Shown: piece by piece, positions 1 through 64,000 of the stretch
How positions within the stretch are numbered: position 1 is the stretch's first letter
Layout of the letters: every line of letters starts with the position of its first letter
From: Candidatus Woesearchaeota archaeon
GTDB taxonomy: Archaea; Nanobdellota; Nanobdellia; Pacearchaeales; GW2011-AR1
Reading direction: 5' to 3'
Length of the DNA: 64,000 nucleotides
Assembly: GCA_964362915.1 (NCBI GenBank)
Contig: CAYIGH010000001.1
Span: 24,056-88,055, forward strand
The notes under the pieces: model-generated
What the model was told of the DNA's origin: nothing
The model's database searches: none
Seen by the model: the letters and a program-made list of their open reading frames with translations, nothing else
Position numbers and translations under genes: made by a program

Positions 1-500
1 TCTGCCAAATTTTTTTTCTGCATTTCTGCTGTTCTGGCAAATGTTTTCCAGACTTTTAGAAGTATTCCTTTATACCATAAATCTAATTCTTTTTCAATTA
101 TTTTTATATCCTCTCCAGGATAATAGTTTTGTACTGTTGGTTTGCCTTCGCCATCTGTTTCTCCAGATATGTCAACAACATGTATAAAAGCATCGGCAGA
201 TGCCAAATCATTTAGAAATTCGTTACCAAGACCTTTTCCTTGACTGGCTCCTTCGACTAAACCTGCTACATCCATTAATTCAAATGGCACAAATCTCCAA
301 CTGCCTTTCATATATCCTTCTCTAGGATTGCTTTGCTTTCCGAATTCCTGCGCTAGATCAGGGATTTTTATGTATGCCATGCCTCTATTAGGCTTGATTG
401 TTGCAAATGGATAATTCGCGATAAGAACATCTGCCAGAGTCGCTGCTTTGAAAAATGTGCTTTTTCCACTGTTTGGGCGTCCTACAAGGCCTATTAACAT
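1..500 (-). CDS. Obg-like ATPase/GTPase (YchF/OLA1 family); N-terminal part, C-terminus lies beyond the window edge
   Basis: Reverse translation from the start codon at 498-500 gives MLIGLVGRPNSGKSTFFKAAT...DVAGLVEGASQGKGLGNEFL. This carries the P-loop and G3 motifs typical of YchF/OLA1. The ORF runs off the 5' edge of the window. Confidence 0.75.
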   Translation of the reverse strand, partial: MLIGLVGRPNSGKSTFFKAATLADVLIANYPFATIKPNRGMAYIKIPDLAQEFGKQSNPREGYMKGSWRFVPFELMDVAGLVEGASQGKGLGNEFLNDLASADAFIHVVDISGETDGEGKPTVQNYYPGEDIKIIEKELDLWYKGILLKVWKTFARTAEMQKKNLA

Positions 501-550
501 ATTAAAAATCGAAAACGAAACTTTAAATATCTTTATAAATTGGATTTTAT

Positions 551-723
551 GATCCCATAGCTCAGCCCGGTTTAGAGCACCGCTCTTATAAGACTATGGT
601 TCGTTGGAACTGTATTTTCAAGCTAAGAAGATTTAGAAAGTCTTCAAGCAAAGCAAGGGTGTTAAACACACTCTTCAAAGCTAAGAAAGGCGGGGGTCCG
701 GAGTTCAAATCTCCGTGGGATCA
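551..723 (+). tRNA. tRNA with apparent UAU anticodon (tRNA-Ile-like), carrying a ~97-nt intron at the canonical 37/38 position (approx 591-687)
   Basis: Acceptor GATCCCA pairs with TGGGATC and the discriminator is A. D-arm is GCTC-AGCCCGGTTTA-GAGC. Anticodon stem CCGCT/GGCGG pairs only after removing the insert. Loop is CTTATA|A, T-arm is CGGAG-TTCAAAT-CTCCG, and no CCA is encoded. Confidence 0.55.
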
Positions 724-1662
724 TCTCTTGCAAAAAACCAAGGCATATTCTTCTTCAGGATCTTTTATTAATTCCACATTGTCAAAATACATGTCACAGA
801 AGTCTCTTAATTCATCAGCATATAATTTATATTGAAACGCCACAATGATCTCGTCTCCTTTTTCTAATTGTACTTTTTTATTTTTCTGCTCGATTGTTTT
901 ATTTACTTTTATCTTATAGTATGCCTCCAACCTATTATGGGCGAATCTTGCATTATACTCTACTTCTTTGTCTTTGAAGCCAAGTTCTTTCATTAGATAT
1001 ATAAGCCATTCATTGAATAATGGGTGTTTGTATGTTTCTAAATTCGCAAACCTCTCGCCTTTCCTTATGCCGTTCCCTATTAATAAAACATCTCCTGGAA
1101 GCATAGACCTGCTCAAGTTGAATAGGTAATCATTAATATCAAAGCTGGCCAAAAGTGATCCAAGAAGAAGGAAAACATTTTTTTGGTATTTGTTGTTCCT
1201 TAATGCTGCTCCTATCTCATCTAGGCTCTTGAAATCTTTTGAAATTCTAGAAGCATAATCAATTATATTAAGAAAATTTTCTTTTTTTACATTTTCTAGA
1301 GCCAGTTTTACCAAGTATTCATTAACATTAATAGGGCAATATCTTAATTTTATTTCTTGAGGCAATTCTTTTATTATTGCTATCGCTTTTTCGCCGTTTG
1401 TGGTTCCCATATCTATTAGATTAAACTCGCAGTCACTTACACATTTAATAAAGCTTTTAATGTTCTCTTTTAGTAATTTTTTTTCTATGTCTATAACTAT
1501 TGCTTTATATCTAGGATGCTCACTTAGTCTTAGATATGCCTCTGCCATCTCTTTATTTATATATCTAAATGATCTGTCTGAAATATCCCAGATATTCACG
1601 CTATTTTCTACAGAATGCCCTTTCTTTATCAGCTCTTTAAAGAGTATTTCTTTCATTAGCAT
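721..1662 (-). CDS. SAM-dependent methyltransferase, EgtD-like (Methyltransf_33 family)
   Basis: 313-aa ORF. Motifs LIDMGTTNGEKA, FLLLGSLLASFD and LPGDVLLIGNGIRKG align to the EgtD-type histidine N-methyltransferase signature blocks. Confidence 0.6.
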   Translation of the reverse strand: MLMKEILFKELIKKGHSVENSVNIWDISDRSFRYINKEMAEAYLRLSEHPRYKAIVIDIEKKLLKENIKSFIKCVSDCEFNLIDMGTTNGEKAIAIIKELPQEIKLRYCPINVNEYLVKLALENVKKENFLNIIDYASRISKDFKSLDEIGAALRNNKYQKNVFLLLGSLLASFDINDYLFNLSRSMLPGDVLLIGNGIRKGERFANLETYKHPLFNEWLIYLMKELGFKDKEVEYNARFAHNRLEAYYKIKVNKTIEQKNKKVQLEKGDEIIVAFQYKLYADELRDFCDMYFDNVELIKDPEEEYALVFCKR

Positions 1663-1767
1663 ATTATATACATACTTTTTAACTTTTTAGTCTTTTCTAT
1701 TTTATTATGCCTTCTTTTTGTTTTTGAACAGGAAGGTTTAAAAGTGAATTCAATTTTAGTTTGATAT

Positions 1768-1932
1768 GCCCTTGTAGTCTAGAAGCCAAGGACGCGGCCC
1801 TTTCGCGGGGCAAGGAAACCTTCAACTCTTATGAGATTGAAGTTTTTCCTTAACCATCAACCTTCCTCTAAAATAGGATGTCGATGACCTCGAAGAACGG
1901 CCGAAACCCGGGTGCGAATCCCGGCAGGGGCA
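1768..1932 (+). tRNA. tRNA-Glu (anticodon UUC) with a ~92-nt intron at 37/38 (approx 1806-1897); T-loop TGCGAAT is noncanonical at position 55
   Basis: Acceptor GCCCTTG pairs with CAGGGGC (one G-U) and the discriminator is A. D-stem is GTCT/GGAC. Anticodon stem CGGCC/GGCCG is perfect only after excising 1806-1897. Loop is C-T-TTC-G, T-stem CCGGG/CCCGG, variable loop 4 nt. Confidence 0.6.
1919..1932. repeat. Copy 1 of the 14-nt GC-rich core CCCGGCAGGGGCAT (3' T-stem plus acceptor strand of tRNA-Glu)
   Basis: Exact 14-mer shared with 5071-5084, and 13 of 14 shared with 6274-6287. The background is AT-rich. Confidence 0.8.
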
Positions 1933-2082
1933 TGCATGCGTAAATTGGGCTATGCCCCATGGAGCATAAACAAAATAAAATTCGAATCGTGGGTGGGGCA
2001 TGGAATGTTGGGAAGTTCAAATCCCATCCGAGGAAGTGAAAAACAAAAAATAAAAAGTCAGAGAATTTAATGAAAAAGTAAA

Positions 2083-2553
2083 ATGAAAAAGAAATTTGAA
2101 TTTTTTTCAACTATTGCAGTGATATTAATAATTTTAACAGCTCTTGTGGATGTTACCCTATCTAATGTAGAAGAAGACTATCAGAATGAAATGTTAGATT
2201 TAATCCTTAAGGTAACAGTATTATATAATGATATGGTTTTGGCCCATAATGGAACTCCTTTGACCTTTGCTACAAGTACGCACGAAACTAACTTTGATGA
2301 AGTGGGAGTAGCTATAGGTTATAAAGAAGGAGAAGATACCTCAAGAATTTATGTTGTTGGAGCTAATTTAACAGCAGAACAAGTAGCTGGAGATATAAGG
2401 GACATTAAAGAAGAAAGAAGAGATAAATTATTCCTTATTAAAACATTAAAAACTCTTAAATGGATATTTGTGATTGCTTCTATTGTTTTATTACTTATCG
2501 CTATAAATAAAGGATTGCATAATATAAAATCCAACAATCAGCAAACTATTTAA
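2083..2553 (+). CDS. hypothetical membrane protein (N- and C-terminal TM helices)
   Basis: 156-aa ORF with hydrophobic segments at both ends. No recognisable family. Confidence 0.5.
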   Translation: MKKKFEFFSTIAVILIILTALVDVTLSNVEEDYQNEMLDLILKVTVLYNDMVLAHNGTPLTFATSTHETNFDEVGVAIGYKEGEDTSRIYVVGANLTAEQVAGDIRDIKEERRDKLFLIKTLKTLKWIFVIASIVLLLIAINKGLHNIKSNNQQTI

Positions 2554-2569
2554 ATCAAGTTTTATTATA

Positions 2570-2980
2570 TTGAACATGAAAAAAGAAATAATTATTGGAT
2601 TAGTTATTGGAATCATTGTAGGATTAATAATAGCTTTTATTTTGCCTATCTCTAATGTGATAAACAAGGAAGAGAAAACTATGACAAATGATGTCCCTTG
2701 GGAAAATATTGGTTATTTTTTAGTAGGTTTTGAGAATAGCGTTGAGGATGGAATAGAACTCTGGAAAACACATGAAATAACCTCTGCAAACTTTAGAATT
2801 AAAATAGATGGGAATCCAGGAACAATTTACATAAATGATTGTAGAGATGAATTTGAAAGGCTTAATTATCCTGCAGTAGAAAATGAGATTGGGAAACCAA
2901 TTAATTATTGTGGTATAACTCAAATTGGTGCTTACACGGATGGATATTTTGATTGTAAATGTTACTACCCACAAAAATAA
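2570..2980 (+). CDS. hypothetical secreted/membrane-anchored Cys-containing protein
   Basis: 136-aa ORF with an N-terminal TM/signal segment and a C-terminal Cys-rich region (CRDEF...CGITQ...CKC). Confidence 0.45.
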   Translation: MNMKKEIIIGLVIGIIVGLIIAFILPISNVINKEEKTMTNDVPWENIGYFLVGFENSVEDGIELWKTHEITSANFRIKIDGNPGTIYINDCRDEFERLNYPAVENEIGKPINYCGITQIGAYTDGYFDCKCYYPQK

Positions 2981-3100
2981 AAATCGGAGGAAAAACAAGA
3001 ATTAACTTGAAGTGACAACCCCCTCGCGATAACTTCTAAACAGAAAAATTTATAAATATTGGAATACCAATAATATTATTGGATAAACAATAATATTGAA

Positions 3101-3700
3101 ATGGTAGATGAAAATAAATTATCAGAAAATGAACTGAGAGTATTGAGTAGTTTTTTTCCGGAGGGAAAGGAAATAACAATAAAGATGATTCAGGAAAGAA
3201 CAAAATTATCTTATGAGCCCGCTCATAGAATAATAAAGCAATTACTTGAGAGAGAACTAGTTATTGAAAAGAAGTTTGGAAAGACTCTTGTTTATTCATT
3301 ATCTTTTTCAAAAGAAAAAATTAAAATTGGTTTTATCCTCTATGCAAATGAGAAAAAAGAGAGATTTGCAGAGAAATATGGAGTAATTTACAGAGCATTA
3401 TCGAAAATTAGCGAAGAAGATATTGATTTTTTAGCTGTCTTTGGCAGTTATTCGAAGGGGAATCCTACAAAAAAAAGTGATGTTGATGTGCTTTGTGTTA
3501 GTTCTAATAAGAATAAGGTTGAAAACGAAATAAAAGGATTAAGATATGAAACAAATATTGAATTTGCCCCTGTTGTAATATCAAAAACAGAGTTTGCAAA
3601 AATTAAAAATGAGAATAAACAATTTTGGAAGGATTTGGTGGACTATGGAATAATATTTAAGGGTTATGAACTATTTTACTATCATGCTTATTTAAAATGA
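3101..3700 (+). CDS. winged-HTH fused to a minimal nucleotidyltransferase (MNT/MntA-like antitoxin domain)
   Basis: The C-terminal half carries FGSYSKGNPTKKSDVDVLCV, the GS...DxD polymerase-beta-like NTase motif. The N-terminus looks like a wHTH. Confidence 0.6.
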   Translation: MVDENKLSENELRVLSSFFPEGKEITIKMIQERTKLSYEPAHRIIKQLLERELVIEKKFGKTLVYSLSFSKEKIKIGFILYANEKKERFAEKYGVIYRALSKISEEDIDFLAVFGSYSKGNPTKKSDVDVLCVSSNKNKVENEIKGLRYETNIEFAPVVISKTEFAKIKNENKQFWKDLVDYGIIFKGYELFYYHAYLK

Positions 3701-4218
3701 TGAAATCAATAAACTTTTACATAAAAAGAGAACTCCTAATTAGAGATGAGACTGTTAAAATTTTAGCTAATGAATATCTAACCAAATCTAAAAATAATCT
3801 TATTACGTTGAGAATATTAGATGAACTCCAAGATGACAAAGTGTTTAGAAAAAAGTATAATATTCCTAATGATTATTCAACTTATGAGTGGGTTGTAATC
3901 TGTGGATATTACGCCATGTATACTGCCGCAATTTCTTTACTAGCTAAGATCGGTTATAGAAGTAAGAATCATACAGCAACTTTATGTGTCTTAGAAGAAT
4001 TTTTTGTCAAAAAGAAAATTCTAGATGAAGATATTTTGCTGTTGCTCAAATCGGCAATGTTCCAAAAAGAAGAAATTGAAAAGTTATCTGATGCAAGACA
4101 TAAAAGAGAGATAGCTCAGTACAGTATTACAAAACAAACAACAAAATCAATTGCAGAAAAAATAAAAAAAGATGCTTATGATTTTATCAACAAATGTGAG
4201 GAGATAATTAAACAATAG
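3697..4218 (+). CDS. putative HEPN-like helical protein paired with the upstream MNT (toxin-antitoxin-like module)
   Basis: Start overlaps the MNT stop by 4 nt (ATGA). The 173-aa helical protein is the right size for a HEPN partner. No canonical Rx4-6H motif is evident, so the call rests on context. Confidence 0.35.
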   Translation: MMKSINFYIKRELLIRDETVKILANEYLTKSKNNLITLRILDELQDDKVFRKKYNIPNDYSTYEWVVICGYYAMYTAAISLLAKIGYRSKNHTATLCVLEEFFVKKKILDEDILLLLKSAMFQKEEIEKLSDARHKREIAQYSITKQTTKSIAEKIKKDAYDFINKCEEIIKQ

Positions 4219-4235
4219 AAGGGAAAATTAAGAAT

Positions 4236-4460
4236 ATGAATGAATCTTGTAAAACTTGTCGCAAAGAGTTTAATTCTGGAATTTGGTTAGCTCCAGAATT
4301 TGCAGATGAAAAGGTTCTTTTGTTCTGCTCTGAGAAATGTAAAGAGAAGTACCTTAAAATGAAACTTAATAGGATAAGAACACAATATCCTAGACACTAT
4401 AACAGGATAAAAGAGGGAAAGGTCAAGAGTATTTATAGCGAGGTTATGAAAAATGAATGA
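4236..4460 (+). CDS. small zinc-finger protein (CxxC...CxxxC)
   Basis: 74 aa with CKTCRKEF...CSEKCKEKY. Confidence 0.4.
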   Translation: MNESCKTCRKEFNSGIWLAPEFADEKVLLFCSEKCKEKYLKMKLNRIRTQYPRHYNRIKEGKVKSIYSEVMKNE

Positions 4461-4938
4461 TAAGGATAAACAAATTAAAGATGCGATTCGAAGTATGAAA
4501 GAGTTTGAAATGGCTTGGCAGGAATATTTCGAAGATAAGCCAGAGCCAGAAAATGATGAAGATGAGAAAAAAGAGCAGGAAGAATTTCATCATTGGTATA
4601 ATCATGTAAGAAAGCAAAGCGATACTGGAAAAACTCCTGCTGAAATGTATAAGGAGATTTATGGAAAAGAACCCCCTAAAAACCCAACAGAAATAAGCAG
4701 AATGATGAATTTTGAATGGGATGAATATACTGACGAAGAAGAAATTAATCCTTTAGCTAGATATTGTCCAGAGTGTGATGATTGGGGGCTTATAGTTACT
4801 GAAGATCCTAATGTATATGAATGTGAGATTTGTGGTTCAATCTGGAAAAGATTAAAACCACTAAATGATGGGACTAGAAACATGATTAATATGCCTGAAA
4901 AGTTGAAGAAGTCAATAAAAACTAGAAAAATAAAGTGA
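4453..4938 (+). CDS. zinc-ribbon domain protein, acidic N-terminus
   Basis: 161 aa with YCPECDDWG...YECEICGS, a four-Cys ribbon. Start overlaps the previous stop. Confidence 0.4.
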   Translation: MNDKDKQIKDAIRSMKEFEMAWQEYFEDKPEPENDEDEKKEQEEFHHWYNHVRKQSDTGKTPAEMYKEIYGKEPPKNPTEISRMMNFEWDEYTDEEEINPLARYCPECDDWGLIVTEDPNVYECEICGSIWKRLKPLNDGTRNMINMPEKLKKSIKTRKIK

Positions 4939-5070
4939 TTTCATTAATAATCATATTCACAAAGAGAGGAAAAAGCAAGAAGATGGCTTGAAGGGCAAAT
5001 CTCTCCTGAGGCATGGAACTAAAATATCATGCCCATATGGAGCATTGTCCAAAAAATGGCAAAGGCCACC

Positions 5071-5084
5071 CCCGGCAGGGGCAT
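5071..5084. repeat. Copy 2 of CCCGGCAGGGGCAT (direct repeat of the tRNA-Glu 3' end); candidate att-site remnant
   Basis: Exact match to 1919-1932, same orientation, lying in a 250-nt noncoding GC-rich stretch. Confidence 0.7.
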
Positions 5085-5187
5085 TCGCGCTAAAGACCAT
5101 AGGTTTGAGAGACATTCTACTTCATATATTCCTTACGTGAAAGAAACATAGGGAAAGGAAAGAGTCTTGAAGTTTTTGCAACATATT

Positions 5188-5325
5188 ATGGAGGATTATC
5201 AAGACACTTTATCAAAATATAATGGAAAGTGTGAAATCTGTGGAAAAGACACATGGAAAGGAAAGAAGTTGTGTTTGAAGTGTTACAAAGACAGAAGACC
5301 TAATAAAATACTGAAAAATCAGTAA
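5188..5325 (+). CDS. small zinc-ribbon protein (45 aa), not in the ORF track
   Basis: Translates to MEDYQDTLSKYNGKCEICGKDTWKGKKLCLKCYKDRRPNKILKNQ, with two CxxC pairs. Confidence 0.3.
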   Translation: MEDYQDTLSKYNGKCEICGKDTWKGKKLCLKCYKDRRPNKILKNQ

Positions 5326-5517
5326 TGTTACTGACAGAACAATAAAAAATATATACTTGAATAATCTAAATTTAAAATGGATGAATTAATCGGAATTATT
5401 GAGGATAAAGGGGATAGCGTGAAAGAAATTAAAGAACTAAGGAAAAAATTATCTAATGAATTTAATCGAAAAGAAAAGGGCAGAAAAACCTAAATATGTC
5501 TATTCTTTAATCCGTTC

Positions 5518-5859
5518 ATGATAAAAAATCATTCCGAAGAGGTGAAGAAACTAATTAATCAATACAAAAAGAAAATCGTCTTTGGAAAAGACATAGATTT
5601 TTTGATTAAAAGAATCAAAGTCTCAAAAGAAGAGATCGAGAAGGAAATACTAGAGTGTAAAAATCTCGTCTTAGCAGAAAAACAAATTAAAGACGGAGAA
5701 ACGAGATATGCTTTGTTTTTCACCTATAGCAAAAGAAAGGGAAGAAAATACGTGGTAACGTTTAGAGATAAGAATATAAGAATCATAACGATATTTCTGT
5801 TAGGTAGAAAAACCCTCAAAAGATATAAGAAAAAAGGTTTAAATACAAGGAGTAACTAA
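5518..5859 (+). CDS. hypothetical protein, possible DUF4258-like partner of the downstream DUF2283 gene
   Basis: 113-aa basic protein immediately upstream (8-nt gap) of a DUF2283-like ORF. The pairing is contextual only. Confidence 0.35.
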   Translation: MIKNHSEEVKKLINQYKKKIVFGKDIDFLIKRIKVSKEEIEKEILECKNLVLAEKQIKDGETRYALFFTYSKRKGRKYVVTFRDKNIRIITIFLLGRKTLKRYKKKGLNTRSN

Positions 5860-5866
5860 ATCTAAC

Positions 5867-6232
5867 ATGAAAGAACATAGATTTAATTATGATAATGTAA
5901 GTGACGTTTTGTATATTCAAAATGTCGTGAAAGATGTAGAGGAAAGTGTAGAGTTTTCTGAAGACATTGTTTTGGACTTAGACAAAAACGGAAATGTTAT
6001 TGGAGTAGAGATATTTTATGCTAGTGAATTTCTTGGTTTATTCAATAAAGAAATAAATAGAGAGTTTTTAGAAAACCTAAAAGAAGCATATATTGAATAC
6101 AGAGATTTTAGAAATATCTGGTTTGTTGTGTTAATGTTACAATCTAAAGATAAACAAATATCTCAGCCGTTGCCACCACTAAGAAAATCCGAGTATGTTA
6201 ACCCAATAGTTCAATATTTAAAAGCACAATAA
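5867..6232 (+). CDS. DUF2283-like protein
   Basis: N-terminus DVLYIQNV...VLDLDKNGNVIGVEI matches the DUF2283 signature (D.L.I......D.D..G.V.GIEI). Confidence 0.5.
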   Translation: MKEHRFNYDNVSDVLYIQNVVKDVEESVEFSEDIVLDLDKNGNVIGVEIFYASEFLGLFNKEINREFLENLKEAYIEYRDFRNIWFVVLMLQSKDKQISQPLPPLRKSEYVNPIVQYLKAQ

Positions 6233-6273
6233 AAATAATTCTCTCCCTCATAAATGTACTAAACTGGTCTAAG

Positions 6274-6287
6274 CTCGGCAGGGGCAT
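6274..6287. repeat. Copy 3 (CTCGGCAGGGGCAT) of the tRNA-Glu 3' end core
   Basis: 13/14 identity with the two other copies, same orientation, in an intergenic position. Confidence 0.6.
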
Positions 6288-6680
6288 GATATCTTTTTGA
6301 TGAATTTAGTGGGCATACAAAAGGCATACAAGTTATTTATAAGAATAACTCGCCTTGTTAAATCATGAAAATGTCTGTCACATACAAAACGAATCATGTT
6401 TATGTTTTACTTATGATAACTTTCAAAAAAGAGGGTAAAGAAGTTAATATTCCGATTCCATTGACAATCGGTTTAGGATATAAAGAACCAAAAAAAGATG
6501 TTTTGGTTTATAATTAATCACACTAAAACACAGGGGAAAAACAAAGTAGAAACTTCTTTAAATAGGGCTAAAAAATTTAATGAGGAGGTTAGAAAAATTT
6601 TATAATGTTGTAGTAATAAACTTAAATAATTTAGACAATAAATTCCCACAGTTTAAAAACTGTAGTTTCCTTATTAGAGT

Positions 6681-6911
6681 ATGAAAAAAATAAGAGTTAA
6701 TATAACTGTAGATAAGGATTTGCTGAATAGAGCCAAAACAAAATTGCAGCTGTTCGGAGGGAAATTAAGCACTTTATTTAATGCGTTTCTTTCTGATTTT
6801 GTTAATACATTGGGAAAAGACGCCTCAAGTGGATATAAAATTTTGCAAAAGAAGATGGATGATCTTGAACAAAGATTAATAAAACTAGAAAATAAATATA
6901 GCAGGTTATGA
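6681..6911 (+). CDS. small ribbon-helix-helix-like protein (putative antitoxin/DNA-binding)
   Basis: 76 aa. N-terminus RVNITVDKDLLNRAK is typical of RHH/CopG-type antitoxins. Confidence 0.35.
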   Translation: MKKIRVNITVDKDLLNRAKTKLQLFGGKLSTLFNAFLSDFVNTLGKDASSGYKILQKKMDDLEQRLIKLENKYSRL

Positions 6912-7206
6912 CAGGCAAGATCTCCTTATTAGAACTAAAAAGACGATTATGTAAAGGCCTAGAATAAATGGATTGTGAAAAATAATTATACCTAAAAGAG
7001 AAGATTTTACTTCATAGTTAGCTCCCTTTTCAATTGGTATTTTAATAAGATAAGAAAAAATTAGAAGAATAAAGATTCCTAAGAGCAGTTTCATCTTTGC
7101 CTTCATTGTTCAATTAATGTATTCTTGTATATAATTTTATCTAAATAATAATTTTATGCAGAAATGTTTATAAAGTCTTTTTTATAATAGTGCTTATAAT
7201 TAAAAA

Positions 7207-7392
7207 ATGGTAAAGTGCAGTTTTTGTAAAAAAGATATTGGAGAGGACTCTGTGTTTGAAGTATGCCAACCATGCGGACATAGGGTCTGGGGAGAAAAGA
7301 TGTTTAAAGCAATAAAAGGAAATATGGAAAAAGCGAGAGAAATTGGGGATCTATATCAAGGCTCTGTTAGTGATGACTTCAAGCCCGCATAA
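7207..7392 (+). CDS. small zinc-ribbon protein
   Basis: 61 aa with CSFCKKD...CQPCGH. Confidence 0.35.
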   Translation: MVKCSFCKKDIGEDSVFEVCQPCGHRVWGEKMFKAIKGNMEKAREIGDLYQGSVSDDFKPA

Positions 7393-7423
7393 CCTTTATA
7401 AACTAAGTCTTTTAGTTATTTCT

Positions 7424-7684
7424 ATGCTGAAAAGAAAAAAACCACGGACGAGAGGAAAAATCTCATTTAGTGATTACTTTCAAACATTTAAATCTGGAGA
7501 TAGAGTAGCTGTAGCCAGAGAGATTAGTGTACCATTTGGATATTCTAAAAGGGTTCAGGGAAGAACAGGAAGCGTTATAAAAAAACAAGGCGAAGCTTAT
7601 TATGTTGAGATAAATGACATTAAAAAAAAGAAGTACTATTTCATCAAACCAATTCATTTAAGAATGATAAAGGGAGAAAGATGA
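7424..7684 (+). CDS. rpl21e: 50S ribosomal protein L21e
   Basis: MLKRKKPRTRGKISFSDYFQTFKSGDRVAV...GRTGSV...HLRMIKGE matches archaeal L21e. The ORF track frame starts earlier (7343); an internal ATG at 7424 is the likely start. Confidence 0.75.
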   Translation: MLKRKKPRTRGKISFSDYFQTFKSGDRVAVAREISVPFGYSKRVQGRTGSVIKKQGEAYYVEINDIKKKKYYFIKPIHLRMIKGER

Positions 7685-7980
7685 TAATTAATAAAAAGCC
7701 TTTAACAATGGAAGAAGTTGCTGTATACATAAAAAATGCAAAAGAGAGCCAGCCCTTAAATGATTATCTAAAGAAATTTACGAAACTTTCCTTAGAAAAA
7801 GCCAATAAAATTAAAGAGTCTATTGCTGCATTGAACAATCCTAAAATTAAAGATGGGCATATTGTTAAGATAGTAGACTTCCTCCCGAAAGATCAAGAAG
7901 ATGTTAATAAAATTCTTATAGACACCAGTTTAAATGAAGAGGAATCTCGCGCTATCCTTGAAATTATTAAGAAAGACTGA
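7681..7980 (+). CDS. rpoF: DNA-directed RNA polymerase subunit F (Rpo4)-like
   Basis: 99-aa acidic protein in the conserved archaeal L21e-RpoF-DUF655 arrangement. Start overlaps the L21e stop. Confidence 0.55.
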   Translation: MIINKKPLTMEEVAVYIKNAKESQPLNDYLKKFTKLSLEKANKIKESIAALNNPKIKDGHIVKIVDFLPKDQEDVNKILIDTSLNEEESRAILEIIKKD

Positions 7981-7982
7981 AA

Positions 7983-8522
7983 ATGATGGAAAAAGATGAC
8001 TATGCAATTGTTCTAGATTACTTACCCTATGGCTACCCTATGAGCGGAAAGCCGATGCCTATAGCTCAAGCCATAGGCGAGAAAACATTGGTGCTGCTTG
8101 AGCTAATACCTAGAAGGGGGGCAGTTATAGTCCAAAAAGAAAAGGTTTATATAGGCCAAGATAAGAGAGATAAGATACATTATATAGTGGGAAGAATCCC
8201 ATTTGACAAGATCACAGAGACTGCGAAGATCCAACTGCAGGAGTTTGTAACCGGACTAGTTGCGGAGCAGGAAAAGAAATTTGTTGATTTCTTTAATAAA
8301 GCTCAGGCAATTAACACGCGCCTACATCAAATTGAACTTTTGACTGGATTTGGACAAAAGCATACTCAGGAAATAATAAAGACCAGAGAAGAAAAAGCTT
8401 TTGAGTCTTTTGAAGACATAAAGAAACGCGTGCCTAATATCCCGGATCCTAAAAAGGCCATAGAACGCAGGATTTTTGATGAACTTGCTCAAAAACAGAG
8501 ATATCACTTATTTGTAAAGTAA
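7983..8522 (+). CDS. DUF655 family RNA-binding protein
   Basis: N-terminus YAIVLDYLPYGYP is the DUF655 hallmark. Positional conservation after rpoF. Confidence 0.7.
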   Translation: MMEKDDYAIVLDYLPYGYPMSGKPMPIAQAIGEKTLVLLELIPRRGAVIVQKEKVYIGQDKRDKIHYIVGRIPFDKITETAKIQLQEFVTGLVAEQEKKFVDFFNKAQAINTRLHQIELLTGFGQKHTQEIIKTREEKAFESFEDIKKRVPNIPDPKKAIERRIFDELAQKQRYHLFVK

Positions 8523-8523
8523 A

Positions 8524-9033
8524 ATGACAGAAACAATAAAGATTCAGAAGAAAAACTCTGATATAGAAGCAGAACCGGAAATATTGGTAAGAATCTTAGG
8601 ATGCGACATTCCTGGTTCGAAAAATTTGTATCTTGGCTTGACTTATATTAAGGGAATATCGTGGGCTGTTTCTAATGCTATTTGTATCAAGTTGCATATT
8701 CCAAAATCGAAAAAAATATATGAATTATCAAAGGAAGAAATTCAACATATAGAAGAGTTTCTAAGAAAATTGCCTATTCCTGAATTTTTGAAGAACAGAA
8801 GATTTGACCAGGAAACAGGTGAAACTATACATTATTATGGTACTGATTTGGACATAAAGAAAGAGTTTGATATAAAGAGGCTAATAAAGATGAAGAGCTA
8901 TAGGGGAATAAGACATGCTACAGGACAGCCGGTAAGGGGGCAAAAAACAAGGTCACATTTTAGAAACAGAAAAAATAAAAAAACTGCTGGAATAAAAAAG
9001 AAGGAGAAAACTATAGAGGGTAAAGAAAAATGA
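8524..9033 (+). CDS. rps13: 30S ribosomal protein S13 (uS13)
   Basis: RILGCDIPGSK...YRGIRH..GQPVRGQKTRS matches S13 motifs. Confidence 0.85.
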   Translation: MTETIKIQKKNSDIEAEPEILVRILGCDIPGSKNLYLGLTYIKGISWAVSNAICIKLHIPKSKKIYELSKEEIQHIEEFLRKLPIPEFLKNRRFDQETGETIHYYGTDLDIKKEFDIKRLIKMKSYRGIRHATGQPVRGQKTRSHFRNRKNKKTAGIKKKEKTIEGKEK

Positions 9034-9542
9034 AGAGAAAAAAAAGATTATACAGTAGACCAATGAAGCTATATCAAAAGAGCAGAATAGAAGAAGAGAA
9101 TGTGCTAGTTAAAAAATATGGACTAAAGAATAAAAAAGAAATCTGGAAGACACTAGCCAGGATAAATTATTTTAGAAAGAGGGCTATGGCTCTTACCAAA
9201 GTGTCTGATGAAGAACAAAGAGTATTTTTTAGTAAATTGAAAAATATTGGACTAGACATTAAATCTATTCCAGATGTTTTAGCATTAAAAATTGAAGATC
9301 TATTAAGAAGGAGATTGCCTAGTATTGTTGTTTATAAAGGAATTGCTAATACTGTTAAGCAAGCCAGGCAAATGGTTGTTCATAAGAGGATTAGAGTTCA
9401 CGATAAGATTATCGATTCTCCTAGTTATATAGTGCCTGTTTATTTGGAAGATAAGATAACTATAAAAGAAAAAGCTCCTAAAAAATCTGAAACATTTAAA
9501 TCAGAAAATGACAGTGCTGTTCAGGCAGAGGCAGGCATCTAA
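9030..9542 (+). CDS. rps4: 30S ribosomal protein S4 (uS4)
   Basis: 170 aa. RLYSRP...KKYGLKNKKEIWK...S4 RNA-binding domain (QARQMVVHKRIRV). Confidence 0.85.
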   Translation: MKRKKRLYSRPMKLYQKSRIEEENVLVKKYGLKNKKEIWKTLARINYFRKRAMALTKVSDEEQRVFFSKLKNIGLDIKSIPDVLALKIEDLLRRRLPSIVVYKGIANTVKQARQMVVHKRIRVHDKIIDSPSYIVPVYLEDKITIKEKAPKKSETFKSENDSAVQAEAGI

Positions 9543-9991
9543 TGGAAAATATTGCAGAAGAAATAACTATGGGAGAAAGTAGAGAAAGGGAGGAAAAAGC
9601 GAGGAAAAAGGAGGAGAAAGATAGAATAGGAATCGCCTATGTTTATAGTTCTCCAAATAATACTATTGTTCATATTACTGATTTAGCTGGCAATACTTTG
9701 TCTCGTGTCAGTGGCGGAATGATAACTAAACATTCTAGATTGAAGTCGAACCCTACAATAGCAATGTTTGCTGCAAAGAAAGCTGCTGAAAGGCCGCGAG
9801 ATCTTGGGATTACAAGTTTATATATCAGAATGAGAGCCCAAACAGGGAGTTCGGGTCATGGCCCTGGAGCCCATGCTAGTATAAAAACGTTGGGAAAAGA
9901 AGGATTTAAGATTATAAGTGTTTTAGATACTACAAAAGTTCCTAGAGGAGGACCAAAAAAGAAAGGTGGCCGCAGAGGGAGGAGAGTGTAA
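9542..9991 (+). CDS. rps11: 30S ribosomal protein S11 (uS11)
   Basis: IAYVYSSPNNTIVHITDLAGNT...GSSGHGPGA...PRGGPKKKGGRRGRRV. Confidence 0.85.
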   Translation: MENIAEEITMGESREREEKARKKEEKDRIGIAYVYSSPNNTIVHITDLAGNTLSRVSGGMITKHSRLKSNPTIAMFAAKKAAERPRDLGITSLYIRMRAQTGSSGHGPGAHASIKTLGKEGFKIISVLDTTKVPRGGPKKKGGRRGRRV

Positions 9992-10022
9992 GATTTAAAA
10001 AATATCTTAACATCAAATTAAA

Positions 10023-10721
10023 ATGACTATTATTCAAAACACGCCTGAAAAGATTATAATAAGAATTGAGGCAAATGAGCCATTAGCTAACGCTATAAGA
10101 AGGAGTGTTAGTGAAATACCTGTTCTTGCAATAGACGAAGTAGAGGTCTTTAAGAATGACTCTGCCTTGTATGATGAGATTCTAGCACATAGACTTGGCC
10201 TTATTCTGTTAAAAACTGAAAAAAATATGAATGAAAAAACTAAAATAGAATTTAAATTAGTTAAGAATGGGCCCTGTGTGGTTTATGCGGAAGATTTAGA
10301 TGGGTCTGGCGAGGTTGTATACAAAAAGATGCCTCTTACTATTCTAGGAGATGATCATAAACTAGAATTGGTTGCGACTGCTATGCTTGGAAAAGGAATG
10401 GAACATGCGAAATATATTCCTGGACTTTGTTACTATAGGCATCTACTAGAAGTGAGCTCTTCTTCTCCTAAAATAGATCGAATTGTAGAACATTCTAAAG
10501 GCCTTATCAAACCTGAGAAAAGTGAGGGAAAATGGATATGTGATCTAAATGATTCTGAATTAGATGATATAGAAGCAGAAGATAAAGAAGCTATTAAAGA
10601 TTCTTCTGAAATGCTTCTTGTAATTGAATCTTTTGGCAATATGGCTGCTAAAGATATTTTATTAAAGGCAATTAATGCATTATCAGATAATTTAGATCTC
10701 TTTGAGAAGAAAATATCGTGA
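10023..10721 (+). CDS. rpoD: DNA-directed RNA polymerase subunit D (Rpo3)
   Basis: EPLANAIRRSVSEIPVLAIDEVEVFKNDSALYDEILAHRLGLI matches the Rpo3/RpoD dimerisation domain. Follows S11 as in the canonical archaeal operon. Confidence 0.8.
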   Translation: MTIIQNTPEKIIIRIEANEPLANAIRRSVSEIPVLAIDEVEVFKNDSALYDEILAHRLGLILLKTEKNMNEKTKIEFKLVKNGPCVVYAEDLDGSGEVVYKKMPLTILGDDHKLELVATAMLGKGMEHAKYIPGLCYYRHLLEVSSSSPKIDRIVEHSKGLIKPEKSEGKWICDLNDSELDDIEAEDKEAIKDSSEMLLVIESFGNMAAKDILLKAINALSDNLDLFEKKIS

Positions 10722-10870
10722 ATTCTAGTAATTGGAGTAAATTTCTGTCCAGAATTTCCGTAATAGATAATTCTCAAGAAACTATTCTAATCAAGAGAAT
10801 TATCTATAATGTAATTGTTCCTTGATTTTAGTAATCAAAAACGTTTATATATGATATTTTTTATTTCATT

Positions 10871-11353
10871 ATGATGGGGTCGCTAATTGGCCTATTAAAA
10901 AGAGGCAGTGCATATGCTTTTATTGCAGGGGCTTATGGAATAAGTATAATTAGTTTAGAAAAACTGAGCGAGGGCCCTGATGAAAATCCAACGAAACTAG
11001 AAGAAACTATTATTAATGAAAGAGATAGATATCCTTTATATTTTATTGATAGGGGCTTTATAGGAATACTCTTATCTGAAGGAAAGGGCAATAATATAGG
11101 AGATATAAACGGGGATTCTTTTTTTGATTTTTTAGAGATTATAGATAAGAAGATAGTTTATTTCCAAAATGATAAGAAAGGAAATTTTTACAGAAGAGAT
11201 ATAGCAATATTGAATGGTTTTATGAGATTGGATTATTCTTCAGAAAAAGGAAGCAGAATTGTAATAGATGACTTAAATGGTGATAAAAGAGCAGATATTA
11301 TTCTAATAGATTCATCAAGAAATGTCAGATTCTTTGAGAGAGCAAGGCAATAA
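10871..11353 (+). CDS. hypothetical protein with FG-GAP/VCBS-like Ca-binding repeats
   Basis: DINGDSFFDF and DDLNGDKRADIIL repeats. Confidence 0.4.
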   Translation: MMGSLIGLLKRGSAYAFIAGAYGISIISLEKLSEGPDENPTKLEETIINERDRYPLYFIDRGFIGILLSEGKGNNIGDINGDSFFDFLEIIDKKIVYFQNDKKGNFYRRDIAILNGFMRLDYSSEKGSRIVIDDLNGDKRADIILIDSSRNVRFFERARQ

Positions 11354-11385
11354 TCTTATAAACAGTTTAAGATTTTATGCAATGG

Positions 11386-11469
11386 GCGGGAGTGCCGGAG
11401 CGGTCAAACGGGCTGCCTTGAGGTGGCAGTGGCTCAGTGCCTGCGAAGGTTCGATTCCTTCCTCCCGCA
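11386..11469 (+). tRNA. tRNA-Leu (anticodon GAG), long variable arm
   Basis: Acceptor GCGGGAG pairs with CTCCCGC. Anticodon stem CTGCC/GGCAG, loop TTGAGGT, 15-nt variable arm, T-arm GAAGG-TTCGATT-CCTTC. Confidence 0.8.
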
Positions 11470-11507
11470 TTGGAAAAAAATAATAAATAACTTAAAACAT
11501 TTTAATT

Positions 11508-11894
11508 TTACCTGTATTGTGGCCGTATTTTTAGAGATACAGAGTATAGTATGAAAGAAAAGAATACTCCTATTGAATCTAAAAGAACATCAGAAAAAGA
11601 ACTACTTCTTCCTGGAACGAAATACTGATGAAATTCATCTAGAAGGCTATATGTAAATGATAATATGATTGCTAATGAAATTGAATCTTTATTTTTCCCC
11701 TTAACTAAAGATATTAAGAGAAAGAATGTCAAGAGAAAGAATATAATTATATGATAAATTATTGTGTTTGTTCCTGTGCCTCCTAGTTTAGGGGTTTTTT
11801 CGAATGATAGAGATGAAAAATAGAATATTATAAGTCCAATTGCTACTGTAATTGTCCAAGATATTTTATTATGCTTTTCAAACCATTTTATCAT
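11508..11894 (-). CDS. VanZ-like family membrane protein
   Basis: 128 aa, 3-4 TM helices, with LDEFHQYFVPGRSSSFSDVLLDSIG (VanZ motif). Confidence 0.6.
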   Translation of the reverse strand: MIKWFEKHNKISWTITVAIGLIIFYFSSLSFEKTPKLGGTGTNTIIYHIIIFFLLTFFLLISLVKGKNKDSISLAIILSFTYSLLDEFHQYFVPGRSSSFSDVLLDSIGVFFSFILYSVSLKIRPQYR

Positions 11895-11936
11895 ATTTTC
11901 GATAGATTTATTTAGGATATAAATTTATGCGATATA

Positions 11937-12533
11937 ATGAAGTTTAACTCTAGAGAAATAAAAGATTTATTTTTAGCAGGAATTATGATTTCATTAGCTT
12001 TTGCCATTCTTTTAGCAGGAGGATATAATTCTCTAATTTCATTTAATCCTGTTTTATTCTTAGCTTTTATTGTGGCTTTTTTTACAGCAGGAACTGGATT
12101 TTTATTGCACGAATTGATGCATAAATATCTTGCCCAAAGATATAAATTATTGGCTGAATTTCATGCTTTTTATAATATGTTATGGTTGGCCCTGCTCTTT
12201 TCTTTATTTGGCTTTATTATGGCTGCTCCTGGTGCAGTCTTTATTAGGGGCGCAATTAATAGGGGGAAAAATGGAAAAATATCTCTTGCTGGGCCTATGA
12301 CAAATATTATCTTAGGAATTATATTCTTGATTCTATTAATGGTAAATGGAAATGGAGGAATGCTGGGATTTTTTCTAGGTACTGGCTTGACAATTAACGC
12401 CTTGCTTGGGGCCTTTAATATGATTCCTTTAATGCCTTTTGATGGCGCTAAAGTCCTTGCTTGGAATAAGAGCGTTTATTGGCTTACAACTGGAGCCGCT
12501 ATTCTTTTGTTTTTATTTGCTCTTATTATATGA
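11937..12533 (+). CDS. site-2 protease family (M50) zinc metalloprotease
   Basis: HELMH (HExxH) inside a TM helix, plus the FNMIPLMPFDGAKV (LDG-type) motif. Confidence 0.7.
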   Translation: MKFNSREIKDLFLAGIMISLAFAILLAGGYNSLISFNPVLFLAFIVAFFTAGTGFLLHELMHKYLAQRYKLLAEFHAFYNMLWLALLFSLFGFIMAAPGAVFIRGAINRGKNGKISLAGPMTNIILGIIFLILLMVNGNGGMLGFFLGTGLTINALLGAFNMIPLMPFDGAKVLAWNKSVYWLTTGAAILLFLFALII

Positions 12534-12542
12534 GACTATTAC

Positions 12543-12950
12543 TTGCTTTGCACAAATGCTTATAAGGACTTTTTATTTATATCTAATATGGTTTGGAAAA
12601 GAGGAAAGAGAGGCAAATCATTATTTAATTTTTTATTTTTTTATAATAGTAGAACGGAGAATTTGGAGAATAAGACTAATGAGCGCGAACATTACGACAA
12701 TAAATTCCTTAAAGTCTTTGATAATTGTAATTACAAAATATGGGGAAAGAAACTGGAAAAACCTGTTGTTGCGGTTTTTGTCAAAGAGGCTAGAGATTAC
12801 TTGGCTATGGAAAAAGATCCGATAATTCTTTCTTTTATGATGTCTAGTTATTTTTTATATGCTGATCAATGCAAGAAAGAAGGATTAGAGCCAAAAATTG
12901 GGGAACTTAAATATCGAATAACCAGATACGATCCTCGGCTTTTTGTTTAA
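12543..12950 (+). CDS. hypothetical protein (true start probably downstream, e.g. the MVWKRGK codon)
   Basis: 135-aa ORF. It overlaps an alternative-frame ORF at 12439-12825 that is more likely spurious. Confidence 0.3.
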   Translation: MLCTNAYKDFLFISNMVWKRGKRGKSLFNFLFFYNSRTENLENKTNEREHYDNKFLKVFDNCNYKIWGKKLEKPVVAVFVKEARDYLAMEKDPIILSFMMSSYFLYADQCKKEGLEPKIGELKYRITRYDPRLFV

Positions 12951-13025
12951 AAAGCAAAACCTTAAAAACCTTTAATTTTTTAAAGAATTACTACTTCTTA
13001 ATATTGGGGGTAGTGGAGATCAGAA

Positions 13026-13526
13026 ATGATATTTATAGTAAAGGTAACAACTAATAAAGAAGACAAGGTTATAAATATGATTAGCGAGAGAGCTATTAAA
13101 AAAAATCTTTCTATTCTTTCTTTAGCCAGGCCACACGGATTAAAAGGATATATTATTTTAGAAGCAAGTGATAGAGATTCTGCAGAAGAGTGCGCATTTA
13201 ATTTGCCTTATGTAAAGGGCATTGTGAAGAAAACAGTTGAATATGAAGAAATCAAGAATATGCTAGAACCAAAGATAGAAGATTACAATATTGAAGTTGG
13301 AGATATTGTTGAGATGATTGGACAAACTTTCAAAGGAGAAAAGGCAAAAGTTATTAGAATTGACAAAACTAAAGGCGAAATAGTTGTTTCTCTTTTGGGC
13401 GCCTCTGTACCTATTCCTGTAACAGTTAAAATAGATAACGTAAAGGTCATAAGACGCGAAAAAGAAGATAGTGAAAGCAAGGAAGAAATAAAAGAGGAGG
13501 ATTTAGATTTAGAAAATGAAAGTTAA
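13026..13526 (+). CDS. spt5: transcription elongation factor Spt5 (NusG homolog)
   Basis: NGN-like N-terminus plus KOW motif GDIVEMIGQTFKGEKAKVIRID, immediately upstream of L11 as in other archaea. Confidence 0.75.
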   Translation: MIFIVKVTTNKEDKVINMISERAIKKNLSILSLARPHGLKGYIILEASDRDSAEECAFNLPYVKGIVKKTVEYEEIKNMLEPKIEDYNIEVGDIVEMIGQTFKGEKAKVIRIDKTKGEIVVSLLGASVPIPVTVKIDNVKVIRREKEDSESKEEIKEEDLDLENES

Positions 13527-14274
13527 ATTGATTGTTGATGGAGGAAAGATGCAGCCAGGACCAGCAGTAGCTCAGCAACTTGGGCCTATGGGAATAAATT
13601 TAGGAAAAGTTATTTCTGGTGTTAATGATGCTACAAAAGGATTTTCTGGGATGAAAGTTCCTGTGGAAATTGATGTTGATTCAAAAACTAAGGAGTTTAG
13701 CATAAATGTTTTCTCACCGCCTGTTGCAGAATTGATAAAGAAAGAGCTTGTATTGGAAAAAGGATCAGGCCAGCCACATACATTCAAAGTGGGGAATATT
13801 GCTTTAGAAAGAATTATTTTTATTGCAAAAACAAAAATGCCTAATTTATTGGCTAAGGATTTAAGGGCTGCTGTTAAACTTGTTGTGGGCACTTGCGTTT
13901 CTATGGGTGTAATGATTGATAATAAGGAGGCGAAAGAAGTTGAGAAAGATATCACAGGAGGAAAGTATGATAAAGAAATAAAAGATGAAATTACTGATGT
14001 TTCTAAAGATAAAAAAGAAAAATTAGAAAAATTCTTTGCTGTTAGAAAGGCCAAGCAGGAGAGAGATATTAAGGCTGCTGAAGAGGCAAAGGCTGCTGAA
14101 GAGGCTGCAGAGGCGGCAAAGAAAGCTGAAGCAGGAGCGGCGGCAGGGGCTGCGCCTGCTGGAGAAAGTGCTGTTGCTGAGACTGGAAAGAAAGCTGTTG
14201 CGCCTGCTGGAGGGAAGAAGGAAGAAGCTAAGAAAGAAGAGCCTGTGAAGAAGGCCGAAGGAAAGAAGAAGTAA
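13516..14274 (+). CDS. rpl11: 50S ribosomal protein L11 (uL11) with ~85-aa Ala/Lys/Glu-rich C-terminal extension
   Basis: KMQPGPAVAQQLGPMGINLGKV...VPVEIDVDSKTKEFSINVFSPPVAELIKKE is a canonical L11 core. The tail is KAAEEAKAAEEAAEAAKKAEAGAAAGAAPAG...KKEEAKKEEPVKKAEGKKK. Confidence 0.85.
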   Translation: MKVKLIVDGGKMQPGPAVAQQLGPMGINLGKVISGVNDATKGFSGMKVPVEIDVDSKTKEFSINVFSPPVAELIKKELVLEKGSGQPHTFKVGNIALERIIFIAKTKMPNLLAKDLRAAVKLVVGTCVSMGVMIDNKEAKEVEKDITGGKYDKEIKDEITDVSKDKKEKLEKFFAVRKAKQERDIKAAEEAKAAEEAAEAAKKAEAGAAAGAAPAGESAVAETGKKAVAPAGGKKEEAKKEEPVKKAEGKKK

Positions 14275-14355
14275 ACTACTTGAATATATATTCTCCATAA
14301 AGAATTTAGTGGTTTACGGAAAGATTAAAAAGCATAATTCTTTCAGAAATTATAT

Positions 14356-14429
14356 GGGGTCGTGGTGTAACCTGGTTAGCATTACAGGTTTGGGACCTGT
14401 CAGTCTGGGTTCAAATCCCAGCGATCCCA
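14356..14429 (+). tRNA. tRNA-Pro (anticodon UGG)
   Basis: Acceptor GGGGTCG pairs with CGATCCC. Anticodon stem ACAGG/CCTGT, loop TTTGGGA, T-arm CTGGG-TTCAAAT-CCCAG. Confidence 0.8.
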
Positions 14430-14470
14430 TTTATAGAACAATTTAAAAAGGTTGTAAAATAGGAAACTTT

Positions 14471-14695
14471 ATGGGAGCAAAAACAAAGAAAATTCAAAGT
14501 GCAGGAAAATTCGGAGCAGGATACGGAATCAGAGTTAGAAAGAATTATAATAAAATTGAAGATCTGCAAAGAAAAAGACAAATATCTCCTTTTTATGAAA
14601 AAGCAAGAGCAAAAAGAATCGCGGCTGGAATTTGGAAATGCTTGAAAACTGGGAAGATATTTGCTGGGCCTGCTTATTATTTGGAAAAGAAATAG
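14471..14695 (+). CDS. rpl37ae: 50S ribosomal protein L37Ae (eL43), variant lacking the zinc-finger cysteines
   Basis: GAKTKKIQSAGKFGAGYGIRVRK...AAGIWKC matches the L37ae N-terminus and GIW core. Only one Cys is present. Confidence 0.7.
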   Translation: MGAKTKKIQSAGKFGAGYGIRVRKNYNKIEDLQRKRQISPFYEKARAKRIAAGIWKCLKTGKIFAGPAYYLEKK

Positions 14696-14743
14696 CCTTA
14701 AGACAAAGCGAAAGTTTAAAAATCCTTTCTTCTGTATTGTGCC

Positions 14744-14881
14744 ATGGCTCAATACAAATGTTTCCAATGCGGAAAATCAATAAGCAGCAAGGCACTGGAA
14801 AAAAGATTTATCTGCCCGCATTGTGGCGCTAAAATATTTTATAAACCGAGAATGCAAAGCGTTAAGCTTAAGGCTGTTTAA
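14744..14881 (+). CDS. rpoP: DNA-directed RNA polymerase subunit P (Rpo12), 45 aa, not in the ORF track
   Basis: Translates to MAQYKCFQCGKSISSKALEKRFICPHCGAKIFYKPRMQSVKLKAV, with two CxxC pairs typical of RpoP. It sits in the conserved L37ae-RpoP adjacency. Confidence 0.7.
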   Translation: MAQYKCFQCGKSISSKALEKRFICPHCGAKIFYKPRMQSVKLKAV

Positions 14882-15223
14882 ATGGATATTTCTAATGATA
14901 ATGCAAAAACTATCGAAGAATTACATATTTTAGAGCACAATCTGCAAAATACTCTGGCTCAAAAACAAATGTTTCAAGTTGAATTACAAGAAGTAGAAAA
15001 TGCCTTATTGGAATTAAAAAAAACGAATGACGAAGTTTATAAGATTTTATCAGGAGTTATGATGAGGGCTGAAAAAGAAGATTTGATTAAGGAGCTGGAA
15101 GAAAAAAAGAGATTTTTGGAATTGAGAATAAGCTCTATAGAAAAACAAGAAAGAATATTGGGAGATAGAAGCACTAAACTAAGAGAAAAACTTAAGGTCT
15201 CTATAAATAAAGAGAGAAAATAA
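14882..15223 (+). CDS. pfdB: prefoldin beta subunit
   Basis: 113-aa coiled-coil protein with central beta-hairpin region. Position after rpoP. Confidence 0.6.
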   Translation: MDISNDNAKTIEELHILEHNLQNTLAQKQMFQVELQEVENALLELKKTNDEVYKILSGVMMRAEKEDLIKELEEKKRFLELRISSIEKQERILGDRSTKLREKLKVSINKERK

Positions 15224-15274
15224 AAATTGTTTTCTGACTACAGTAATATTTATATACTTATTAAAACACAAGTT

Positions 15275-15661
15275 CGCATGGGTTTAAATATAAGAAAACT
15301 ATTTGGTGGCTCAGATTCTGACGAAGATTATGTTGAAATTGATTTGGAGTCTGTTGAACCAAAACAAAATAAGGTTTTGGTAAAGCCTTTTGTACTAAGA
15401 AATTTTGATGATATAAATGATATTCTAAATTCCTTAAGAGATGGCTACACAATTGCAGTTATAGATATAAAACCATTGAAAACTAAAGATATTATAGAAT
15501 TAAAAAGGTCTATTGGAAAGATAAAAAAGACTATAGAGGCATTAGAAGGATCAATAGCTGGCTTTGGTGATAATATAATAATAGCTACCCCTTCTTTTGC
15601 TAAGATACATAGAGATCAGCAGGAAAATAAAAAAGAAAAAATAGATTTTATCAATGAATAA
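15275..15661 (+). CDS. sepF: cell division protein SepF homolog (DUF552)
   Basis: VLRNFDDINDILNSLRDGYTIAVIDIKPL...ALEGSIAGFGDNIIIATPS matches the SepF core. Likely start is the internal ATG (MGLNIRK). Confidence 0.65.
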   Translation, partial: RMGLNIRKLFGGSDSDEDYVEIDLESVEPKQNKVLVKPFVLRNFDDINDILNSLRDGYTIAVIDIKPLKTKDIIELKRSIGKIKKTIEALEGSIAGFGDNIIIATPSFAKIHRDQQENKKEKIDFINE

Positions 15662-15705
15662 TTCTAGTTGAAAAGGTTTATAAGTTTTTGATTGTTATAG
15701 CTTAA

Positions 15706-16344
15706 ATGAAAAGAGGACAGTTCTATCTTATTGCTGCTTTTGTAATTATTGTTATTATGACTGGGCTTGCTTATGTTTATATAAAAGTAGAAACGCCAGC
15801 TGAGAGTCTTAATATAAATGATTTGGCTGATGAAGTTCATTACGAGGCAAATAAAGTTGTAGATAATGGAGTTTTTAGCGGGCTAAATGAAGAGCAAATT
15901 TCTGATAACATAAAGAAATTAGCTGAATATTATATTGATAAATATTCTTACATTGACTTATTTATTGTATATGGTGATGAAAATAAAGTTTATATTATAG
16001 AGGTGGCTAAAGTTGTTTTATGCCATAATGGGGAAACTATCAGGGTTGATGAATCTGCACGCCAGAAACATTTGGATCACGGAGATATATTAGGGCCTTG
16101 TACAGGCAATGAAAATCCTGCTGAGTTTAAAGAAGAAAGGTGCGATCCAGAATTGATTAGATGCGAGGACGAATATCTTACCGAGAGGGCGACTAAAAAG
16201 TCTAGTGTTATACCAAGTGGAGGGATAATTATATTAAACTTAGATGATAAAAATATTGATCTTGAAATAAAAACAGGACAAGAAAATTTGTATGTTATAG
16301 CTGAAACACAAGAGGGAGAGGAGAAGAATTTTGTTATACGATAA
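15706..16344 (+). CDS. hypothetical membrane-anchored protein (N-terminal TM, Cys-containing ectodomain)
   Basis: 212 aa. N-terminus QFYLIAAFVIIVIMTGLAYVYI is hydrophobic. Confidence 0.45.
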   Translation: MKRGQFYLIAAFVIIVIMTGLAYVYIKVETPAESLNINDLADEVHYEANKVVDNGVFSGLNEEQISDNIKKLAEYYIDKYSYIDLFIVYGDENKVYIIEVAKVVLCHNGETIRVDESARQKHLDHGDILGPCTGNENPAEFKEERCDPELIRCEDEYLTERATKKSSVIPSGGIIILNLDDKNIDLEIKTGQENLYVIAETQEGEEKNFVIR

Positions 16345-16397
16345 TATTATACTCCCATTATATAAAACTTAATAAACATAGAGACTAATTTTGTTTA

Positions 16398-16853
16398 ATG
16401 GATAAATACTTCAAGATAATTTCTACTTTGTGTTATGTAAAGAGTAACAATAAGATATTAATGCTTTATAGAAACAAAAAAGATTCTCTTTCTAATAAGA
16501 GATATTATAGGGGCCTAGGAGGAAAAGTTGAGCAAGGAGAAAATCCTATAGAGGGTATTAAAAGAGAAGTAAAGGAAGAAGCAGGTATAGATATTAATCC
16601 TATATGGAGAGGAATCGTAACTTTTTCAAATCCATCTGGAATGGATTGGGAAGCCCATGTGTTTATCGCTGAAGGATATACTGGAGAAATTATTAGTTCG
16701 ACTGAAGGAGATCTTCATTGGATAAGTGAATTGGAGATTCTAAGTCTAGATATGCCAGAAGCCGATAAGAAGCTTATCCCTCTGCTTTTTCAGGAAGAGA
16801 GATTTCATGCTCATGTAAAATATGGAAGTATAGCAGAAGACAAAAATATTTGA
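16398..16853 (+). CDS. NUDIX hydrolase
   Basis: Nudix box GGKVEQGENPIEGIKREVKEEAGI. Confidence 0.8.
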   Translation: MDKYFKIISTLCYVKSNNKILMLYRNKKDSLSNKRYYRGLGGKVEQGENPIEGIKREVKEEAGIDINPIWRGIVTFSNPSGMDWEAHVFIAEGYTGEIISSTEGDLHWISELEILSLDMPEADKKLIPLLFQEERFHAHVKYGSIAEDKNI

Positions 16854-16963
16854 GCAGTTTTTTAGTCTTCCGCTAATAGTCAAAGACAAATTCTGCTCAA
16901 TTTTCAAAGTCTTTGACTATAATAAGAATTTAGTTAGTTTAAAAGTTGATGTGATTTGATAAA

Positions 16964-17332
16964 TTAGCTTTTAGCCAAAGAGAAAACGGTTTTTAATGCT
17001 ACAATTATTGTTGCTGGAACGAATAATACAAGTAGTGCACCAAGGATTGAGGCCACTATACTGCCTATATTAATTCCCATTACTGCAGCACTTAGTACAA
17101 GTCCTTGAATACCTGCGAAGCTTACGATCACTAAAGAAACTGAGGCAAGAAGAAATGTTTGAACATCTTTTTCTGATACAAAAAAACCTACGACAACTCC
17201 CAGCAATGCTAAAATCCCTAAAATCATAGGATTGGTTTTTGCCCCGGCAAAAAAACCGATAAGAACAGCCAAGACGATTCCGAAGAGAAATGCCCAGGCA
17301 GCTATTAAATTCTCTCTGGCTCTAATTGGCAT
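16964..17332 (-). CDS. hypothetical small integral membrane protein (4 TM)
   Basis: 122 aa, almost entirely hydrophobic. Confidence 0.5.
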   Translation of the reverse strand: MPIRARENLIAAWAFLFGIVLAVLIGFFAGAKTNPMILGILALLGVVVGFFVSEKDVQTFLLASVSLVIVSFAGIQGLVLSAAVMGINIGSIVASILGALLVLFVPATIIVALKTVFSLAKS

Positions 17333-17455
17333 ATTCTTTTTCTCCTATTTATGTATTGATATAGGTGATATATAAATCTTTATTAGTTAAAGAAAATAAT
17401 ATATCTGCTGGAGAAACGAAAAGTTTATAAACTGCTGTAATTCACGAGTTATAAC

Positions 17456-19390
17456 ATGAAAATTAGATTTAATGTTTTAATGTTTACATTATTAACGATA
17501 TTTGGTATATTTTTTGCAGGAATTGCTAGTGCAGCTTTAGAATTAAAGACTGTTACTGTGCCGACAACTGTTTCTCATAATCAAGGGGCTATTCCTATTG
17601 TATTTAGTTTGAATAATACTGGAGCATTACAAACTGGACTTGAATGGACTGGCACGCCTAATATTGGAAGCTGGAATCTCGCATCCTTGCCAACAACAAT
17701 AAATGCTGGAGCGCAAATTCAATTTACTGTTATATTGACTATTCCTAAAAATAGTGCAGGAACAATCCAAGCAAACTTAAATGTTGAGAGCAATGAGGGT
17801 GAATCTGATAGTTTAAACCAGCCACTGTCAATAATAATTACTAGAGAGGCCACATTGTCTATCACTAAAACACAAGAATTAACTAGTGAAAGAGACGGTA
17901 TAATCAGCGTAGCTAATACTGGAAATGTACAATTAAGTAATATAGAATTATCTTCTTCAGGTGATTTTACAGTTTCATTTTCCCAGAATAATATAAATCT
18001 ACTTCCTGGAAATTCTTTAAATGTAAATGTTATCAGAGGAAATATAACTGACTTGAAATTCGGTGCAAATAGTGTTACAATAATTGCAAAGGATTTGAAT
18101 GAGAATGTCTCTTCTAATAGTGTTAGTTTTTCTATTGGCAGCGGTTTCTGTAAATCAGGCGAGAAAGGAGAGTTAAATATAAATGATGTTAATATTGAAA
18201 GTGATGGGGAAGATGAAGATGTTTGGAAACCATTAGATACAATTACGATTGATGTAGAAATTGAAAATGATGGTGATGAGGAAATTCAAGATGTTATTGT
18301 TAAGTTGGGCTTGTTTGATTCTAATGGAAATGACTTTGCTGATGATTTAGATTTTGAAAATGAAGATGAGGAAAAGATAGATTTAGGAGATTTGGATGAT
18401 GGCGATGAGGAAACAGTCACATTCAAATTCACAATCCCTGCAGACTTTGATGAAAAGGGAGACTTTAAGCTGGCAATAAAGGCATATAGTGATGATGAAG
18501 GAGAAAATCAGCAATGCACTGACAGATCTTCTGATTTGAGCGATAATTTATTTGAAGATATAGAAATTGAAAGAGAAGATGACGAAGGGAAACTTATAGC
18601 ATTTGATAATATAAAGGCAGAACCTAGCGAAGTTCTATGCGGAGACAGCGTAAAAATAACTACAGACGTATTTAATCTAGGTGATGATGAACAAGATCAA
18701 GTCAAAGTTAATTTGATAAATAATAAACTTGGTATAGACCTTTCTAGAGAGATTAAAGAAGATTTAAGTGAAGGTGATAAGAAAGAAGTAAATTTCGAAT
18801 TTATAATTCCTAAGACATCAACTGACGGCAGTTATACTTTTGATCTTTCTGCAGAATATGATTATAGAAGAGGAACTTATAGAGAGAGCAGTGATGATAC
18901 GACACCTGTTATATTAAAAGTATTTGGATGCGGCGCTATTACTGATGGCAGAGATAAGCAAGTGTCTATTGCTGCTTCTTTGGAGTCTGAAGCAAAGGCA
19001 GGACAGGAATTGGTTGTGAAGACAGTAATAACAAATCTTGGCGCAGACCAGAGGGATTTTGCTGTAACAGCAAGCGGATATGAAAATTGGGCTAAGCTAG
19101 ATTCTATTTCAGATAGACTAATTAACTTAAAAAGTGGAGAGAGCAAGGAGGTAATTGTTAGATTGAATGTTAATTCTGATGCTGAAGGAGAAAAATCATT
19201 TATTATGGAAGCCAGATCAGGCGATAAATTGGAAACCAGAGAAATCGCAGTTAATATTGAGTCAGGGCAAAGGCCTGGGCTTGGAGGCCTTAATCTGGGT
19301 GGAAATAGTTTGGTGTGGATCATTGGAATAATAAACGTTATTTTAATAATTTTAATAATTGTTGTTGCTGCGAGGATTTCTAAGAGATAA
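17456..19390 (+). CDS. secreted acidic surface protein with CARDB-like domains and a C-terminal TM anchor
   Basis: Signal peptide (MKIRFNVLMFTLLTIFGIFFAGIASA). Asp/Glu-rich blocks and CARDB-like beta-sandwich segments. C-terminus is GGLNLGGNSLVWIIGIINVILIILIIVVAARISKR. Confidence 0.6.
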   Translation: MKIRFNVLMFTLLTIFGIFFAGIASAALELKTVTVPTTVSHNQGAIPIVFSLNNTGALQTGLEWTGTPNIGSWNLASLPTTINAGAQIQFTVILTIPKNSAGTIQANLNVESNEGESDSLNQPLSIIITREATLSITKTQELTSERDGIISVANTGNVQLSNIELSSSGDFTVSFSQNNINLLPGNSLNVNVIRGNITDLKFGANSVTIIAKDLNENVSSNSVSFSIGSGFCKSGEKGELNINDVNIESDGEDEDVWKPLDTITIDVEIENDGDEEIQDVIVKLGLFDSNGNDFADDLDFENEDEEKIDLGDLDDGDEETVTFKFTIPADFDEKGDFKLAIKAYSDDEGENQQCTDRSSDLSDNLFEDIEIEREDDEGKLIAFDNIKAEPSEVLCGDSVKITTDVFNLGDDEQDQVKVNLINNKLGIDLSREIKEDLSEGDKKEVNFEFIIPKTSTDGSYTFDLSAEYDYRRGTYRESSDDTTPVILKVFGCGAITDGRDKQVSIAASLESEAKAGQELVVKTVITNLGADQRDFAVTASGYENWAKLDSISDRLINLKSGESKEVIVRLNVNSDAEGEKSFIMEARSGDKLETREIAVNIESGQRPGLGGLNLGGNSLVWIIGIINVILIILIIVVAARISKR

Positions 19391-19442
19391 ATGAAATTTA
19401 AATATAATGAAATGATAGTTAAAAATATGGAAAGAGAAGAAA

Positions 19443-19757
19443 TTGCAGACCTTTTTGCGAAGGCATCAAGCTGGCTGGAAAGAGGCGCTTAGAATAGATG
19501 GGGCTAAGACTTTTAAAAGAAAAGCTCTTGGTCTTTGTGGAATGCAAACAGTTAGAACTCTTGATGAGATGACGGAACTATTACAAGAGACAGGAGTAGC
19601 ATCCTCTTTAGAGGAAGGAGAAAAAATAATGCAATCTCTTAAGGGGAAAGAAGTATCATATGGTTTGTGCAAAGTACTTTCTTTTGATGAAGTTGAAGAT
19701 TCATCAGGAAAAAAGGCATATAGAATATTTGCTTATACTTACAGTTCTTTAACCTGA
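19443..19757 (+). CDS. hypothetical protein (start uncertain; possibly frameshifted against an upstream ORF at 19391-19492)
   Basis: 104-aa ORF. An adjacent short ORF in another frame starts MKFKYNEMIVKNMEREEIADLFAKASSWLERGA. Confidence 0.25.
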   Translation: MQTFLRRHQAGWKEALRIDGAKTFKRKALGLCGMQTVRTLDEMTELLQETGVASSLEEGEKIMQSLKGKEVSYGLCKVLSFDEVEDSSGKKAYRIFAYTYSSLT

Positions 19758-19944
19758 TTCAACAATTCTTTACTAATCTTCTACTATATGATTTATTTTT
19801 ATAAACTCGTCATTAATGATAACTAATGAACCAAATAATCTATTCCTTATATCTATCATATAGAAGCTTAGTACCTGAAACTTTTAAATGTTTCTTTAAT
19901 TAAATAATCAATAACTTCTTAAATATTGGATATTAATTAACCTG

Positions 19945-20466
19945 ATGAAAAGGGAACAGGCAGTTTATTTATTTATTAGATATAGTATTTTAGTTGCTTT
20001 GGGATTTGGATTGGAATTTGTTTATAGAATTTTTACTCCGCTAACTATTTATCCTGTTTACTGGATTTTAAACAGTTTATATGGGGCTGTTTTAGTTGAT
20101 AATGACGCAATAGTTATAAAGGGAGTTTTTATTGAGCTAATACCTGCGTGTATAGCTGGTTCTGCATATTATTTATTATTAATATTAAATTTGTCAACAC
20201 CTATGGATATTGGGAAGAGATTAAAGAATATAGTTTATCTTATTTTTAGTTTTCTATTATTAAACATTTTAAGAATATTGGCTATGATCTGGATATTTTT
20301 TGCATTGTATAATTATTTTAATGTAACACACAGAATTGTATGGTATATTGGGAGCACAATAATGGTAGTTGTAATATGGTTTATTGGAGTTTATATATTT
20401 AATATAAAAGAGATTCCTATATACAGCGATATAAAAAATATTATAAAGGATATTAAAAAAAGATAA
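19945..20466 (+). CDS. archaeosortase/exosortase-family-like polytopic membrane protein
   Basis: 173 aa, 5-6 TM. Cys in TM context IPACIAGSAYY (ACxG-like) and a conserved-looking NILRI Arg motif, similar to exosortase/archaeosortase active-site motifs. Confidence 0.4.
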   Translation: MKREQAVYLFIRYSILVALGFGLEFVYRIFTPLTIYPVYWILNSLYGAVLVDNDAIVIKGVFIELIPACIAGSAYYLLLILNLSTPMDIGKRLKNIVYLIFSFLLLNILRILAMIWIFFALYNYFNVTHRIVWYIGSTIMVVVIWFIGVYIFNIKEIPIYSDIKNIIKDIKKR

Positions 20467-20467
20467 T

Positions 20468-21103
20468 ATGGGAATTATAAGTTCAGTTGTAGATTTTGTA
20501 TTGCATATGGATAAGTATTTTGATATTATTATTCAGAATTATGGTGTTTTTACTTATCTCATAATTTTTTTAGTAATTTTTTTTGAGACAGGATTGGTTA
20601 TAACTCCCTTTCTTCCGGGCGACTCTTTAATTTTTATTGCAGGCACTTTTGCAGCGCGAGGATCTTTGAATGTTTTGTTATTATTCTTCTTGCTTTCTGC
20701 TGCCGCGATAGTTGGTGACAGTCTTAATTATTGGATAGGGAATTATATTGGCGAAAGGATATTTACACATAATAGATTTGTAAAGAAAGAATACTTAGAC
20801 AGGACTAAGGAATTTTATAAAAAACATGGGGGGAAGACTATAATTTTAGCAAGATTTATCCCAATTATAAGAACATTTGCTCCGTTTGTTGCTGGCATAG
20901 GAAGAATGGATTATACTAGATTTCTCGGCTTTAATGTTTTTGGCGGAATGATTTGGGTAGGAATATTTGTCTTTGGTGGATATTATTTCGGGCAGCTGCC
21001 TTTTGTTCAGGAAAATTTAACATGGATTATCCTTTTCATTATATTCCTTTCTATAGTACCTGCTATTCTTAAATATTTCAGGAATAAAAAGCTAAAGAAT
21101 TAA
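20468..21103 (+). CDS. DedA/SNARE-associated (TVP38/TMEM64) family membrane protein
   Basis: FETGLVITPFLPGDSLIFIAGTF...GRMDYTRFLGFNVFGGMIWV matches DedA core motifs. Confidence 0.75.
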   Translation: MGIISSVVDFVLHMDKYFDIIIQNYGVFTYLIIFLVIFFETGLVITPFLPGDSLIFIAGTFAARGSLNVLLLFFLLSAAAIVGDSLNYWIGNYIGERIFTHNRFVKKEYLDRTKEFYKKHGGKTIILARFIPIIRTFAPFVAGIGRMDYTRFLGFNVFGGMIWVGIFVFGGYYFGQLPFVQENLTWIILFIIFLSIVPAILKYFRNKKLKN

Positions 21104-21831
21104 TTTTTATCTGCTTCTCTTCTTAGTTTTGCATCTAATATTGATTGAACTTCAAATTTCTCTATTGCCTCTAAAATTTCGCAGTTTGCTACGTTGATAA
21201 CATAACAGTTTTCTTTATCATGAACAATTTCTGTTTTATCACCTGCTTGCAAAACTATCACAGTGTCTTCTTCTCCATGTGGGCTAGTGTCACATGTTGC
21301 ATATATCACATTGGCTTCTTTTGCCAAATCTTCAAAGGGCGCTGCACCAACGACATTTAATTGATTATCTGCTAAAAAAGAAGCTAATGTTCCTATTCCT
21401 ACTCTTGTATATTCACATTGAGTTAAATCTTCTGGATTAACACTTAGATATATAAAATTTGAATTAAAAAATTCTATTCCATTATCAACTACTTTGCCTG
21501 TTAGTGGAATATTATTTTTTCTCGGGTCATTTCTTATATAGAGGTTATATTTTATTTGCGGAGTTATATAGTAATAATAATGAAAAACTGGAATTTCACC
21601 GAATTTTTCTTTTGTGAATGTTAGCCCTTCATATTCAAATGTGTTAGTTTTTGAAAAGAAATAGCTTGATAAAAAGAAGATTCCAATAAGTATCGCCAGA
21701 GTTCCTAGTATCCAATACAACTGGTGATATTTTTTTCTAGATTCTGTTTTTTTCTCAATGTTCTTTTCTATTAATATAGATTCTTCCAGCTTGGGAACTG
21801 CTTTCTCTTTTTTATTAGTCTTTTTTACCAT
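21100..21831 (-). CDS. hypothetical membrane-anchored protein
   Basis: 243 aa. Single TM after a basic N-terminus, extracytoplasmic domain with Cys. Confidence 0.4.
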   Translation of the reverse strand: MVKKTNKKEKAVPKLEESILIEKNIEKKTESRKKYHQLYWILGTLAILIGIFFLSSYFFSKTNTFEYEGLTFTKEKFGEIPVFHYYYYITPQIKYNLYIRNDPRKNNIPLTGKVVDNGIEFFNSNFIYLSVNPEDLTQCEYTRVGIGTLASFLADNQLNVVGAAPFEDLAKEANVIYATCDTSPHGEEDTVIVLQAGDKTEIVHDKENCYVINVANCEILEAIEKFEVQSILDAKLRREADKN

Positions 21832-21871
21832 ATTTTCTATATATATAAATAGATTATAAATATTTGTATTT

Positions 21872-22423
21872 TTAAGGATTAAATAATTTGTATAAAAATG
21901 CGTCAGCTGTAGTCATATCCCCCTCTATAAATACACAATTCTCTTCCTGAAAAACTCTTTTCTCCAATGAATGACTCCATATTATTAGATTGTCTGTACA
22001 ATTTTTTTCAGGCAGGTTTTCTTCGCATTTTTCATAACAAGCTTTTTGCACTCTGGAAACCAGCCCTTGAAGATTTAAAGCGATTTCTCTAAATATTCCC
22101 TCATTTGATGAAACTATATAGAGAGGTTTTCCCTGATATATTGCAGGAGTATTAGAAATATTTACAGCTATGCTTTCTACGTCATTATATGTACTTATTA
22201 AACTTATGCTTGAACCTTGGTATTCAAAATTGATTTTATCTGCTGGAGATTTATCTTTTTGCTTTTGCCGCCCATTATTATCTGTAGCTTGCCCAGGATT
22301 GGAAAAAAAAGCAAATCCTAATGTACTTAAGACTAAAATTGATAACATAAATATACTTAAAATAGTTGTTCTGATCTTTCTTTTTCTTTCTATTTCGCTT
22401 TGCGTTTCTATTCTTCTTATCAT
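21872..22423 (-). CDS. hypothetical membrane-anchored protein
   Basis: 183 aa with an N-terminal TM helix. Confidence 0.4.
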   Translation of the reverse strand: MIRRIETQSEIERKRKIRTTILSIFMLSILVLSTLGFAFFSNPGQATDNNGRQKQKDKSPADKINFEYQGSSISLISTYNDVESIAVNISNTPAIYQGKPLYIVSSNEGIFREIALNLQGLVSRVQKACYEKCEENLPEKNCTDNLIIWSHSLEKRVFQEENCVFIEGDMTTADAFLYKLFNP

Positions 22424-22505
22424 GCAAAGAGGTATTTGTTTATATTTAAAAATTTATGTTAAAAAAAGAAAAAGGAAGAAAAAAATAAAATCCCTTTTTT
22501 TGTTT

Positions 22506-25238
22506 TTAAGCTGTTGTAGTCGTTAACTCTGCGCTTGTTGCTGAAGTACCTTTGTACTTCTTGCCAACATCTGTCATTACATTTGCTTGTGTTGTTAAGT
22601 ATTTAGCAGCGTTTGTTGTGTCACCAGCATTGTATCCTGCAACAAGGGTAGCAACTTTTCCTCCTGTTCTGGAGAAAGTTTCTATTAAGAATTGACCTGC
22701 ACCGATACCTGTCTTTGCAGTGAAATCAGCGCCGCATGTCCTTGTGGATACGCTCAGTAATTGAGCAGCTACTGTATTAACACAGCTTCCGCCAATAACA
22801 ACCAAGTTCTTGCCTGCGACAGAGGTTGCTTCCGCATCAGTTACAGAAACAGAGCCAAGTGAAGTAGCTCCTGAGCCCCCTCCTCCTGTGCTTGTAGTTG
22901 TAATCTCTGCAGTGTTTTCTGCTAGGTAAATATTGGCATATACCTGCTCATTTGGATAACTTATTGTTGCTTTGTACTGGTCAGAATCTCCTTGATCAAT
23001 AGTTGCAATTGTACCGAACAAGTCTGCTTCTTTAGTCATCTTGCTATTACTAGCAAGAGCAATAGCATCCCATGTTCCGTCAGCCTGCCATGTTCTTTTT
23101 ACATCGTCAACACCAATTCCGTCATTACTGTCTCCGCCACTCTCTAATGTAACAACAAGAGCCTGATATAGTGAATTGTCATCTTTTTCCTCAAAGACAA
23201 TAATTGCTGGTAGAAGCACATTAGCTCCTCCATCAGGATTTTTTAAGTATAGATTAGTTGCGTTTCTTGTATTATCTCCAGCACCTGTAATGTTAAATGT
23301 AAGCGCCCCTATAGTGCCTGAAACAGAATTTCTATTAGCAGTTGCTCCTAAAGTAGATAGGTTCAACTGAGTTGTTGTGCTACCGAATGTAATGTTAACT
23401 GCTATATTTGCCGCATTACCATCAAAATTTGCTGTTGGAGTAGTAAATGTTATATCGGTAAAACTATCTCCATCTGGAATCTTTATCGTAGTTAACGCAT
23501 TAGTGCCAACGTCTCCATCCCAGTCATTAAGCGAGATGTTAAGCAAGGGCTCGTAGAAAGCTAACTTTGCGCCGCCTTTTGTTTGTATTGTGGGGTACGC
23601 AACTGCAGCGCCTGTTCCAGAGCTATCAGGGTAATTTAATGTTACCCAATTATTAGCATCGGATGATGTTCCATTGTATTTAACATCGTAAACTTTTCCA
23701 CCTATACTGGCGGTTCCTACTCCATCTGATGTAACAGTAGTTTCAATAGTATCTCCAGAGAAGACATCTATAAAGGTTGCCTTATCTCCGCTAATACCTG
23801 CTGTGGTTGAATTTGTAATTCCACTTACTCTGATTAGCCTGCCATTCTCTTCGTTGCCAACAACGACATAATCGTCTTTGAATAGATTTTGTTTTTCAAG
23901 AACAGTTATATTATGCCCATCGCTGTCTCTTTGCAGTTCAACTTGACCTGGTGTAGTCCAGTTTTTAGCAAACTGAATTGAAGCAGTTTTGCCGTCCTTA
24001 TTTGTAAAGGTGACTTCCATTTTATCGTCCCCGTTATAACCCATCTTTATATCTTCTCTATTTGCTGTATCATCGTCCTTAATGGACAAGCCTGAAAAAT
24101 CAAGTTTAAAGGATCCGAATACAGGGTCTTTCATTGATGTTCCTGCAACGACAGCATCCTTATCACTGTTAGGCGCACGTATGCTAACTATTATTTTAGT
24201 AGCTGCTGTTGTTCCACCTGTAATGGTTGTTGATGTGCCGTCAACTACGGTGTCTTCTTCACCCATAGTTACCGAGCTTCCTTGTGTTGTTGATAACTTG
24301 ACTTTCTCTGCGCCTGCAATAACGCTTGCAGATAGCTTGAGATTTGTCTCGTCAGCATTTGTAATTGCTATTGTAACACCGTTTATTTTTTTAGAAGCGT
24401 TTTCACTTACTTCTTTTGTTTCTGACTTTCCTTCACTATCTGTAACTTTAACAGTTGCAGCAGTATCTGATGCAGAAACTAATTCAACAGTATATGTTTT
24501 ACCAGTGATTGTTACTTCTGCTGAAGGATCGTCGCTACTTAAAGCAACTTTTTCTGCAGTTTTTAACAAGACTAATTCTGTATCGCTTGTTGCAGAAGCG
24601 ATTGTAAACTTCTGTCCAAACATTGTTATATCCTGGCCCTCTGAATCAGCATGCGTTAAATTTACGGCTTTGCTGAATGTTAGAGATGCATTGTAGATAT
24701 AATTTGCTGTTGTTGTACTTGTAGTAATTAAAAACTGAGGGTCTAGATCGCTTGTTGGCTGTTTGCCAGCATAGGTTATCTGAGGATTGAACCCTAGCTC
24801 AATTGTTTGTGTATAACTCGAGTCTACATTTCCTGAAAAACTACCATCTTTTAAGACAGTTGGAAGATCAGTTTTAGTCACAACAGATTTTACTGTATTT
24901 AATGTGTCATTAATGAAGAGTTTTGTCCCTCCAGAAAACAATGGAGCCGCTTCTCCTGTTACTGAAGTAGATGTTCCTGTGCCTCCGCCTTTTGCTGTAG
25001 CTTCAGCTAACTTAGTAGATAAATAACTACTAATATCTGTTACAGCAACAAGGTCAGTATATGCGGCATTTGCGCCGCCATGAACGATGGCAACATCAGC
25101 TGCACCTCCAGCTACGAATGGTGCTGGAAAGTTTGCTGCGGCAGCCAAAGCTACTGTAGAACTTAACATTGCAGTACTAGCAAGAACTGAACCTATTTTT
25201 TTGAATGAAAATCTCATTTTTTTTAAACCTCCTTTCAT
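22506..25238 (-). CDS. S-layer-like secreted surface protein (Thr/Ser/Gly/Ala-rich)
   Basis: 910 aa. Signal peptide MRFSFKKIGSVLASTAMLSSTVALAAAA. Low-complexity T/S/G-rich beta-rich sequence with many NxT/S sequons. Confidence 0.55.
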   Translation of the reverse strand: MKGGLKKMRFSFKKIGSVLASTAMLSSTVALAAAANFPAPFVAGGAADVAIVHGGANAAYTDLVAVTDISSYLSTKLAEATAKGGGTGTSTSVTGEAAPLFSGGTKLFINDTLNTVKSVVTKTDLPTVLKDGSFSGNVDSSYTQTIELGFNPQITYAGKQPTSDLDPQFLITTSTTTANYIYNASLTFSKAVNLTHADSEGQDITMFGQKFTIASATSDTELVLLKTAEKVALSSDDPSAEVTITGKTYTVELVSASDTAATVKVTDSEGKSETKEVSENASKKINGVTIAITNADETNLKLSASVIAGAEKVKLSTTQGSSVTMGEEDTVVDGTSTTITGGTTAATKIIVSIRAPNSDKDAVVAGTSMKDPVFGSFKLDFSGLSIKDDDTANREDIKMGYNGDDKMEVTFTNKDGKTASIQFAKNWTTPGQVELQRDSDGHNITVLEKQNLFKDDYVVVGNEENGRLIRVSGITNSTTAGISGDKATFIDVFSGDTIETTVTSDGVGTASIGGKVYDVKYNGTSSDANNWVTLNYPDSSGTGAAVAYPTIQTKGGAKLAFYEPLLNISLNDWDGDVGTNALTTIKIPDGDSFTDITFTTPTANFDGNAANIAVNITFGSTTTQLNLSTLGATANRNSVSGTIGALTFNITGAGDNTRNATNLYLKNPDGGANVLLPAIIVFEEKDDNSLYQALVVTLESGGDSNDGIGVDDVKRTWQADGTWDAIALASNSKMTKEADLFGTIATIDQGDSDQYKATISYPNEQVYANIYLAENTAEITTTSTGGGGSGATSLGSVSVTDAEATSVAGKNLVVIGGSCVNTVAAQLLSVSTRTCGADFTAKTGIGAGQFLIETFSRTGGKVATLVAGYNAGDTTNAAKYLTTQANVMTDVGKKYKGTSATSAELTTTTA

Positions 25239-25482
25239 CTTATTCTTCTTAGCGGCTTTTAGCCCCTCTTTGAGGAGATTGCACTTTTAATTAGCAATCT
25301 GCTATTTAAACTGAATTGAATGGAGAAAACTTATTTGATTTAAAAAGCTTTCTATTATTTTAAACTAGTTGAATGAAAAACACTCTTAGGACAGTTATTT
25401 ATTTATAAAGGTTGTGGTGTTACTATAACTTACAACAAGTTAATCTTTCTCTATAATATTTATTTTCCATCTTTAAATTTAG

Positions 25483-25583
25483 ATATGGGTTATTTTAAAA
25501 CCTATATTATAGATTAATTTATTATAGAAAACTATTTATATAGCGGTTCTCTATCAATATGGGTTATTTTAAAACCTATATTA
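25483..25583. repeat. Two direct copies of a 27-nt element ATATGGGTTATTTTAAAACCTATATTA (25483-25509 and 25557-25583), 74 nt apart, upstream of the regulator gene
   Basis: Exact duplication read directly. The second copy abuts the ATG of the 25587 ORF. Confidence 0.8.
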
Positions 25584-25586
25584 AAG

Positions 25587-25946
25587 ATGGCGCACAAATC
25601 AAAGACAAGGGAAATAACTATCGTCGAGAATGAAGGCGCTTTTAGTTTATTTTTCAAAAAATTCTCTGGAGAAAAAAAGGAATATGATTTTGAAGGTATT
25701 TCTGCTTTAAGAAGATTATTGTCAAATGAAAAAGCTCGATTGCTTCATACTATTAAGACTGAAAAACCTTTGTCTATTTATGAATTGGCTAAAATTTTGA
25801 ATAGGGATATAAAAGCGGTAAAAAAAGATATAAAACTTATGGAAAGATTTGGATTTATTGATTTAATTTATGAAAAAAAAGGCAAAAGAGAAAGACTTAG
25901 GCCCATAATTGTGGTTGATTCTATTTACATTAATCTAAAGATTTAA
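25587..25946 (+). CDS. putative winged-HTH transcriptional regulator
   Basis: 119 aa. LSIYELAKILNRDIKAVKKDIKLMERFGFIDL is an HTH-like segment. Confidence 0.45.
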   Translation: MAHKSKTREITIVENEGAFSLFFKKFSGEKKEYDFEGISALRRLLSNEKARLLHTIKTEKPLSIYELAKILNRDIKAVKKDIKLMERFGFIDLIYEKKGKRERLRPIIVVDSIYINLKI

Positions 25947-25952
25947 TTATAT

Positions 25953-26462
25953 TTATCCATAGCAAAGCTTTAATGTGGCAGAGATAGTTCCTGGATAGGC
26001 AGGTATTAATATTTCAGCTCCTCTTGCTGAATAAGAGCAATCGCCTTGATATATAATTATTATTTCTTTTGATATTGTATTTGTTGAATATATTGATTTA
26101 AATTCATATCCTTTGATATTAGCTTGCTCATTTACAAGAAAGCTCTTAGTTATAACATTGTTAAATGTCTTGTTTAATACTATGCATGGGTCTTCTCCTG
26201 AGATACACAAAGAAAGTCCGTTATTGCATTCTTTAATAAGTTCGTTTAATTTTAGATAGTTCGGTTCATAGGAAATAGAGCAGGAAGTTGTTAATTCCAT
26301 TGCACTTTCTAAAAATTGATGAATGTCTTTACTTTCTTGCACTAATGTATTATTGCCTCTGATTGAAAATCCCAGTATAATTGCTCCTACAATAGCAATT
26401 ATTACTACTATAAAAACGAATCCTACCATTTCTTCTTGGGCTTTTTTAAATTTTATTTTCAT
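25953..26462 (-). CDS. class III signal peptide (pilin-like) protein 4
   Basis: N-terminus MKIKFKKAQEEMVGFVFIVVIIAIVGAIILGF. Overlaps the upstream gene by 4 nt. Confidence 0.55.
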   Translation of the reverse strand: MKIKFKKAQEEMVGFVFIVVIIAIVGAIILGFSIRGNNTLVQESKDIHQFLESAMELTTSCSISYEPNYLKLNELIKECNNGLSLCISGEDPCIVLNKTFNNVITKSFLVNEQANIKGYEFKSIYSTNTISKEIIIIYQGDCSYSARGAEILIPAYPGTISATLKLCYG

Positions 26463-26986
26463 TTATCTATATTTTTGCCTGAGGCATAAATTCTGCCTAG
26501 TTCGCACTTTGTATATCCTCCCTTTTCTCTAGTCCAATAACAAATAGTAACAAAGGCACTCTTAGGAGAACCTATTTCTTCATTTTTAATTAAGGTTATT
26601 GTTTTACAATTTGGATAATTTGCTTTATCACATTCGTTTTTTTCTTCTGAATAAACATTTTCTATTTGAAGGAAATCTAGATTCCAAAACTCGTCATATG
26701 ATCTTCTCTCTTTTAATGAGAATGCTTTGTCTAAATCTATGCAATTAGAACATGTATGTGTTGTTAATACAAATTCAGGGGTTGATGCTAGTTTTCGTAC
26801 AGCCTCTAAAGCTTCTTCATCCTGCAAAGAAGAGGCTGTTTTTCTAATGTTCGATAAACTTATAGAAAAATAGAATAAAGCAACTATGGCTAAAAATATA
26901 ATTAAAGCAACTAAAACAAACGCCATCTGCTGTATTTTAAGCTGGGCTTTTTTATTATTAAAATAGCTTACATGAAAGTGCTTCAT
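26459..26986 (-). CDS. class III signal peptide (pilin-like) protein 3
   Basis: N-terminus ...NNKKAQLKIQQMAFVLVALIIFLAIVALF. Overlaps the upstream gene. Confidence 0.5.
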   Translation of the reverse strand: MKHFHVSYFNNKKAQLKIQQMAFVLVALIIFLAIVALFYFSISLSNIRKTASSLQDEEALEAVRKLASTPEFVLTTHTCSNCIDLDKAFSLKERRSYDEFWNLDFLQIENVYSEEKNECDKANYPNCKTITLIKNEEIGSPKSAFVTICYWTREKGGYTKCELGRIYASGKNIDK

Positions 26987-27914
26987 TTTTCCTCCTTATT
27001 ATTTCAGCATCAAAAAACAATTCTCTTAAATCTAACGAGCTATTAAAAGCAAATAGTTTATTTGTATATGATGATAAATCTACTTCTAAATTAGAAGCAC
27101 AACCTTTGGAATTTAATAATAAACTCTTCGAATAATAGAGTAAGCTTAATTCTGATGTTCTTTTCATTAATCTTTTTAGATGGCACTCATAAACTTCTGG
27201 AGAGGAAAAGATTGCAGCATATAAAAGAGCAGATGTTTCGAAGTAAACTCTATCTGCGAACTTCTTTTTTAGACTTCCTTTTATATTTCCGCTAGAATCA
27301 AGAGAAATATCAATATCGCAGCCAGAAGTTGTAAAACAAACCTTTTTTGCTTCTTTTTTGCATTCAGAAGCTGAAGAAGTTATATTTATGCTTATTCCTA
27401 AGTCTAATATTTCATCTTCTATCTCTCTTGGGGGATTAACAAAGCAGAAATTTTCATCAGATGGCCATAAATATATTAAATCAGCTATTTTAAATGGCAT
27501 ATTGAATGGTTTAGCAAAAACAAAATATTCCTTTCCTTCTATTACATCTTGGGAGAAGATATATTTATTATTAAATGTAGAAGGAAAACCTGGCTTGCCC
27601 CATTCATCATTTAATAGTTTGGTAGCGAGACTTATTTTTTGCGTTCCGAAAGTTCCCTGAGAGGATTTACATTCATTATAGATGCGCGTTTCTTCTGGAA
27701 TTGAAATTTTTGTTATCTTGCCTGTTTCTAAATTCGTTTCTATTGGTGTTAATATTATGCCCAGTTGTTTTCCAAGTACTGTATCTTGCTTTGTTTTTTC
27801 TGTCTTTATAAATTCTGTTGAGGCATATACTGCTAAAAATATAATTACTGCTCCTACTATTATTGCAAAAATCCAAGAAAAACTAAACTCAAGGGCTTTT
27901 TTGTTGAATATCAT
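26958..27914 (-). CDS. class III signal peptide (pilin-like) protein 2
   Basis: N-terminus MIFNKKALEFSFSWIFAIIVGAVIIFLAV. Two-nt gap from the upstream gene. Confidence 0.55.
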   Translation of the reverse strand: MIFNKKALEFSFSWIFAIIVGAVIIFLAVYASTEFIKTEKTKQDTVLGKQLGIILTPIETNLETGKITKISIPEETRIYNECKSSQGTFGTQKISLATKLLNDEWGKPGFPSTFNNKYIFSQDVIEGKEYFVFAKPFNMPFKIADLIYLWPSDENFCFVNPPREIEDEILDLGISINITSSASECKKEAKKVCFTTSGCDIDISLDSSGNIKGSLKKKFADRVYFETSALLYAAIFSSPEVYECHLKRLMKRTSELSLLYYSKSLLLNSKGCASNLEVDLSSYTNKLFAFNSSLDLRELFFDAEIIRRKNEALSCKLF

Positions 27915-27915
27915 T

Positions 27916-28404
27916 TTATCTGCTTAGAGTAACAAGTGCCTCAAATTGATCTCTTTTTGTCTTTAGTTCTATTCTATTCTCTCTAACTGGAATGCAAAAA
28001 AATTCATTAGTCTTTACATGCTCTAATTTTATTGAGGATAGCGAGGAATCGCAGGCCTTTTGAGGCGGATAGAGAAAAACATTTCCATTGCTATTTATAA
28101 ATGCTTTTTTTATATTATTATATTCTTGAGGGGCCTGAGCTATATTGCCGAAACATACTAACTCAATTCCTGAAGGGATTGTTGCAGGATATTTTTCATT
28201 GGGAAAGATGTCCTGATGAATTGTTGACTGCCATGCTTCTTCTATGTATTCTTCTAAATCATTATAGAAAAGGCTGATTTCTGTGCATTTACTAAGTGAA
28301 ATAAAGCTTCTAATTACATAGAAAGCAATTCCGACTATAGCAATTATAACGATTATTGAAAAAATCATACTAAAAGATATGCTAAACTGGCCTCTTTTTT
28401 GCAT
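27916..28404 (-). CDS. class III signal peptide (archaeal type IV pilin-like) protein 1
   Basis: N-terminus MQKRGQFSISFSMIFSIIVIIAIVGIAF, a KRG|Q prepilin-peptidase-type site followed by a hydrophobic helix. Confidence 0.6.
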   Translation of the reverse strand: MQKRGQFSISFSMIFSIIVIIAIVGIAFYVIRSFISLSKCTEISLFYNDLEEYIEEAWQSTIHQDIFPNEKYPATIPSGIELVCFGNIAQAPQEYNNIKKAFINSNGNVFLYPPQKACDSSLSSIKLEHVKTNEFFCIPVRENRIELKTKRDQFEALVTLSR

Positions 28405-28617
28405 GTTGGAAGAAGGCTGATAGGATAATTAAAGGTTTCGTGGGAAACATCAATCCTGGAATTAAGACAGCAATATGAACTGAATATCTAAGGATCTTCT
28501 TAGTTTAGGTTATGGGTGGAAAATTGAGCTATTTTAATAGACTATTTTGATACAACTAATTTAGAGGATTATGTAAGGAGAGAATTTACTAGTTAGATTA
28601 CTGAATTAGTTGTTAAT

Positions 28618-28893
28618 TTACATTGAAAGGCCTTTCAATGTTCCTGAAACTTTTAGGATTTTTATATTTGAATTTGATAGTTCTATTGCTGCTTTAATAT
28701 TATCTAATTCTTTTCTATTTATTGAGAGTATTACTTTATTAGATTTGTTTTTAATAAACATTGGTGATGCCTTGGCCCAACCCAATATGCCAATATAATC
28801 AAGAATTATTTTTTCTATTTTATCTTTAGAGTCTGCTTTAATTAATAGATAGCGTTTTTTTATTCTTGCGGAAGGTTTTAATTTCAGTTTCAT
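28618..28893 (-). CDS. rnp2: RNase P protein component 2 (Pop5/Rpp14 homolog)
   Basis: ARIKKRYLLIKADS...LGWAKASPMFIKNK...ILKVSGTLKGL closely parallels archaeal Pop5 (KKRYIAFKV...LGTAKAKPWFIKF...IKVLGVSGTIKRL). Confidence 0.75.
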   Translation of the reverse strand: MKLKLKPSARIKKRYLLIKADSKDKIEKIILDYIGILGWAKASPMFIKNKSNKVILSINRKELDNIKAAIELSNSNIKILKVSGTLKGLSM

Positions 28894-28894
28894 C

Positions 28895-29749
28895 TTATTC
28901 TATTATTTTTTTGCCTGCGATTGCATTAATTGACTCTCTTATAGAATTGCTTTCTAATGCAAATCCAAGACTTTCTGCATCACCAATTTTAAAGTTGTTG
29001 ATTCCTACTACCTCTCCTTGGGTATCTATTAGTGGGCCTCCTGAATTTCCTGGATTTAGGGAAACATCAGTTTGCACATATTCTTCCAATCCGTTTGGGC
29101 CTTCTCTATCAAGGCCCGAAATTATTCCTTCTGTAACTGTAAAAGATAATCCTAATGGATTGCCTATGGCAATTACCTTTCTTCCGACTTGGAGCGTATC
29201 TGAATCAGCTAGTTTCAGATAATCATATTGGTCTTCTATCTTTAATAAAGCTAAATCTCTCAACTTATCCACGCCTATTATTATTGCTTGAATTGGCTGT
29301 TTGTCATATGTTAGAATACGCACATTCTCTCTCCCTTGCACTACATGGTAATTTGTTACTATATAGCCATCTTGATTAACAAAGAATCCTGAACCAACTG
29401 AATTCTCTGTCATAACTGCCACAACGTTTTTAACAGATTTTTCAATAACTGCTGAAAAATCTTCTTTTGTTATTCTGAGAAGACTTATCTCTTCTTGAAA
29501 ACTTTTTTGCTGTGCTGCCTGTTTTGTAATTGCTAGAGAAAGGTCATTAAAATTTTGCTGATTTATTTCATTGTAATCATCTATCAGACCTGTAAAATGT
29601 TCTGAAAGGCCTTCTTTTACATTATTTACCTCTACGTCTATTTTTGAGTTTAATCTAGAAAATTGAATTGAAATAAAGACAAATGAAATTAGCTGAAAAA
29701 TTAGAAGGAATAAAACTAACACATATAATATATTTGCATGCCTCTCCAT
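28895..29749 (-). CDS. trypsin-like serine protease (HtrA/DegP family, membrane-anchored, no obvious PDZ)
   Basis: GSGFFVNQDGYIVTNYHVV (His), D, and GNSGGPLID (Ser) catalytic triad motifs. N-terminal TM helix. Confidence 0.75.
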   Translation of the reverse strand: MERHANILYVLVLFLLIFQLISFVFISIQFSRLNSKIDVEVNNVKEGLSEHFTGLIDDYNEINQQNFNDLSLAITKQAAQQKSFQEEISLLRITKEDFSAVIEKSVKNVVAVMTENSVGSGFFVNQDGYIVTNYHVVQGRENVRILTYDKQPIQAIIIGVDKLRDLALLKIEDQYDYLKLADSDTLQVGRKVIAIGNPLGLSFTVTEGIISGLDREGPNGLEEYVQTDVSLNPGNSGGPLIDTQGEVVGINNFKIGDAESLGFALESNSIRESINAIAGKKIIE

Positions 29750-29900
29750 TTTAGTATATCAAAAGAGGAATATTTATAGTTTTTGAATTTGTGAGCTTTA
29801 GCTACTTTGATGAATGACGAAAAAGAGATTGGTTTAAATATATTGAGTAAGTTATAAATCTTAAACTTCCAATAGATTAAATTCGATTAAATTCCAGATC

Positions 29901-30167
29901 CTAACTTGTTCTACCTATAAAATCCTCGATTTCTTTTTTCTTTTTGACGTTTAAAGAAACTTCTAAACCATAATGAGTAGGTTTTGATATTAAGAATCCT
30001 TCTTTAAGTAAATCATTTATTACTTTCTTAACTTCTTTTTTAGTTCTTAAATGATCTGGGAGGCCTTTTCTTAGATTATGTATGCTTGTATGCTTATGCA
30101 TCCAAATTCTATGTCTTACTAATTTTCTTAAGATGAACCTTTTTATATCATCCTCTATATTATTCAT
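29901..30167 (-). CDS. small basic putative DNA-binding (wHTH-like) protein
   Basis: 88 aa, Lys/Arg-rich. Confidence 0.3.
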   Translation of the reverse strand: MNNIEDDIKRFILRKLVRHRIWMHKHTSIHNLRKGLPDHLRTKKEVKKVINDLLKEGFLISKPTHYGLEVSLNVKKKKEIEDFIGRTS

Positions 30168-30292
30168 GCAATATTAGAATGGAAGTAATATATATCTTTT
30201 TCTCTTTAGAACTCCATTTTGATAATTATTGAAGCATAAACCTAGCTTTATAAAATAGAAATGTTTATAAATTCGATTTAGCTAAATAGTAT

Positions 30293-30649
30293 ATGGAAGG
30301 AAATGAGGAGCAAGAGTTTGAAGAAGAAACAAGAAGCATTTTTGTAGAATATTTTGGCAGTTCTCCTTATATAAAAATACTAGATTTTTTAATTCAAGGA
30401 CAAGATTTTGATTATAGTATGACAGAAGTGGCCAGAGGAGCTAAAGTTGGATGGAGTTCATTTACTAAAATTTGGGATAAACTATTAGATAAAAAGATAA
30501 TAGGACCAACAAGAAATATAGGAAACGCCAAACTATTCAAATTAAACAAGGAAAATGAGTTTGTAAAAAAATTGATTAGATTTGACTGGGAATTAACAAA
30601 GGCAGAAACTGATAAATTAGAAAAAGAAGAAATTAAAGTCGAACATTGA
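30293..30649 (+). CDS. putative winged-HTH transcriptional regulator
   Basis: 118 aa. Acidic N-terminus, central HTH-like MTEVARGAKVGWSSFTKIWDKL. Confidence 0.35.
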   Translation: MEGNEEQEFEEETRSIFVEYFGSSPYIKILDFLIQGQDFDYSMTEVARGAKVGWSSFTKIWDKLLDKKIIGPTRNIGNAKLFKLNKENEFVKKLIRFDWELTKAETDKLEKEEIKVEH

Positions 30650-30826
30650 TTTTCAGTGGTTACTACTTTGCTAAATAACAAAATTGGGAAAATTTAAACT
30701 ATAAAAATTTTTAACAAGGTCTTTCTATAATGTCTCGCAATAATTTCTTAGTATCACTGGAACAGCATTAATTCCTAAAAGAATAATCTCAAAAACCTAT
30801 TTAAACCTTTATTTCTTTTATAGAAT

Positions 30827-32161
30827 ATGAAGATTCATACAATAGGGGGATATAGTGAGGTGGGGAAAAATATGACTGCTTTAGAGATTAATGATGATGT
30901 TATTGTTTTTGATTCTGGTCTTTTTTTGCCTGCTATTGTTGGAGTTGCTGAAAGAGAAAGAATTCCTACAGAAAAAGGAATGAGAAATTTAGGTGCTTTA
31001 CCTGATGACCTATATTTGGAAAGAAAAGGACTTAGAGATAAAGTAAGGGCTTTATTGATTTCTCATGCACATTTAGATCATGTTGGAGCATTGCAATATA
31101 ATGCCTATAGGTATAAGGCTGAGATAATCGGAACGCCGTTTACAATGGAGGTTTTGAAGATTTTAGCGATAGATTCTGAGATGCAGCTAAGAAATAAAAT
31201 AGTAAGAGTAGAACCTAATTCTCATTATGTTATTAAAGGAAGAAATAGAAATTATAAGGCTGAATTTATCAATATGACTCATTCTACAATACAAAGTGCA
31301 ATTATTGCAGTTCATACTCCTGAGGGAATAGTTTTATATGCTAATGATTATAAATTAGATAATTCTCCGGTTTTGGGAGATAAACCGAATTATAAGCGCT
31401 TAAAAGAATTGTCGAGAATTGGAATTAAAGTATTAATTGTTGATTGTTTATATGCGCAGGACGATAGAAAGACACCAAGTGAAAAGATAGCCAGAGGATT
31501 ATTAGAAGATGTTCTCTTTGGAACAGACAATAGAAAAGCCGGTATAATAGTGACCACTTTTTCATCACATATAGCAAGATTAAAGTCAATAACTGAATTT
31601 GGCAGGAGACTTGGAAGGGAGGTTATTTTTTTAGGGAGGAGCCTTAATAAATATGTAACTGCTGCAAATAATATAGGAAAATTGCCATTTATGAAAGATA
31701 TTAAATTATTTACTTATAGAAAACAGCTAGATAAGGTTTTGAAAAGAATAAATAACAATAAGAGAAAATATCTTGTTGTGTGCACTGGGCATCAAGGAGA
31801 GCCCGGCTCTATTCTTGATAGAATTTCTCAAGGGCAATTAAATTTAAAACTTTCAGAAGAGGATCATGTAATATTCTCTTCTAAGACAATTCCTACTCCT
31901 ATAAATGAGCTGAACAAAGAACAACTGGAGAAAAAACTAAGAAAATATAAAGTAAGGATATTTGATAATGTGCATTGTAGCGGGCATGGAGGGCGCGAGG
32001 ATTTGCGGGATTTAATTAGATTAACAAATCCAAAACATATTATACCCTCACATGGGGATTTAAAAAAAACCACTGCAGGAGCAAGATTAGCAGAAGAAAT
32101 GGGATATAAATTAAATCAAACTGTTCATTTGGCACAAAATGGACAGGTCATAGAATTGTAA
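30827..32161 (+). CDS. rnj: beta-CASP metallo-beta-lactamase ribonuclease (archaeal RNase J)
   Basis: HAHLDHVGAL (HxHxDH) motif, ~444-aa length and beta-CASP C-terminal motifs (GHQGEPG..., SGHGG). Confidence 0.75.
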   Translation: MKIHTIGGYSEVGKNMTALEINDDVIVFDSGLFLPAIVGVAERERIPTEKGMRNLGALPDDLYLERKGLRDKVRALLISHAHLDHVGALQYNAYRYKAEIIGTPFTMEVLKILAIDSEMQLRNKIVRVEPNSHYVIKGRNRNYKAEFINMTHSTIQSAIIAVHTPEGIVLYANDYKLDNSPVLGDKPNYKRLKELSRIGIKVLIVDCLYAQDDRKTPSEKIARGLLEDVLFGTDNRKAGIIVTTFSSHIARLKSITEFGRRLGREVIFLGRSLNKYVTAANNIGKLPFMKDIKLFTYRKQLDKVLKRINNNKRKYLVVCTGHQGEPGSILDRISQGQLNLKLSEEDHVIFSSKTIPTPINELNKEQLEKKLRKYKVRIFDNVHCSGHGGREDLRDLIRLTNPKHIIPSHGDLKKTTAGARLAEEMGYKLNQTVHLAQNGQVIEL

Positions 32162-32172
32162 TAAGAATTTAG

Positions 32173-33048
32173 TTATTTTTTGCCTAAGAAAAGTGAATTG
32201 AGCGTATAAATTGGATCAGAAAGATCAATCCTTTCATCAATATTAGCATCGGCTGCTTCGATGCACATAGGTCTAGGGCCACCCAAAAAAAGCCAATTTA
32301 AAGTAAAAGAAACATCTGAGATATTAATTTTTTCATCTGAATTTGAATCTCCTCTTATAAAATTTTCACATTCCCCAGCTCTATCATAAGATACAAGGAA
32401 ATTATTAAAATAAGTAATAGAAGAAAAATTTTCGATTGTGCTATCATACACGCCAAGTCCAATTCTTCCTTCAATAACTGATGGTAAATAAATATTTAAT
32501 AATCTTGTTTTTTCGCTATCTAATTCCCTCTCGTTAATAGAAAAATGCCAGCCTTGATTATCATAACATATTCCTAGTGTATTAATGCCATTTAAAATAA
32601 TATTATTAGTTAAATCATTTGCATAAGTAAAACTATCTCTGGAAGATTGTCTATTTAACCAATATTGTTGATTAGTTTCTGAATACCCGTTTACACCAAA
32701 TTCAAAGTACGCCTCTCCAATATCTCCAAAAATTAAACTAATTCTATCGCCTTGTATCCAATTAGATCTTCTAAAATCCACGCTGATACAGAGGTTCTCC
32801 ATATTACTATAATTTCTATCTGTAAAGAGGAATCGTAAATAACCAGATTTTTCTTCAAAGTCTCTAGCTTCTAAATTGTCCGATGTAGTAACCCAATTCT
32901 CACTGGGCATTGCAATATACTCTCTATTAATTTTACCTTCAAAACTTTCTTTCCATGTTGCCCTTTCTTGTGCTTCAGATGTAGGATACACAAAATTTGA
33001 TAATCCAAATCCGGCTATCGCTACTAAATTTCTTAATGATTTTCTCAT
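32173..33048 (-). CDS. secreted protein with C-terminal type-I dockerin-like double Ca-binding repeat
   Basis: Signal peptide. C-terminus DSNSDEKINISDVSFTLNWLFLG and DANIDERIDLSDPIYTLNSLFLG fit the dockerin D-x-N-x-D-x-x-I-N/D-x-x-D EF-hand-like pattern twice. Confidence 0.6.
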   Translation of the reverse strand: MRKSLRNLVAIAGFGLSNFVYPTSEAQERATWKESFEGKINREYIAMPSENWVTTSDNLEARDFEEKSGYLRFLFTDRNYSNMENLCISVDFRRSNWIQGDRISLIFGDIGEAYFEFGVNGYSETNQQYWLNRQSSRDSFTYANDLTNNIILNGINTLGICYDNQGWHFSINERELDSEKTRLLNIYLPSVIEGRIGLGVYDSTIENFSSITYFNNFLVSYDRAGECENFIRGDSNSDEKINISDVSFTLNWLFLGGPRPMCIEAADANIDERIDLSDPIYTLNSLFLGKK

Positions 33049-33176
33049 AAAGATTTATATCTTATTAGATATATAAATTTTTATATTATGCAGTGTAAAT
33101 CTTCAAAAAGGTATATATACTACTTTTTCTTCAAGAAATATACAAGATGTTATAATAAGATGGGTGAAATTTTAAA

Positions 33177-35474
33177 ATGGATAAAATAGCAAATATAACT
33201 CTATTCTCTTTTATAGGATTAATATCTTTTATAATCATATTTTCTATCTTCTTTGCCACTTCTCAACAAACAACCATCGAAGAAGAGATTTTTGTTCCTT
33301 CTGTACAAAATAACCAAGAGATTATCTATTATGATTATAAATTTTCAAATACGTCTGGAGTTATTATATTAACGAAAAGAGAAGCATCTTGTTTTTGGAA
33401 ACCTGACGATATTGACGATGGTTGGAAAAATTGCGAATCCATCTTTGAAATAGAGAATCAAAAGGGGGATAAGCCTATTATAAGTTTTCCCTTCATTAAT
33501 TTTAGTTTTGCTAAAAATAATGTTAGAAACCATAGTATATATTTCTCAAACACATATACAATAATAAATGAAACATATAATAATTTTTCAAAAACTTATT
33601 TTGGAGATGTTATTGAGGAGGTTATACAACTTAAAAAGAGACAATTTGTGAATTTTACTTCTCTACCGAACTATCTCGATACTTCAAAACCTTTTGCTAT
33701 CAAATTAACATTTGAGGTTCCAAAATATGAAGAAAATATATTTAATTTTACTATTTCAGGAGAAGAATTTATTGGTTTTATAGACCCGGATATTAATAGC
33801 TGTAGTTTCTTAGGGGTCCCCAATACAGTTTATACATTAGTCATTAATGTTAGTTCGTTAGGCACATGTTTTACGATACTGGCAAATAATATTACATTAA
33901 ATGGTAACGGTTATCATATTAATTATAGTGTAGCGGGAACTAGTAATAGATATGGGATTTATATAAAAGGCGCAAATCAAACTACTATAAAGAATTTTAG
34001 AAAAATATTTGAGGAGAATAGTAATGGAATTCATAAGTATGGAATATATTTTGATAAAGCGCATGAAGGGATCGTAAATAATGTTACTATAGAAACAATT
34101 GGAATTTCAAGTGATGGTATAAGAATAAATAATGGTAATGATACAAAAATAAACAATACTAAAGTAATTACTCTTGGAGATAGTGCGGTGGGCATTTATT
34201 TATACGGCTCGAGCTCATCAATTATAAATAATAATAATATCACCACCAATAAGACTTCTGCGAGAGGAATTGAACTTGGTGCAAGATCAAACTTTAATAA
34301 ATTAAGCAATAATATAATTACTACAGAGGGCAATGAATCAACGGGTATTTTATTAGATTCTTCTTCAATAAATATTATCAATAATAACATTATTAGAACA
34401 TTCAATAATAATGCGGAGGGCATCAACTTTGCTGATGCACAAAATAATACAATAAATTATAGTATTGTTACAACTCTTAGTAATAATGCAAGTGGAATTT
34501 TTATAGGCGGTTCGTCAGATGGTAATCTAATTTATAACTCTTTCTTCAATTCATCTTTAGCAAATGATATTTTATTCTTTTGGACCTCTGCTGGAACTCT
34601 TAACCTTACTAATGTAACACTTGCTAATAACAATGTAAACTTTAACCCATTATCAACATCACGACTTAATGTTCACTGGTACTTTGATGCACAAGTTAAT
34701 GATAGCTCGAAAAATCCTCTTGAAAATGTGAATGTTTCTGCATGGGATATTAATAATGTACTAAGATTTAGTGATTTAACAAATAATATCGGTAGGATAA
34801 AACAGCAAGCCCTCCTAGAGTATGTACAGAACAATACTCAAAAAATATATCATACCAATTATACGATAAATGCAACAAAAGATGGTTTCACAGAATCAAA
34901 AAGCGTTAATCTAACTGCAAATACATTTATGACATTTATTCTTCCAACTACCATCATTCTTACATCGGATAATATTGTAGAAGACGGTGATATTAACTAT
35001 GAAATTAGCTCCGGATTATACAAAAGAGATAAAACTTCTATTACTATAGAAATAGGAAATGCATACTATTATATCTCTAGAAGCTATATTGAATTTAATA
35101 CGTCTTCAATTCCAGATAGTGCTATAATCAAAAATGTATCTTTAAATATATCTTTTGATACATTAGGTACTAGGAATTGTACTATTAATGAAGTAAGTGA
35201 ACAACCTTCCATTATATCAAATCAGACTCTTTATATAGATATTGGTAATGGTACTACATATATAAATAATGATGACTTTTGTAGGACAGGTTCGTCAACT
35301 AAATCAAAAGTTGATCTTGGAGCTAGTGCCAATATTGATCTTGAAAATTTACTTTCATCAAATTGGTTTGGTATAGGTATTAAATGGGATAATGAAATAA
35401 CTGCGGCTACTACTGCTTTAACTAATGCTTCTGAAAGCTCCTCATCACCACTCCTTACTGTAAGTTATATTTAA
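33177..35474 (+). CDS. membrane-anchored surface protein with right-handed parallel beta-helix (PbH1) repeats
   Basis: N-terminal TM. Asn-rich repeated ~22-aa units (NNVTIETIGISSDGIRINNGNDTKINNTKVI...GIELGARSNFNKLSNNIITTEG...). Confidence 0.6.
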   Translation: MDKIANITLFSFIGLISFIIIFSIFFATSQQTTIEEEIFVPSVQNNQEIIYYDYKFSNTSGVIILTKREASCFWKPDDIDDGWKNCESIFEIENQKGDKPIISFPFINFSFAKNNVRNHSIYFSNTYTIINETYNNFSKTYFGDVIEEVIQLKKRQFVNFTSLPNYLDTSKPFAIKLTFEVPKYEENIFNFTISGEEFIGFIDPDINSCSFLGVPNTVYTLVINVSSLGTCFTILANNITLNGNGYHINYSVAGTSNRYGIYIKGANQTTIKNFRKIFEENSNGIHKYGIYFDKAHEGIVNNVTIETIGISSDGIRINNGNDTKINNTKVITLGDSAVGIYLYGSSSSIINNNNITTNKTSARGIELGARSNFNKLSNNIITTEGNESTGILLDSSSINIINNNIIRTFNNNAEGINFADAQNNTINYSIVTTLSNNASGIFIGGSSDGNLIYNSFFNSSLANDILFFWTSAGTLNLTNVTLANNNVNFNPLSTSRLNVHWYFDAQVNDSSKNPLENVNVSAWDINNVLRFSDLTNNIGRIKQQALLEYVQNNTQKIYHTNYTINATKDGFTESKSVNLTANTFMTFILPTTIILTSDNIVEDGDINYEISSGLYKRDKTSITIEIGNAYYYISRSYIEFNTSSIPDSAIIKNVSLNISFDTLGTRNCTINEVSEQPSIISNQTLYIDIGNGTTYINNDDFCRTGSSTKSKVDLGASANIDLENLLSSNWFGIGIKWDNEITAATTALTNASESSSSPLLTVSYI

Positions 35475-35504
35475 ATTTATAATAATCCAAAATAAACTAA
35501 GTAA

Positions 35505-35885
35505 ATGATAGAAGAAATTTCTGGGGGATTGAGAAACGCTTTAGAGAGAGGAGCCAGTCTCGAAGAGGCTGTACAAAGTTTCATAAAAGCAGGATATAAT
35601 CCTATAGAAGTAAGACAAGCAGCACAGAGCCTTTCATATCTTCCACAAACAATGAGGCCTGTTGCTGAACAAGTTCAGGAAGGTTATAAAATGTCTGCAT
35701 TGCCAAGTTTACCAAATCAGCAGCCCCAGAAAACAAATTATTCCTTAACTTCATCAAGGAGCAAGCCAAGAGCTAAAAAGAATATACTGGTGATTATTCT
35801 TATTCTTCTTTTACTTATCTTGGTTGGTGGTTTGGTTTATTTTATCTTTTTTGGGAAGGAACTTTTAGACTCTTTCTTGGGATAA
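35505..35885 (+). CDS. hypothetical protein with C-terminal TM helix
   Basis: 126 aa with hydrophobic C-terminus ILVIILILLLLILVGGLVYFIFF. Confidence 0.4.
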   Translation: MIEEISGGLRNALERGASLEEAVQSFIKAGYNPIEVRQAAQSLSYLPQTMRPVAEQVQEGYKMSALPSLPNQQPQKTNYSLTSSRSKPRAKKNILVIILILLLLILVGGLVYFIFFGKELLDSFLG

Positions 35886-35889
35886 CAAA

Positions 35890-36615
35890 ATGAGAAATGG
35901 TGCTTTTATTAAAATATTTAAAAAATCTTTTTACGATTATTGCAAAAATCCTATAATAATTGCGCCTGGTTTTAGTTTGCTAATATTTTTTATTGTTTTT
36001 TCAAAACTGTCTGTTAAAATTAACTATGGCCTTCAAAATACGCCTGCGTTGACCTTGTGGCTTATATTTTTTAGTATTATTTCGCTTTTAGTTATTTCTT
36101 TAATTTTATCTGGATTAATAGGAATGACTTCAGATATAATGAAAAAAAAGGATGGAATCAAATCATTTCTTTATAATTGTAGAAAGTTTTGGTTTGGCAA
36201 TTTTATTATTATTTTAATAATCATATTAGCATTTAATATTATAAGATATGTTGCTCATAATTTAGCGTTTTTTTTAGGCAGGTCTTTAAATCTTGAAGTA
36301 GATATTGCGGCAGCTTTATTCTTTTTATTATATTTTGGAGGAATTTTATCAAGCTTGATTTTTTTAACATTTGCTAATATTTCTTTAATCGTCTATAAGA
36401 AAAGTATTTTAGAAAGCATGAGAAAATCTTTTTATATTGTAAAGAAAAATTATATAGAAACCTTATTAATCTTAATTTTATTTTTTGTTGTGAATGAGAT
36501 TTTAATAAGATTTATCCCTAGTTATGGGATTGAATTAATAAATGCTATTTTTATTGTGCCTTACTATGCTTTGATATTAACTAGGTTTGTTATCGAATCT
36601 GAAGGAATAAAATGA
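35890..36615 (+). CDS. hypothetical polytopic membrane protein
   Basis: 241 aa, ~6 TM segments. Confidence 0.45.
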   Translation: MRNGAFIKIFKKSFYDYCKNPIIIAPGFSLLIFFIVFSKLSVKINYGLQNTPALTLWLIFFSIISLLVISLILSGLIGMTSDIMKKKDGIKSFLYNCRKFWFGNFIIILIIILAFNIIRYVAHNLAFFLGRSLNLEVDIAAALFFLLYFGGILSSLIFLTFANISLIVYKKSILESMRKSFYIVKKNYIETLLILILFFVVNEILIRFIPSYGIELINAIFIVPYYALILTRFVIESEGIK

Positions 36616-37148
36616 TTTATGAATCCGCTGAAGATTCTTATCTTTTGAGAGAAGAAGTTCTAAACTATTCTAAGGGAAAAAGAGTTTTAGATGTGGGAAG
36701 TGGTTCTGGGATTCAGGCTCAAGCAGCCTCAGATGCAGGGGCTAAATCTGTTTTGGCTGTTGATATTGACGAAGAAGCTGTTAATGAATTAAAAAAGAAA
36801 GGAATTAAAGTGAGAAAGTCTGATTTATTTTCAAATGTGAAAGGTAAATTTGATTTGGTTGTTTTTAATCCTCCTTATTTGCCTATGGATAAAAGAGAGG
36901 ATAAAGCAAGTGCATTGAATACTTCTGGCGGAAAGAAAGGAGATGAAATTATAATTAGATTTTTGAGAAATGTTAAAAAATATTTAAATAAAGATGGAAT
37001 TGTGCTGATTGTTATTTCTTCTTTGACTCCTAGAAAGAAGATATTGGGGGTTTTGAAAAGAGAAGGATTGAAAAAACAAATTGTTTCAGAAAAGAAACTT
37101 TTTATGGAGAGTTTGGAAGTTTGGGAGATAAGTCGTTTAGAGTTTTAA
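36612..37148 (+). CDS. HemK/PrmC-like N5-glutamine methyltransferase (Mtq2-type)
   Basis: VLDVGSGSGIQAQAAS (motif I) and VVFNPPYLP (NPPY) motifs. Confidence 0.7.
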   Translation: MIYESAEDSYLLREEVLNYSKGKRVLDVGSGSGIQAQAASDAGAKSVLAVDIDEEAVNELKKKGIKVRKSDLFSNVKGKFDLVVFNPPYLPMDKREDKASALNTSGGKKGDEIIIRFLRNVKKYLNKDGIVLIVISSLTPRKKILGVLKREGLKKQIVSEKKLFMESLEVWEISRLEF

Positions 37149-37508
37149 TCTGTGAATCGCCTGATCCTGCCAGAGCTTTCTATAAAAATAAAGATAGTAT
37201 GAAAGTTCTGAAGAGCTTTTTGCAAAGATTATTTTGTTATTTGTTATTATTTCATTTTTTATATAAAGTGGGAGCAATTCAAATATATGGATGTCGTATT
37301 TTGGATTTTTTGCCTGAATTGATAGTGTTTTTTGATAAATTTCTTTTGCTTTTTTTATATTTCCAGTAACAATGCATATATCAATGTCGCTCCTTTGTGT
37401 TGATTTTCCGTTTATATAAGAGCCATAAAGAAGAACTGCAAGAACTTTATTTTTAAATTTGCCAAAATCTGTTTTGATTTGCTCTATAATTTCAGATTGC
37501 ATTTTCAA
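37137..37508 (-). CDS. nucleotidyltransferase-domain protein (MntA-type antitoxin)
   Basis: LAVLLYGSYINGKSTQRSDIDICIV, the GS...DxD motif. Confidence 0.65.
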   Translation of the reverse strand: MKMQSEIIEQIKTDFGKFKNKVLAVLLYGSYINGKSTQRSDIDICIVTGNIKKAKEIYQKTLSIQAKNPKYDIHIFELLPLYIKNEIITNNKIIFAKSSSELSYYLYFYRKLWQDQAIHRLKL

Positions 37509-37884
37509 GTTTTTTTAATATTTTTTTAATTTGGGGAAGGAGGATTTGAATTGATTCTTTAGCTATTATATCGTCTGTTTTGTTGTATTTATGAATAATC
37601 CTGTTTCTTAAGCCATTTGCATCTTCAAGGATTTTTGCTTCATTATCTCCTATAATTTTAAGCTGCATTAATTTTTCAATATTTTTATAGTCATCCTCTA
37701 CTAATTTCTCCTTGTCTTTTAGAAGCATGGCGGCTATATCTGAAATTACTTCTACAATCTCTTGAAATGCTTTATATGATGCTAGCTTAGATTTTTCATC
37801 CTGAGAAGAAATCCATTCTTCTATTTCTATTATCCTCTTTTCTGCTAATTCAATTTTTTCCAGGTATCTTTTCTTTCTCTCCAT
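37492..37884 (-). CDS. HEPN-domain protein (HepT/DUF86-type toxin)
   Basis: R-x4-H motif GLRNRIIHKY. Overlaps the downstream MNT gene by 17 nt. Confidence 0.6.
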   Translation of the reverse strand: MERKKRYLEKIELAEKRIIEIEEWISSQDEKSKLASYKAFQEIVEVISDIAAMLLKDKEKLVEDDYKNIEKLMQLKIIGDNEAKILEDANGLRNRIIHKYNKTDDIIAKESIQILLPQIKKILKKLENAI

Positions 37885-37973
37885 CTTTTCTATATGCGGA
37901 GATTATATTTAAACTATTCTTTTTACAAAAATTAGAGGTTTGGAAAATAAGACTTGGCTCATGAAGAGGCAAT

Positions 37974-38768
37974 CTATCTTAACTCAGATTCAATAGCTTG
38001 TTGAAATGCAGAGAAAGGCTGGGCTCCGCTTATAAGCCTTCCATTGATAAAGAAAGCAGGTGTACCTTGAACCCCGTCACGCTGTCCTTCATCCATGTCT
38101 TTCTTAACAAGAGCTGCCATTTTTCCAGATTGAAGACAGGAATCAAATTGCTGAATATTTAACCCTATTTCATTAGCCCATTGTCTAAAACTTCCTATAC
38201 TTAAGGCTTGCTGATTTTCAAATATTTTATCATGCATTGCCCAATATCCGTCGTTTCCTTTTTGTTCCCCTGCACATCTTGCAGCCTCAGCAGCCTTTTG
38301 TGCATTAGGATGAAAACTTAAAGGAAAATCCTTATACACTAATTTTACTTTCCCGCTAGTGATATATTCACTCTCAATCTGAGGCAATGTTTCAGCATAA
38401 AATTTCCCGCAGAAAGGGCATTCATAGTCAGAATATTCAACCATAATTACAGGAGCATTTTCATTTCCTTTATAAGGCGCACCTTCAATATTTATTTTAG
38501 CCATGGCGGGCTCTGATGGGGGCTCTTGGATAGATGGATTAACTATATTCTCTTCTTGGATAACATTTCCTGTTATACTTCCGCCATTTCCAGAAAAGAA
38601 AACCCCATAGCTATTAATCAAAGTTAAAATAAATGTAGCAGAAACAAGAACAGTTAGCAATTTCATTCTGTCAAGATTTTTTAAATTATAAAAAAAATTG
38701 CTGTTTACTTTAACATTAGATGTGTCTGCTATAATTGATTCTTTAGCTTCTATTCTTTCTTCTTCCAT
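37974..38768 (-). CDS. DsbA-like thiol:disulfide oxidoreductase, membrane-anchored
   Basis: CPFC active site inside a thioredoxin-fold context (YSDYECPFCGKFY). N-terminal TM. Confidence 0.75.
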   Translation of the reverse strand: MEEERIEAKESIIADTSNVKVNSNFFYNLKNLDRMKLLTVLVSATFILTLINSYGVFFSGNGGSITGNVIQEENIVNPSIQEPPSEPAMAKINIEGAPYKGNENAPVIMVEYSDYECPFCGKFYAETLPQIESEYITSGKVKLVYKDFPLSFHPNAQKAAEAARCAGEQKGNDGYWAMHDKIFENQQALSIGSFRQWANEIGLNIQQFDSCLQSGKMAALVKKDMDEGQRDGVQGTPAFFINGRLISGAQPFSAFQQAIESELR

Positions 38769-38806
38769 TAAATTATACTAAAATGCCCCTTTTTATATTT
38801 TTTTGC

Positions 38807-41800
38807 TTAATATCCCATAAATATCTTTCTTCTCATATGTACTTTTAAATAAATAACCACAATGACAGCAACTACAATCAATGATAAACTAATCCATATT
38901 ATGCCACTAAGTGCTCCTCTGTTCTCAGAAGGTATTTTTTCCTGCTCTCCTGCTTCAGAGCCACTATCTACCCCTTTTTCTCCGCTTTCTATTGGTGGTT
39001 GACTTAATTCTCCCTCTGATTCAGATGTTGTTGCATTCTCTTTCTTTGGTTTTGAAACACTGGCCCCTCCAGAGCCCCCACCACTACTACTTCCTCCAGA
39101 ACTTCCTCCTGAAGAAGTGGATTCTCTATATGTGGAAAACTCGCAGAATGGAATCTGCCATATGCAATTTGTCGAATCAATTAAAGTTGCTTCAGATGTT
39201 CTATCAACACAATTTGCTCCATTATTATCACAATGAAACAATTGATTACATGTTCCGCTAAATGGTATCTTTACTCTGCAGACCTCTGGATATAAGTTAT
39301 TTATTATCTTGTCTCTTGTCTCAGAAGTTAATCCTGCGTATGTTGAAGTATTAATAATTGAACCTGCCGTGCTAATTGTCCTAACCTTATCATTCAATCC
39401 TGTTTTAGTCAATGAGGCATTAATAAATTCAAAGTAATTACTACCATCGGTATTATTGAGCTTAATATTAATACGTCTTCCTTCTGTATAGTTAGTTTTC
39501 CTGCCAGCATTAGCTCCACATACTTGTCCTTGTATATGCTCATAAACGTTATTTTGATCAATATCATATGATACTGTCCAGCCAGATGGTGCCTTAATCC
39601 TAGTCACAAAACTGCAGAAACCGCATTTATTATTTAGGGTAGCAGTGACGAATGAACTACATTTGCTAATAGCGCATTTATTTTTGTCATCACAAGCTTT
39701 TAGCTTATAATAATAAGTCGTCCCATTAACTAGATTATAGCGCAACGAACGAACTCCGCCGTCATTGTAAATATCTGCTTTATGCCATAACTTATAATCT
39801 CTTACATTGGTGCTAAGCACTCCAACATCATTAATTGTTGCATTTAATGTAATACATCTTGAATCATTTCCGTAAAACTCAAGGCTCCCATTTGCAGGCT
39901 TATTGGTATCATACATAATTAAAGCAGAGTCTGGATATTCTTCTATCTTAACGCCTACAACTTGCGGCGTTTTAGTATCAGTATAATTCGCGGCATTTAC
40001 ACCTGTGCTAGAGCATACAGATAGAAAATCACAATCCCAATCAAAGCAATCTATATTGCCGTCGTTATCATTGTCTATATTATCAAAGCAATCCTCATAT
40101 TGCACATATCCCTTCCTTAATATGTCCTCAAACTTTGCTGCGTCTGCTCCATAGTCAAAACAGCCTGCAATTTCAAAGTCAACAGCTCCAGGTGTAGTAT
40201 AACCAGGGCCAGCTGTATCAGTTGGAAATGTAACATTGCCAGTTCCAGGATTCCCAATTGTTGCAGCATATACTCTCATATCTTTTGTTGAATCATATAA
40301 TGTAGGGAATCTATTCAAGTCTGCCTTTTGTACAGCTATCATAGGCCCGCCAATTTCAGAACACATTAGCTTCTTCCATACATTTAATTTGATATCACTA
40401 GCTGCCCACTGGGAATTTTCGCATGTATAAGCATTAAATGTTTCTACTGCTTTTTCTTTAGTAGCATTCCATTCAGAGGCATATCTAAATCTAAATTCGT
40501 ACCCTTTAGCAGAAGAATTATGGTTTAATTCACATCCTCCGCTAGTTAAACCATCTGTATCCAAATAAACAAAGAATATTACTGTATCATTTCCGTTGCC
40601 AATTCTTTCAATTCCGTAACTCGTTAATTTTTCTTTGTTGCATAAAGAGGCATTAGTAAAGTCCAACATATTAGCTCCAAATCCAAATCCATCTCCCATA
40701 TCTTTCATTCCAATACCACAAATATCTACACTTCTTTGACTTATCCCTGCCTCAGGACAATTATCTACTGCTATTGGCACAGGAGCCCCTGTTTCTATAC
40801 TATTAAATGATTCAACTGTTCCAGCTGTATTGCACCATCCAGTAACCCATTTGCATCCACTTCCACATGCTCCCTGAGTTGTAGCATTAAAGCAGGTTGG
40901 CTCACATCCATAAGAAGTAGCATTACAATATAGATTTGCGTTACATAATGTGGCATTATTTACTAAAGTTGTATTGCTCCAGCATTGGTCCATGACATTA
41001 GTACAGTAATTTCCATTAGAATTCCACCAACATCCATTAGTAGCATTACATCCTACAGCCACAGATGTATAACTCCAGCATTCTTTGCTCCAATCAACTT
41101 CGCATCTTGGGTTAGATTCTGGGAACCATCCGCAACTGATATTTATAATAGTCTTATTCGTGCAGAATGTTTGATTACCATTATATTTCCAGCATTCAGC
41201 CCCGGATGCTCCTCCAACTCCACCTCCTCCCACAACGGAGCCTCCAGAAAATCCTCCTCCTTTAGGATCACACCATCCAGGATTATTCCACTTACATCCT
41301 GATATTGCTGCGCAATTTGTTTGGTTATTAGAACTTGTTGCATTATAGCAAGTATTTGATTGCTGTTCTTCACACCAGCCATTTTCTGCCTTCCATAAAC
41401 ATCCTGAAGTAGTTGTACAGCTAGTTGAAGAAGTTATATTAAAGCATGCTGGCTCACATGTTCCGCCTCCTCCTCCATAATCTCTCCAATTGCAGCTAAC
41501 TTGAGTAACACCATTACAACTAGCTTTAGTTGTTTGGCTCCAGCATCTGTCAAAATTATTTGCACACCATGCGCTGTTAATTCCTCCAAATGTTTCATTT
41601 CTCCACCAACACCCGTTATTTTCACAATTTGATTGAGCATTATAATTCCAACAACTAGTGCTCCAGTTTACTTCACAATGGGGTTGTGACCATGTATCAA
41701 CTCTCCAACTGCATCCAGCAGTAGTGCTACATGAGGAATTTTCATATTTCTGCCAACAACTCTTTGGCTTGAAATCATTATGGTCACACCATCCTCCATC

Positions 41801-44740
41801 TGTTTTACACCATTCAGTTCCTTTTCCAAATCCATCACACCATGTGTCATTTGTCCAGCCACAATCAGTAGTGCTATAACATTGACTTTGATTCAAATTA
41901 AAGCACTTTTCTCCTATACTCCAGTCTCTTTCACACCAACCGCTTCCTGTTCCATTGTTCCATTCACAATTAGAACTTTTATTAGCATAGAACCTAAAAC
42001 TAACATAATAAATATCATTTGAGCCTCCTCCGCCAACCATATATGTATTGTTAGTAAAGTTAATTGTTTGTCTCGTATAATCTGCTGTAAAGTTTCCACT
42101 GCCTAGAATAGTCCCGCTTTTATTTGTCATATTTACGCTTCCGCTTATCCATCCTGTTCCCAAATTACCTAACTGGAATGTCTTGCTTTGATTTATATTG
42201 TTTGCAGACAATCTTGCAGATGATATATTTAACGTTTCATTAATAACAGTAGTATCTCCTAAACATTCTACTTCAGAATTGTCATATCTCCAACAAGAAC
42301 TTCCTTTAAAATCACACCATCCTTTTGGATTCCATGTATCATTTACCCATTCACAACTATTAGTTTCACATTGAGATTTAGTTGTCCAGCCAAAACAATC
42401 TCCTTCTACAAATCCGCACCATGTATCTGAATAACAACTTGGATCGCCACAATCTACTAGTGCATTATTATTGTTGTCTATACCATCCCAGCATATTTCA
42501 ACGTCCTCTCCAATATTTTGCACACAGCTCCCATCATTATCAGTTCCCTGCCATTTACAGCTTCCAGTAGAATTCAACGCGCTTCTCCCTTCATTAGCAC
42601 ACTTATCTCTTGTCTTGCATCTGTCACATGCGTCAAGGCATGTTTTTTCTCCTTTATCTGCGCAATATCCACCTGTTAAGGTGCTATTCTCTATAATCCA
42701 TTTACATCCTCCACCATTTGAATTTGCTTTGCTCTCTGAACAGAAGCATGCTGGAGTCAAACAATTTCCTGCAGAACTTCTTGAGGCATTATTCTTAGAA
42801 TCTCCAAGAAATGTACAATCTCCACATACTGAATTACAATCACCAGCCAAACCTTTTTTCCATTGTTCTTTTGCTTTGCAATATCCTATTCTATTTGGAG
42901 CACTAGTATCTGCTTCAAATTCACAATATCCTAATTTGCTTCCTATACAAGCTGATTTAGCATTTGTTGCATTAACTAAATTACCGTTACCATCTTTTAT
43001 TTCGCATGCAAAGCAAGCTTTATCACAATTTTCTTCATCATCAAATTTGTATTCGCATCTCCCTGTAGGAACAGAAACACTTCCCTCACAATAATTCTCT
43101 ATAATCCACTTTCCTCCAGCAGCCTCACAATTCCTTTGATTTTCAATCTTTACAATATTCTGTGTACTATTCCCAAAAACATCAGTTACTTTGAATTCGC
43201 ATTTGTTTGTTGAATTATTCCATTTACAAGGCATGTACCAAGGGTCTCCTGCAATTTTCTCGCAATTTGAGCTTGTTTCTGCATCTTCACATGCCTTCTC
43301 GCCATTTGGAGTCTGATCCAATTGATCAAAACAGCTCCTTGACTGCCTGTTCTCCGCACAAGTTCCATTCTGCCAGCTGCAACAAGTGCTTAAAGAAGCG
43401 ACATTGTTGCATAAATCAGATTCATTTATTTGATAACAAAATATACCCTTTGCATTAATTGCAGTTCCATTCACCTCATTTGTATTTTTGCATAAACTGC
43501 TAGTATAATTACACCCTATTACGCTATTGCACTTTGTAGAATTTGTATCAAAAATGTAACATCCTGGATTCCATTCATTTAAAATGCTACCATTGATATT
43601 CACAAAATCGCCGCTTCCAAAAGTCGGAGTTGTGCAATTTCCTCCTTTAGTTGAATCCTTCCAATCATTCGCCTGCCACCAACAATAAAATGTATCATAA
43701 CATGCTTTTTCTGTGGTTACATTAGCACAGCTTGTAGAAGAAACCTCCTTATAGCACCATCCATTTGTCGTATTTCCAGTTGGATTACCACTCCATTTAC
43801 ATGTAATACCATAAGAGTTTTGCTCGCATTTAGACTGATTTCCTAGTTTAAAAGAGTCCCAATTCCAGCAATTAACCTCTTCGCATGATCCTGTAGTATT
43901 ATAAGATTGCCATAGACAGTTTTTTTTGTCCTTACAACTAGATTCTGTATTCATATCATAGCAAGAATCTGTAACGCACAAATTATTGATACTCTGCCAT
44001 TTACAAGATTCTCCTAGAGTATTATTTACGCAAGCTGTTTGATTAGTATAATCGAAACTCGAACAGCCTTTTTGTTGACAAGATCCCCATTTCCATTCAC
44101 AATTTATCCCTTGAGCAGATTCACATGCTGTTTTATTCGAATATAATGTACTATCCCAACAATTATTTTCTCTACAATAACTTCCAGAAGCACCCCATGT
44201 ACAATTAATTCCTCTCCAATCTAGCCCTGAGTTACAAGCTGATTGTGACGTATAAATATTACAGCCTTTTTCAATACATTGTCCCCATCCGCATCCTGTT
44301 GTATTCTTGCATGCTGCTTCAGTAGCAATACCCCAACACCCTACATTCAGGCCACCTGTAACTTGATAGCATTGCCCGCTCCAACTACACGATTTGTTAA
44401 AGTAATTATTCTCACATTGAGTTTGATTAGTAGCTGAGAAAGCCCAACAACTTGCAGTTGTACACCAAGAACTAGCTGTTCCATTTGTCCATGTACAATT
44501 TTTCCCTGCAATGGTTGTTGTCGTACATGAAGACTGATTAGCCAAACTCCAGCAATTTAATTCTTCACACCAGCTTCCCCAAGTATCATTTCTCCACAAA
44601 CATCCATTTGAAAGCGTGCAAGTGGATGAAGAAGTATAAGTCCAGCAACTTGCAGCGATAACAAAACTCAAAGATAAAATTATACCAACTGTTATAAAAG
44701 ATAGGATTGTAAAAAATCTAGACTCTTTTAACACCATCAA
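38807..44740 (-). CDS. giant (1977 aa) Cys/Trp-rich extracellular protein with N-terminal signal/TM and C-terminal TM anchor
   Basis: Recurring C-x-W / NCW / CxWxxxxW motifs and very dense NxS/T sequons. Gly/Ser linker near the C-terminus followed by TM IIWISLSLIVVAVIVVIYL and a basic tail. Confidence 0.65.
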   Translation of the reverse strand: MMVLKESRFFTILSFITVGIILSLSFVIAASCWTYTSSSTCTLSNGCLWRNDTWGSWCEELNCWSLANQSSCTTTTIAGKNCTWTNGTASSWCTTASCWAFSATNQTQCENNYFNKSCSWSGQCYQVTGGLNVGCWGIATEAACKNTTGCGWGQCIEKGCNIYTSQSACNSGLDWRGINCTWGASGSYCRENNCWDSTLYSNKTACESAQGINCEWKWGSCQQKGCSSFDYTNQTACVNNTLGESCKWQSINNLCVTDSCYDMNTESSCKDKKNCLWQSYNTTGSCEEVNCWNWDSFKLGNQSKCEQNSYGITCKWSGNPTGNTTNGWCYKEVSSTSCANVTTEKACYDTFYCWWQANDWKDSTKGGNCTTPTFGSGDFVNINGSILNEWNPGCYIFDTNSTKCNSVIGCNYTSSLCKNTNEVNGTAINAKGIFCYQINESDLCNNVASLSTCCSWQNGTCAENRQSRSCFDQLDQTPNGEKACEDAETSSNCEKIAGDPWYMPCKWNNSTNKCEFKVTDVFGNSTQNIVKIENQRNCEAAGGKWIIENYCEGSVSVPTGRCEYKFDDEENCDKACFACEIKDGNGNLVNATNAKSACIGSKLGYCEFEADTSAPNRIGYCKAKEQWKKGLAGDCNSVCGDCTFLGDSKNNASRSSAGNCLTPACFCSESKANSNGGGCKWIIENSTLTGGYCADKGEKTCLDACDRCKTRDKCANEGRSALNSTGSCKWQGTDNDGSCVQNIGEDVEICWDGIDNNNNALVDCGDPSCYSDTWCGFVEGDCFGWTTKSQCETNSCEWVNDTWNPKGWCDFKGSSCWRYDNSEVECLGDTTVINETLNISSARLSANNINQSKTFQLGNLGTGWISGSVNMTNKSGTILGSGNFTADYTRQTINFTNNTYMVGGGGSNDIYYVSFRFYANKSSNCEWNNGTGSGWCERDWSIGEKCFNLNQSQCYSTTDCGWTNDTWCDGFGKGTEWCKTDGGWCDHNDFKPKSCWQKYENSSCSTTAGCSWRVDTWSQPHCEVNWSTSCWNYNAQSNCENNGCWWRNETFGGINSAWCANNFDRCWSQTTKASCNGVTQVSCNWRDYGGGGGTCEPACFNITSSTSCTTTSGCLWKAENGWCEEQQSNTCYNATSSNNQTNCAAISGCKWNNPGWCDPKGGGFSGGSVVGGGGVGGASGAECWKYNGNQTFCTNKTIINISCGWFPESNPRCEVDWSKECWSYTSVAVGCNATNGCWWNSNGNYCTNVMDQCWSNTTLVNNATLCNANLYCNATSYGCEPTCFNATTQGACGSGCKWVTGWCNTAGTVESFNSIETGAPVPIAVDNCPEAGISQRSVDICGIGMKDMGDGFGFGANMLDFTNASLCNKEKLTSYGIERIGNGNDTVIFFVYLDTDGLTSGGCELNHNSSAKGYEFRFRYASEWNATKEKAVETFNAYTCENSQWAASDIKLNVWKKLMCSEIGGPMIAVQKADLNRFPTLYDSTKDMRVYAATIGNPGTGNVTFPTDTAGPGYTTPGAVDFEIAGCFDYGADAAKFEDILRKGYVQYEDCFDNIDNDNDGNIDCFDWDCDFLSVCSSTGVNAANYTDTKTPQVVGVKIEEYPDSALIMYDTNKPANGSLEFYGNDSRCITLNATINDVGVLSTNVRDYKLWHKADIYNDGGVRSLRYNLVNGTTYYYKLKACDDKNKCAISKCSSFVTATLNNKCGFCSFVTRIKAPSGWTVSYDIDQNNVYEHIQGQVCGANAGRKTNYTEGRRINIKLNNTDGSNYFEFINASLTKTGLNDKVRTISTAGSIINTSTYAGLTSETRDKIINNLYPEVCRVKIPFSGTCNQLFHCDNNGANCVDRTSEATLIDSTNCIWQIPFCEFSTYRESTSSGGSSGGSSSGGGSGGASVSKPKKENATTSESEGELSQPPIESGEKGVDSGSEAGEQEKIPSENRGALSGIIWISLSLIVVAVIVVIYLKVHMRRKIFMGY

Positions 44741-44939
44741 TTACCCTCTTTTTCCTAATGTTTAATCGATTTGTTAATATATAAATCTATTTGTTCTTTT
44801 GGCTTTGAGATTAATTATGCTCTGTATATGAATTGAAAACTTTAATGATGTTGTCTATATCTTTGATAGTCTACTTCGAAGATAGAAATATTCTTAATCC
44901 TTTGGGATGATAATTCAAAAGGTTTAAAACCTTTATTTC

Positions 44940-45332
44940 TTGAGAAAGCATATGAATGAGGAAATGGTCTTAAAGGCTGCTGAAATTGAAAACCGAGCTA
45001 GGCAGTTAGAAGAGAGTTTGCAGATAATTGATAATCAAATATCAGAGCTTGATAGTTTTATAGATGGCTTGGATAACTTTGCTAAATCAAAAGAAAATGA
45101 AATGTTATCTGGTTTTGGGAGGCGGGTTTATGTTAAAACCAAAATAGAGGATAAGGAAAATCTGTTTGTTGAAGTTGGAGCAGGGATTATTGTAAAAAAA
45201 ACGCCGCAAGATACATTGGAGATTGCTAAAGACCAGATTGCTAGATTGCAAGAGGCGAGAATACAAATTTTATCTAAGCTTGAAGAATATCATGCGCAAT
45301 TGCAAGAGTTTCTTGAGGTTATGAAAAACTGA
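44940..45332 (+). CDS. pfdA: prefoldin alpha subunit
   Basis: 130-aa coiled-coil protein with two beta-hairpin segments (GRRVYVKTKI...LFVEVGAGIIVKKT). Confidence 0.55.
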   Translation: MRKHMNEEMVLKAAEIENRARQLEESLQIIDNQISELDSFIDGLDNFAKSKENEMLSGFGRRVYVKTKIEDKENLFVEVGAGIIVKKTPQDTLEIAKDQIARLQEARIQILSKLEEYHAQLQEFLEVMKN

Positions 45333-45382
45333 TAGCAAAACTATTTAAGGAATATAATCCAGCTTAGTTAAGTTAGAGGAGA

Positions 45383-46246
45383 GTGAATATGCTTGAGATG
45401 CTTATTAATCCGCGCAAGGCTGAAAGAAAATCATGGGAGTTATTTTTTGTAGGGGCTTTTTATGCTAGTTTGTCTATATTACTAGTAAACTGGATTTTCT
45501 CACAGGATGCTGTTCTCTCTAGATATTCTGGAATATTGGTTGTTACATTTACTGTCATGCTGTCTATTCCATTTGTTTATTACACTATAAGACTGGAAGA
45601 AGGCAAGGTATCTGCATCCAGTGGGACAATTGCACTTTTGAAAGAGCATAAAAAGGCAATATACGCATTTCTATGGCTTTTTATAGGATTTGTTATAGCT
45701 CTTTCTTTTTGGTATATGATTCTATCTTCGAATGAAAGTTTTCGAGCTCAAATTGAGACTTATTGTTTAATTAATAGGCCTGCTAATTTTGAGGCATGTG
45801 TTAATCAATATTCTATTACAGAAACCTCTGGAGCGACCATCTTTTTGTCTAATACAGAAAGATTATTTTTAATATTTACTAATAATATTTATGTTTTAAT
45901 ATTCACTTTAATATTCTCATTGATATTTGGCGCAGGAGTAATCTTTGTTTTGGCCTGGAATGCGAGCGTTATTGCTGCGGCCATAGGCATATTTACTAAA
46001 TCTGAATTGAGTGCTCTTCCTATAGCACTAGTCAGATATCTGATTCATGGGATTCCTGAAATCGCCTCTTATTTTATAGTTGCTTTAGCAGGAGGCATGA
46101 TTTCTATTGCTGTGATAAAGCATGAAACAGGAACCGACAAATTCTGGGACGTATTGCAGGACTCTCTTAATTTGATTATTATTGCCATAATTGTTTTATT
46201 TATCGCTGCCTTGGTGGAAGTTTTTGTTACTCCCTTATTGTTTTAA
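45383..46246 (+). CDS. SpoIIM/DUF95 family membrane protein
   Basis: 287 aa. TM pattern and LIFTNNIYVLIFT...FGAGVIFVLAWNASVIAAAIG are typical of DUF95. Confidence 0.5.
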   Translation: MNMLEMLINPRKAERKSWELFFVGAFYASLSILLVNWIFSQDAVLSRYSGILVVTFTVMLSIPFVYYTIRLEEGKVSASSGTIALLKEHKKAIYAFLWLFIGFVIALSFWYMILSSNESFRAQIETYCLINRPANFEACVNQYSITETSGATIFLSNTERLFLIFTNNIYVLIFTLIFSLIFGAGVIFVLAWNASVIAAAIGIFTKSELSALPIALVRYLIHGIPEIASYFIVALAGGMISIAVIKHETGTDKFWDVLQDSLNLIIIAIIVLFIAALVEVFVTPLLF

Positions 46247-46412
46247 ATATATGTTTATTTTAAAGTGTTGGAACTAGGAGATATTTTTTAACAGACGTCT
46301 CTGGCTTAGTTAATGGACGTCCTAAAAACAAAGAGGTCATGGTGTATTATATTCCTTTATATAGATAAGAAAATCTAGTTGTAGAGCTTTGAAAAGATAA
46401 ACATTTATAAAA

Positions 46413-49187
46413 GTGGTTTTCATATCAGAGCATATTAAAATGGAAGAGATAACTGAAAAAAAAGAGTTCTTGGGAGATAAAGCTGGAGAGGCAGCACCAG
46501 CTCAATATGAAATTATTAAAATAAGAAAAGATAAAGTTATTAAATTTTTGAAAACCGGATATAATTGGCTCAGTTATATTGCTTTGGCTTTTATCGTCTT
46601 TCTAGCTGTGAAAATTAGAACGAGAAATCTTCCTGGCTTAAAAGATGTAACCACTGGGACATGGACTTTAGGGCCTGATCTAGACCCCTTTCTATTTTTA
46701 AGATGGGCAGAATATATTGTTGAACATGGTAAATTGTTTGCTGTTGATACAATGAGATACGTGCCTTTGTTTTATAAAACAGGTAATGAGCTTTTATTTC
46801 ATCCGTATATGATCGCTTGGTTTCATAAAATTGCTGTTTTATTCGGCAGTGAATCAGTGACGCATTCTGCAGTATTATATCCTGTTTTTATGTTTGCTCT
46901 AACTGTTATTGCTTTTTTCTTATTAACTAGAATAATATTTGTTGATTCTATAGGAAAATTAAATGCAAATATAATTGCTTTGATTGCTTCATTTTTTTTA
47001 ACTGTGCTGCCTATCTTCCTTCCAAGAACAATTGCCGGTATCCCTGAAAAAGAATCTCCGGCATTTCTATTTATGTTTCTGGCTCTTTATTTCTTCCTTT
47101 TTGCATGGAAATCGCAAAATATTAAGATTAGATTATTAATGGCTATTTTAGCTGGATTTTCTGCTGGAGGGATGGCTTTGATTTGGGGAGGTTATAATTA
47201 TTTATTTCTTATATTAAGCGTTTCTATTTTCTTTGCTTTTCTTTTAGGAAGTGTTGATAAAAAAAGATTTTATGTGTATTTAACTTGGATAATCTCCACT
47301 TCTTTCGTAATGTGGTATTTCTCTGTCCGATACCCGCTACTTTCTTTAATGACAAGGGGAACTGTCATAGTCGCCTTTATAATTTTAGTTCACTTTATAA
47401 TCTTTAATACACAACTGAAGAAATATTTTGAATCAGATAGATTTTCAAAATTTCCACCAAATATTATAAGCATAATTATTGCTATTATTATTCTGGCTGT
47501 AATGGCTTCTTTTGTCTTTGGATTTAATTATGTCCCGAATACTGTTAAGGGAATTGTAGATAGCTTGATCAGTCCTATAAATACGAGGCTTATCCAGACT
47601 GTTGCAGAGAACAGGTCCCCTTTCTTTTCAGAATGGGTTGGTAGTTTTGGGCCTTTTTTGAGGAATATTCCTATATTTTTCTGGCTATTTTTTCTAGGGT
47701 CTATAATTCTTTTTTATCAATCAATAGATATGCTGCGCAAGAAAGAGCGTTTTTATCTTACAAGCGCCTATATTTTTTTAGTTTCTGCTATTACTTTTAG
47801 CAAATATTCTGGAAATAGCAGATTCAATGGTGAAAATGGCATCAGCCTAACTTTCTACGCGTTAGGATTTATTATATTTTTAGTCATTGCTGGATTTTAT
47901 TATTATAATTATTATAAAAGAAAAGAAATTGATAAATTAAAGAATTTTGAACTTGGCTTTCTATTTGTTCTAACATTCTTTTTATTAACACTTGTTTCTC
48001 TAAGGGGAGGAATTAGACTCGTCATGGTACTGACTCCTTCGATTTCTATTATTGTGGCTTATTTTATGGTGGCTAGCTTTGATTATGCCAGAAAAATGAA
48101 AGGAGATATTTTAAAGATTCTTGTATGGGGTCTTGCTGGCATAATTATATTGGCTGGCGTATTTTCTGGCTGGAAATTTTATAATGAAATAAATGCACAA
48201 GCCGCTGTTTATATTCCATCAATTTACACGCAACAATGGCAGAAGGCAATGGCTTGGGTGAGAGAAAACACTCCTGAGAATGCTGTTTTTGGTCATTGGT
48301 GGGATTATGGATATTGGCTGCAATCTATCGGAAGGAGAGCTACCATATTAGATGGGGGCAATGCGCAAGGTTATTGGAATCATTTGATGGGAAGATATGC
48401 ATTAACAGGACATAATGAGAGAGAGGCACTTGAGTTTTTATATGCCCATAATGCAACTCATTTTCTAATTGACTCAACAGATATCGGGAAATATAGTGCA
48501 TTTTCCAGTATAGGAAGTGACACAAATTATGATAGAGCTAGCTGGTTGCCTGTATTTGTAAAAGATAAGAATCAAGTCCAGGAAACTAAGAATTCAACTA
48601 TTTTTATTTATGGCGGAGGAACTTCTCTTGACTGGGATATAAAATACCAGATCAATGAAACTAATGTATTTTTGCCAGAAGGAAAAGCAGGGTTGGGAGC
48701 TATATTAATTGAACAAAATAGCAATGGCGAATTAGCAACCCAACCAGTTGGAATATTTGTATATCAAAATCAGCAATATAGGCTTCCTCTGCGATATGCT
48801 TTTGCTAATGGCAAGCTTTATGATTCTGATTCTGGAATAGAGTCTGGTGTTTTCTTGATGCCTGTTGTTAATCAAGATGGACAGGGTCTTAGTATAGAAA
48901 AAGATGGGGCATTAATTTATCTTTCCAAAAAAACTGTTAAATCACAACTTGCCAGGCTTTATTTATATAAAGAAAATGGTCCTTATTTCAAATTAGTACA
49001 TAGTGAAGATGATGCTGTTGTTGCTTGGCTCAAAACTCAGAATCCTGGTGTCGAGGACATCGTACTTTTCAATGGTATAAGGGGACCAATAAGAATCTGG
49101 GAAATAAATTATCCATCTGATATTGAATTAAAAGATGAGTATTTAAGCACAGTTTATCCTACTAAAGAATTGGAACTTTTAAGATGA
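46413..49187 (+). CDS. aglB: oligosaccharyltransferase AglB (STT3 homolog)
   Basis: 924 aa with a 13-TM N-terminus and the WWDYGYW catalytic motif. Confidence 0.85.
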   Translation: MVFISEHIKMEEITEKKEFLGDKAGEAAPAQYEIIKIRKDKVIKFLKTGYNWLSYIALAFIVFLAVKIRTRNLPGLKDVTTGTWTLGPDLDPFLFLRWAEYIVEHGKLFAVDTMRYVPLFYKTGNELLFHPYMIAWFHKIAVLFGSESVTHSAVLYPVFMFALTVIAFFLLTRIIFVDSIGKLNANIIALIASFFLTVLPIFLPRTIAGIPEKESPAFLFMFLALYFFLFAWKSQNIKIRLLMAILAGFSAGGMALIWGGYNYLFLILSVSIFFAFLLGSVDKKRFYVYLTWIISTSFVMWYFSVRYPLLSLMTRGTVIVAFIILVHFIIFNTQLKKYFESDRFSKFPPNIISIIIAIIILAVMASFVFGFNYVPNTVKGIVDSLISPINTRLIQTVAENRSPFFSEWVGSFGPFLRNIPIFFWLFFLGSIILFYQSIDMLRKKERFYLTSAYIFLVSAITFSKYSGNSRFNGENGISLTFYALGFIIFLVIAGFYYYNYYKRKEIDKLKNFELGFLFVLTFFLLTLVSLRGGIRLVMVLTPSISIIVAYFMVASFDYARKMKGDILKILVWGLAGIIILAGVFSGWKFYNEINAQAAVYIPSIYTQQWQKAMAWVRENTPENAVFGHWWDYGYWLQSIGRRATILDGGNAQGYWNHLMGRYALTGHNEREALEFLYAHNATHFLIDSTDIGKYSAFSSIGSDTNYDRASWLPVFVKDKNQVQETKNSTIFIYGGGTSLDWDIKYQINETNVFLPEGKAGLGAILIEQNSNGELATQPVGIFVYQNQQYRLPLRYAFANGKLYDSDSGIESGVFLMPVVNQDGQGLSIEKDGALIYLSKKTVKSQLARLYLYKENGPYFKLVHSEDDAVVAWLKTQNPGVEDIVLFNGIRGPIRIWEINYPSDIELKDEYLSTVYPTKELELLR

Positions 49188-50200
49188 GTATAAGTATTTT
49201 ATTTGTACCAATCCTGGCAAGTTTTTTTGTAACTCTATTCATAATACCTTTTTGGATTAGAAAGGCAAAACAAATAGGCTTAGTCTGGACTGATATTAAT
49301 AAATTAAATAGCCAGAAGGTAGCAGGGTCTGGTGGAATTATGGCTATGTGCGGTTTTGTTGTTGGTGTACTTTTGTATATTGCTTATGTTGTATTTATTC
49401 TTGCAAATTATAATTCGCATTTAATAGAAACTCTGGCTCTATTGAGCGTTATATTAATTCTAACAGGAGTAGGATTAGTTGATGATTTATTAGGATGGAG
49501 AAAGGGCGGATTATCAAGGAGGTCTAGAATAATAATGGTATGTTTCGCTGCTATTCCTTTAATTGTTATTAATGCTGGAAAGAGTATCGTGGCTATTCCT
49601 TTTATAGGAACAATTGACTTGGGTCTTATTTATCCTTTAATTATTATCCCCATAGGAATTATTGGTGCGACAACTACCTTTAATTTTCTTGCGGGTTTTA
49701 ATGGTTTGGAAGCTGGTCAGGGAATTCTATTGCTAACGGCTTCTGCATTAGTATCTTATTTTATGGGGAACAGCTGGCTTAGTGTTATTGCTTTGTGTAT
49801 GGTGGCATCTTTAATAGCATTCATATTTTATAATTTTGATCCTGCTATTGTATTTCCTGGCGATTCTCTAACCTATAGCGTTGGAGGATTGATAGCTGCT
49901 GTTTCTATATTGGGAAACTTTGAAAGAGTTGCAGTATTTTTCTTTATACCTTATATTATTGAATTTGTATTGAAAACTAGAGGGAGATTGATAAAGCAAA
50001 GTTTCGGAAAACCTCAAAAAGATGGAAGTTTGGATTTAAGATATGATAAGTTGTATGGACTAGGGCATGTTGCCATAGTTGGCTTGAAAAAAACAGGTAT
50101 AAAGCCAACTGAAAAGAAAGTTGTATTCTCAATCTGGATATTTCAAATTATAATTATAATTCTAGGATTTATTATATTTAAAAGAGGAATATTTGGATAA
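49184..50200 (+). CDS. glycosyltransferase family 4 (MraY/WecA/GPT-like) dolichyl-phosphate sugar-1-phosphate transferase
   Basis: Polytopic. DD motif (VDDLLGW) in a cytoplasmic loop. Translationally coupled to aglB. Confidence 0.5.
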   Translation: MSISILFVPILASFFVTLFIIPFWIRKAKQIGLVWTDINKLNSQKVAGSGGIMAMCGFVVGVLLYIAYVVFILANYNSHLIETLALLSVILILTGVGLVDDLLGWRKGGLSRRSRIIMVCFAAIPLIVINAGKSIVAIPFIGTIDLGLIYPLIIIPIGIIGATTTFNFLAGFNGLEAGQGILLLTASALVSYFMGNSWLSVIALCMVASLIAFIFYNFDPAIVFPGDSLTYSVGGLIAAVSILGNFERVAVFFFIPYIIEFVLKTRGRLIKQSFGKPQKDGSLDLRYDKLYGLGHVAIVGLKKTGIKPTEKKVVFSIWIFQIIIIILGFIIFKRGIFG

Positions 50201-51405
50201 TGTTGATTAATAAGGGTCTTCTAAGGGGGAGTCTGATTCTATTGATAGCTTTTAATGTTTATAATGCTCTTAATTTCTTTTTTCATTTTGCAATGGTTAG
50301 ATTATTGAGTGTTGTTGAATATGGTATTCTTGCTTCTTTATACTCTATTATATATGTGCTTGCTGTATTTACAGAGTCTATTCAAACAGTTATTACTAAG
50401 TATACAACAAAAGAAGAAAATAAAGGAAAATTGAAAAATATTTTGAAAAAAGGAATCAAAAAATCTTTCTTTGTTTCTTCAGGACTCTTTATCTTATATC
50501 TCATAATTTCTATACCTCTCTCTTTTATGCTAAGGATTAGCTATCCTTTAATGGCCCTGAATGGTTTAATGATTCTATTGGCATTTTTAACGCCTGTGAG
50601 CAGAGGAGTTTTACAAGGAAAGAAAAGATTTGGCTTTCTTGGAATAAATATGATTGGTGAAGCTTCTATAAAATTTATTTTATCATTAATTCTTGTAATG
50701 GTTGGCTGGGCTGTTTATGGTGCTATTTTAGGAACGATAGTTGGGATTAGTATTTCATTAATTCTGTCCTTCGATGGTTTAAAAGATATAATAAGAACAA
50801 AAGAAGAAAAGGCCGATACTGAAGGAATTTATGGATATACTAGGCCTGCTTTTTTCATAATATTTGTAATATTGGCATTTTACAGTATTGATATTCTTAT
50901 AGCTAGGATTTTTTTCTCAGAAGAAATGGCTGGCTCTTATGCTATTGCGTCTATTCTTGCTAAGACAATATTTTTTGGAACTCAGCCAATAAGCAGGGCA
51001 ATGTTTCCTATATCTGCCGAGAATTCAATGGAAAAAAGTAAGTCAGATAACATATTTATGAATGCATTAGCTATCTTCTGTGTAGGAATAGTTATTGTAT
51101 TGGCCTTATTTTATTTCTTTCCTGATTTTATTTTAAAAATATTTTCTGGAAAAGAAATTCCTGAATCCGTAAGCATTTTATTTTATTTAGGTATAGCAGT
51201 TAGTTTAATTTCATTCGCAAATTTGGTTTTGTTGCATAAACTATCTTTGGGAAAAGTCAAAGGATATATATATTTGTTTATTTTCCTTATTTTAGAAATA
51301 TTCTTGTTAAGCTGGTTTTCTAAAGATTTGATGCAGTTTTCCATCGCTTTTATTACCGCGTCTGCTGCTTTTCTGTGGGGAAGTGTTGTTTTGATTAGCG
51401 AATGA
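50200..51405 (+). CDS. polysaccharide biosynthesis/flippase (MOP/Wzx-like) membrane protein
   Basis: 401 aa with ~12 TM segments. Sits in the glycosylation cluster. Confidence 0.5.
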   Translation: MLINKGLLRGSLILLIAFNVYNALNFFFHFAMVRLLSVVEYGILASLYSIIYVLAVFTESIQTVITKYTTKEENKGKLKNILKKGIKKSFFVSSGLFILYLIISIPLSFMLRISYPLMALNGLMILLAFLTPVSRGVLQGKKRFGFLGINMIGEASIKFILSLILVMVGWAVYGAILGTIVGISISLILSFDGLKDIIRTKEEKADTEGIYGYTRPAFFIIFVILAFYSIDILIARIFFSEEMAGSYAIASILAKTIFFGTQPISRAMFPISAENSMEKSKSDNIFMNALAIFCVGIVIVLALFYFFPDFILKIFSGKEIPESVSILFYLGIAVSLISFANLVLLHKLSLGKVKGYIYLFIFLILEIFLLSWFSKDLMQFSIAFITASAAFLWGSVVLISE

Positions 51406-51550
51406 TGTTATTTACTACTCTGTTAAATAAAGATTATTATGATGAAGTATATTAAATCGCGAATTGTGTGAGGCATTATCTTTTATAGAAAATAATAAAG
51501 ATTCAATCTCTAAACCTCCAATAAATCAAAGTCCAAATAGTCTCTAACCT

Positions 51551-52921
51551 TTACGCATCCAATAGAGCTAGAAAAATTGACAATGGGATTATTTTTTGTT
51601 TTGGTTCAAAGATTTTCTTAGATAGTACAAAAAAATCTTTCATTTTTCCTATAATTAGTTTTATTTGTTTTGCGGATTTTCCCCATTTTACTTCAAATCC
51701 GACTGCCTTTTCTTTTGTCCTTATAATAGCATCTACTTCTGTACTATTCCTCCAGTAAAACACCTCATCAGCAAATATTTCTGAAGATTTTGAAAATCTT
51801 AGCAGATGATATGCTAATATATTTTCTGCTTTTTTATTTTCTTTTTCTTTTACTTCAATTAAACACCATTCCTCAAAAAGCTCGTAAAAGATAGGGTCTC
51901 CTAAATGTATTTTTTTGTTTTTTCCAAATTCTATTGTTAAATTGTTAAGATTAATATAATGACTTATAGCGATTAAAAACATCTCTTCAAATGTATGGGC
52001 ATAAGAGTTTATTGTTTTAGGAGACTTAATTGATGTCTCTTTAGCTATGCCTTCCCAGCTCATAGGGTTAGGAATCTTCTGAATTATTGATTTCATAATC
52101 TCTCTTGCTATCTCAGGGCTTCTGTTTACCTTTACAAGATCGCCTTTAATCCAGCTAATATAAGTTTCTTTTACCGAAGAGCTTATTCCTTTAGTTTCTG
52201 CATATGAATTAATTGCAAGAGGAAAGCCCCCTATTTTTAAGTAAATGGAAAATAGTTTATCTAATTCGTTAAAATAAGGAAATGTCTTTATTGATTTTTC
52301 TATTATTTCTTTTTCGCTTAAAGAAGAAAGTTTTAATAGTTTTTTGTAAAGACCCTCATTCATAATTTTTATAAACTCTCTAAAGGATAATGGGCGAAGA
52401 AGATAATCTTTTCCTCCGCCTCTTCTTCCAGGGAAGTATTCAATCTCTTTTTTGATTTCTAAAGATACAGAACCACTAATAAATACTATATCTTCTTTAA
52501 ATTTGCCCTCATCAATCAAACTTTTTATTGTTCTAAACCATTCTTCAGCAAAAGTAATTTCATCTAAAAAAATGTGCGAGCTTTTAACGTCAAACTCTTC
52601 GCGAATGCTAAAATAGGTTTCTAGGAGATCGTGAAGTTCTTTATAATCTTTTAGTTCGTCACATTTAAAATAAAAAATTTGTTCTGGTTTTACCTCTTTT
52701 TCCAATAACTTTTGTATCATTAGTTTTATTAGTGTTGTCTTCCCTACTTGCCTTGGCCCAAATAGGAAATGAAGAGAAAAAGGCTTAAAAGTTATTTCTG
52801 ATAACAATTTTGGTTGCCACTTTATTTTTTTTTCTTCCCATTTCTTGAACTCTTCATCTTCTTTGAAGTGTTCTTTTCCTTTCCACCAGGGGTTTTTTGC
52901 TAATAATACAGTTCTTTCCAT
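51551..52921 (-). CDS. AAA+ ATPase (AAA_14/DUF4143-type)
   Basis: Walker A GPRQVGKTT plus a C-terminal DUF4143-like region. Confidence 0.65.
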   Translation of the reverse strand: MERTVLLAKNPWWKGKEHFKEDEEFKKWEEKKIKWQPKLLSEITFKPFSLHFLFGPRQVGKTTLIKLMIQKLLEKEVKPEQIFYFKCDELKDYKELHDLLETYFSIREEFDVKSSHIFLDEITFAEEWFRTIKSLIDEGKFKEDIVFISGSVSLEIKKEIEYFPGRRGGGKDYLLRPLSFREFIKIMNEGLYKKLLKLSSLSEKEIIEKSIKTFPYFNELDKLFSIYLKIGGFPLAINSYAETKGISSSVKETYISWIKGDLVKVNRSPEIAREIMKSIIQKIPNPMSWEGIAKETSIKSPKTINSYAHTFEEMFLIAISHYINLNNLTIEFGKNKKIHLGDPIFYELFEEWCLIEVKEKENKKAENILAYHLLRFSKSSEIFADEVFYWRNSTEVDAIIRTKEKAVGFEVKWGKSAKQIKLIIGKMKDFFVLSKKIFEPKQKIIPLSIFLALLDA

Positions 52922-53073
52922 CGGTATTCTAGATAATGCTTATTTATAAATGTATCGGTATTTAGAATACTTAAGTTTTAGTTAACTTTTATTCATTAAT
53001 TTACAGTAATTACTACTTCAAAAAATAACAAAATTTGGAGAAGGTTTAAATAGTTGAAAAGTCTGAAAATTTT

Positions 53074-53487
53074 ATGGAACAAACAAGATGGCCAAATATA
53101 GATGAAGAAACACCTGTGACTGAAGGTATCTTTGAGGTAAGAAGAGAAAAAGTAGATTACTGGGACAGAACATTACATACAACAGAGGGGATAATTAGGG
53201 GGATAGAGGAAAAAGAAGTAGAATATCCTTCTCCAACAAGCTTTAGAAAAGGAGAGAAAAAAGATGGAGTTCATATAACATTAGAAAATGCATTAGGAAC
53301 TGCTCAAGTCGAGTTTCCAAGAAGATTAGGTTTCGCTGAAAAAGTTCTTCTTGGTCAAAAAGTAAGATATAGTAAATTTCATGAACTGTACGATGATGGT
53401 GGTGCCCTTTATAGAAACAAATATAATTTGAGTATATTAACAGGCCCTTTAGCAGGAGAGGAAATTGAAGAAGAAATATTATCCTAA
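53074..53487 (+). CDS. hypothetical protein
   Basis: 137-aa ORF with no recognisable motif. Confidence 0.35.
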   Translation: MEQTRWPNIDEETPVTEGIFEVRREKVDYWDRTLHTTEGIIRGIEEKEVEYPSPTSFRKGEKKDGVHITLENALGTAQVEFPRRLGFAEKVLLGQKVRYSKFHELYDDGGALYRNKYNLSILTGPLAGEEIEEEILS

Positions 53488-53490
53488 CAT

Positions 53491-54216
53491 CTAATTCTTA
53501 AACTTCCAATAGAGCAAAGTCCAAATGGCTTGGAGGCCGTCTTTCCAATTTATCTTCTTGCCTTCCTCTATTGATCTTGGATTATAGGAGATAGGAATTT
53601 CTTTTATTTTAATACCTTGTTTAAGAATTCTTGCTGTTACTTCTGGTTCGAAATCAAAGTGATTTGCCTTTATATCAATTTTCTTTATTATTCCTGATTT
53701 GAAAACCTTATAGCAGGTTTCCATATCTGTTATTTTCGAATTGTATAGGATTTTAGTTAAAAATGATAAGAATTTATTTCCTAGAAAGTATATTTTATAC
53801 ATTGGCTTGTGTTCTTTTAAAAATCTAGAACCATAGATGACCTTTGCTCGATTATTAATTATTGGCTTTATTAGTTTTTTATAATCTTCTGGATCATATT
53901 CAAGATCAGCGTCCTGAATTGTTATCATATGTCCTGTTGCTAATTTTATCCCTTCTTTAATTGCTGAGCCTTTTCCCCCATTTTCTTTCGAGATTAGTTT
54001 GTATTCTTCTGTTTTATTTTTCTTTTTGTTTTTTATATATTTTTCAATTACTCTTTTTGAACCATCTTTGCTGCCGTCGTCAACTATGATTATTTCTTTT
54101 TTTATCTTTAGATTTACTTTGGACAGCTTATCTAAAATTTTTTCTATTGTTTTTTCTTCGTTATAAACTGGGACTATTATTGATATTTTCATTTTTGAAG
54201 GCAAGATAAAGGGCAA
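53491..54216 (-). CDS. glycosyltransferase family 2 (dolichyl-phosphate sugar synthase-like)
   Basis: ISIIVPVYNEEKTIEKIL...IVDDGSKDGS. The real start is probably the internal MKISII codon (~54192). It still overlaps the upstream gene's 3' end slightly. Confidence 0.75.
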   Translation of the reverse strand: MPFILPSKMKISIIVPVYNEEKTIEKILDKLSKVNLKIKKEIIIVDDGSKDGSKRVIEKYIKNKKKNKTEEYKLISKENGGKGSAIKEGIKLATGHMITIQDADLEYDPEDYKKLIKPIINNRAKVIYGSRFLKEHKPMYKIYFLGNKFLSFLTKILYNSKITDMETCYKVFKSGIIKKIDIKANHFDFEPEVTARILKQGIKIKEIPISYNPRSIEEGKKINWKDGLQAIWTLLYWKFKN

Positions 54217-56086
54217 AGAAAATGCTAAAGAATGAAAGGATTAATGCAATTGTGACTATGAAATGGGCTAACTTATCTAGAGATTTATCTATAATATTGC
54301 TTGTTTTATAGTAATCGAATTGTTTTTCAATTGGTTGATATCCTATATCATATAAAAACCAATTCTTTGGTTGAGATGCTATTGGAATAATAGAGTCTTT
54401 TACAGTTACTTTGGCTTGATATATGCTAATCATGTCTTCTCTTTCTCCGCCGATAATCGGATAATAAGTCTTTCCTTCTATTGGCATTGATATTGTTTTT
54501 ACAGGTTTGCCGCTTTTTTTAAAAAGATCAATTAAAGATTCCATAGTATTGTTTAGATCTGGCTGGTTTTTAACTGTACCCCATCCGCAATCATCTTTTA
54601 TACATTCGAAAAAGAAGGCATCAATAGATACATCTTTTCCTGGCAGTTCATCTTTTTTGTTTAATATATTGATGAATTCTATTCCTTCCAAATAAGGCCT
54701 GCCTTGAAATGCCCAATTTAAATTTCCCCTATAAATTCTGCTATCTGCTATAATGAGTGCATTTTGTGGGATGTTTTTTTCTTTGAACTCCATAGCCTGG
54801 GCCATGTAGCTTTTTCCATAAAAAGAATACATATTTGGACCATACCAATAAGAAATGCCCGGAAGGCCTAAGATGATTAGAGCAATTATTAGAATTATTA
54901 AGATAATTAATGCTGCTGACTTTCTCGAAAATTTAGATAGTTTGCTATTTAATTCTTTTAGTGTGCTGGCTCCAAAAGGGATTAATAACAATTCAAGAAA
55001 GATATAATGTTTAGGCAGGAGAATTATTGATGCTAAAAATGGAAGAACGAATAGTATACTTAATAAAAAGAATATTATGTAATCGCGATTATCCCTCTTA
55101 TGAAGAAAGATAATTAATAATCCTATAATTCCTAGATAGAAATTAATTGGATCTGTTATTCTGATAAAATCTATTGCAGATATCAATGTCGGTATTTTAT
55201 TTGCTGAGTTTGTTGACTCTCCAAAGATTAGACCTAACCAATCATTTTTTGCATTGAATTGATGATCCCATGCATAGTATTGGGCAGATATATCTTTTCC
55301 TAAGCCCAATGTTCTTGTAAACTGCAAATCCATAAATCCTTTGTATTTATACAATAGATAATTGTGCGTCAGAACTGGTAAAGTAAATATAAATATTGCT
55401 ATTAAGAAAATTATGATAAATCTAAAATTATTTTTAGTTAATATCTCTTTTTTTTCTCTTTTATTCCAGTACAAAAAGAATAAAAGGAGGGAAGGAATGA
55501 ATAGCAAGGGGTAGACTTTAGTATATATTGCAAGGCCTAAAAATATTCCGCTTAGTAAATAGAAGTATTTTTTATTTGTTTTTAAAGCTTTAATAAAAAA
55601 GAGCATTGCTAGAAGAACGAAGAATATTGCCATAACATCCATTTCAGCCATTGTGTTTTGTATATGAAATGGTGCTACAGCTAAAAGGAATGAGGCAAAA
55701 ATGGCTGTTCTCTCATTAAAGAATTCTTTTGTCAATAAATAGATCAATAAAATACTCAAAGATCCAAATATCAAGGCAGCCATTCTTGAAGCTAATTGGG
55801 TTGTTCCAAGAGATTTATAGATAATACTTGTAAAGGCATGCCATAATCCTGAAGACTGATCATATGTAATAAGCCTGTCTGCTGAATAAAAATTTATTGC
55901 GTGGGTGACATGATGCATATCGTCTGCAGAAACTGACAGATTAATCGCCGCAATTAATCGCAATATAAATCCGATTAATAGAATTAATATTAAATAAAAC
56001 TTATTCTTATTTATTGAGAATAAAAAATCTATTATCTTGTCTAAAAAATCTTTTTTTGATTCCTCTTCCATTGTGGTTAGTTGCAT
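54161..56086 (-). CDS. GT-C fold membrane glycosyltransferase (ArnT/PMT, family 39/83-like)
   Basis: 641 aa. N-terminal ~11 TM region with extracytoplasmic-loop acidic motif, plus a C-terminal soluble domain. Confidence 0.6.
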   Translation of the reverse strand: MQLTTMEEESKKDFLDKIIDFLFSINKNKFYLILILLIGFILRLIAAINLSVSADDMHHVTHAINFYSADRLITYDQSSGLWHAFTSIIYKSLGTTQLASRMAALIFGSLSILLIYLLTKEFFNERTAIFASFLLAVAPFHIQNTMAEMDVMAIFFVLLAMLFFIKALKTNKKYFYLLSGIFLGLAIYTKVYPLLFIPSLLLFFLYWNKREKKEILTKNNFRFIIIFLIAIFIFTLPVLTHNYLLYKYKGFMDLQFTRTLGLGKDISAQYYAWDHQFNAKNDWLGLIFGESTNSANKIPTLISAIDFIRITDPINFYLGIIGLLIIFLHKRDNRDYIIFFLLSILFVLPFLASIILLPKHYIFLELLLIPFGASTLKELNSKLSKFSRKSAALIILIILIIALIILGLPGISYWYGPNMYSFYGKSYMAQAMEFKEKNIPQNALIIADSRIYRGNLNWAFQGRPYLEGIEFINILNKKDELPGKDVSIDAFFFECIKDDCGWGTVKNQPDLNNTMESLIDLFKKSGKPVKTISMPIEGKTYYPIIGGEREDMISIYQAKVTVKDSIIPIASQPKNWFLYDIGYQPIEKQFDYYKTSNIIDKSLDKLAHFIVTIALILSFFSIFFALYLAFKNENINNSPSL

Positions 56087-56145
56087 TTCCCATATATAAA
56101 CCCTATTGTATATATATTTAAAATGAATGAATTAAATGATTTCTT

Positions 56146-56922
56146 ATGGATAGGGCTTCTATAATAATGCCTGCGTATAACGAAGAAAAAAGGATTGGAA
56201 AAACATTGGAGACATATTCTAATTATTTTAATAAACTGGAAATGGATAAAAAATTAGATTATGAGATTTTGGTAGTTATAAATAATACAAGGGATAAAAC
56301 TGAAGAGATAGTTAAGAAATATGCAAAGATAAATAAAAATATCAAATACCTTAATTTTAAACAAGGAGGCAAAGGTTTTGCTGTGATTGAGGGATTTAAA
56401 GATGCTTTAAGAAGAGAGAATAATATAATTGGATTTGTTGACGCTGACATGGCGACAACCCCTGAATATTTTTATAAATTAATTGAAAATATAGGAAGTT
56501 ATGACGGGGCTATTGCAAGCAGATACATAAAGGGCTCTGTTATAGAGCCAAAACCAAATATTCAAAGACTTATTGCAAAAAAATTTTTCAATATGCTAGT
56601 TAGAATTCTGCTTTTTTTGCCGTACAAAGATACGCAATGTGGAGCTAAAGTATTTAGGAGAGAATGTATAGAAAATGTATTAAATAATATTGCTATGTCA
56701 CAATGGGCTTTTGATGTTGATTTGTTGTATTCTATGAGAAAAGCAGGATTTAGAATAAAAGAAGTTCAGACAAAATGGGCTGATAAAGAATACTCAAAAA
56801 TCAATTTTTGGAAGGCAGGTCCCTGGATGGTATTAGGAGTTTTAAGATTAAGAATATTTAACTCTCCTATGAAAAGATTTATAAGAATTTACGATAAGTT
56901 TTTAAGAGTGTTGCAAAAATGA
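56146..56922 (+). CDS. glycosyltransferase family 2
   Basis: IIMPAYNEEKRIGKTLETY...DADM. Confidence 0.75.
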   Translation: MDRASIIMPAYNEEKRIGKTLETYSNYFNKLEMDKKLDYEILVVINNTRDKTEEIVKKYAKINKNIKYLNFKQGGKGFAVIEGFKDALRRENNIIGFVDADMATTPEYFYKLIENIGSYDGAIASRYIKGSVIEPKPNIQRLIAKKFFNMLVRILLFLPYKDTQCGAKVFRRECIENVLNNIAMSQWAFDVDLLYSMRKAGFRIKEVQTKWADKEYSKINFWKAGPWMVLGVLRLRIFNSPMKRFIRIYDKFLRVLQK

Positions 56923-57434
56923 AAAAATTAAATCTGGGGGCGGGATTAGACATAAAAAATGGCTATATAAATGCGGATATTGTGAAACTTCGCGGAATTG
57001 ATGTTGTGCATGATTTTAATAAATTACCTTATCCTTTTAAAGATAATGAATTTGATGAGATTTATACGAGCCATGTCCTAGAGCATTTGGATGATTTAAT
57101 AAAGATAATGGGGGAATTAAAAAGAATATGCAAGAATAAAGCAAGAATTGTGATAAGAGTCCCTCATTTTTCATGTGGTGTGAGTTATAGAGACCCAACC
57201 CACAAGAGATTATTTAGTTATTTTACTTTTGATTATTTTACTGATGAATGTTTTTATGGGCTGCCTAAGTTTAAAATTGTAGGTAGAAAACTTAATTTTA
57301 CTAGATGGGCATTTCCTTTTTTAAATAAGATATTCAATCCTATAATTAATATTAATCCTGCAATTTACGAGAGATTTCTTTGCTGGATTCTGCCATGTTC
57401 AGAGGTTTTATTTGAACTGGAAGTTAAAAAATGA
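56919..57434 (+). CDS. class I SAM-dependent methyltransferase (type 11-like)
   Basis: LNLGAGLDIKNGYINAD...YTSHVLEHLDD. Confidence 0.65.
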   Translation: MKKLNLGAGLDIKNGYINADIVKLRGIDVVHDFNKLPYPFKDNEFDEIYTSHVLEHLDDLIKIMGELKRICKNKARIVIRVPHFSCGVSYRDPTHKRLFSYFTFDYFTDECFYGLPKFKIVGRKLNFTRWAFPFLNKIFNPIININPAIYERFLCWILPCSEVLFELEVKK

Positions 57435-58336
57435 AAAAAATAAGCGTAGTTGTTCCACTTGCCCCTGATAGGGATCTAGAAATCTTAGAAAGTTTCAATC
57501 GATATAAAAAGGATATAAAGCTTATTGTTGAGACTGGTATAAACCCTTCGAGAAATAGAAATAAAGGGGCTGAGAAAAGCAATACTTGGCTGGTGGCCTT
57601 TTTGAATGCCCATTCTATTCTAACTGAAAATTGGGCAAAAGAGGTTAAGAAATTCTTTAAAGAGCATCCGGATATTGATATTGTTGGAGGACCGCAACTT
57701 ACTTTAAAAGATGACCCTATTTTTGAACGAGCCAGTGGTTATGCTTTAAGCTCAATTTTTGGAGCTGGAGAGGTTAGGTATAGATACAAGATAAAAGCTC
57801 TAAATCTAAATGCAAACGAAAAGCACTTAACTTCTGCAAATCTTATTTGCAGGAGACATGTCTTAAAAAAAATTAGATTTGATGAAGAATTGTGGCCAAG
57901 TGAGGACCCTAAATTTATATCTGATGCTATAAATGCCGGCTTTAAAGTTGCATATTCTCCAGATATTACTGTTTATCATAAAAGAAGGGGTAATTTATCA
58001 AGTTTAATTAAACAGATATTTAATTACGGCTTTACGCGAACAAGAAAAGAGGCACTTAGTGAGACATTGAAGAAACCTACTTTTTTAGTACCTGGCTTAT
58101 TTATTCTTTATTTGTTATTTATTCCTACTCTTGCTCTATTAAATCGGTATTTGCTAATTCCTCTTTTATTATATATTTCGCTGAATCTTTTCTTTAGCTT
58201 GTCTGAAGGCTTGAGAAATAAAGATAGCAAGACTATATTTTTATTGCCTTTATTGTTTTTCAGCATTCATGCTAGTTATGGCATTGGATTTTTATATGGT
58301 ACATTGACTAAAATTAATGCTGAAAAGAATATATAA
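57431..58336 (+). CDS. glycosyltransferase family 2 with C-terminal TM segments
   Basis: ISVVVPLAP... GT-A fold N-terminus. Three C-terminal TM helices. Confidence 0.55.
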   Translation: MKKISVVVPLAPDRDLEILESFNRYKKDIKLIVETGINPSRNRNKGAEKSNTWLVAFLNAHSILTENWAKEVKKFFKEHPDIDIVGGPQLTLKDDPIFERASGYALSSIFGAGEVRYRYKIKALNLNANEKHLTSANLICRRHVLKKIRFDEELWPSEDPKFISDAINAGFKVAYSPDITVYHKRRGNLSSLIKQIFNYGFTRTRKEALSETLKKPTFLVPGLFILYLLFIPTLALLNRYLLIPLLLYISLNLFFSLSEGLRNKDSKTIFLLPLLFFSIHASYGIGFLYGTLTKINAEKNI

Positions 58337-58366
58337 CTTTTTAAAGAAAAGAATGATTTAAATTAA

Positions 58367-59332
58367 ATGAAGGGCATTAGCATTATTATACCTACATATA
58401 ATGAGGAAAGAAATATAGGAAGTTGTCTAAAATCTATTTTTAATCAAAACTATCCGAAAAATAAGTTACAAGTGATTGTTGCAGATGGCGGTTCAACTGA
58501 TAGAACAGTTGAGATTGCAAAATCCCTTGGCGCTGATGTTTTGCATAACAAATTTAAGGTAGAGGAAAGAGGCAAACCTTATGCAATTAAGACAAAAGCC
58601 AATGGTGAAATAATTGGATTGATTGATGCGGATAATATTATTCCTGATGAAAAAGATTGGCTAAAGAGGATGATAAAACCTTTTGACGATAGGGAAATTT
58701 TTGCTAGCGATACGCTATATTATACTTATAGGAATTATGATAATTTAATAACAAAATATAATGCTTTAATTGGTGGTGACGACCCTATCGCATCATATTT
58801 CGGCATTAATGATAGATACTGTTATTTTACAGGAAAATGGACCGGAATGCCTCATCAAGAAATAGACAGAGGGGAATATATAGAAGTAACGTTCAATGAA
58901 GATAAAGTGCCTGCTTCTGGCTCAAATGGATTTTTTTTCAGAAAAAATATTTTTAATAAAGTTCAAAATGATCCCTTTGTACATCCTATTTTTATAAAAA
59001 ATCTAGTTAAAAAAGGATATAAAAAAATGGCAAAAATTAAGCAGGGGCTGATTCATGTACAAAATGGAAGCATAAAAACATTTTTTAAAAAAAAGTTAAG
59101 GAGAATAAGAAGGAGATATAATGGCAATATTAAGTGGGATGATAATTATAATATTGAAAAAAGAGATGTTATAAAGAATGTGATGTATATTTCTACTCTG
59201 ATATTGCCTATAAAAGATATGGTTCTTGGATTTTATAGAAAGCCCGATCTTAGCTGGATGTTTCATCCTTTTGCAACTTTTAGCTTATACTTTATTTATG
59301 GATACTATATAATTAAAGGCATGAAATATTAA
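58367..59332 (+). CDS. glycosyltransferase family 2
   Basis: ISIIIPTYNEERNIGSCLKSI...VADGGSTD. Confidence 0.75.
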   Translation: MKGISIIIPTYNEERNIGSCLKSIFNQNYPKNKLQVIVADGGSTDRTVEIAKSLGADVLHNKFKVEERGKPYAIKTKANGEIIGLIDADNIIPDEKDWLKRMIKPFDDREIFASDTLYYTYRNYDNLITKYNALIGGDDPIASYFGINDRYCYFTGKWTGMPHQEIDRGEYIEVTFNEDKVPASGSNGFFFRKNIFNKVQNDPFVHPIFIKNLVKKGYKKMAKIKQGLIHVQNGSIKTFFKKKLRRIRRRYNGNIKWDDNYNIEKRDVIKNVMYISTLILPIKDMVLGFYRKPDLSWMFHPFATFSLYFIYGYYIIKGMKY

Positions 59333-59397
59333 TTGAATAGTGATTAGATATATTTCAATATAGCAACCTTTTTATACAAAATCTTTGTCTAATACCA

Positions 59398-60255
59398 ATG
59401 AAAAAAAGAATAGCAATAATTGGGTCTAATGGGCAGATTGGACGCGAGCTTGTTAATAGGTTGCATAAGCATGATTTGATTTTATTTACACGTAAGGAAT
59501 TGGATATTACAAATTTTGAAGTTACAAGACATAATTTAAAGAACATAAATCCAGACGTTGTTATAAACACGGCCGCTTATCATAAGGTAGATGAATGTGA
59601 GAGAAACTCTGAGATGGCATATTTTGTTAACGCATCTGCTGTGAAAAATCTAGCAGATATCTGCAATGATTGCAACATTTGCTTAGTTCATTTTAGCAGC
59701 GATTATGTTTTTGATGGCAATAAAGGAAAGCCTTATACTGAAGATGATATTCCAAACCCTCTTAACATATATGGCAAGTCTAAATTAGAAGGGGAAAATT
59801 ATGCAAGACATGTAAGAAGACATTTATTAATAAGGACATCCTATGTTTTTGGAATAGGGGGAAGTAGTCAAAAGAGAACAAATCTTGTTGAGACCTTATT
59901 AAATGCCGGAATGAAAGGAGAAGTAAAAGCAGTTAATGATCATTTTTTCAGCCCAACATATGCTAGAGATCTTGCAGAAAAGATAGGTGAATTATTGGAA
60001 AAAGATAATTATGGCCTATACCATCTTACAAATTCTGGAGAATGCTCTGTTTACAATTTTGCAAGAAAGATATGCGAATTTAGCGAAATTAACTCAAAAA
60101 TTAATGCTATAAGCTTGGATGAGACTAATTCTGATCAGAAAAAAGCGAAGCGTCCGTATTATAGCGTATTAACTAGCATAAATCTTAAAAAGAGCGATAT
60201 ATCTCCAATGCAAGAATGGGAAAGTGCTTTAAAAGAATATCTAAAAGAAAGGTAA
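59398..60255 (+). CDS. rfbD: dTDP-4-dehydrorhamnose reductase
   Basis: MKKRIAIIGSNGQIGREL..., YxxxK (YGKSK), ~285 aa. Neighbours rfbC and rfbA. Confidence 0.7.
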   Translation: MKKRIAIIGSNGQIGRELVNRLHKHDLILFTRKELDITNFEVTRHNLKNINPDVVINTAAYHKVDECERNSEMAYFVNASAVKNLADICNDCNICLVHFSSDYVFDGNKGKPYTEDDIPNPLNIYGKSKLEGENYARHVRRHLLIRTSYVFGIGGSSQKRTNLVETLLNAGMKGEVKAVNDHFFSPTYARDLAEKIGELLEKDNYGLYHLTNSGECSVYNFARKICEFSEINSKINAISLDETNSDQKKAKRPYYSVLTSINLKKSDISPMQEWESALKEYLKER

Positions 60256-60258
60256 AAA

Positions 60259-60831
60259 ATGGAGTTTAAAAAGGAAAAGGAAATATTGAACGGGATCGTG
60301 GTGCTAGTCCCTGAAATATCTATAGATGAAAGAGGTTTTTTTATGGAGGCATATAGGAAAGATAAATTAAAAGAATTAGGTATTGAAGAGGAATTTGTGC
60401 AGGATAATCATTCCGGATCTGTTAAAAATGTTTTGAGGGGGATGCATTTTCAATGGGATCCTCCCATGGGAAAGTTAATGAGAGTATCTAAAGGAGAGGC
60501 TTATTTAGCAGCGGTTGATATAAGAAAGGACTCTCCGACATTTGGCAGATGGTATGGAGAGGTCGTCTCTGATAAAAATAGGAGACAAATCTGGGCTCCT
60601 GCAGGATTTGCAAGGGGTTTCTGTGCATTATCAGATTATATTGAAATCCAGTATAAATGCACAGGCATTTATAATCAAAGAGCCGAATCTGGAATATTAT
60701 GGAACGATGCAGGCATTAATATTGATTGGCCTATAAAAAATCCTATTCTTTCTCCTAAAGACAAAAATGCGCAGACTCTTTCTGAATGGCTGGAAAAGGA
60801 GGAATCTAATTGTTTTAGGTTTATAAAATGA
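60259..60831 (+). CDS. rfbC: dTDP-4-dehydrorhamnose 3,5-epimerase
   Basis: Cupin-type RmlC motifs (RGMHFQ, ...W.P.GFA.GF). Confidence 0.75.
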   Translation: MEFKKEKEILNGIVVLVPEISIDERGFFMEAYRKDKLKELGIEEEFVQDNHSGSVKNVLRGMHFQWDPPMGKLMRVSKGEAYLAAVDIRKDSPTFGRWYGEVVSDKNRRQIWAPAGFARGFCALSDYIEIQYKCTGIYNQRAESGILWNDAGINIDWPIKNPILSPKDKNAQTLSEWLEKEESNCFRFIK

Positions 60832-61883
60832 AAGTTTTAGTTAGTGGGGGAGCAGGATATATAGGAAGTGTTTTAATCCAAGAATTATTGGGGAGAGGAT
60901 ATGCTGTTAAAGTTTTTGACAAAATGTATTTTGGTAAAAAACATCTAGAAAATGGCGGATATGGAAGCAGGATTGAATTTGTACAGGGAGATATTAGAAA
61001 TTTCGATGCTTCTATTCTTAATGATGTTGGTGCTGTTATACATTTAGCAGGGCTTTCGAATGATCCTACTGCTGAATTTAATCCTAAAGCTAATATGGAG
61101 ATGAATTGCAACGGAACTAATGTTCTTGCTGAGGCGTGTATAGAAAAAGGAGTTTGTAAGTTTACCTATGCTTCCAGCGCTTCTGTCTATGACAAGGGCT
61201 TAATAGGGGAGAATGAACTACTTAATGAGGAAAGTAAAGTAGAGCCGATAGCTGCTTATTCTCAATCAAAATATTTAGGAGAGAGAATTCTACTTGATTT
61301 ATCAGAGAAAAACGACCGGTTTTGCCCAGTTATTTTAAGGCAGGGGACTGTATATGGGCAGAGTCCTAGGATGAGATATGACCTTGTTGTGAATACTATG
61401 GTGAAGAATGCTTTTATAAATGGGAGAATGAAAGTATTTTGCGGGGGAATGCAATGGCGTCCTTTAGTGGATGTCAGAGATGTTGCCAGAGCGCACATAG
61501 CTTGTCTTGAGGCAAAAGTAGAAGATGTGAAAGGAGAGATATTTAATATCGTATACGACAATTATCCAATTTTGGATTTAGCTCATAGAGTTAAAGAATC
61601 AATAAGAGGGATTAAGGATGTTGAGGTTGATGTAGATTATACTGGTGGGAGAATAGACCGAAGCTATAAAATATCTAAAGACAAGATAGAAGAAAAATTA
61701 AGGTTTAGATATCATGTTTCTGTAGAAAATTCAGCTAAAAATATGGCTCAGAACATTAAAAATTTCTTAGATAAGGGAGGAAAAACGAGTGATTTAGAAG
61801 ATGATTTTTATTATAATATTAAATGGATGGAGCATCTTGTAGATATGGAAAAGAGATTAAAAGAAATAGGTAATATTTTTTGA
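60828..61883 (+). CDS. NAD-dependent epimerase/dehydratase (putative dTDP-glucose 4,6-dehydratase or sugar 4-epimerase)
   Basis: GGAGYIGS Rossmann motif and YSQSK (YxxxK). Confidence 0.6.
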   Translation: MKVLVSGGAGYIGSVLIQELLGRGYAVKVFDKMYFGKKHLENGGYGSRIEFVQGDIRNFDASILNDVGAVIHLAGLSNDPTAEFNPKANMEMNCNGTNVLAEACIEKGVCKFTYASSASVYDKGLIGENELLNEESKVEPIAAYSQSKYLGERILLDLSEKNDRFCPVILRQGTVYGQSPRMRYDLVVNTMVKNAFINGRMKVFCGGMQWRPLVDVRDVARAHIACLEAKVEDVKGEIFNIVYDNYPILDLAHRVKESIRGIKDVEVDVDYTGGRIDRSYKISKDKIEEKLRFRYHVSVENSAKNMAQNIKNFLDKGGKTSDLEDDFYYNIKWMEHLVDMEKRLKEIGNIF

Positions 61884-62611
61884 CATTAATTAAAATGAAA
61901 GGTGTGATATTAGCAGGCGGAAGAGGAAGCAGACTCTCTAGCTTGACAAAAAGTATTGGAAAGCATTTGCTTCCTATATATGATAAGCCAATGATATTCT
62001 ATCCTCTTGAATTAATAAAAAAATTATTGATAAAAGATACACTTGTAGTGCTAAATAAAGAGTCTGCAGGAAAAACAATAGAACTTTTAGGAAATGGGGA
62101 AAATTTTGGCTTGGATTTATATTATAAAATTCAAGAACAGCCGAAGGGCATGGCACATGCTCTGTCTCTAGCTGAAAATTTTGCTAACGGGGGCAATATA
62201 GCGGTGCTGGTATGTGATAATGTTTTTGAAGACATTCCTGATATATCAAATTTTAAAGATGGTGCTAGAATCTTTTTAAAAGAAACTCAGGATGCTAATA
62301 AGTTTACAGTAGCTGGGTTATTTCAAGATAAGATATTAAGATTTGAAGAAAAACCTAATAAACCAAAATCAAACTATGCTGTTACAGGATTTTATTTATA
62401 TGATTCTAAAGTATTTGATTATATTAAAAAAGTAAAACCTTCTCCTAGAGGAGAATTGGAACTAGTAGATGTATTCAATGAATATGTCAAAGATGGAAAA
62501 ATTGATTATAGAATTTCATCTGGTTTTTGGACAGATACAGGCTCATTCGAGTCTTTATATAAAGCATCTGAATTTGTTAAAAATAATCCTAATATATTCA
62601 AATATGACTAA
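61880..62611 (+). CDS. rfbA: glucose-1-phosphate nucleotidyltransferase (RfbA/RmlA-like)
   Basis: MKGVILAGGRGSRLSSLTKSIGKHLLPIYDKPMIFYPL, the G-x-G-x-R-L motif. Confidence 0.75.
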   Translation: MTLIKMKGVILAGGRGSRLSSLTKSIGKHLLPIYDKPMIFYPLELIKKLLIKDTLVVLNKESAGKTIELLGNGENFGLDLYYKIQEQPKGMAHALSLAENFANGGNIAVLVCDNVFEDIPDISNFKDGARIFLKETQDANKFTVAGLFQDKILRFEEKPNKPKSNYAVTGFYLYDSKVFDYIKKVKPSPRGELELVDVFNEYVKDGKIDYRISSGFWTDTGSFESLYKASEFVKNNPNIFKYD

Positions 62612-63001
62612 ATTACTTTTTAATATTGCTCCTAAATCTAGTAGAGACTATATATACTGTTGCTGCTGAGATTATTCCTAAACTATTAAGAAATAAATCG
62701 AAAAGAGAAGGAACTCTGCCTGGGACAAATGACTGGTGGATTTCATCCGAAATGCCATAAATAATAGCAAGTATTATTGATAAAAAGGCCAGATTTATCT
62801 TTTTTCCTTTTATTAAAGATATAGATAAAAAAATGCGAGTAAGAAAAACATTATTATATGATATAATAATGCCCTATACCCTATTCCCCTGCTGCCCCCA
62901 TAAGACTCGAATGTTAATGAAGAAATATAAAATATTGCAGCAGCTATTATAACTGTAATTGCCCAAGAGATTTTATTATGCTTCTCAAACCAAGCTACCA
63001 T
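62612..63001 (-). pseudogene. disrupted paralog of the VanZ-like gene at 11508-11894 (N-terminal 62 aa in one frame, VanZ motif segment in another)
   Basis: ORF 62813-63001 starts MVAWFEKHNKISWAITV, near-identical to the start of 11508-11894. Reverse translation of ~62612-62800 in a different frame gives ...GISDEIHQSFVPGRVPSLFDLFLNSLGII (VanZ motif). Stop codons lie between the two frames. Confidence 0.5.
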
Positions 63002-64000
63002 TTTCCCTCTTTATTTCATATATGAACACGTCTTGCTTTATGTCTAAAAGATTAAATGTTGCGCCTTCTAAAGTCTTTGTGCGCTTTATATCCTGTTGGC
63101 CCGTAGAGAAATCTATTTTAGTATCCATGAATTTTATTTCCCACCCTGCAACTTGACCGTTATTGCCATAAGCTCTAGCCATCCAGTCAGGAGTTCCTGT
63201 CTGAGAAAATGAGATAAGTAAATATCTTGCATAGGGAAAATTCTTTAATCCATTAATAAAATCATCAAGGGGAAGTTGTTCCCCCGCCCCTGTCCAGCCA
63301 GCGATCTTATCAGGCTGTACAACATTCCTTTCTGCGTAATAAATAACTTGGGGAACTGCGACACTGATTATAACATCTTCTTGATTAGATAATTCCTTAA
63401 GATATATACTGGCTTGCCTAATGCCCTCGAAAGATCCCCCTTTATTTTTTATAATTGCATCTGCCTGAATAATTTCGTAATATCCGCCAAGAATAATTAG
63501 AATAAAAAGTGCAGCATATGCAAAGTACTTATTGTATTTTCTAAAAAAGTCCGTTATAAAGATTGAAGATCTGGCTATACAGACAAAAGAGCCCAATGCT
63601 AAAGGAAAGAACCATCTTCCTTCTCCAAAAACATCCTGAGTTCTTATTATTAATATAAAGAAAGCTAATGTTATCAAAATTGTAAATAGATTGAATAAAT
63701 CTGCCCTTACCGTTGTTTTTGTTAATTTTTTTAAATAGCCCAAAGATAAAAATATATTGGCTATTAATATGATGAAGCCTATCCAGTATAAGTAAAGAAG
63801 GATGCTTGGAATTGAGGTTGTTGAGCTGAAATAGGCAGGGAATACTCCTAAAGGAAGCAGATTTATTTTATTTTCAGGATGAAAATAGGCTCCAGACACT
63901 CCCTGTATCCTAGAAATAAATATTGACTTTTCCGCAAGAAAGAAAAGTAGGACACCTAGACTTAATGCTATCCAATTATATTTATCCTTTATAAGCTCTG
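62985..64000 (-). CDS. polytopic membrane protein, likely GT-C type glycosyltransferase; N-terminus lies beyond the window edge
   Basis: The reading frame stays open upstream of the listed start to position 64000 (hydrophobic ...LGVLLFFLAEKSIFISRIQGVSGAYF...). C-terminal soluble domain. Confidence 0.45.
   Translation of the reverse strand, partial: ELIKDKYNWIALSLGVLLFFLAEKSIFISRIQGVSGAYFHPENKINLLPLGVFPAYFSSTTSIPSILLYLYWIGFIILIANIFLSLGYLKKLTKTTVRADLFNLFTILITLAFFILIIRTQDVFGEGRWFFPLALGSFVCIARSSIFITDFFRKYNKYFAYAALFILIILGGYYEIIQADAIIKNKGGSFEGIRQASIYLKELSNQEDVIISVAVPQVIYYAERNVVQPDKIAGWTGAGEQLPLDDFINGLKNFPYARYLLISFSQTGTPDWMARAYGNNGQVAGWEIKFMDTKIDFSTGQQDIKRTKTLEGATFNLLDIKQDVFIYEIKRENGSLV

Follow-up and report, generated by a model that had tools for sequence, protein, structure and literature searches.

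An intron-containing tRNA-Ile(UAU) gene with an expanded intron in an AT-rich DPANN archaeon, and its probable role in AUA decoding

The tRNA gene and its surroundings

The window, by which we mean the whole 64-kb stretch of DNA analysed, carries on its forward strand a tRNA gene at positions 551-723. The Rfam model RF00005 recognises the gene with 46.6 bits (gathering score, 29; E = 8.6e-07 over the full 64 kb and 3.8e-09 in a local search), and positions 1-71 of the model align in full, with a single insert of about 98 nt after CUUAUA. With introns allowed (-i), ARAGORN reports a tRNA-Ile(tat) whose acceptor, D, anticodon and T stems have 7, 4, 5 and 5 bp, respectively, and whose 97-nt intron lies between 'ttata' and 'aggcg', i.e. 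at 591-687, the canonical 37/38 position. In its default mode, ARAGORN missed this gene and called only tRNA-Leu(GAG) and tRNA-Pro(UGG), which are the only other tRNAs of the window and are both intronless. The first-pass annotation had read a UAU anticodon in a mature loop CUUAUAA, interrupted at 37/38 by an intron of about 97 nt. Rfam, ARAGORN -i and our hand reading agree on the anticodon and the loop, and ARAGORN -i places an intron of exactly this length at this site.

By hand, we read the acceptor stem at 551-557/716-722, the D arm at 560-578 and the anticodon stem at 580-584 (CCGCU) paired with 689-693 (GGCGG). Positions 32-37 of the anticodon loop are C585, U586, U587, A588, U589 and A590, with the anticodon (positions 34-36) at 587-589; the intron follows, and then A688. 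The variable loop (694-698) has 5 nt, the T arm lies at 699-715, the discriminator is A723 and no CCA is encoded. Rfam and ARAGORN -i delimit the same 5′ exon (551-590) and 3′ exon (688-723, A38 first). The former has the same sequence as the 5′ exon of a metagenome locus, L231, and the latter is the same in L231 and in two further metagenome loci, L177 and L236. The features relevant to the isotype that can be read in the gene are the anticodon, A73 and the general tRNA body, and we infer that the mature tRNA, of the type named tRNA-Ile3 by the authors of tRNAscan-SE, is charged with isoleucine.

An A/T box of the archaeal TATA type, CTTTAAATAT, precedes the gene on the forward strand at 521-530, with about 20 nt between its end and the start of the mature tRNA. 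A aaaCTTTAAATA-type motif stands at a like upstream distance in most of the 124 related genes compared, and the box can be proposed as the promoter of the gene. Further upstream, the N-terminal part of a YchF-related GTPase is encoded divergently on the reverse strand (2-500) and runs off the start of the window. Downstream, a convergent gene on the reverse strand (721-1662) encodes a Methyltransf_33 protein of 313 aa that is remotely EgtD-like. This gene had been described as EgtD-like and as abutting the tRNA by 3 nt. The adjacency is real, but the two genes overlap, the TGA stop codon (complement of 721-723) covering the last 3 nt of the tRNA. Likewise, the resemblance to EgtD holds at the level of the family (Pfam Methyltransf_33, 58 bits) and not beyond: a strict EgtD assignment was rejected, as the match to NCBIfam egtD (44 bits) lies below the cut-off of 291 and solved structures gave no sequence match.

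Both neighbours recur next to related tRNA genes. YchF-like GTPase homologues, 58-84% identical, are found near the tRNA in 50 of the 100 related loci with enough flanking sequence, and Methyltransf_33 homologues in 34 of 82. The methyltransferase near L236 is 70% identical, and the neighbourhood of L177 holds both a methyltransferase (64%) and a YchF-like GTPase (81%); L135, L157, L202 and L209 also belong to the loci with a conserved neighbourhood. About 49 metagenome loci (within L121-L240) also have tRNA-Glu(UUC) no more than a few kb away from tRNA-Ile(UAU), an arrangement that this part of the window does not have.

The DNA of the window is archaeal and rich in AT (32.4% GC). It encodes the ribosomal proteins L21e, S13, S4, S11 and L11, an RNA polymerase subunit with Rpb3/RpoA-type domains, Spt5, prefoldin and SepF. 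Two paralogous STT3/AglB-type oligosaccharyltransferases (46413-49187, forward; 54161-56086, reverse) flank a glycosylation cluster (49184-62611) that encodes family 2 and family 4 glycosyltransferases and a flippase-like protein; within it, a complete dTDP-rhamnose set (rmlD, C, B and A) occupies 59398-62611. Pairs of nucleotidyltransferase and HEPN/HepT-like genes, which are toxin-antitoxin-type modules, are located at 3101-4218 (forward) and 37137-37884 (reverse). An ORF of 1977 aa (38807-44740, reverse) has no Pfam match, nor do other sizeable ORFs such as one of 910 aa at 22506-25238.

Relatives in DPANN archaea and the decoding of AUA

We searched for related genes in two scans. The genome scan used a degenerate pattern made of the D arm and CTTATA, with one genome per species, and gave at least 120 loci. 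The metagenome scan, which gave at least 120 loci with at least 99 distinct complete genes, used a pattern that includes the first three intron bases, so that only intron-containing genes could match. Together, the two scans provided more than 120 related DPANN tRNA-Ile(UAU) genes. Among the genome-scan matches listed, 34 loci carry an archaeal label (Woese-, Pace-, Micr-, Aenigm-, Iainarchaeota and others). A 37/38 intron interrupts 28 of these 34 genes (25 fully parsed, with introns of 26-86 nt, and three with evident introns that the script left unparsed), the remaining six being intronless. Introns of the metagenome matches listed range from 44 to 105 nt, 47 nt being the most frequent length (28 loci); for the listed matches of both scans combined, the range is 26-105 nt and the mode is the same. 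Altogether, the intron-containing tRNA-Ile(UAU) gene is the norm in Woese- and Pacearchaeota-like lineages. The first-pass annotation held that UAU tRNA-Ile is known from only a few lineages; this is contradicted by ARMAN-2, -4 and -5, already described in 2011 (PMC3239211), by the Woese-, Pace-, Micr-, Aenigm- and Iainarchaeota genomes and by about 100 metagenome contigs.

The closest genome relative among the matches listed is a Woesearchaeota MAG (L018), with a mature tRNA that is 95% identical and an intron of 85 nt. Metagenome relatives come closer still in their exons: L231 has the same exons as the window gene and an intron of 54 nt, L177 differs by one exon base (intron of 47 nt) and L236 by two (48 nt). 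That exons remain identical or nearly so while the introns differ indicates purifying selection on the exons. Judging from these nearest relatives, the window probably derives from a Woese- or Pacearchaeota-like lineage.

Some of the scanned loci call for separate comment. About 80 of the genome-scan loci listed are bacterial, with an intronless tRNA-Ile(UAU); most belong to Patescibacteria, and the groups represented include Saccharibacteria, Parcubacteria, Dojkabacteria and Peribacteria, together with some Gammaproteobacteria, Ignavibacteria and Dormiibacterota. Intronless genes of this type are frequent in bacteria of the candidate phyla radiation and are also seen in several other bacterial groups, which suggests that lysidine-free decoding of AUA is widespread there. 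Two contigs labelled 'bacterium' (L088, DAITPU010000001.1) and 'Omnitrophota' (L100, DATJPO010000004.1) carry an archaeal-type gene with the intron plan of Woese- and Pacearchaeota, and they are probably mislabelled or mis-binned DPANN DNA. Finally, in a Woesearchaeota locus (L098, JACOZP010000006.1) and in one labelled Methanosarcinales (L093), the T-arm region appears to be split by a second insert in addition to the 37/38 intron. These may be multi-intron tRNA-Ile(UAU) genes that our parser was unable to close.

In the 19 window ORFs used for codon counts, AUA accounts for 399 of 10,038 codons, which is 39.7 per 1000 and 43% of the isoleucine codons. The AUA positions of the window's RmlA align with I, V or L in four solved homologues. 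All four have I at positions 10 and 51; I or V is found at positions 33 and 39 and, with A in two chains, at position 152; methionine occurs at one AUA position only, the variable site 107, in one of the four. AUA is thus read as isoleucine, and at such a frequency an efficient decoder is needed.

Most archaea decode AUA by tRNA-Ile2(CAU), which TiaS modifies with agmatidine. Neither a TiaS-like protein nor a CAU tRNA was found within the 64-kb window. ARMAN-2, -4 and -5 were shown to have tRNA-Ile(UAU) and to lack TiaS and tRNA-Ile(CAU) (Fujishima et al. 2011, PMC3239211), and Nanoarchaeum equitans and Korarchaeum cryptofilum also use tRNA-Ile(UAU) and have no tRNA-Ile2(CAU). Our literature search linking TiaS or agmatidine to DPANN, Woesearchaeota or Pacearchaeota returned nothing beyond the 2011 ARMAN paper.

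Taking this evidence together with the splice-site analysis below, we propose, with a probability of roughly 85%, that 551-723 is a functional intron-containing tRNA-Ile(UAU) gene of an AT-rich DPANN archaeon of the Woese-/Pacearchaeota type, and that its product decodes AUA, most likely replacing the TiaS/tRNA-Ile2(CAU) system, of which TiaS would be absent from the genome. A supplementary role, in a genome that also has TiaS and tRNA-Ile2(CAU), has a precedent in some bacteria that keep both AUA-decoding systems. We consider it quite unlikely here: N. equitans, K. cryptofilum and ARMAN-2, -4 and -5 all lack tRNA-Ile2(CAU), and TiaS as well where it was examined, and we found no CAU tRNA in the approximately 150 archaeal loci scanned, which are short.

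Replacement of the agmatidine system by a UAU tRNA is best compared with that of ARMAN-2 (Ca. Micrarchaeum acidiphilum), another DPANN archaeon with a UAU anticodon, a 37/38 intron in a bulge-helix-bulge and a proposed substitution of TiaS and tRNA-Ile2(CAU); its precursor is cleaved in vitro by its own endonuclease (PMC3239211). The ARMAN-2 intron, however, measures 25 nt and has a strict hBHBh′ motif, whereas the window intron has 97 nt and a weak outer helix, with hairpins inserted opposite the 5′ bulge, and the lineages differ. N. equitans and K. cryptofilum, long held to be rare exceptions, likewise rely on a UAU decoder, and the Korarchaeum gene has an intron, but they belong to other phyla and homology of the introns is not detectable. 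In reduced bacterial genomes, UAU anticodons serve for AUA in Mycoplasma mobile (PMC3575796) and in many Patescibacteria of the genome scan; those tRNAs differ in being intronless and in replacing TilS/lysidine and not TiaS/agmatidine.

Splice motif and anatomy of the intron

In the predicted precursor, CUUA of the anticodon loop (585-588, tRNA positions 32-35) pairs over 4 bp with UAAG near the end of the intron (682-685); we call this helix H. It lies between two 3-nt bulges, one at 589-591 (U36, A37 and the first intron base) and one at 686-688 (the last two intron bases and A38). In each bulge, the cut is predicted behind the second base (590/591 and 687/688), as is canonical for a 37/38 intron in Archaea. 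The 3′ bulge is closed by helix H on one side and by the anticodon stem on the other. The far side of the 5′ bulge is closed by two pairs, G592-C619 and A593-U618, then a mismatch and a hairpin (hairpin 1), and the strand that faces this bulge is interrupted by the 62 nt between C619 and U682. Because of the weak outer helix and the 62-nt interruption, the motif is relaxed and not a strict hBHBh′. The unconstrained minimum-energy fold of the precursor does not contain a bulge-helix-bulge, which costs 1.6 kcal/mol when imposed (-30.1 versus -31.7 kcal/mol). Of the bulge-helix-bulge looked for at the junctions, the 4-bp helix and two 3-nt bulges can be read in the sequence, but the outer helix is weak and the motif is absent from the unconstrained optimum.

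Comparative data address the same structure. Nearly all relatives share the geometry of helix H and its bulges. In an alignment of 46 genes, 98.9% of cells preserve the pairing of helix H, and in a set of 28 genes, made up of 27 genome loci and the window, 23 have a helix of 4 bp; covariation is not possible in this helix, as its exon strand does not vary. When the anticodon stem, helix H and hairpin 1 are taken together, 96% of cells are paired, versus 41-48% with slid partners, and a covariation score as high as that of the tested structure was not obtained in any of 500 shuffles. RNAalifold favours an alternative helix across the 3′ splice site, in which UUUC of the intron (616-619) pairs with G685-A688 (alignment columns 38-41 with 108-111). 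Its outer pair changes from U-A to G-C in eight sequences that form a single subclade with C38. We did not adopt this helix, since its sole two-sided change is restricted to one subclade; it possibly reflects an alternative conformer of the precursor or one inherited event. The splicing endonucleases of DPANN archaea often carry an insert linked to more disruption of tRNA genes (PMC5829648). Among the proteins of the 64-kb window, neither EndA nor RtcB was found.

The conserved part of the intron is a module at 592-619 made of the outer helix h′ (G592-C619 and A593-U618), hairpin 1 and UUUUC (615-619). Hairpin 1 pairs 595-602 with 607-614 over 8 bp under a GUUG loop (603-606). It is present in every predicted fold, and compensatory changes are seen in seven of its eight pairs among the 46 aligned genes. 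The common order of these introns is AGA, hairpin 1, (A/U)UUUC, a short variable hairpin and UAAG-AA. Over 100 diverged genes keep the top of the hairpin 1 stem, YYC-RNNA-GRR, in introns whose other parts turn over.

Relative to 45 relatives with introns of 44-49 nt, the extra length of the window intron forms one gap block of about 50 nt, at approximately 626-675, inside the variable 3′ half. In the folds, this lineage-specific insertion forms or extends two hairpins, 622-649 and 652-682. It is flanked by the direct repeats ttcaagctaagaa (617-629) and ttcaaagctaagaa (674-687), which suggests that the intron expanded by duplication of the segment just upstream of the 3′ splice site. The intron also contains a repeat ttcaagc (643-649), and the first copy of the flanking repeat is a pseudo-3′-site that can also pair with the anticodon loop. 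No further copy of the insertion was found in the window or in 240 related loci, and a mobile or repeated element as the source of the 50-62 inserted nt was rejected, the matches there being of 12-15 nt and at chance level. Nor does the intron (591-687) belong to an Rfam family; the only snoRNA-like match is on the opposite strand, and its 13.5 bits stay below the gathering score of 60 (E = 4.8). A box C/D guide RNA was rejected as well, as neither RUGAUGA (C/C′) nor CUGA (D/D′) occurs in 591-687.

The intron had been called long, which is true of 97 nt compared with a mode of 47 nt, but it is not unique: among the metagenome matches listed, 12 genes have introns of at least 81 nt, and four exceed the window intron with 99, 100, 103 and 105 nt. 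The long introns of L218, L198, L179 and L225 are expanded at the same site as that of the window, and those of L149, L239 and L228 ahead of hairpin 1. The length of the window intron thus represents a private expansion of a tolerant region in an intron of the same kind.

It could be argued that this insertion of about 50 nt broke the splice motif and that the gene is decaying, a second and intact copy elsewhere doing the work. The weak outer helix, the unconstrained fold without the motif and the duplicated pseudo-3′-site at 622-630 would fit such a scenario, and this second GCUAAGAAG copy might be a rival pairing partner of the anticodon loop. Splicing at this copy was nevertheless rejected, because the downstream AUUUAG is unable to re-form the anticodon stem. 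We regard decay as very improbable. Indeed, the exons are intact and the same as in relatives with short introns, and the insertion leaves helix H and the two 3-nt bulges as they were and forms hairpins of its own. Moreover, the four relatives expanded at the same site tolerate their insertions, introns reach 105 nt, the promoter-like box is intact, and AUA is too frequent to be left undecoded.

A placement of the intron elsewhere, such as at 34/35, which would give a tRNA-Ser(UGA) and which ARAGORN -i chose for 12 relatives including L231 with its window-identical exons, can practically be dismissed, being ruled out by geometry (the cut would fall inside helix H and not in a bulge) and by a 5-nt variable loop in place of the long arm of tRNA-Ser, besides requiring an intron end UAGG that the window lacks, in a gene that ARAGORN itself calls Ile(tat) and in which Rfam aligns CUUAUA ahead of the insert. 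The other relatives called tRNA-Ser(tga) are L136, L171, L181, L189, L192, L193, L209, L217, L219, L222 and L223. The miscall of the exon-identical L231 means that predictor calls alone are not decisive.

From these features, the following course can be proposed for the functional tRNA-Ile(UAU) gene. Transcription would start from the A/T box located about 20 nt upstream. In the precursor, positions 32-35 (CUUA) would pair with UAAG, which ends two bases before the intron does, and thereby place both splice sites in the 3-nt bulges flanking the 4-bp helix. The archaeal splicing endonuclease would then cut at 590|591 and 687|688 and a ligase would join the exons into a 76-nt tRNA with the anticodon loop CUUAUAA, to which CCA would be added later. 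The mature tRNA, probably with a modified U34, would decode the very frequent AUA as isoleucine and most likely substitute for the agmatidine-modified tRNA-Ile2(CAU) made by TiaS. As for the intron, its 97 nt would result from a private insertion of about 50 nt into the fast-evolving 3′ half of a conserved intron of about 47 nt.

Retention of the intron and its significance

The wide retention of hairpin 1 has two candidate explanations, recognition by the endonuclease and an intron-dependent modification step. In the latter case, the intron would be retained for a function in the unspliced precursor, where hairpin 1 and the anticodon-intron helix would present U34 and U36 to a modification enzyme and so prevent misreading of AUG. 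In the folded precursor, U34 and A35 are paired with A683 and U682, and U36 and A37 lie in the bulge. The neighbouring methyltransferase could be one candidate partner for such a step. An intron in 28 of the 34 archaeal-labelled genes among the genome-scan matches listed, a covarying hairpin and a conserved neighbourhood are compatible with a role in modification without demanding it, and endonuclease recognition together with shared ancestry explain the same facts. We consider the modification role rather unlikely.

Two known systems are of interest in this respect. Eukaryotic nuclear tRNA-Ile(UAU) shares with the window gene the UAU anticodon, the 37/38 intron and an anticodon-intron helix, although the eukaryotic endonuclease works by a ruler mechanism. 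To our knowledge, no case of intron-dependent modification of tRNA-Ile(UAU) has been demonstrated in Archaea. In yeast pre-tRNA-Ile(UAU), the anticodon-intron helix is required for the formation of pseudouridine at positions 34 and 36 by Pus1 (PMC11408192). If the modification role were true, the archaeal intron would be a counterpart of this intron-dependent pseudouridylation. The pre-tRNA-Trp of Haloferax volcanii also resembles the window gene in its long archaeal 37/38 intron with a conserved internal structure. This euryarchaeal intron, of about 100 nt, differs in being a box C/D guide for the 2′-O-methylation of C34 and U39, whereas the window intron has no C/D boxes.

The gene type, including its intron, was already reported for ARMAN archaea in 2011, and the window gene is a typical DPANN member with an unusually expanded intron. 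Since ARAGORN misses the gene by default and, with introns allowed, mislabels relatives with the same exons, annotation of such genomes can overlook what is probably their sole AUA decoder. The tRNA-Ile(UAU) family is thus an annotation trap, its members being missed or called tRNA-Ser. The window adds a further well-documented example of genome-reduced DPANN archaea in which AUA is decoded by an intron-containing tRNA-Ile(UAU) and, most likely, not by agmatidine. Finally, a testable lead on why this intron is retained is given by the conserved hairpin and by the fact that tRNA-Ile(UAU) almost always has an intron, in archaea and eukaryotes alike.

What the first reader, a model, noticed from the sequence alone, without database searches (positions are those of the whole stretch)
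1919..6287. Three direct copies of the tRNA-Glu 3' end bracket a 4.3-kb island of TA modules and zinc-ribbon genes: scar of tRNA-targeted integration
CCCGGCAGGGGCAT (3' T-stem strand plus acceptor strand of tRNA-Glu) recurs at 1919, 5071 and 6274 in the same orientation, in an otherwise AT-rich sequence. Integrases that target tRNA genes duplicate exactly this part of the tRNA as attL/attR. The enclosed genes are all on one strand, small, and of accessory type: wHTH-MNT plus HEPN-like, a DUF2283 pair, and Zn-ribbon proteins. The pattern fits one or two tandem integrated elements, or their remnants, with no recognisable integrase gene.
Basis: partly seen in the sequence, partly recalled or inferred. 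Interest (0 to 1): 0.65.

Follow-up and report, generated by a model that had tools for sequence, protein, structure and literature searches.

The report
Integrase-less insertions stacked at tRNA-Glu
Downstream of a tRNA-Glu gene in a tiny groundwater archaeon (DPANN group) lie one or two small mobile-DNA insertions that have no integrase gene of their own; this is an ordinary kind of genomic island, but the family it belongs to does not seem to have been described.

Summary
CCCGGCAGGGGCAT is exact at 1920-1933 (not 1919) and at 5071-5084. The third copy, 6274-6287, has one mismatch. The 14-mer is the 3' end of an intron-bearing tRNA-Glu(UUC), 1767-1933.

The segment between copies 1 and 2 (3151 bp) has conserved end modules. 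The left one (1934-2051) matches a profile built from other contigs at E 3.7e-24, and the right one (4950-5070) at E 4.5e-19. In relatives the same right module lies beside a ~470-aa tyrosine integrase gene.

A related 1455-bp element without an integrase is present in one metagenome contig and precisely absent in another. The two copies of its flanking repeat are exactly this 14-mer. That identifies the 14-mer as the attachment core.

No integrase or integrase fragment occurs anywhere in the 64-kb window. Five assemblies of the same population show the same arrangement.

The segment between copies 2 and 3 (1203 bp) has no recognisable end modules. Calling it a second element is weaker.

Composition is not deviant. 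No related genome gives a true empty site for this particular locus.

Verdict: a new member of a known kind, tRNA-targeted integrative elements stacked in tandem. The family is DPANN-specific and I found no description of it. Interest is moderate.

The parts
1767..1933 (+). tRNA-Glu(UUC) gene with a 92-nt intron at the canonical position. This is the integration target (attB side of attL).
   Evidence: ARAGORN with introns; Rfam RF00005, 41.7 bits; cloverleaf fold with z = -4.1. The methyltransferase to tRNA-Glu synteny is conserved in L037, L039, L041 and L042.
1920..1933 (+). Core copy 1 (CCCGGCAGGGGCAT). It is the 3' end of the tRNA and the left direct repeat.
   Evidence: The same 14 bp is the exact overlap between the occupied contig L056 and the empty contig L058.
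1934..2051 (+). Left end module (P'-arm-like). It holds the palindrome CTATGC-N8-GCATA (1950-1968), a pseudo-core TTCGAATCGTGGGTGGGGCAT (1981-2001) and further GGNGCAT-type half-sites.
   Evidence: nhmmer with a profile built from L056, L046, L047 and L053, excluding the window: hit at 1920-2051, E 3.7e-24. Alignment.
2083..2980 (+). Cargo: two small predicted membrane or secreted proteins (2083-2553 and 2576-2980).
   Evidence: ORFs. No Pfam, PHROG or PADLOC family. Both have a hydrophobic N-terminal segment visible in the sequence.
2961..3013 (+). Internal half of a right-end module (E motif GAGGAAAAACAAGAATTAACTTGAAG). It may mark the junction of two fused elements.
   Evidence: Pairwise alignment to L037, 72 nt downstream of its tRNA-Glu: z = 8.1. 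Alignment to the window's own right module: z = 3.5. The motif occurs nowhere else in about 670 kb of related DNA. With the independent profile it is not significant (E 0.44).
3101..4218 (+). Cargo: wHTH plus minimal nucleotidyltransferase (3101-3700) and HEPN (3697-4218), overlapping by 4 nt. This is a toxin-antitoxin-type pair.
   Evidence: Pfam NTP_transf_2 at 3.2e-09 and HEPN at 1.7e-05. PADLOC candidate PDC-M05A at 1.9e-13.
4236..4938 (+). Cargo: two Cys-rich zinc-ribbon-like proteins (74 aa and 161 aa).
   Evidence: Only sub-threshold Pfam hits. CxxC pairs are visible in the translations.
4950..5070 (+). Right end module (P-arm-like). It holds the E motif (4966-4993), a pseudo-core GCAAATCTCTCCTGAGGCAT (4996-5015), the palindrome ATGCCCATATGGAGCAT (5029-5045), and CCACC abutting the core.
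   Evidence: nhmmer with a profile from L056 plus the integrase-bearing L059, L061 and L065, excluding the window: hit at 4950-5084, E 4.5e-19.
5071..5084 (+). Core copy 2, exact. It is the right direct repeat of element 1 and the left repeat of segment 2.
   Evidence: Identical in the same-population contigs L067-L069.
5085..6273 (+). Segment 2, a possible second and older or unrelated element. It encodes a 52-aa Zn-ribbon protein (5167-5325), a 38-aa ORF (5377-5493), a BrnT/DUF497-like protein (5518-5859) and DUF2283 (5867-6232).
   Evidence: Neither end resembles the end modules (z below 0). Homologues of the gene pair at 77% identity sit in an unrelated chromosomal context with no core nearby.
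6274..6287 (+). Core copy 3 (CTCGGCAGGGGCAT, 13/14).
   Evidence: The same mismatch is present in L067-L070.
6288..6650 (.). Unassigned spacer between copy 3 and the start of conserved synteny. It contains the rearrangement breakpoint relative to L002-L004.
   Evidence: tblastx synteny with L002-L004 starts at about 6656. In those relatives L18e-L13-S9 lies on this side, and these genes are absent from the window. A weak E-motif-like stretch lies at 6507-6563 (family D4; p = 0.028).

Best explanation
The region is a tandem stack of integrative-element DNA at the 3' end of tRNA-Glu(UUC) in a DPANN (Pacearchaeota/Woesearchaeota-type) chromosome.

Element 1 (1934-5084, 3151 bp) belongs to a family of elements that insert by tyrosine-recombinase site-specific recombination. 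The recombination is between a 14-bp core on the element and the identical last 14 bp of the tRNA gene. The tRNA is left intact and the core is duplicated on either side of the insert. Element 1 keeps both element-specific arms. These are rich in GGGGCAT-like half-sites and palindromes and are presumably integrase-binding sites. It has lost, or never had, the integrase gene, the small ORF next to it and the other backbone genes. It now carries only accessory cargo: two membrane proteins, an MNT/HEPN pair and zinc-ribbon proteins. An internal half right-arm at 2961-3013 suggests that element 1 is itself two elements fused by deletion.

Segment 2 (5085-6287) ends in a 13/14 copy of the core and carries a BrnT-like/DUF2283 pair. 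It is probably an older or unrelated insertion at the same site whose arms are gone.

Shown: the repeats, the arm homology, the presence/absence polymorphism in relatives, the association of the right arm with integrase genes, and the absence of an integrase here. Inferred: that the ~470-aa integrase family is the enzyme responsible, that the half-sites bind it, and that an integrase supplied in trans could still move element 1.

The confidence given (0.8) is for the overall reading. For element 1 alone it is about 0.9. For segment 2 as a separate insertion it is about 0.55.
For: - The 14-mer statistics and its identity with the tRNA 3' end.
- Occupied versus empty site. L058 1-242 matches L056 897-1137 at 98.8%, and L058 229-841 matches L056 2579-3189 at 85%. 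The overlap is exactly the 14-mer, which defines a 1455-bp integrase-less element.
- The window's left arm matches a profile built without it at E 3.7e-24, and its right arm at E 4.5e-19.
- The right arm lies between a 48-51-aa ORF and the core, next to divergent 468-473-aa Phage_integrase genes, in L059, L061 and L065.
- L041 has a 474-aa integrase (PF00589, 38 bits) 440 nt 3' of the same tRNA-Glu. L039, L054 and L057 have a 390-aa recombinase-like gene 64 nt after it.
- L061 shows a second integrase element starting directly after the core of the first, which is tandem stacking.
- Further repeated cores next to this tRNA-Glu occur in L046 (+75 nt) and L051 (+1167 nt, flanking a Fic gene).
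- The DNA 3' of tRNA-Glu differs in every relative, while the 5' side is syntenic.
- No integrase is present in the window.
- Tandem integration and loss of the integrase gene after integration are established for archaeal elements (PMC8371274; PMC6563490).
Against: - No integrase, and no fragment of one, in 64 kb. The link to an enzyme is by homology of the arms only.
- GC content and tetranucleotide usage of the island are typical of the window.
- The window's cargo genes have no homologues in the sampled integrase-bearing elements.
- Five independent assemblies of the same population show no presence/absence variation, so there is no sign of current mobility.
- Segment 2 has no arms, and its gene pair occurs elsewhere without cores.
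- No relative has tRNA-Glu joined to the window's right flank, so the exact outer boundary of the stack (6287 or about 6650) is not established.
- The internal half right-arm is not significant with the independent profile (E 0.44).
Confidence: 0.8

Rival explanations
1. The conserved ~125-nt sequence after the tRNA, and its partial copy before copy 2, are a structured non-coding RNA or tRNA-like processing signal co-transcribed with tRNA-Glu. On this view they are not recombination-site arms.
For: The module is conserved in five divergent contigs. It contains hairpins and tRNA-3'-end-like stretches of the form T-loop TTCGAAT, 5 nt, 7 nt, A. All island genes are on the same strand as the tRNA.
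Against: L058 has the same tRNA with no module at all, so it is dispensable. The consensus fold has a positive (unfavourable) covariation term, +2.76, and the stems are mostly invariant. No Rfam family matches even at E up to 10. The right module lies next to integrase genes and away from any tRNA in L059, L061 and L065.
Confidence: 0.05
2. Only element 1 is a real insertion. Copy 3 is the displaced original tRNA end or an unrelated partial tRNA fragment, and 5085-6287 is ordinary chromosomal DNA, or part of a larger single element whose true right end is copy 3.
For: Segment 2 has no arm homology at either end. Its BrnT-like/DUF2283 pair occurs at 77% identity in a plain chromosomal context in other genomes. 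Copy 3 is imperfect.
Against: A 13/14 match in the same orientation, 1.2 kb from copy 2, is unlikely by chance (expectation 0.06 for all matches with up to 2 mismatches in the window). Relatives share nothing with 5085-6650. Stacks with several cores occur in relatives (L046, L061).
Confidence: 0.3
3. The repeats arose by local duplication and decay of tRNA-Glu gene copies (tRNA gene cluster remnants), without any mobile element.
For: Pseudo-cores resemble up to 20 nt of the tRNA 3' end, 14-16 of 20 identical by direct comparison of the sequences. Relatives carry a second tRNA-Glu(CUC) nearby in L041.
Against: Only the last 14 nt are exactly repeated, with the same boundaries in the window and in L056. 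No 5' tRNA portions are present. The precise presence/absence polymorphism and the integrase association are not explained.
Confidence: 0.03

Closest known systems
Tandem arrays of tyrosine-recombinase integrative elements at archaeal tRNA genes (for example the integrated elements of Thaumarchaeota, Thermococcales and Methanococcales reviewed in PMC6563490 and PMC8371274)
   Same: The target is the 3' part of a tRNA gene. The insert is flanked by direct repeats that form attL and attR. Several elements are stacked at one tRNA. The integrase gene can be lost after integration. The cargo is toxin-antitoxin and defence genes.
   Different: The host is a DPANN archaeon; the 2021 review of archaeal tyrosine recombinases does not mention DPANN at all. 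The core is very short (14 bp). The arms are made of repeated tRNA-3'-end-like pseudo-cores and palindromes. The related ~470-aa integrases have no close solved relative by sequence.
CIMEs (cis-mobilizable elements) and accretion arrays of streptococcal ICEs/IMEs (PMC5704250, PMC7563491)
   Same: Elements are bounded by functional-looking att sites but lack recombination genes. They lie in tandem with, or are derived from, integrase-bearing relatives at the same tRNA or gene 3' end. Mobilisation in trans by a related integrase has been proposed.
   Different: CIMEs are bacterial and are tied to conjugative elements. Here no conjugation or replication module is known, and trans-mobilisation is only inferred.
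SSV-type ('suicidal') archaeal integrases that split their own gene on integration (PMC7253208)
   Same: They are archaeal, target the tRNA 3' end, and leave an element with no intact integrase gene once integrated.
   Different: No ORF overlaps any core copy in a way that could be an int(N) or int(C) fragment. tblastn with related integrases finds nothing. In the related autonomous elements the integrase gene is intact and separate from the core, so the system is not SSV-type.

Membership tests
tRNA-targeted tyrosine-recombinase integrative element | Direct repeats identical to the 3' part of a tRNA gene flank the insert, and the tRNA is left intact | tested here: met
   Exact 14-bp copies at 1920-1933 and 5071-5084, and a 13/14 copy at 6274-6287. 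The tRNA-Glu is intact.
tRNA-targeted tyrosine-recombinase integrative element | Insert absent from the same site in related genomes (empty site) | tested here: inconclusive
   For the window's own locus no relative keeps the right-hand synteny. The island genes are absent 3' of tRNA-Glu in L037, L039, L041 and L042. For a sister element of the same family, a precise empty site (L058) versus occupied site (L056) was found.
tRNA-targeted tyrosine-recombinase integrative element | Encodes a tyrosine integrase | tested here: not met
   No Pfam integrase among the island ORFs. tblastn with the L041 integrase and the L002 Xer protein finds nothing in 64 kb. The element is therefore non-autonomous or decayed.
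tRNA-targeted tyrosine-recombinase integrative element | Element-specific att arms shared with integrase-bearing relatives | tested here: met
   The right arm matches a profile from L056, L059, L061 and L065 at E 4.5e-19. The left arm matches a profile from L056, L046, L047 and L053 at E 3.7e-24. The left arm has not been seen in an integrase-bearing element, because the left ends of those elements were not captured.
tRNA-targeted tyrosine-recombinase integrative element | Recombination activity of the integrase on core plus arms | not testable with these tools
   Requires an in vitro or in vivo recombination assay.
CIME-like cis-mobilizable element | Both att sites intact, with no recombination or transfer genes | tested here: met
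   Exact cores and both arms are present for 1934-5084. No integrase.
CIME-like cis-mobilizable element | Excision or mobilisation when a cognate integrase is supplied in trans | not testable with these tools
   The only indirect evidence is the L056/L058 polymorphism of an integrase-less sister element. No variation was seen in five assemblies of this population.
SSV-type integrase element | att core lies inside the integrase ORF, giving int(N) and int(C) fragments at the two ends | tested here: not met
   ORFs overlapping the cores are at most 80 aa, with no integrase similarity. Related integrases are intact and separate from the core.
Type VII MNT/HEPN toxin-antitoxin pair (cargo) | Adjacent minimal nucleotidyltransferase and HEPN genes | tested here: met
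   NTP_transf_2 at 3.2e-09 and HEPN at 1.7e-05, with the genes overlapping by 4 nt. A GS-x10-DVD motif is visible in the 3101-3700 translation. No clear Rx4-6H motif was seen in the HEPN protein, so toxin activity is not established.

The most novel reading that the evidence does not exclude
DPANN archaea of this clade host a previously undescribed family of tRNA-Glu-specific integrative elements. The autonomous members encode a divergent ~470-aa tyrosine recombinase and their own tRNA-Glu(CUC). The family has spawned miniature integrase-less cassettes of 1.5-3 kb that keep both att arms, carry single defence or toxin-antitoxin modules, and are moved in trans. This would make the tRNA-Glu 3' end a cassette-exchange platform, somewhat like an integron, in genomes otherwise thought to be streamlined.
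Probability: 0.3. Interest if true: 0.6.

Novelty: new member of a known kind. Interest (0 to 1): 0.42.

Why it matters
DPANN archaea have tiny genomes and depend on hosts. How they gain and exchange accessory genes is poorly documented, and the main review of archaeal tyrosine recombinases does not cover them.

This locus and its relatives define a concrete integration system:
- the target, tRNA-Glu(UUC);
- a 14-bp core;
- both att arms;
- a candidate integrase family;
- an occupied/empty site pair.

The system appears to shuttle toxin-antitoxin, NYN, Fic and restriction-modification genes among groundwater Pacearchaeota/Woesearchaeota-type genomes. It offers defined substrates for testing a divergent archaeal integrase. 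For annotation it gives a rule: tRNA-Glu 3' fragments in these genomes mark island boundaries and are not pseudogenes.

As a biological phenomenon it is an expected kind of genomic island.

Tried and rejected
- The default ARAGORN and Rfam gathering scans missed the tRNA-Glu because of its intron. It was recovered with intron mode and with the E-value threshold.
- I fetched 35 loci from GTDB species genomes using the downstream DUF655 gene. None has tRNA-Glu nearby, so they could not serve as empty sites. They only fixed the start of right-hand synteny at about 6656.
- PHROGs gave no meaningful viral annotation for the cargo.
- Scans of viral contigs found nothing: the right arm plus core, the left arm, and the integrase protein all returned 0 loci. 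There is no evidence that the family is viral.
- The left- and right-arm profiles found no other copies in the 64 kb.
- I looked for arm remnants after copy 2, before copy 3 and after copy 3. None is significant (z below 0). The stretch 6480-6680 against the right arm gives p = 0.028, which I treat as unsupported.
- The integrase has no solved relative by sequence.
- The 390-aa (L039) and 474-aa (L041) recombinases are only marginally alike (E 0.009). I do not claim they are one family.
- Composition does not support foreign origin.
- I rejected the idea that the tRNA intron came in with the element, because the identity block of 14 bp does not reach the anticodon loop.

Full report
**What the window is.** The flanking genes are archaeal: ribosomal proteins L21e and S13, Rpo4 and DUF655. 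The closest public relatives are metagenome-assembled genomes labelled Nanoarchaeota, Woesearchaeota or Pacearchaeota, that is, DPANN archaea. A Hainich groundwater contig, L001, is 99.95% identical to window 1-3815. Four more contigs from the same site match at 99.5-100%.

**Checking the observation.** CCCGGCAGGGGCAT is exact at 1920-1933 and at 5071-5084. Position 6274-6287 reads CTCGGCAGGGGCAT, a 13/14 match. These are the only matches with up to 2 mismatches in the 64 kb. Chance expectation is 0.06.

The default tRNA scan found no tRNA here. With introns allowed, ARAGORN calls tRNA-Glu(UUC) at 1767-1933 with a 92-nt intron. Rfam's tRNA model scores 41.7 bits. The RNA folds as a cloverleaf with a structured intron, z = -4.1.

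The gene content is as described, with one correction. Only 5867-6232 is DUF2283. Its partner 5518-5859 is weakly BrnT/DUF497-like.

Two degenerate copies of the tRNA end lie 68 and 70 nt from the exact ones, at 1988-2001 and 5001-5014. Palindromes of the type ATGCCC-N-GGAGCAT lie between each degenerate copy and its exact partner. GGGGCAT occurs five times in the window, and four of these are in this region.

**Relatives, left side.** The methyltransferase gene 721-1662 has many homologues. Next to the homologues in four independent genomes (L037, L039/L040, L041, L042/L043) lies the same tRNA-Glu(UUC), without an intron and with a single copy of the 14-mer. The DNA 3' of the tRNA is different in every genome.
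- In L041 a 474-aa Phage_integrase gene (38 bits against a cutoff of 27.1) starts 440 nt after the tRNA.
- In L039, L054 and L057 a 390-aa protein with a sub-threshold integrase C-terminal match (E 0.0012) starts 64 nt after the tRNA.
- In L037, L042 and L051 a variable stretch of about 1.1 to 1.7 kb separates the tRNA from a conserved ~950-aa beta-helix protein gene.

**Relatives, right side.** Synteny with the closest GTDB genomes (L002-L004) begins at about 6656, at the 76-aa gene 6681-6911. In those genomes the neighbouring genes on that side are L18e, L13 and S9, and these are not in the window. The right edge of the island therefore coincides with a rearrangement breakpoint. No relative can serve as a simple empty site for this locus.

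**The decisive comparison.** I scanned metagenome contigs with the tRNA-Glu 3' exon and obtained 15 loci.
- Five of them (L046, L047, L050, L053, L056) have, directly after the tRNA, a ~125-nt sequence homologous to window 1934-2051. I call this the left module.
- L056 has a second exact 14-mer 1455 bp downstream. It is preceded by a ~140-nt sequence homologous to window 4950-5070. I call this the right module.
- L058 carries the same tRNA and the same downstream genes as L056 but nothing in between. L058 1-242 aligns to L056 897-1137, and L058 229-841 aligns to L056 2579-3189. The overlap is exactly the 14-mer.

This is an occupied site and an empty site for an integrase-less element that carries a small membrane protein and an NYN nuclease. 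It shows that the 14-mer is the duplicated attachment core.

**Independent statistics for the window.** Profiles built without the window match it strongly.

| Profile | Built from | Hit in window | E-value |
|---|---|---|---|
| Left module | L056, L046, L047, L053 | 1920-2051 | 3.7e-24 |
| Right module | L056, L059, L061, L065 | 4950-5084 | 4.5e-19 |

Neither profile has another significant copy elsewhere in the 64 kb.

**Link to an enzyme.** The L041 integrase has 51 homologues in the protein collection. I examined the surroundings of three of them. They share a backbone, in this order:
- a 48-51-aa ORF, divergent from the integrase gene;
- the 468-473-aa integrase;
- a 132-135-aa ORF;
- a 57-61-aa ORF;
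- a tRNA-Glu(CUC) gene, found in L061-L066 and also in L041;
- cargo such as restriction-modification genes or NYN.

Immediately beyond the small ORF lies the right module, followed by a core variant and then unrelated DNA. In L061 a second element, with a different 392-aa integrase, begins directly after that core, which is tandem stacking.

The right module itself contains two successive tRNA-3'-end-like pseudo-cores before the true core.

The window has no integrase. No island ORF has the domain, and tblastn with the L041 integrase or with an archaeal Xer protein finds nothing. No ORF overlapping a core could be a split SSV-type integrase.

**Anatomy proposed for the window.** In order along the + strand:
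1. tRNA-Glu with core 1
2. the left module
3. two membrane-protein genes
4. an internal half right-module at 2961-3013
5. the wHTH-MNT and HEPN genes
6. two zinc-ribbon genes
7. the full right module
8. core 2
9. the 52-aa Zn-ribbon gene, the 38-aa ORF, the BrnT-like gene and DUF2283
10. core 3 (13/14)
11. about 360 nt of unassigned DNA
12. the conserved chromosome

The internal half-module is strongly similar to a sequence 72 nt after the tRNA-Glu of L037 (z = 8.1). It occurs nowhere else in 670 kb of related DNA. With the independent profile it is not significant (E 0.44). I read it, tentatively, as the seam of two fused elements.

The copy 2 to copy 3 segment has no similarity to either module at either end. 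Homologues of its gene pair sit in ordinary chromosomal contexts elsewhere. Its status as a separate element rests only on the flanking repeats.

**Mechanism.** By analogy with established tyrosine-recombinase integration, a circular element carrying right module, core and left module recombines with the identical 14 bp at the tRNA's 3' end. Direct repeats flank the insert and the tRNA is regenerated (PMC6563490; PMC8371274). Repeated insertion at the regenerated or distal core builds a stack. Deletion removes the backbone genes.

Shown here:
- the repeats;
- the arm homology;
- the site polymorphism in relatives;
- the association of the right arm with integrase genes.

Inferred:
- which integrase acts;
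- that the GGGGCAT-like half-sites and palindromes bind it;
- that integrase-less members can still be moved in trans.

**Rivals.**
- *A conserved RNA.* This is unlikely. L058 lacks the module, the consensus fold has no covariation support, no Rfam family matches, and the right module occurs away from tRNAs beside integrases.
- *Decay of duplicated tRNA genes.* This does not explain identical 14-bp boundaries in two genomes or the precise empty site.
- *One insertion rather than two.* This remains open for segment 2.

**What argues for caution.**
- Composition is not deviant. Island GC is 0.305 against 0.324 for the window, and tetranucleotide distance is average.
- The cargo has no homologues in the sampled autonomous elements.
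- All five assemblies of this population are identical in arrangement.
- The family was not found in viral contigs.
- The left ends of the integrase-bearing elements were not captured, so the left module has not been seen in an autonomous element.

**Novelty and score.** Integration scars at tRNA genes, tandem stacks and loss of the integrase gene are well known in archaea and bacteria. What is new is the particular family:
- a DPANN host;
- a 14-bp tRNA-Glu core;
- arms built of tRNA-end-like pseudo-cores;
- divergent ~470-aa integrases with no solved relative by sequence;
- autonomous members that carry tRNA-Glu(CUC);
- miniature integrase-less members.

My literature searches found no description of it, and the 2021 review of archaeal tyrosine recombinases does not mention DPANN. 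I rate it a new member of a known kind, with moderate interest.

Noticed in passing
window 550-725 and 1767-1933: Both tRNA-Ile(UAU) and tRNA-Glu(UUC) carry long introns (97 and 92 nt) at the canonical position. The tRNA-Glu of L037, L039, L041 and L042 has no intron, while L044 and L055 have one ending in the same AGAACGGC motif. The intron is therefore polymorphic within the clade. The default tRNA scan misses both genes.
   Followed up: partly
L041 710-783; L061 4603-4676; L065 12046-12119; L066 3292-3365: The integrase-bearing elements related to this island carry their own tRNA-Glu(CUC) gene. Its flanks are conserved across L041, L065 and L066, so the tRNA is element cargo. No tRNA-Glu(CUC) lies in the 64-kb window.
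   Followed up: partly
L061 834-3979: Two different tyrosine integrase genes (392 aa and 468 aa) lie back to back. The right module and a degenerate core lie between them, which indicates tandem insertion of two element types at one core.
   Followed up: partly
window 6288-6650: This is a rearrangement breakpoint. In L002-L004 the 76-aa gene (window 6681-6911) is preceded by L18e-L13-S9 and a Xer-like recombinase, none of which is in the window. The breakpoint abuts the island, as would be expected if att-like sites mediated the rearrangement, but this is not shown.
   Followed up: partly
L069 2741-2796 (window position 6220): One contig from the same population has a 54-nt insertion at the 3' end of the DUF2283 gene, giving 124 aa instead of 121 aa. 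It lies just upstream of core copy 3.
   Followed up: no
L051 3018-4198: A Fic-domain gene (332 aa) is bracketed by the tRNA-Glu core and a 12/14 copy (TCTGGCAGGGGCAT) 1167 nt downstream. It lies just before the conserved ~950-aa beta-helix gene. This looks like another single-gene cassette at the same site.
   Followed up: partly
L046 (contig Ga0209541_10095006), the 207 nt after its tRNA-Glu: A 75-nt 'solo' unit joins the first half of the left module to the last half of the right module between two cores. It is followed by three more ATGCCC-N-GCAT palindromes. It looks like the product of recombination between the palindromes of the two arms, which hints that the palindrome may itself be a crossover site.
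   Followed up: no
window 3101-3700: The wHTH plus nucleotidyltransferase protein matches the PADLOC candidate defence family PDC-M05A (E 1.9e-13).
   Followed up: no
window 33765-34931: This stretch encodes a distant relative (29-31% identity) of the ~950-aa beta-helix surface protein that lies just beyond the tRNA-Glu cassette in L037, L042 and L051. In the window it is 27 kb away from the tRNA-Glu.
   Followed up: no

What the first reader, a model, noticed from the sequence alone, without database searches (positions are those of the whole stretch)
1933..5110. Permuted GC-rich motif blocks and T-loop-like fragments downstream of tRNA-Glu and near repeat copy 2
1925-2005 carries the blocks CCGGCAGGGGCAT, CCCCATGGAGCAT and GGGGCATGGAAT in that order. 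5008-5084 carries GAGGCATGGAAC, GCCCATATGGAGCAT and CCCGGCAGGGGCAT, that is, the same blocks in the opposite order on the same strand. GGGGCAT/ATGCCCC segments can pair into hairpins (1926-1932 with 1952-1958; 5028-5033 with 5079-5084). Isolated T-loop-like motifs TTCGAATC (1981-1988) and GTTCAAATCC (2015-2024) follow the intact tRNA. This suggests partial tRNA copies or a family of small structured RNAs tied to the integration site.
Basis: seen in the sequence. Interest (0 to 1): 0.5.

Follow-up and report, generated by a model that had tools for sequence, protein, structure and literature searches.

The report
Integration-site scars beside an archaeal tRNA-Glu
The "permuted" GC-rich blocks are the left and right attachment-site ends of an integrase-less mobile element inserted at the 3' end of a tRNA-Glu gene in a DPANN archaeon; this is an ordinary kind of feature in a little-studied lineage, not a small structured RNA.

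Summary
The window comes from a DPANN archaeon (Nanoarchaeota/Pacearchaeota-like).

- **The tRNA and its repeats.** The intron-bearing tRNA-Glu(UUC) lies at 1768-1932. Its 3' end, (CC)CGGCAGGGGCAT, recurs exactly and directly at 5071-5084 and 6276-6287.
- **What the repeats bound.** They delimit segments of 3.15 kb and 1.2 kb. The cargo is MNT-HEPN, a DUF2283 pair and Zn-ribbon ORFs. There is no integrase, and the segments have no synteny in relatives.
- **The blocks are conserved element ends.** The left end (1934-2045: B, C and the T-loop-like motif) recurs in L100, L060, L150 and L156. The right end (4961-5084: C', B', CCACC+core) recurs in L100. It also recurs as the integrase-proximal arm of autonomous elements (L162, L165, L170) that encode a ~470-aa tyrosine integrase.
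- **Why the order looks permuted.** attL is core plus right arm, and attR is left arm plus core. The two arms carry similar tRNA-3'-end-like 21-mers.
- **Direct evidence for the breakpoint.** Contig pairs with ~99.4-99.5% identical host flanks diverge 2-13 nt past the tRNA end (L150/L151, L096/L102).
- **No RNA support.** There is no Rfam match, no excess folding stability and no covariation.

Verdict: a tandem array of decayed integrative elements, that is, a new member of a known kind. Interest is low to moderate.

The parts
1768..1932 (+). tRNA-Glu(UUC) gene with a ~92-95-nt intron (about 1806-1897). It is the integration target (attB side of attL). A TTTAAAAG promoter box lies ~27 nt upstream.
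   Evidence: Rfam tRNA 41.7 bits. ARAGORN -i gives tRNA-Glu(ttc) i(41,92). The cloverleaf fold has z -4.1.
1920..1933 (+). Core copy 1 (block A), CCCGGCAGGGGCAT. It comprises the 3' T-stem strand, the 3' acceptor strand, the discriminator A and one more base.
1934..2045 (+). Left arm of element 1 (the element-derived part of attL).
   Evidence: Left-end profile (nhmmer, built from window, L060, L100): self-match 2e-31. Matches outside the training set: L150 6e-9, L156 5.5e-6. blastn finds 96% identity over 53 nt to L060. SW score versus L100 is 97 against shuffle mean 15.8, sd 2.4. Alignment A1.
1952..1967 (.). Block B, ATGCCCCATGGAGCAT. It is a near-palindrome whose reverse complement differs at 2 positions. 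Its right half is a GGRGCAT heptamer 34 nt after that of the tRNA end.
   Evidence: It is conserved as ATGCCCCATTGGAGCAT in L060 and L150 (twice there) and as ATGCCCCATTGGGGAT in L100.
1981..2006 (+). Block C, TTCGAATCGTGGGTGGGGCAT plus GGAAT.
   Evidence: It is identical or nearly identical in L060, L100 and L150.
2015..2036 (+). The GTTCAAATCC... motif. In L100 and L060 it is the left half of a hairpin or palindrome (TTCAAATCCGC-GTT-GCGGATTTGAA). In the window the right half is degenerate.
2083..4938 (+). Cargo of element 1. Two membrane ORFs (2083-2553, 2570-2980), wHTH-nucleotidyltransferase MNT (3101-3700) with HEPN (3697-4218), and Zn-ribbon ORFs (4236-4460, 4453-4938). No integrase.
   Evidence: Pfam, PHROGs and NCBIfam. 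The MNT-HEPN-Zn module is homologous to L125, which also lies downstream of a tRNA-Glu. No synteny with 35 relatives.
4961..5070 (+). Right arm of element 1 (the element-derived part of attR). It contains C' (GGGCAAATCTCTCCTGAGGCAT+GGAAC, 4993-5019), B' (ATGCCCATATGGAGCAT, 5029-5045) and CCACC (5066-5070).
   Evidence: It is homologous to the integrase-proximal arms of L162 and L170 (SW 52 and 48 against shuffle mean ~14.5, sd ~2.3). It is also homologous to the L100 attR (SW 47). Alignments. Right-end profile (nhmmer, built from window, L100, L162, L170, L165; the other strong hits are near-identical copies of these): window self-match 5.9e-29; only clear out-of-sample match L150 2.5e-11.
5071..5084 (+). 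Core copy 2 (block A'), CCCGGCAGGGGCAT. It is the displaced tRNA-end fragment that closes element 1.
5085..6275 (+). Element 2 (1.2 kb). It holds a Zn-ribbon ORF (5167-5325), a putative toxin (5518-5859, weak BrnT-like hit) and a DUF2283 protein (5867-6232).
   Evidence: Pfam. The pair is homologous to genes ~1.9 kb downstream of the tRNA-Glu in L070.
6276..6287 (+). Core copy 3, CGGCAGGGGCAT (18-nt repeat 6271-6288, 89% identical to the tRNA end).
6288..6330 (+). Remnant resembling the left arm of a second element family (GATATCTTTTTGATGAATTTAGTGGGCAT, compare AATACCATTTTGGCAAATTCATGGGGTG in L036). The right limit of the array lies somewhere between 6288 and ~6680.
   Evidence: By-eye comparison, which is weak evidence. 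Synteny with relatives resumes at about 6650-6680.

Best explanation
The blocks are the attachment-site ends of mobile elements that integrated, one after another, into the 3' end of tRNA-Glu(UUC) of a DPANN archaeon.

**Mechanism (inferred from the anatomy).**
1. A tyrosine integrase of a circular element recombines the element's attP with the tRNA end. The shared core is CCCGGCAGGGGCAT.
2. The tRNA is regenerated at the left junction (attL).
3. A displaced copy of the core marks the right junction (attR).

**Why the order looks permuted.** Both arms of the element carry further degenerate copies of the last ~21 nt of the tRNA, namely B/C on the left and C'/B' on the right, spaced about 31-39 nt apart. 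Reading outward to inward at each junction therefore gives A-B-C on the left and C'-B'-A' on the right.

**State of the window's elements.**
- Element 1 (1934-5084) has kept both arms but lost the integrase module.
- A second short element (5085-6287) and a third remnant follow it in tandem, as expected from accretion.
- The cargo, made of toxin-antitoxin-like pairs and small Zn-ribbon genes, is what survives.

**Shown versus inferred.**
- Shown: the repeats, the homology of both arms to elements elsewhere, integrases next to the same arm in other genomes, and breakpoints at the tRNA end in population variants.
- Inferred: that the tRNA-like repeats in the arms are integrase-binding sites, the exact crossover point, and whether the integrase-less elements can still be moved in trans.
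For: 1. **Repeats.** Three exact direct copies of the tRNA 3' end lie at 1922-1933, 5073-5084 and 6276-6287. Degenerate copies lie at 1985-2002 and 4998-5015.
2. **No synteny.** The interval 1934 to ~6650 has no synteny with 35 relatives. Synteny resumes at the 76-aa ORF and the L21e operon.
3. **An independent copy of the whole architecture.** L100 has tRNA-Glu, A-B-C-hairpin, 2.07 kb of different cargo (transglutaminase-like and NYN), then C'-B'-CCACCCC+core. Both arms are significantly similar to the window's (SW 97 and 47 against shuffle means ~16, sd ~2.5).
4. **Left arm elsewhere.** It is also found in L060 (96% over 53 nt), L150 and L156.
5. **Right arm next to integrases.** It is homologous to the arm that lies ~400 nt from a 466-473-aa tyrosine integrase gene (PF00589) in L162, L165 and L170.
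6. **More integrases beside tRNA-Glu.** A second integrase type sits directly after tRNA-Glu in L096, L036, L095, L134, L051 and L042. In L134 the core recurs 5.7 and 6.7 kb downstream.
7. **Variant pairs.** L150/L151 are 99.35% identical over 927 nt and diverge 13 nt after the tRNA end. L096/L102 are 99.5% identical over 431 nt and diverge 2 nt after it.
8. **Shared cargo.** Cargo modules of the window recur downstream of tRNA-Glu in L125 and L070.
9. **Arms travel with the element.** The B-C DNA is 96% identical between genomes whose flanking methyltransferases appear far more diverged by eye (L060 sequence; window homologs top out at 77%).
10. **Literature.** Archaeal integrases prefer tRNA 3' ends, integrate in tandem and often lose the integrase gene afterwards (PMC8371274). 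Integration leaves tRNA gene fragments (PMC9897764, PMC4383910).
Against: - No integrase or integrase fragment is detectable in the window (Pfam; tblastn).
- No 'empty site' version of this particular genome was found, because the window's own proteins are not on record. The insertion is therefore inferred from relatives.
- No free or circular attP was found. There were no exact matches in viral contigs.
- The far (tRNA-side) end of the integrase-bearing elements was not captured in the fetched loci.
- In L161 the integrase-proximal arm abuts the tRNA end in the opposite orientation. A simple single-orientation model does not predict this.
- TRF does not detect the ~34-nt spacing as a tandem repeat.
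Confidence: 0.8

Rival explanations
1. Variant of the same idea with a different crossover point. The near-palindrome B would be the true recombination core. The target would be a pre-existing A-B-A' unit downstream of the tRNA, and the element's attP would be C'-B-C. Integration would then give A-B-C ... C'-B'-A'.
For: - L150 carries a 66-nt A-B1-A' unit with no cargo, followed by further B copies and C.
- B, and also CCACCCCC-GGCA-GGGGCAT, look like inverted heptamer pairs, as core sites of tyrosine recombinases do.
- Within each element, B and B' share their right halves: GGAGCAT in the window and GGGAT(TTGAA) in L100.
Against: - In the window A and A' are identical over 14 nt, whereas B and B' differ by an indel and a mismatch.
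- L150 and L151 share identical host DNA up to the tRNA end and already differ in the A-to-B spacer. That spacer is therefore element DNA, not host DNA.
- L156 has the arm joined directly to the tRNA end without B.
Confidence: 0.12
2. The blocks encode small structured or tRNA-like RNAs (or split or permuted tRNA pieces) that are expressed next to tRNA-Glu.
For: - B can pair with A or with C, and C' can pair with B'.
- C looks like a tRNA 3' end.
- DPANN relatives are known for unusual tRNA genes (my own knowledge, not tested here).
Against: - No Rfam hit other than the tRNA itself.
- ARAGORN finds nothing there.
- Folding z-scores range from -1.3 to -1.7.
- No compensatory changes in three homologs.
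- The copies hold only the last ~21 nt of a tRNA, with no 5' T-stem strand, no anticodon arm and no promoter box of the kind seen before the real tRNAs.
Confidence: 0.04
3. The stacked tRNA-end copies are passive scars in the host chromosome left by many rounds of integration and imprecise loss. On this view they have no function in the element.
For: - Many loci carry cargo-less units of 62-124 nt bounded by core copies: L127 (six cores), L139, L105, L102, L130 and L154.
- Identity of the copies to the tRNA end varies from 72 to 89%.
Against: - The same arms, in the same order, recur at 90-96% identity in genomes whose neighbouring host genes appear far more diverged (by eye; not computed).
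- They lie next to the integrase gene in autonomous elements.
- This pattern fits sequences that travel with the element, not neutral host scars.
Confidence: 0.04

Closest known systems
Archaeal integrative elements with an intact ('classical', non-suicidal) tyrosine integrase that target the 3' end of a tRNA gene, for example PYG1 in Pyrococcus yayanosii at tRNA-Gln and pT26-2-related plasmids of Methanococcales (PMC8371274, PMC9897764)
   Same: - The tRNA is regenerated at one junction, and a direct-repeat fragment of its 3' end marks the other.
- Elements integrate in tandem.
- The integrase gene is often lost after integration.
- A PF00589 integrase lies next to the att arm in the autonomous relatives (L161, L162, L165, L170).
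   Different: - The host lineage is DPANN (Nanoarchaeota/Pacearchaeota-like), which the 2021 review does not mention.
- The core is short, at 12-14 bp.
- Both arms hold stacked tRNA-3'-end-like 21-mers.
- The window's copies are tiny (3.15 and 1.2 kb) and have no integrase.
Tandem genomic islands at tRNA/tmRNA genes as catalogued by Islander (PMC4383910), and CIME or accretion arrays of integrative elements in Streptococcus (reviewed in PMC5704250; phage-ICE tandems in PMC13651849)
   Same: - Several elements share one tRNA target, each closed by a displaced target fragment.
- Members without a recombinase are still flanked by attL and attR and could in principle be moved by a neighbour's integrase.
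   Different: - Those systems are bacterial and conjugation-linked.
- Here no transfer or replication genes are identified in the window's elements, and trans-mobilisation is untested.
SSV-type ('suicidal') archaeal integrases, whose attP lies inside the int gene
   Same: They target a tRNA gene, tRNA-Glu being a frequent target in Sulfolobales (PMC8371274).
   Different: - No ORF spans any of the three core copies. Only 40-80-aa spurious ORFs do so.
- In relatives the integrase gene is intact and lies ~400 nt from the core.
Integron gene cassettes with attC sites
   Same: Short, promoter-poor cassettes in one orientation carry toxin-antitoxin-like cargo and are separated by imperfectly palindromic recombination sites.
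   Different: - The junctions show no R''/R' (RYYYAAC ... GTTRRRY) pairs on reading the sequence.
- There is no IntI-type integrase.
- The repeats derive from a tRNA end, and the platform is a tRNA gene.

Membership tests
tRNA-targeted integrative element / genomic island (tyrosine integrase type) | An intact, regenerated tRNA gene at one end | tested here: met
   tRNA-Glu(UUC) at 1768-1932. Rfam scores 41.7 bits, and ARAGORN finds it with an intron.
tRNA-targeted integrative element / genomic island (tyrosine integrase type) | A direct repeat of the tRNA fragment (displaced core) at the other end | tested here: met
   CCCGGCAGGGGCAT lies at 1920-1933 and 5071-5084. CGGCAGGGGCAT lies at 6276-6287.
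tRNA-targeted integrative element / genomic island (tyrosine integrase type) | An integrase gene inside the element | tested here: not met
   The window has none (Pfam; tblastn with three integrase types). The feature is met in homologous elements elsewhere (L161, L162, L165, L170, L096, L134). The window's elements are therefore filed as integrase-less derivatives.
tRNA-targeted integrative element / genomic island (tyrosine integrase type) | Presence/absence or replacement polymorphism with the breakpoint at the tRNA end | tested here: inconclusive
   This was not testable for the window's own genome. It is shown in related populations by L150/L151 and L096/L102. The island also lacks synteny in 35 relatives.
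tRNA-targeted integrative element / genomic island (tyrosine integrase type) | Ends homologous to the att arms of autonomous members | tested here: met
   The right arm matches L162 and L170 (alignment). The left arm matches L100, L060 and L150.
Non-autonomous, cis-mobilisable integrative element (CIME-like) | Both att sites retained and no recombination module | tested here: met
   Both arms and both cores are present, with no integrase.
Non-autonomous, cis-mobilisable integrative element (CIME-like) | Excision or mobilisation in trans by a related integrase | not testable with these tools
   This needs an experiment, or read-level evidence of excised circles or empty sites.
Structured small RNA / tRNA-like RNA | A match to a described RNA family, or a tRNA-like cloverleaf | tested here: not met
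   Rfam E-value scans of 1650-2150 and 4900-6450 find only the tRNA. ARAGORN finds nothing.
Structured small RNA / tRNA-like RNA | Folding stability beyond composition, and covariation in homologs | tested here: not met
   z-scores are -1.66, -1.31 and -1.31. None of 25 predicted pairs shows a compensatory change, but only three sequences were available.
Split or permuted tRNA gene | A complementary 5' and 3' half (or a 3' half upstream of a 5' half) that together rebuild a cloverleaf | tested here: not met
   The copies contain only T-loop, 3' T-stem, 3' acceptor strand and discriminator. They lack a 5' T-stem strand, anticodon arm and D arm.
Integron cassette array | attC sites with R''/L''-L'/R' (GTTRRRY) and an IntI integrase with attI | tested here: not met
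   No such motifs are seen at the junctions on reading the sequence. No integrase is present in the window.

The most novel reading that the evidence does not exclude
The tRNA-Glu locus of these DPANN archaea may work as a cassette platform. On this reading, short integrase-less units (from 66 nt up to ~3 kb) keep conserved arms built from stacked copies of the tRNA 3' end. A ~470-aa integrase encoded by a larger relative, which also carries its own tRNA-Glu(CUC), would move them in trans. The arm repeats would be integrase-binding sites that mimic the target, so that a single DNA-binding specificity serves both core and arm sites.
Probability: 0.25. Interest if true: 0.5.

Novelty: new member of a known kind. 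Interest (0 to 1): 0.3.

Why it matters
- It explains a puzzling repeat pattern without invoking a new RNA.
- It marks 1934 to ~6300 as horizontally acquired DNA, which matters for annotating the toxin-antitoxin-like and Zn-ribbon genes there.
- It points to tRNA-Glu as a recurrent integration hot spot in Nanoarchaeota/Pacearchaeota-like DPANN archaea, whose mobile elements are poorly described.
- The loci gathered here give a starting set for defining att sites and host ranges of DPANN mobile elements: two integrase types, conserved arms, an element-borne tRNA-Glu(CUC), and restriction-modification, NYN and TA cargo.

Tried and rejected
**RNA explanation, rejected.**
- Rfam gathering and E-value scans gave nothing beyond tRNAs.
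- RNA folds of both sites were not significant.
- RNAalifold on three left ends showed no covariation.

**Searches that found nothing.**
- Exact-pattern scans of viral contigs for the tRNA end, the attR junction and block C gave zero hits each. No free attP was found.
- An exact look-up of the window's methyltransferase found nothing on record, so there is no same-species empty site.
- PHROGs, NCBIfam and Pfam on the island ORFs showed nothing viral and no recombinase.
- TRF did not detect the ~34-nt spacing as a tandem repeat, so that spacing is reported only as a description.

**Searches limited by the data.**
- None of the 35 DUF655-anchored relatives has a tRNA-Glu within 10 kb. The right flank therefore gave no empty-site comparison.
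- Profile searches (nhmmer) did not find a left-arm copy in the integrase-bearing loci. The elements appear to exceed the 10-kb flanks.

**Ideas considered and dropped.**
- SSV-type split integrase: no ORF crosses a core.
- IS or MITE ends: no terminal inverted repeats or transposase lie within 1934-6287. The DDE transposases seen in L060, L151 and L161 are separate insertions.
- CRISPR-like array: the repeats are too short and irregular.
- Integron attC sites: the motif is absent.

Full report
**What is in the sequence**

The tRNA upstream is a genuine tRNA-Glu(UUC) at 1768-1932 with a 92-95-nt intron. Default ARAGORN missed it, but Rfam scores it at 41.7 bits and ARAGORN finds it when introns are allowed. 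A second intron-bearing tRNA, tRNA-Ile(UAU), lies at 550-725.

The repeat finder groups five direct copies of the last 18 nt of the tRNA (AATCCCGGCAGGGGCATG), at 1917, 1985, 4998, 5068 and 6271. Three of them contain the exact 11-mer GGCAGGGGCAT, which occurs nowhere else in the 64 kb.

Statistically, the 14-mer shared by the two sites exceeds all 2000 shuffles. B versus B' is marginal, and the C/C' 12-mer alone is not significant.

**Organism and surroundings**

A conserved DUF655 gene at 7983-8522 finds 35 relatives, all Nanoarchaeota, Pacearchaeota or Woesearchaeota MAGs, the best at 84% identity. From about 6680 onward the window is a conserved operon (76-aa ORF, L21e, Rpb4-like, DUF655, S13, S4, S11, RpoD), and tblastx synteny with relatives starts there.

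To the left, the arrangement tRNA-Ile, then a histidine-methyltransferase-like gene on the minus strand, then tRNA-Glu, is conserved in relatives.

The interval 1934 to ~6650 has no syntenic counterpart. It holds small plus-strand ORFs:
- two membrane proteins;
- an MNT nucleotidyltransferase with a HEPN protein;
- three Zn-ribbon proteins;
- a weak BrnT-like ORF with a DUF2283 protein.

It has no viral hallmark and no recombinase.

**Related loci**

One metagenome scan with the tRNA end (TKCGAATCCCGGCAGGGGCA) returned 120 loci, many of them DPANN tRNA-Glu genes. Four results bear on the finding.

1. *Extra core copies are common.* Extra direct copies of the core lie 45 nt to 6.7 kb downstream of tRNA-Glu in L058, L075, L094, L097, L099, L100, L102, L105, L127 (six copies), L130, L134, L139 and L154.

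2. *L100 repeats the window's architecture with different cargo.* Its order is tRNA, core, B (ATGCCCCATTGGGGAT), C (TTCGAATCGTGGGCGGGGCA), hairpin, then 2.07 kb encoding a transglutaminase-like protein and a NYN protein, then C', B', CCACCCC and core.
   - With the core excluded, the left arms score 97 and the right arms 47 in local alignment. Shuffle means are about 16 with sd about 2.5 (alignments).
   - The left arm is also present in L060 (96% over 53 nt), L150 and L156.

3. *Variant pairs from single populations place the breakpoint at the tRNA end.*
   - L150 and L151 are 99.35% identical over 927 nt and diverge 13 nt past the tRNA end.
   - L096 and L102 are 99.5% identical over 431 nt and diverge 2 nt past it. 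L096 then carries an integrase, and L102 carries a 124-nt unit closed by a 21-nt tRNA-end copy.

4. *The window's cargo recurs at the same kind of site.* The MNT-HEPN-Zn-ribbon module appears in L125, and the BrnT-like/DUF2283 pair in L070.

**Integrases**

Two related types sit next to these sites.
- A ~390-410-aa type lies directly after tRNA-Glu in L096, L036, L095, L134, L051 and L042. It has no Pfam hit of its own. It is 36% identical (E 8e-56) to the second type.
- The second type is 466-473 aa and matches PF00589. It was first seen in L161 beside the same methyltransferase/tRNA-Glu pair as in the window.

Homologs of the second type were fetched with their contexts. They share a module:
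- an RHH-like ORF of 48-60 aa;
- the integrase;
- two or three small ORFs;
- usually the element's own tRNA-Glu(CUC) gene;
- restriction-modification or NYN cargo.

About 400 nt from the integrase start lies a ~130-nt arm that aligns along its whole length with window 4961-5090. Pairwise scores are 52 and 48 against shuffle means of about 14.5, and the arm profile (nhmmer; the window is one of its five training sequences) matches at E values from 1e-28 to 1e-34.

In those autonomous elements the three blocks are clearer copies of the tRNA end:
- GCAAATCCCGCGCGGGGCAT
- TTCGAATCCCCATATGGGCAT
- CCACCCCCGGCAGGGGCGT

In L165 the core is followed at once by a second element of the other integrase type, which is a tandem array like the window's. 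Neither integrase type gives a tblastn hit in the window.

**Interpretation**

Window 1934-5084 is an integrase-less derivative of this element family. It is flanked by the regenerated tRNA end (A) and the displaced core (A'). Segment 5085-6287 is a second short element closed by the third core. The 40 nt after that core resemble the left arm of the other element family, though this is weak by-eye evidence.

The 'opposite order' follows from junction geometry, with the core outermost and the element's arms inside. It also reflects the two arms carrying similar tRNA-3'-end-like 21-mers. The GGRGCAT heptamers end at 1933, 1967, 2001 and 2036 on the left and at 5014, 5045 and 5084 on the right. 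TRF does not call this a tandem repeat, so the spacing is descriptive only.

The arms are 90-96% identical between genomes whose host genes appear far more diverged (window homologs ≤77%; by eye for L060). They therefore travel with the element and are not neutral host scars. Whether they bind the integrase is an inference.

**Open points**

- The near-palindromic B blocks, and the cargo-less A-B-A' unit in L150, leave room for a variant model in which B is a crossover site. The exact identity of A and A', and the L150/L151 breakpoint, favour the tRNA-end core.
- In L161 the integrase-proximal arm meets the tRNA end in the inverted orientation. This may reflect the near-symmetry of CCCCC-GGCA-GGGG and is unexplained.
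- No free attP, no empty site for this genome, and no complete autonomous element with both ends were obtained.

**RNA hypothesis**

Nothing supports it. There is no Rfam match, folding is not beyond shuffles, and there are no compensatory changes. The 'T-loop-like' strings are the first bases of degenerate tRNA-end copies. In L100 and L060, GTTCAAATCC is half of a DNA palindrome.

**Comparison with what is known**

The pattern matches what is established for archaeal tyrosine-integrase elements:
- preference for tRNA 3' ends;
- regeneration of the tRNA;
- tandem integration;
- loss of the integrase after integration (PMC8371274);
- tRNA gene fragments left as by-products (PMC9897764, PMC4383910);
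- accretion arrays with non-autonomous members in bacteria (PMC5704250).

The 2021 review of archaeal tyrosine recombinases does not mention DPANN. The lineage and the arm layout are therefore new details, not a new kind of system. I rate it a new member of a known kind, with interest 0.3.

Noticed in passing
window 1913-1919 (T-loop of tRNA-Glu); also L047, L065, L150, L151, L156, L158-160, L161: The tRNA-Glu(UUC) T-loop reads UGCGAAU, with G at position 55 where U (pseudouridine 55) is nearly universal. The same change occurs in several related genomes, while other DPANN tRNA-Glu genes have UUCGAAU.
   Followed up: partly
window 550-725 and 1806-1897: tRNA-Ile(UAU) and tRNA-Glu(UUC) carry long introns of 97 and 92-95 nt. 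The tRNA-Glu(UUC) genes of the closest relatives (L156, L161, L150) have no intron. tRNA-Glu(CUC) genes in L047 and L105 have long introns.
   Followed up: partly
L161, L165, L167, L169, L170-L172 (for example L165 4603-4676): Integrative elements with the ~470-aa integrase carry their own tRNA-Glu(CUC) gene a few hundred bases downstream of the integrase, while using a tRNA-Glu(UUC)-like core as attachment site.
   Followed up: partly
L127 (six cores), L139, L105, L099, L047, L102, L130, L154: Cargo-less units of 62-124 nt bounded by copies of the tRNA-Glu end occur, sometimes in tandem. One ~85-nt unit containing CTGACGGCAC...TTCAGACCGGCAGGGGCAT is shared by different genomes and by different tRNA-Glu isoacceptor genes.
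   Followed up: partly
window 1735-1742, and the equivalent position in all related loci: A TTTAAAAG box sits at a fixed ~27 nt before the first base of tRNA-Glu, and ATG precedes the mature 5' end. This suggests very short or absent leaders.
   Followed up: no
window 25483-25514 and 25557-25588: Two 32-nt direct repeats are 97% identical and lie 74 nt apart.
   Followed up: no
window 11800-11897 and 62907-63004: A 98-nt stretch is 76% identical between two distant places. At 11508-11894 it falls in the start of a small membrane-protein gene on the minus strand, so these are probably paralogs.
   Followed up: no
L060 (flipped coordinates 4580-5506 and 6029-9697): An IS6/IS240-like DDE transposase lies next to the B-C arm. 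Further on, a 1222-aa CDC48-like AAA ATPase carries a large insertion that looks like an intein.
   Followed up: no
L161 (unflipped 5109-5173 relative to the tRNA-Glu at 5189-5263): The integrase-proximal arm abuts the tRNA-Glu 3' end in the orientation opposite to that in the window and L100. The core CCCCC-GGCA-GGGG is nearly symmetric, which might allow both orientations.
   Followed up: partly
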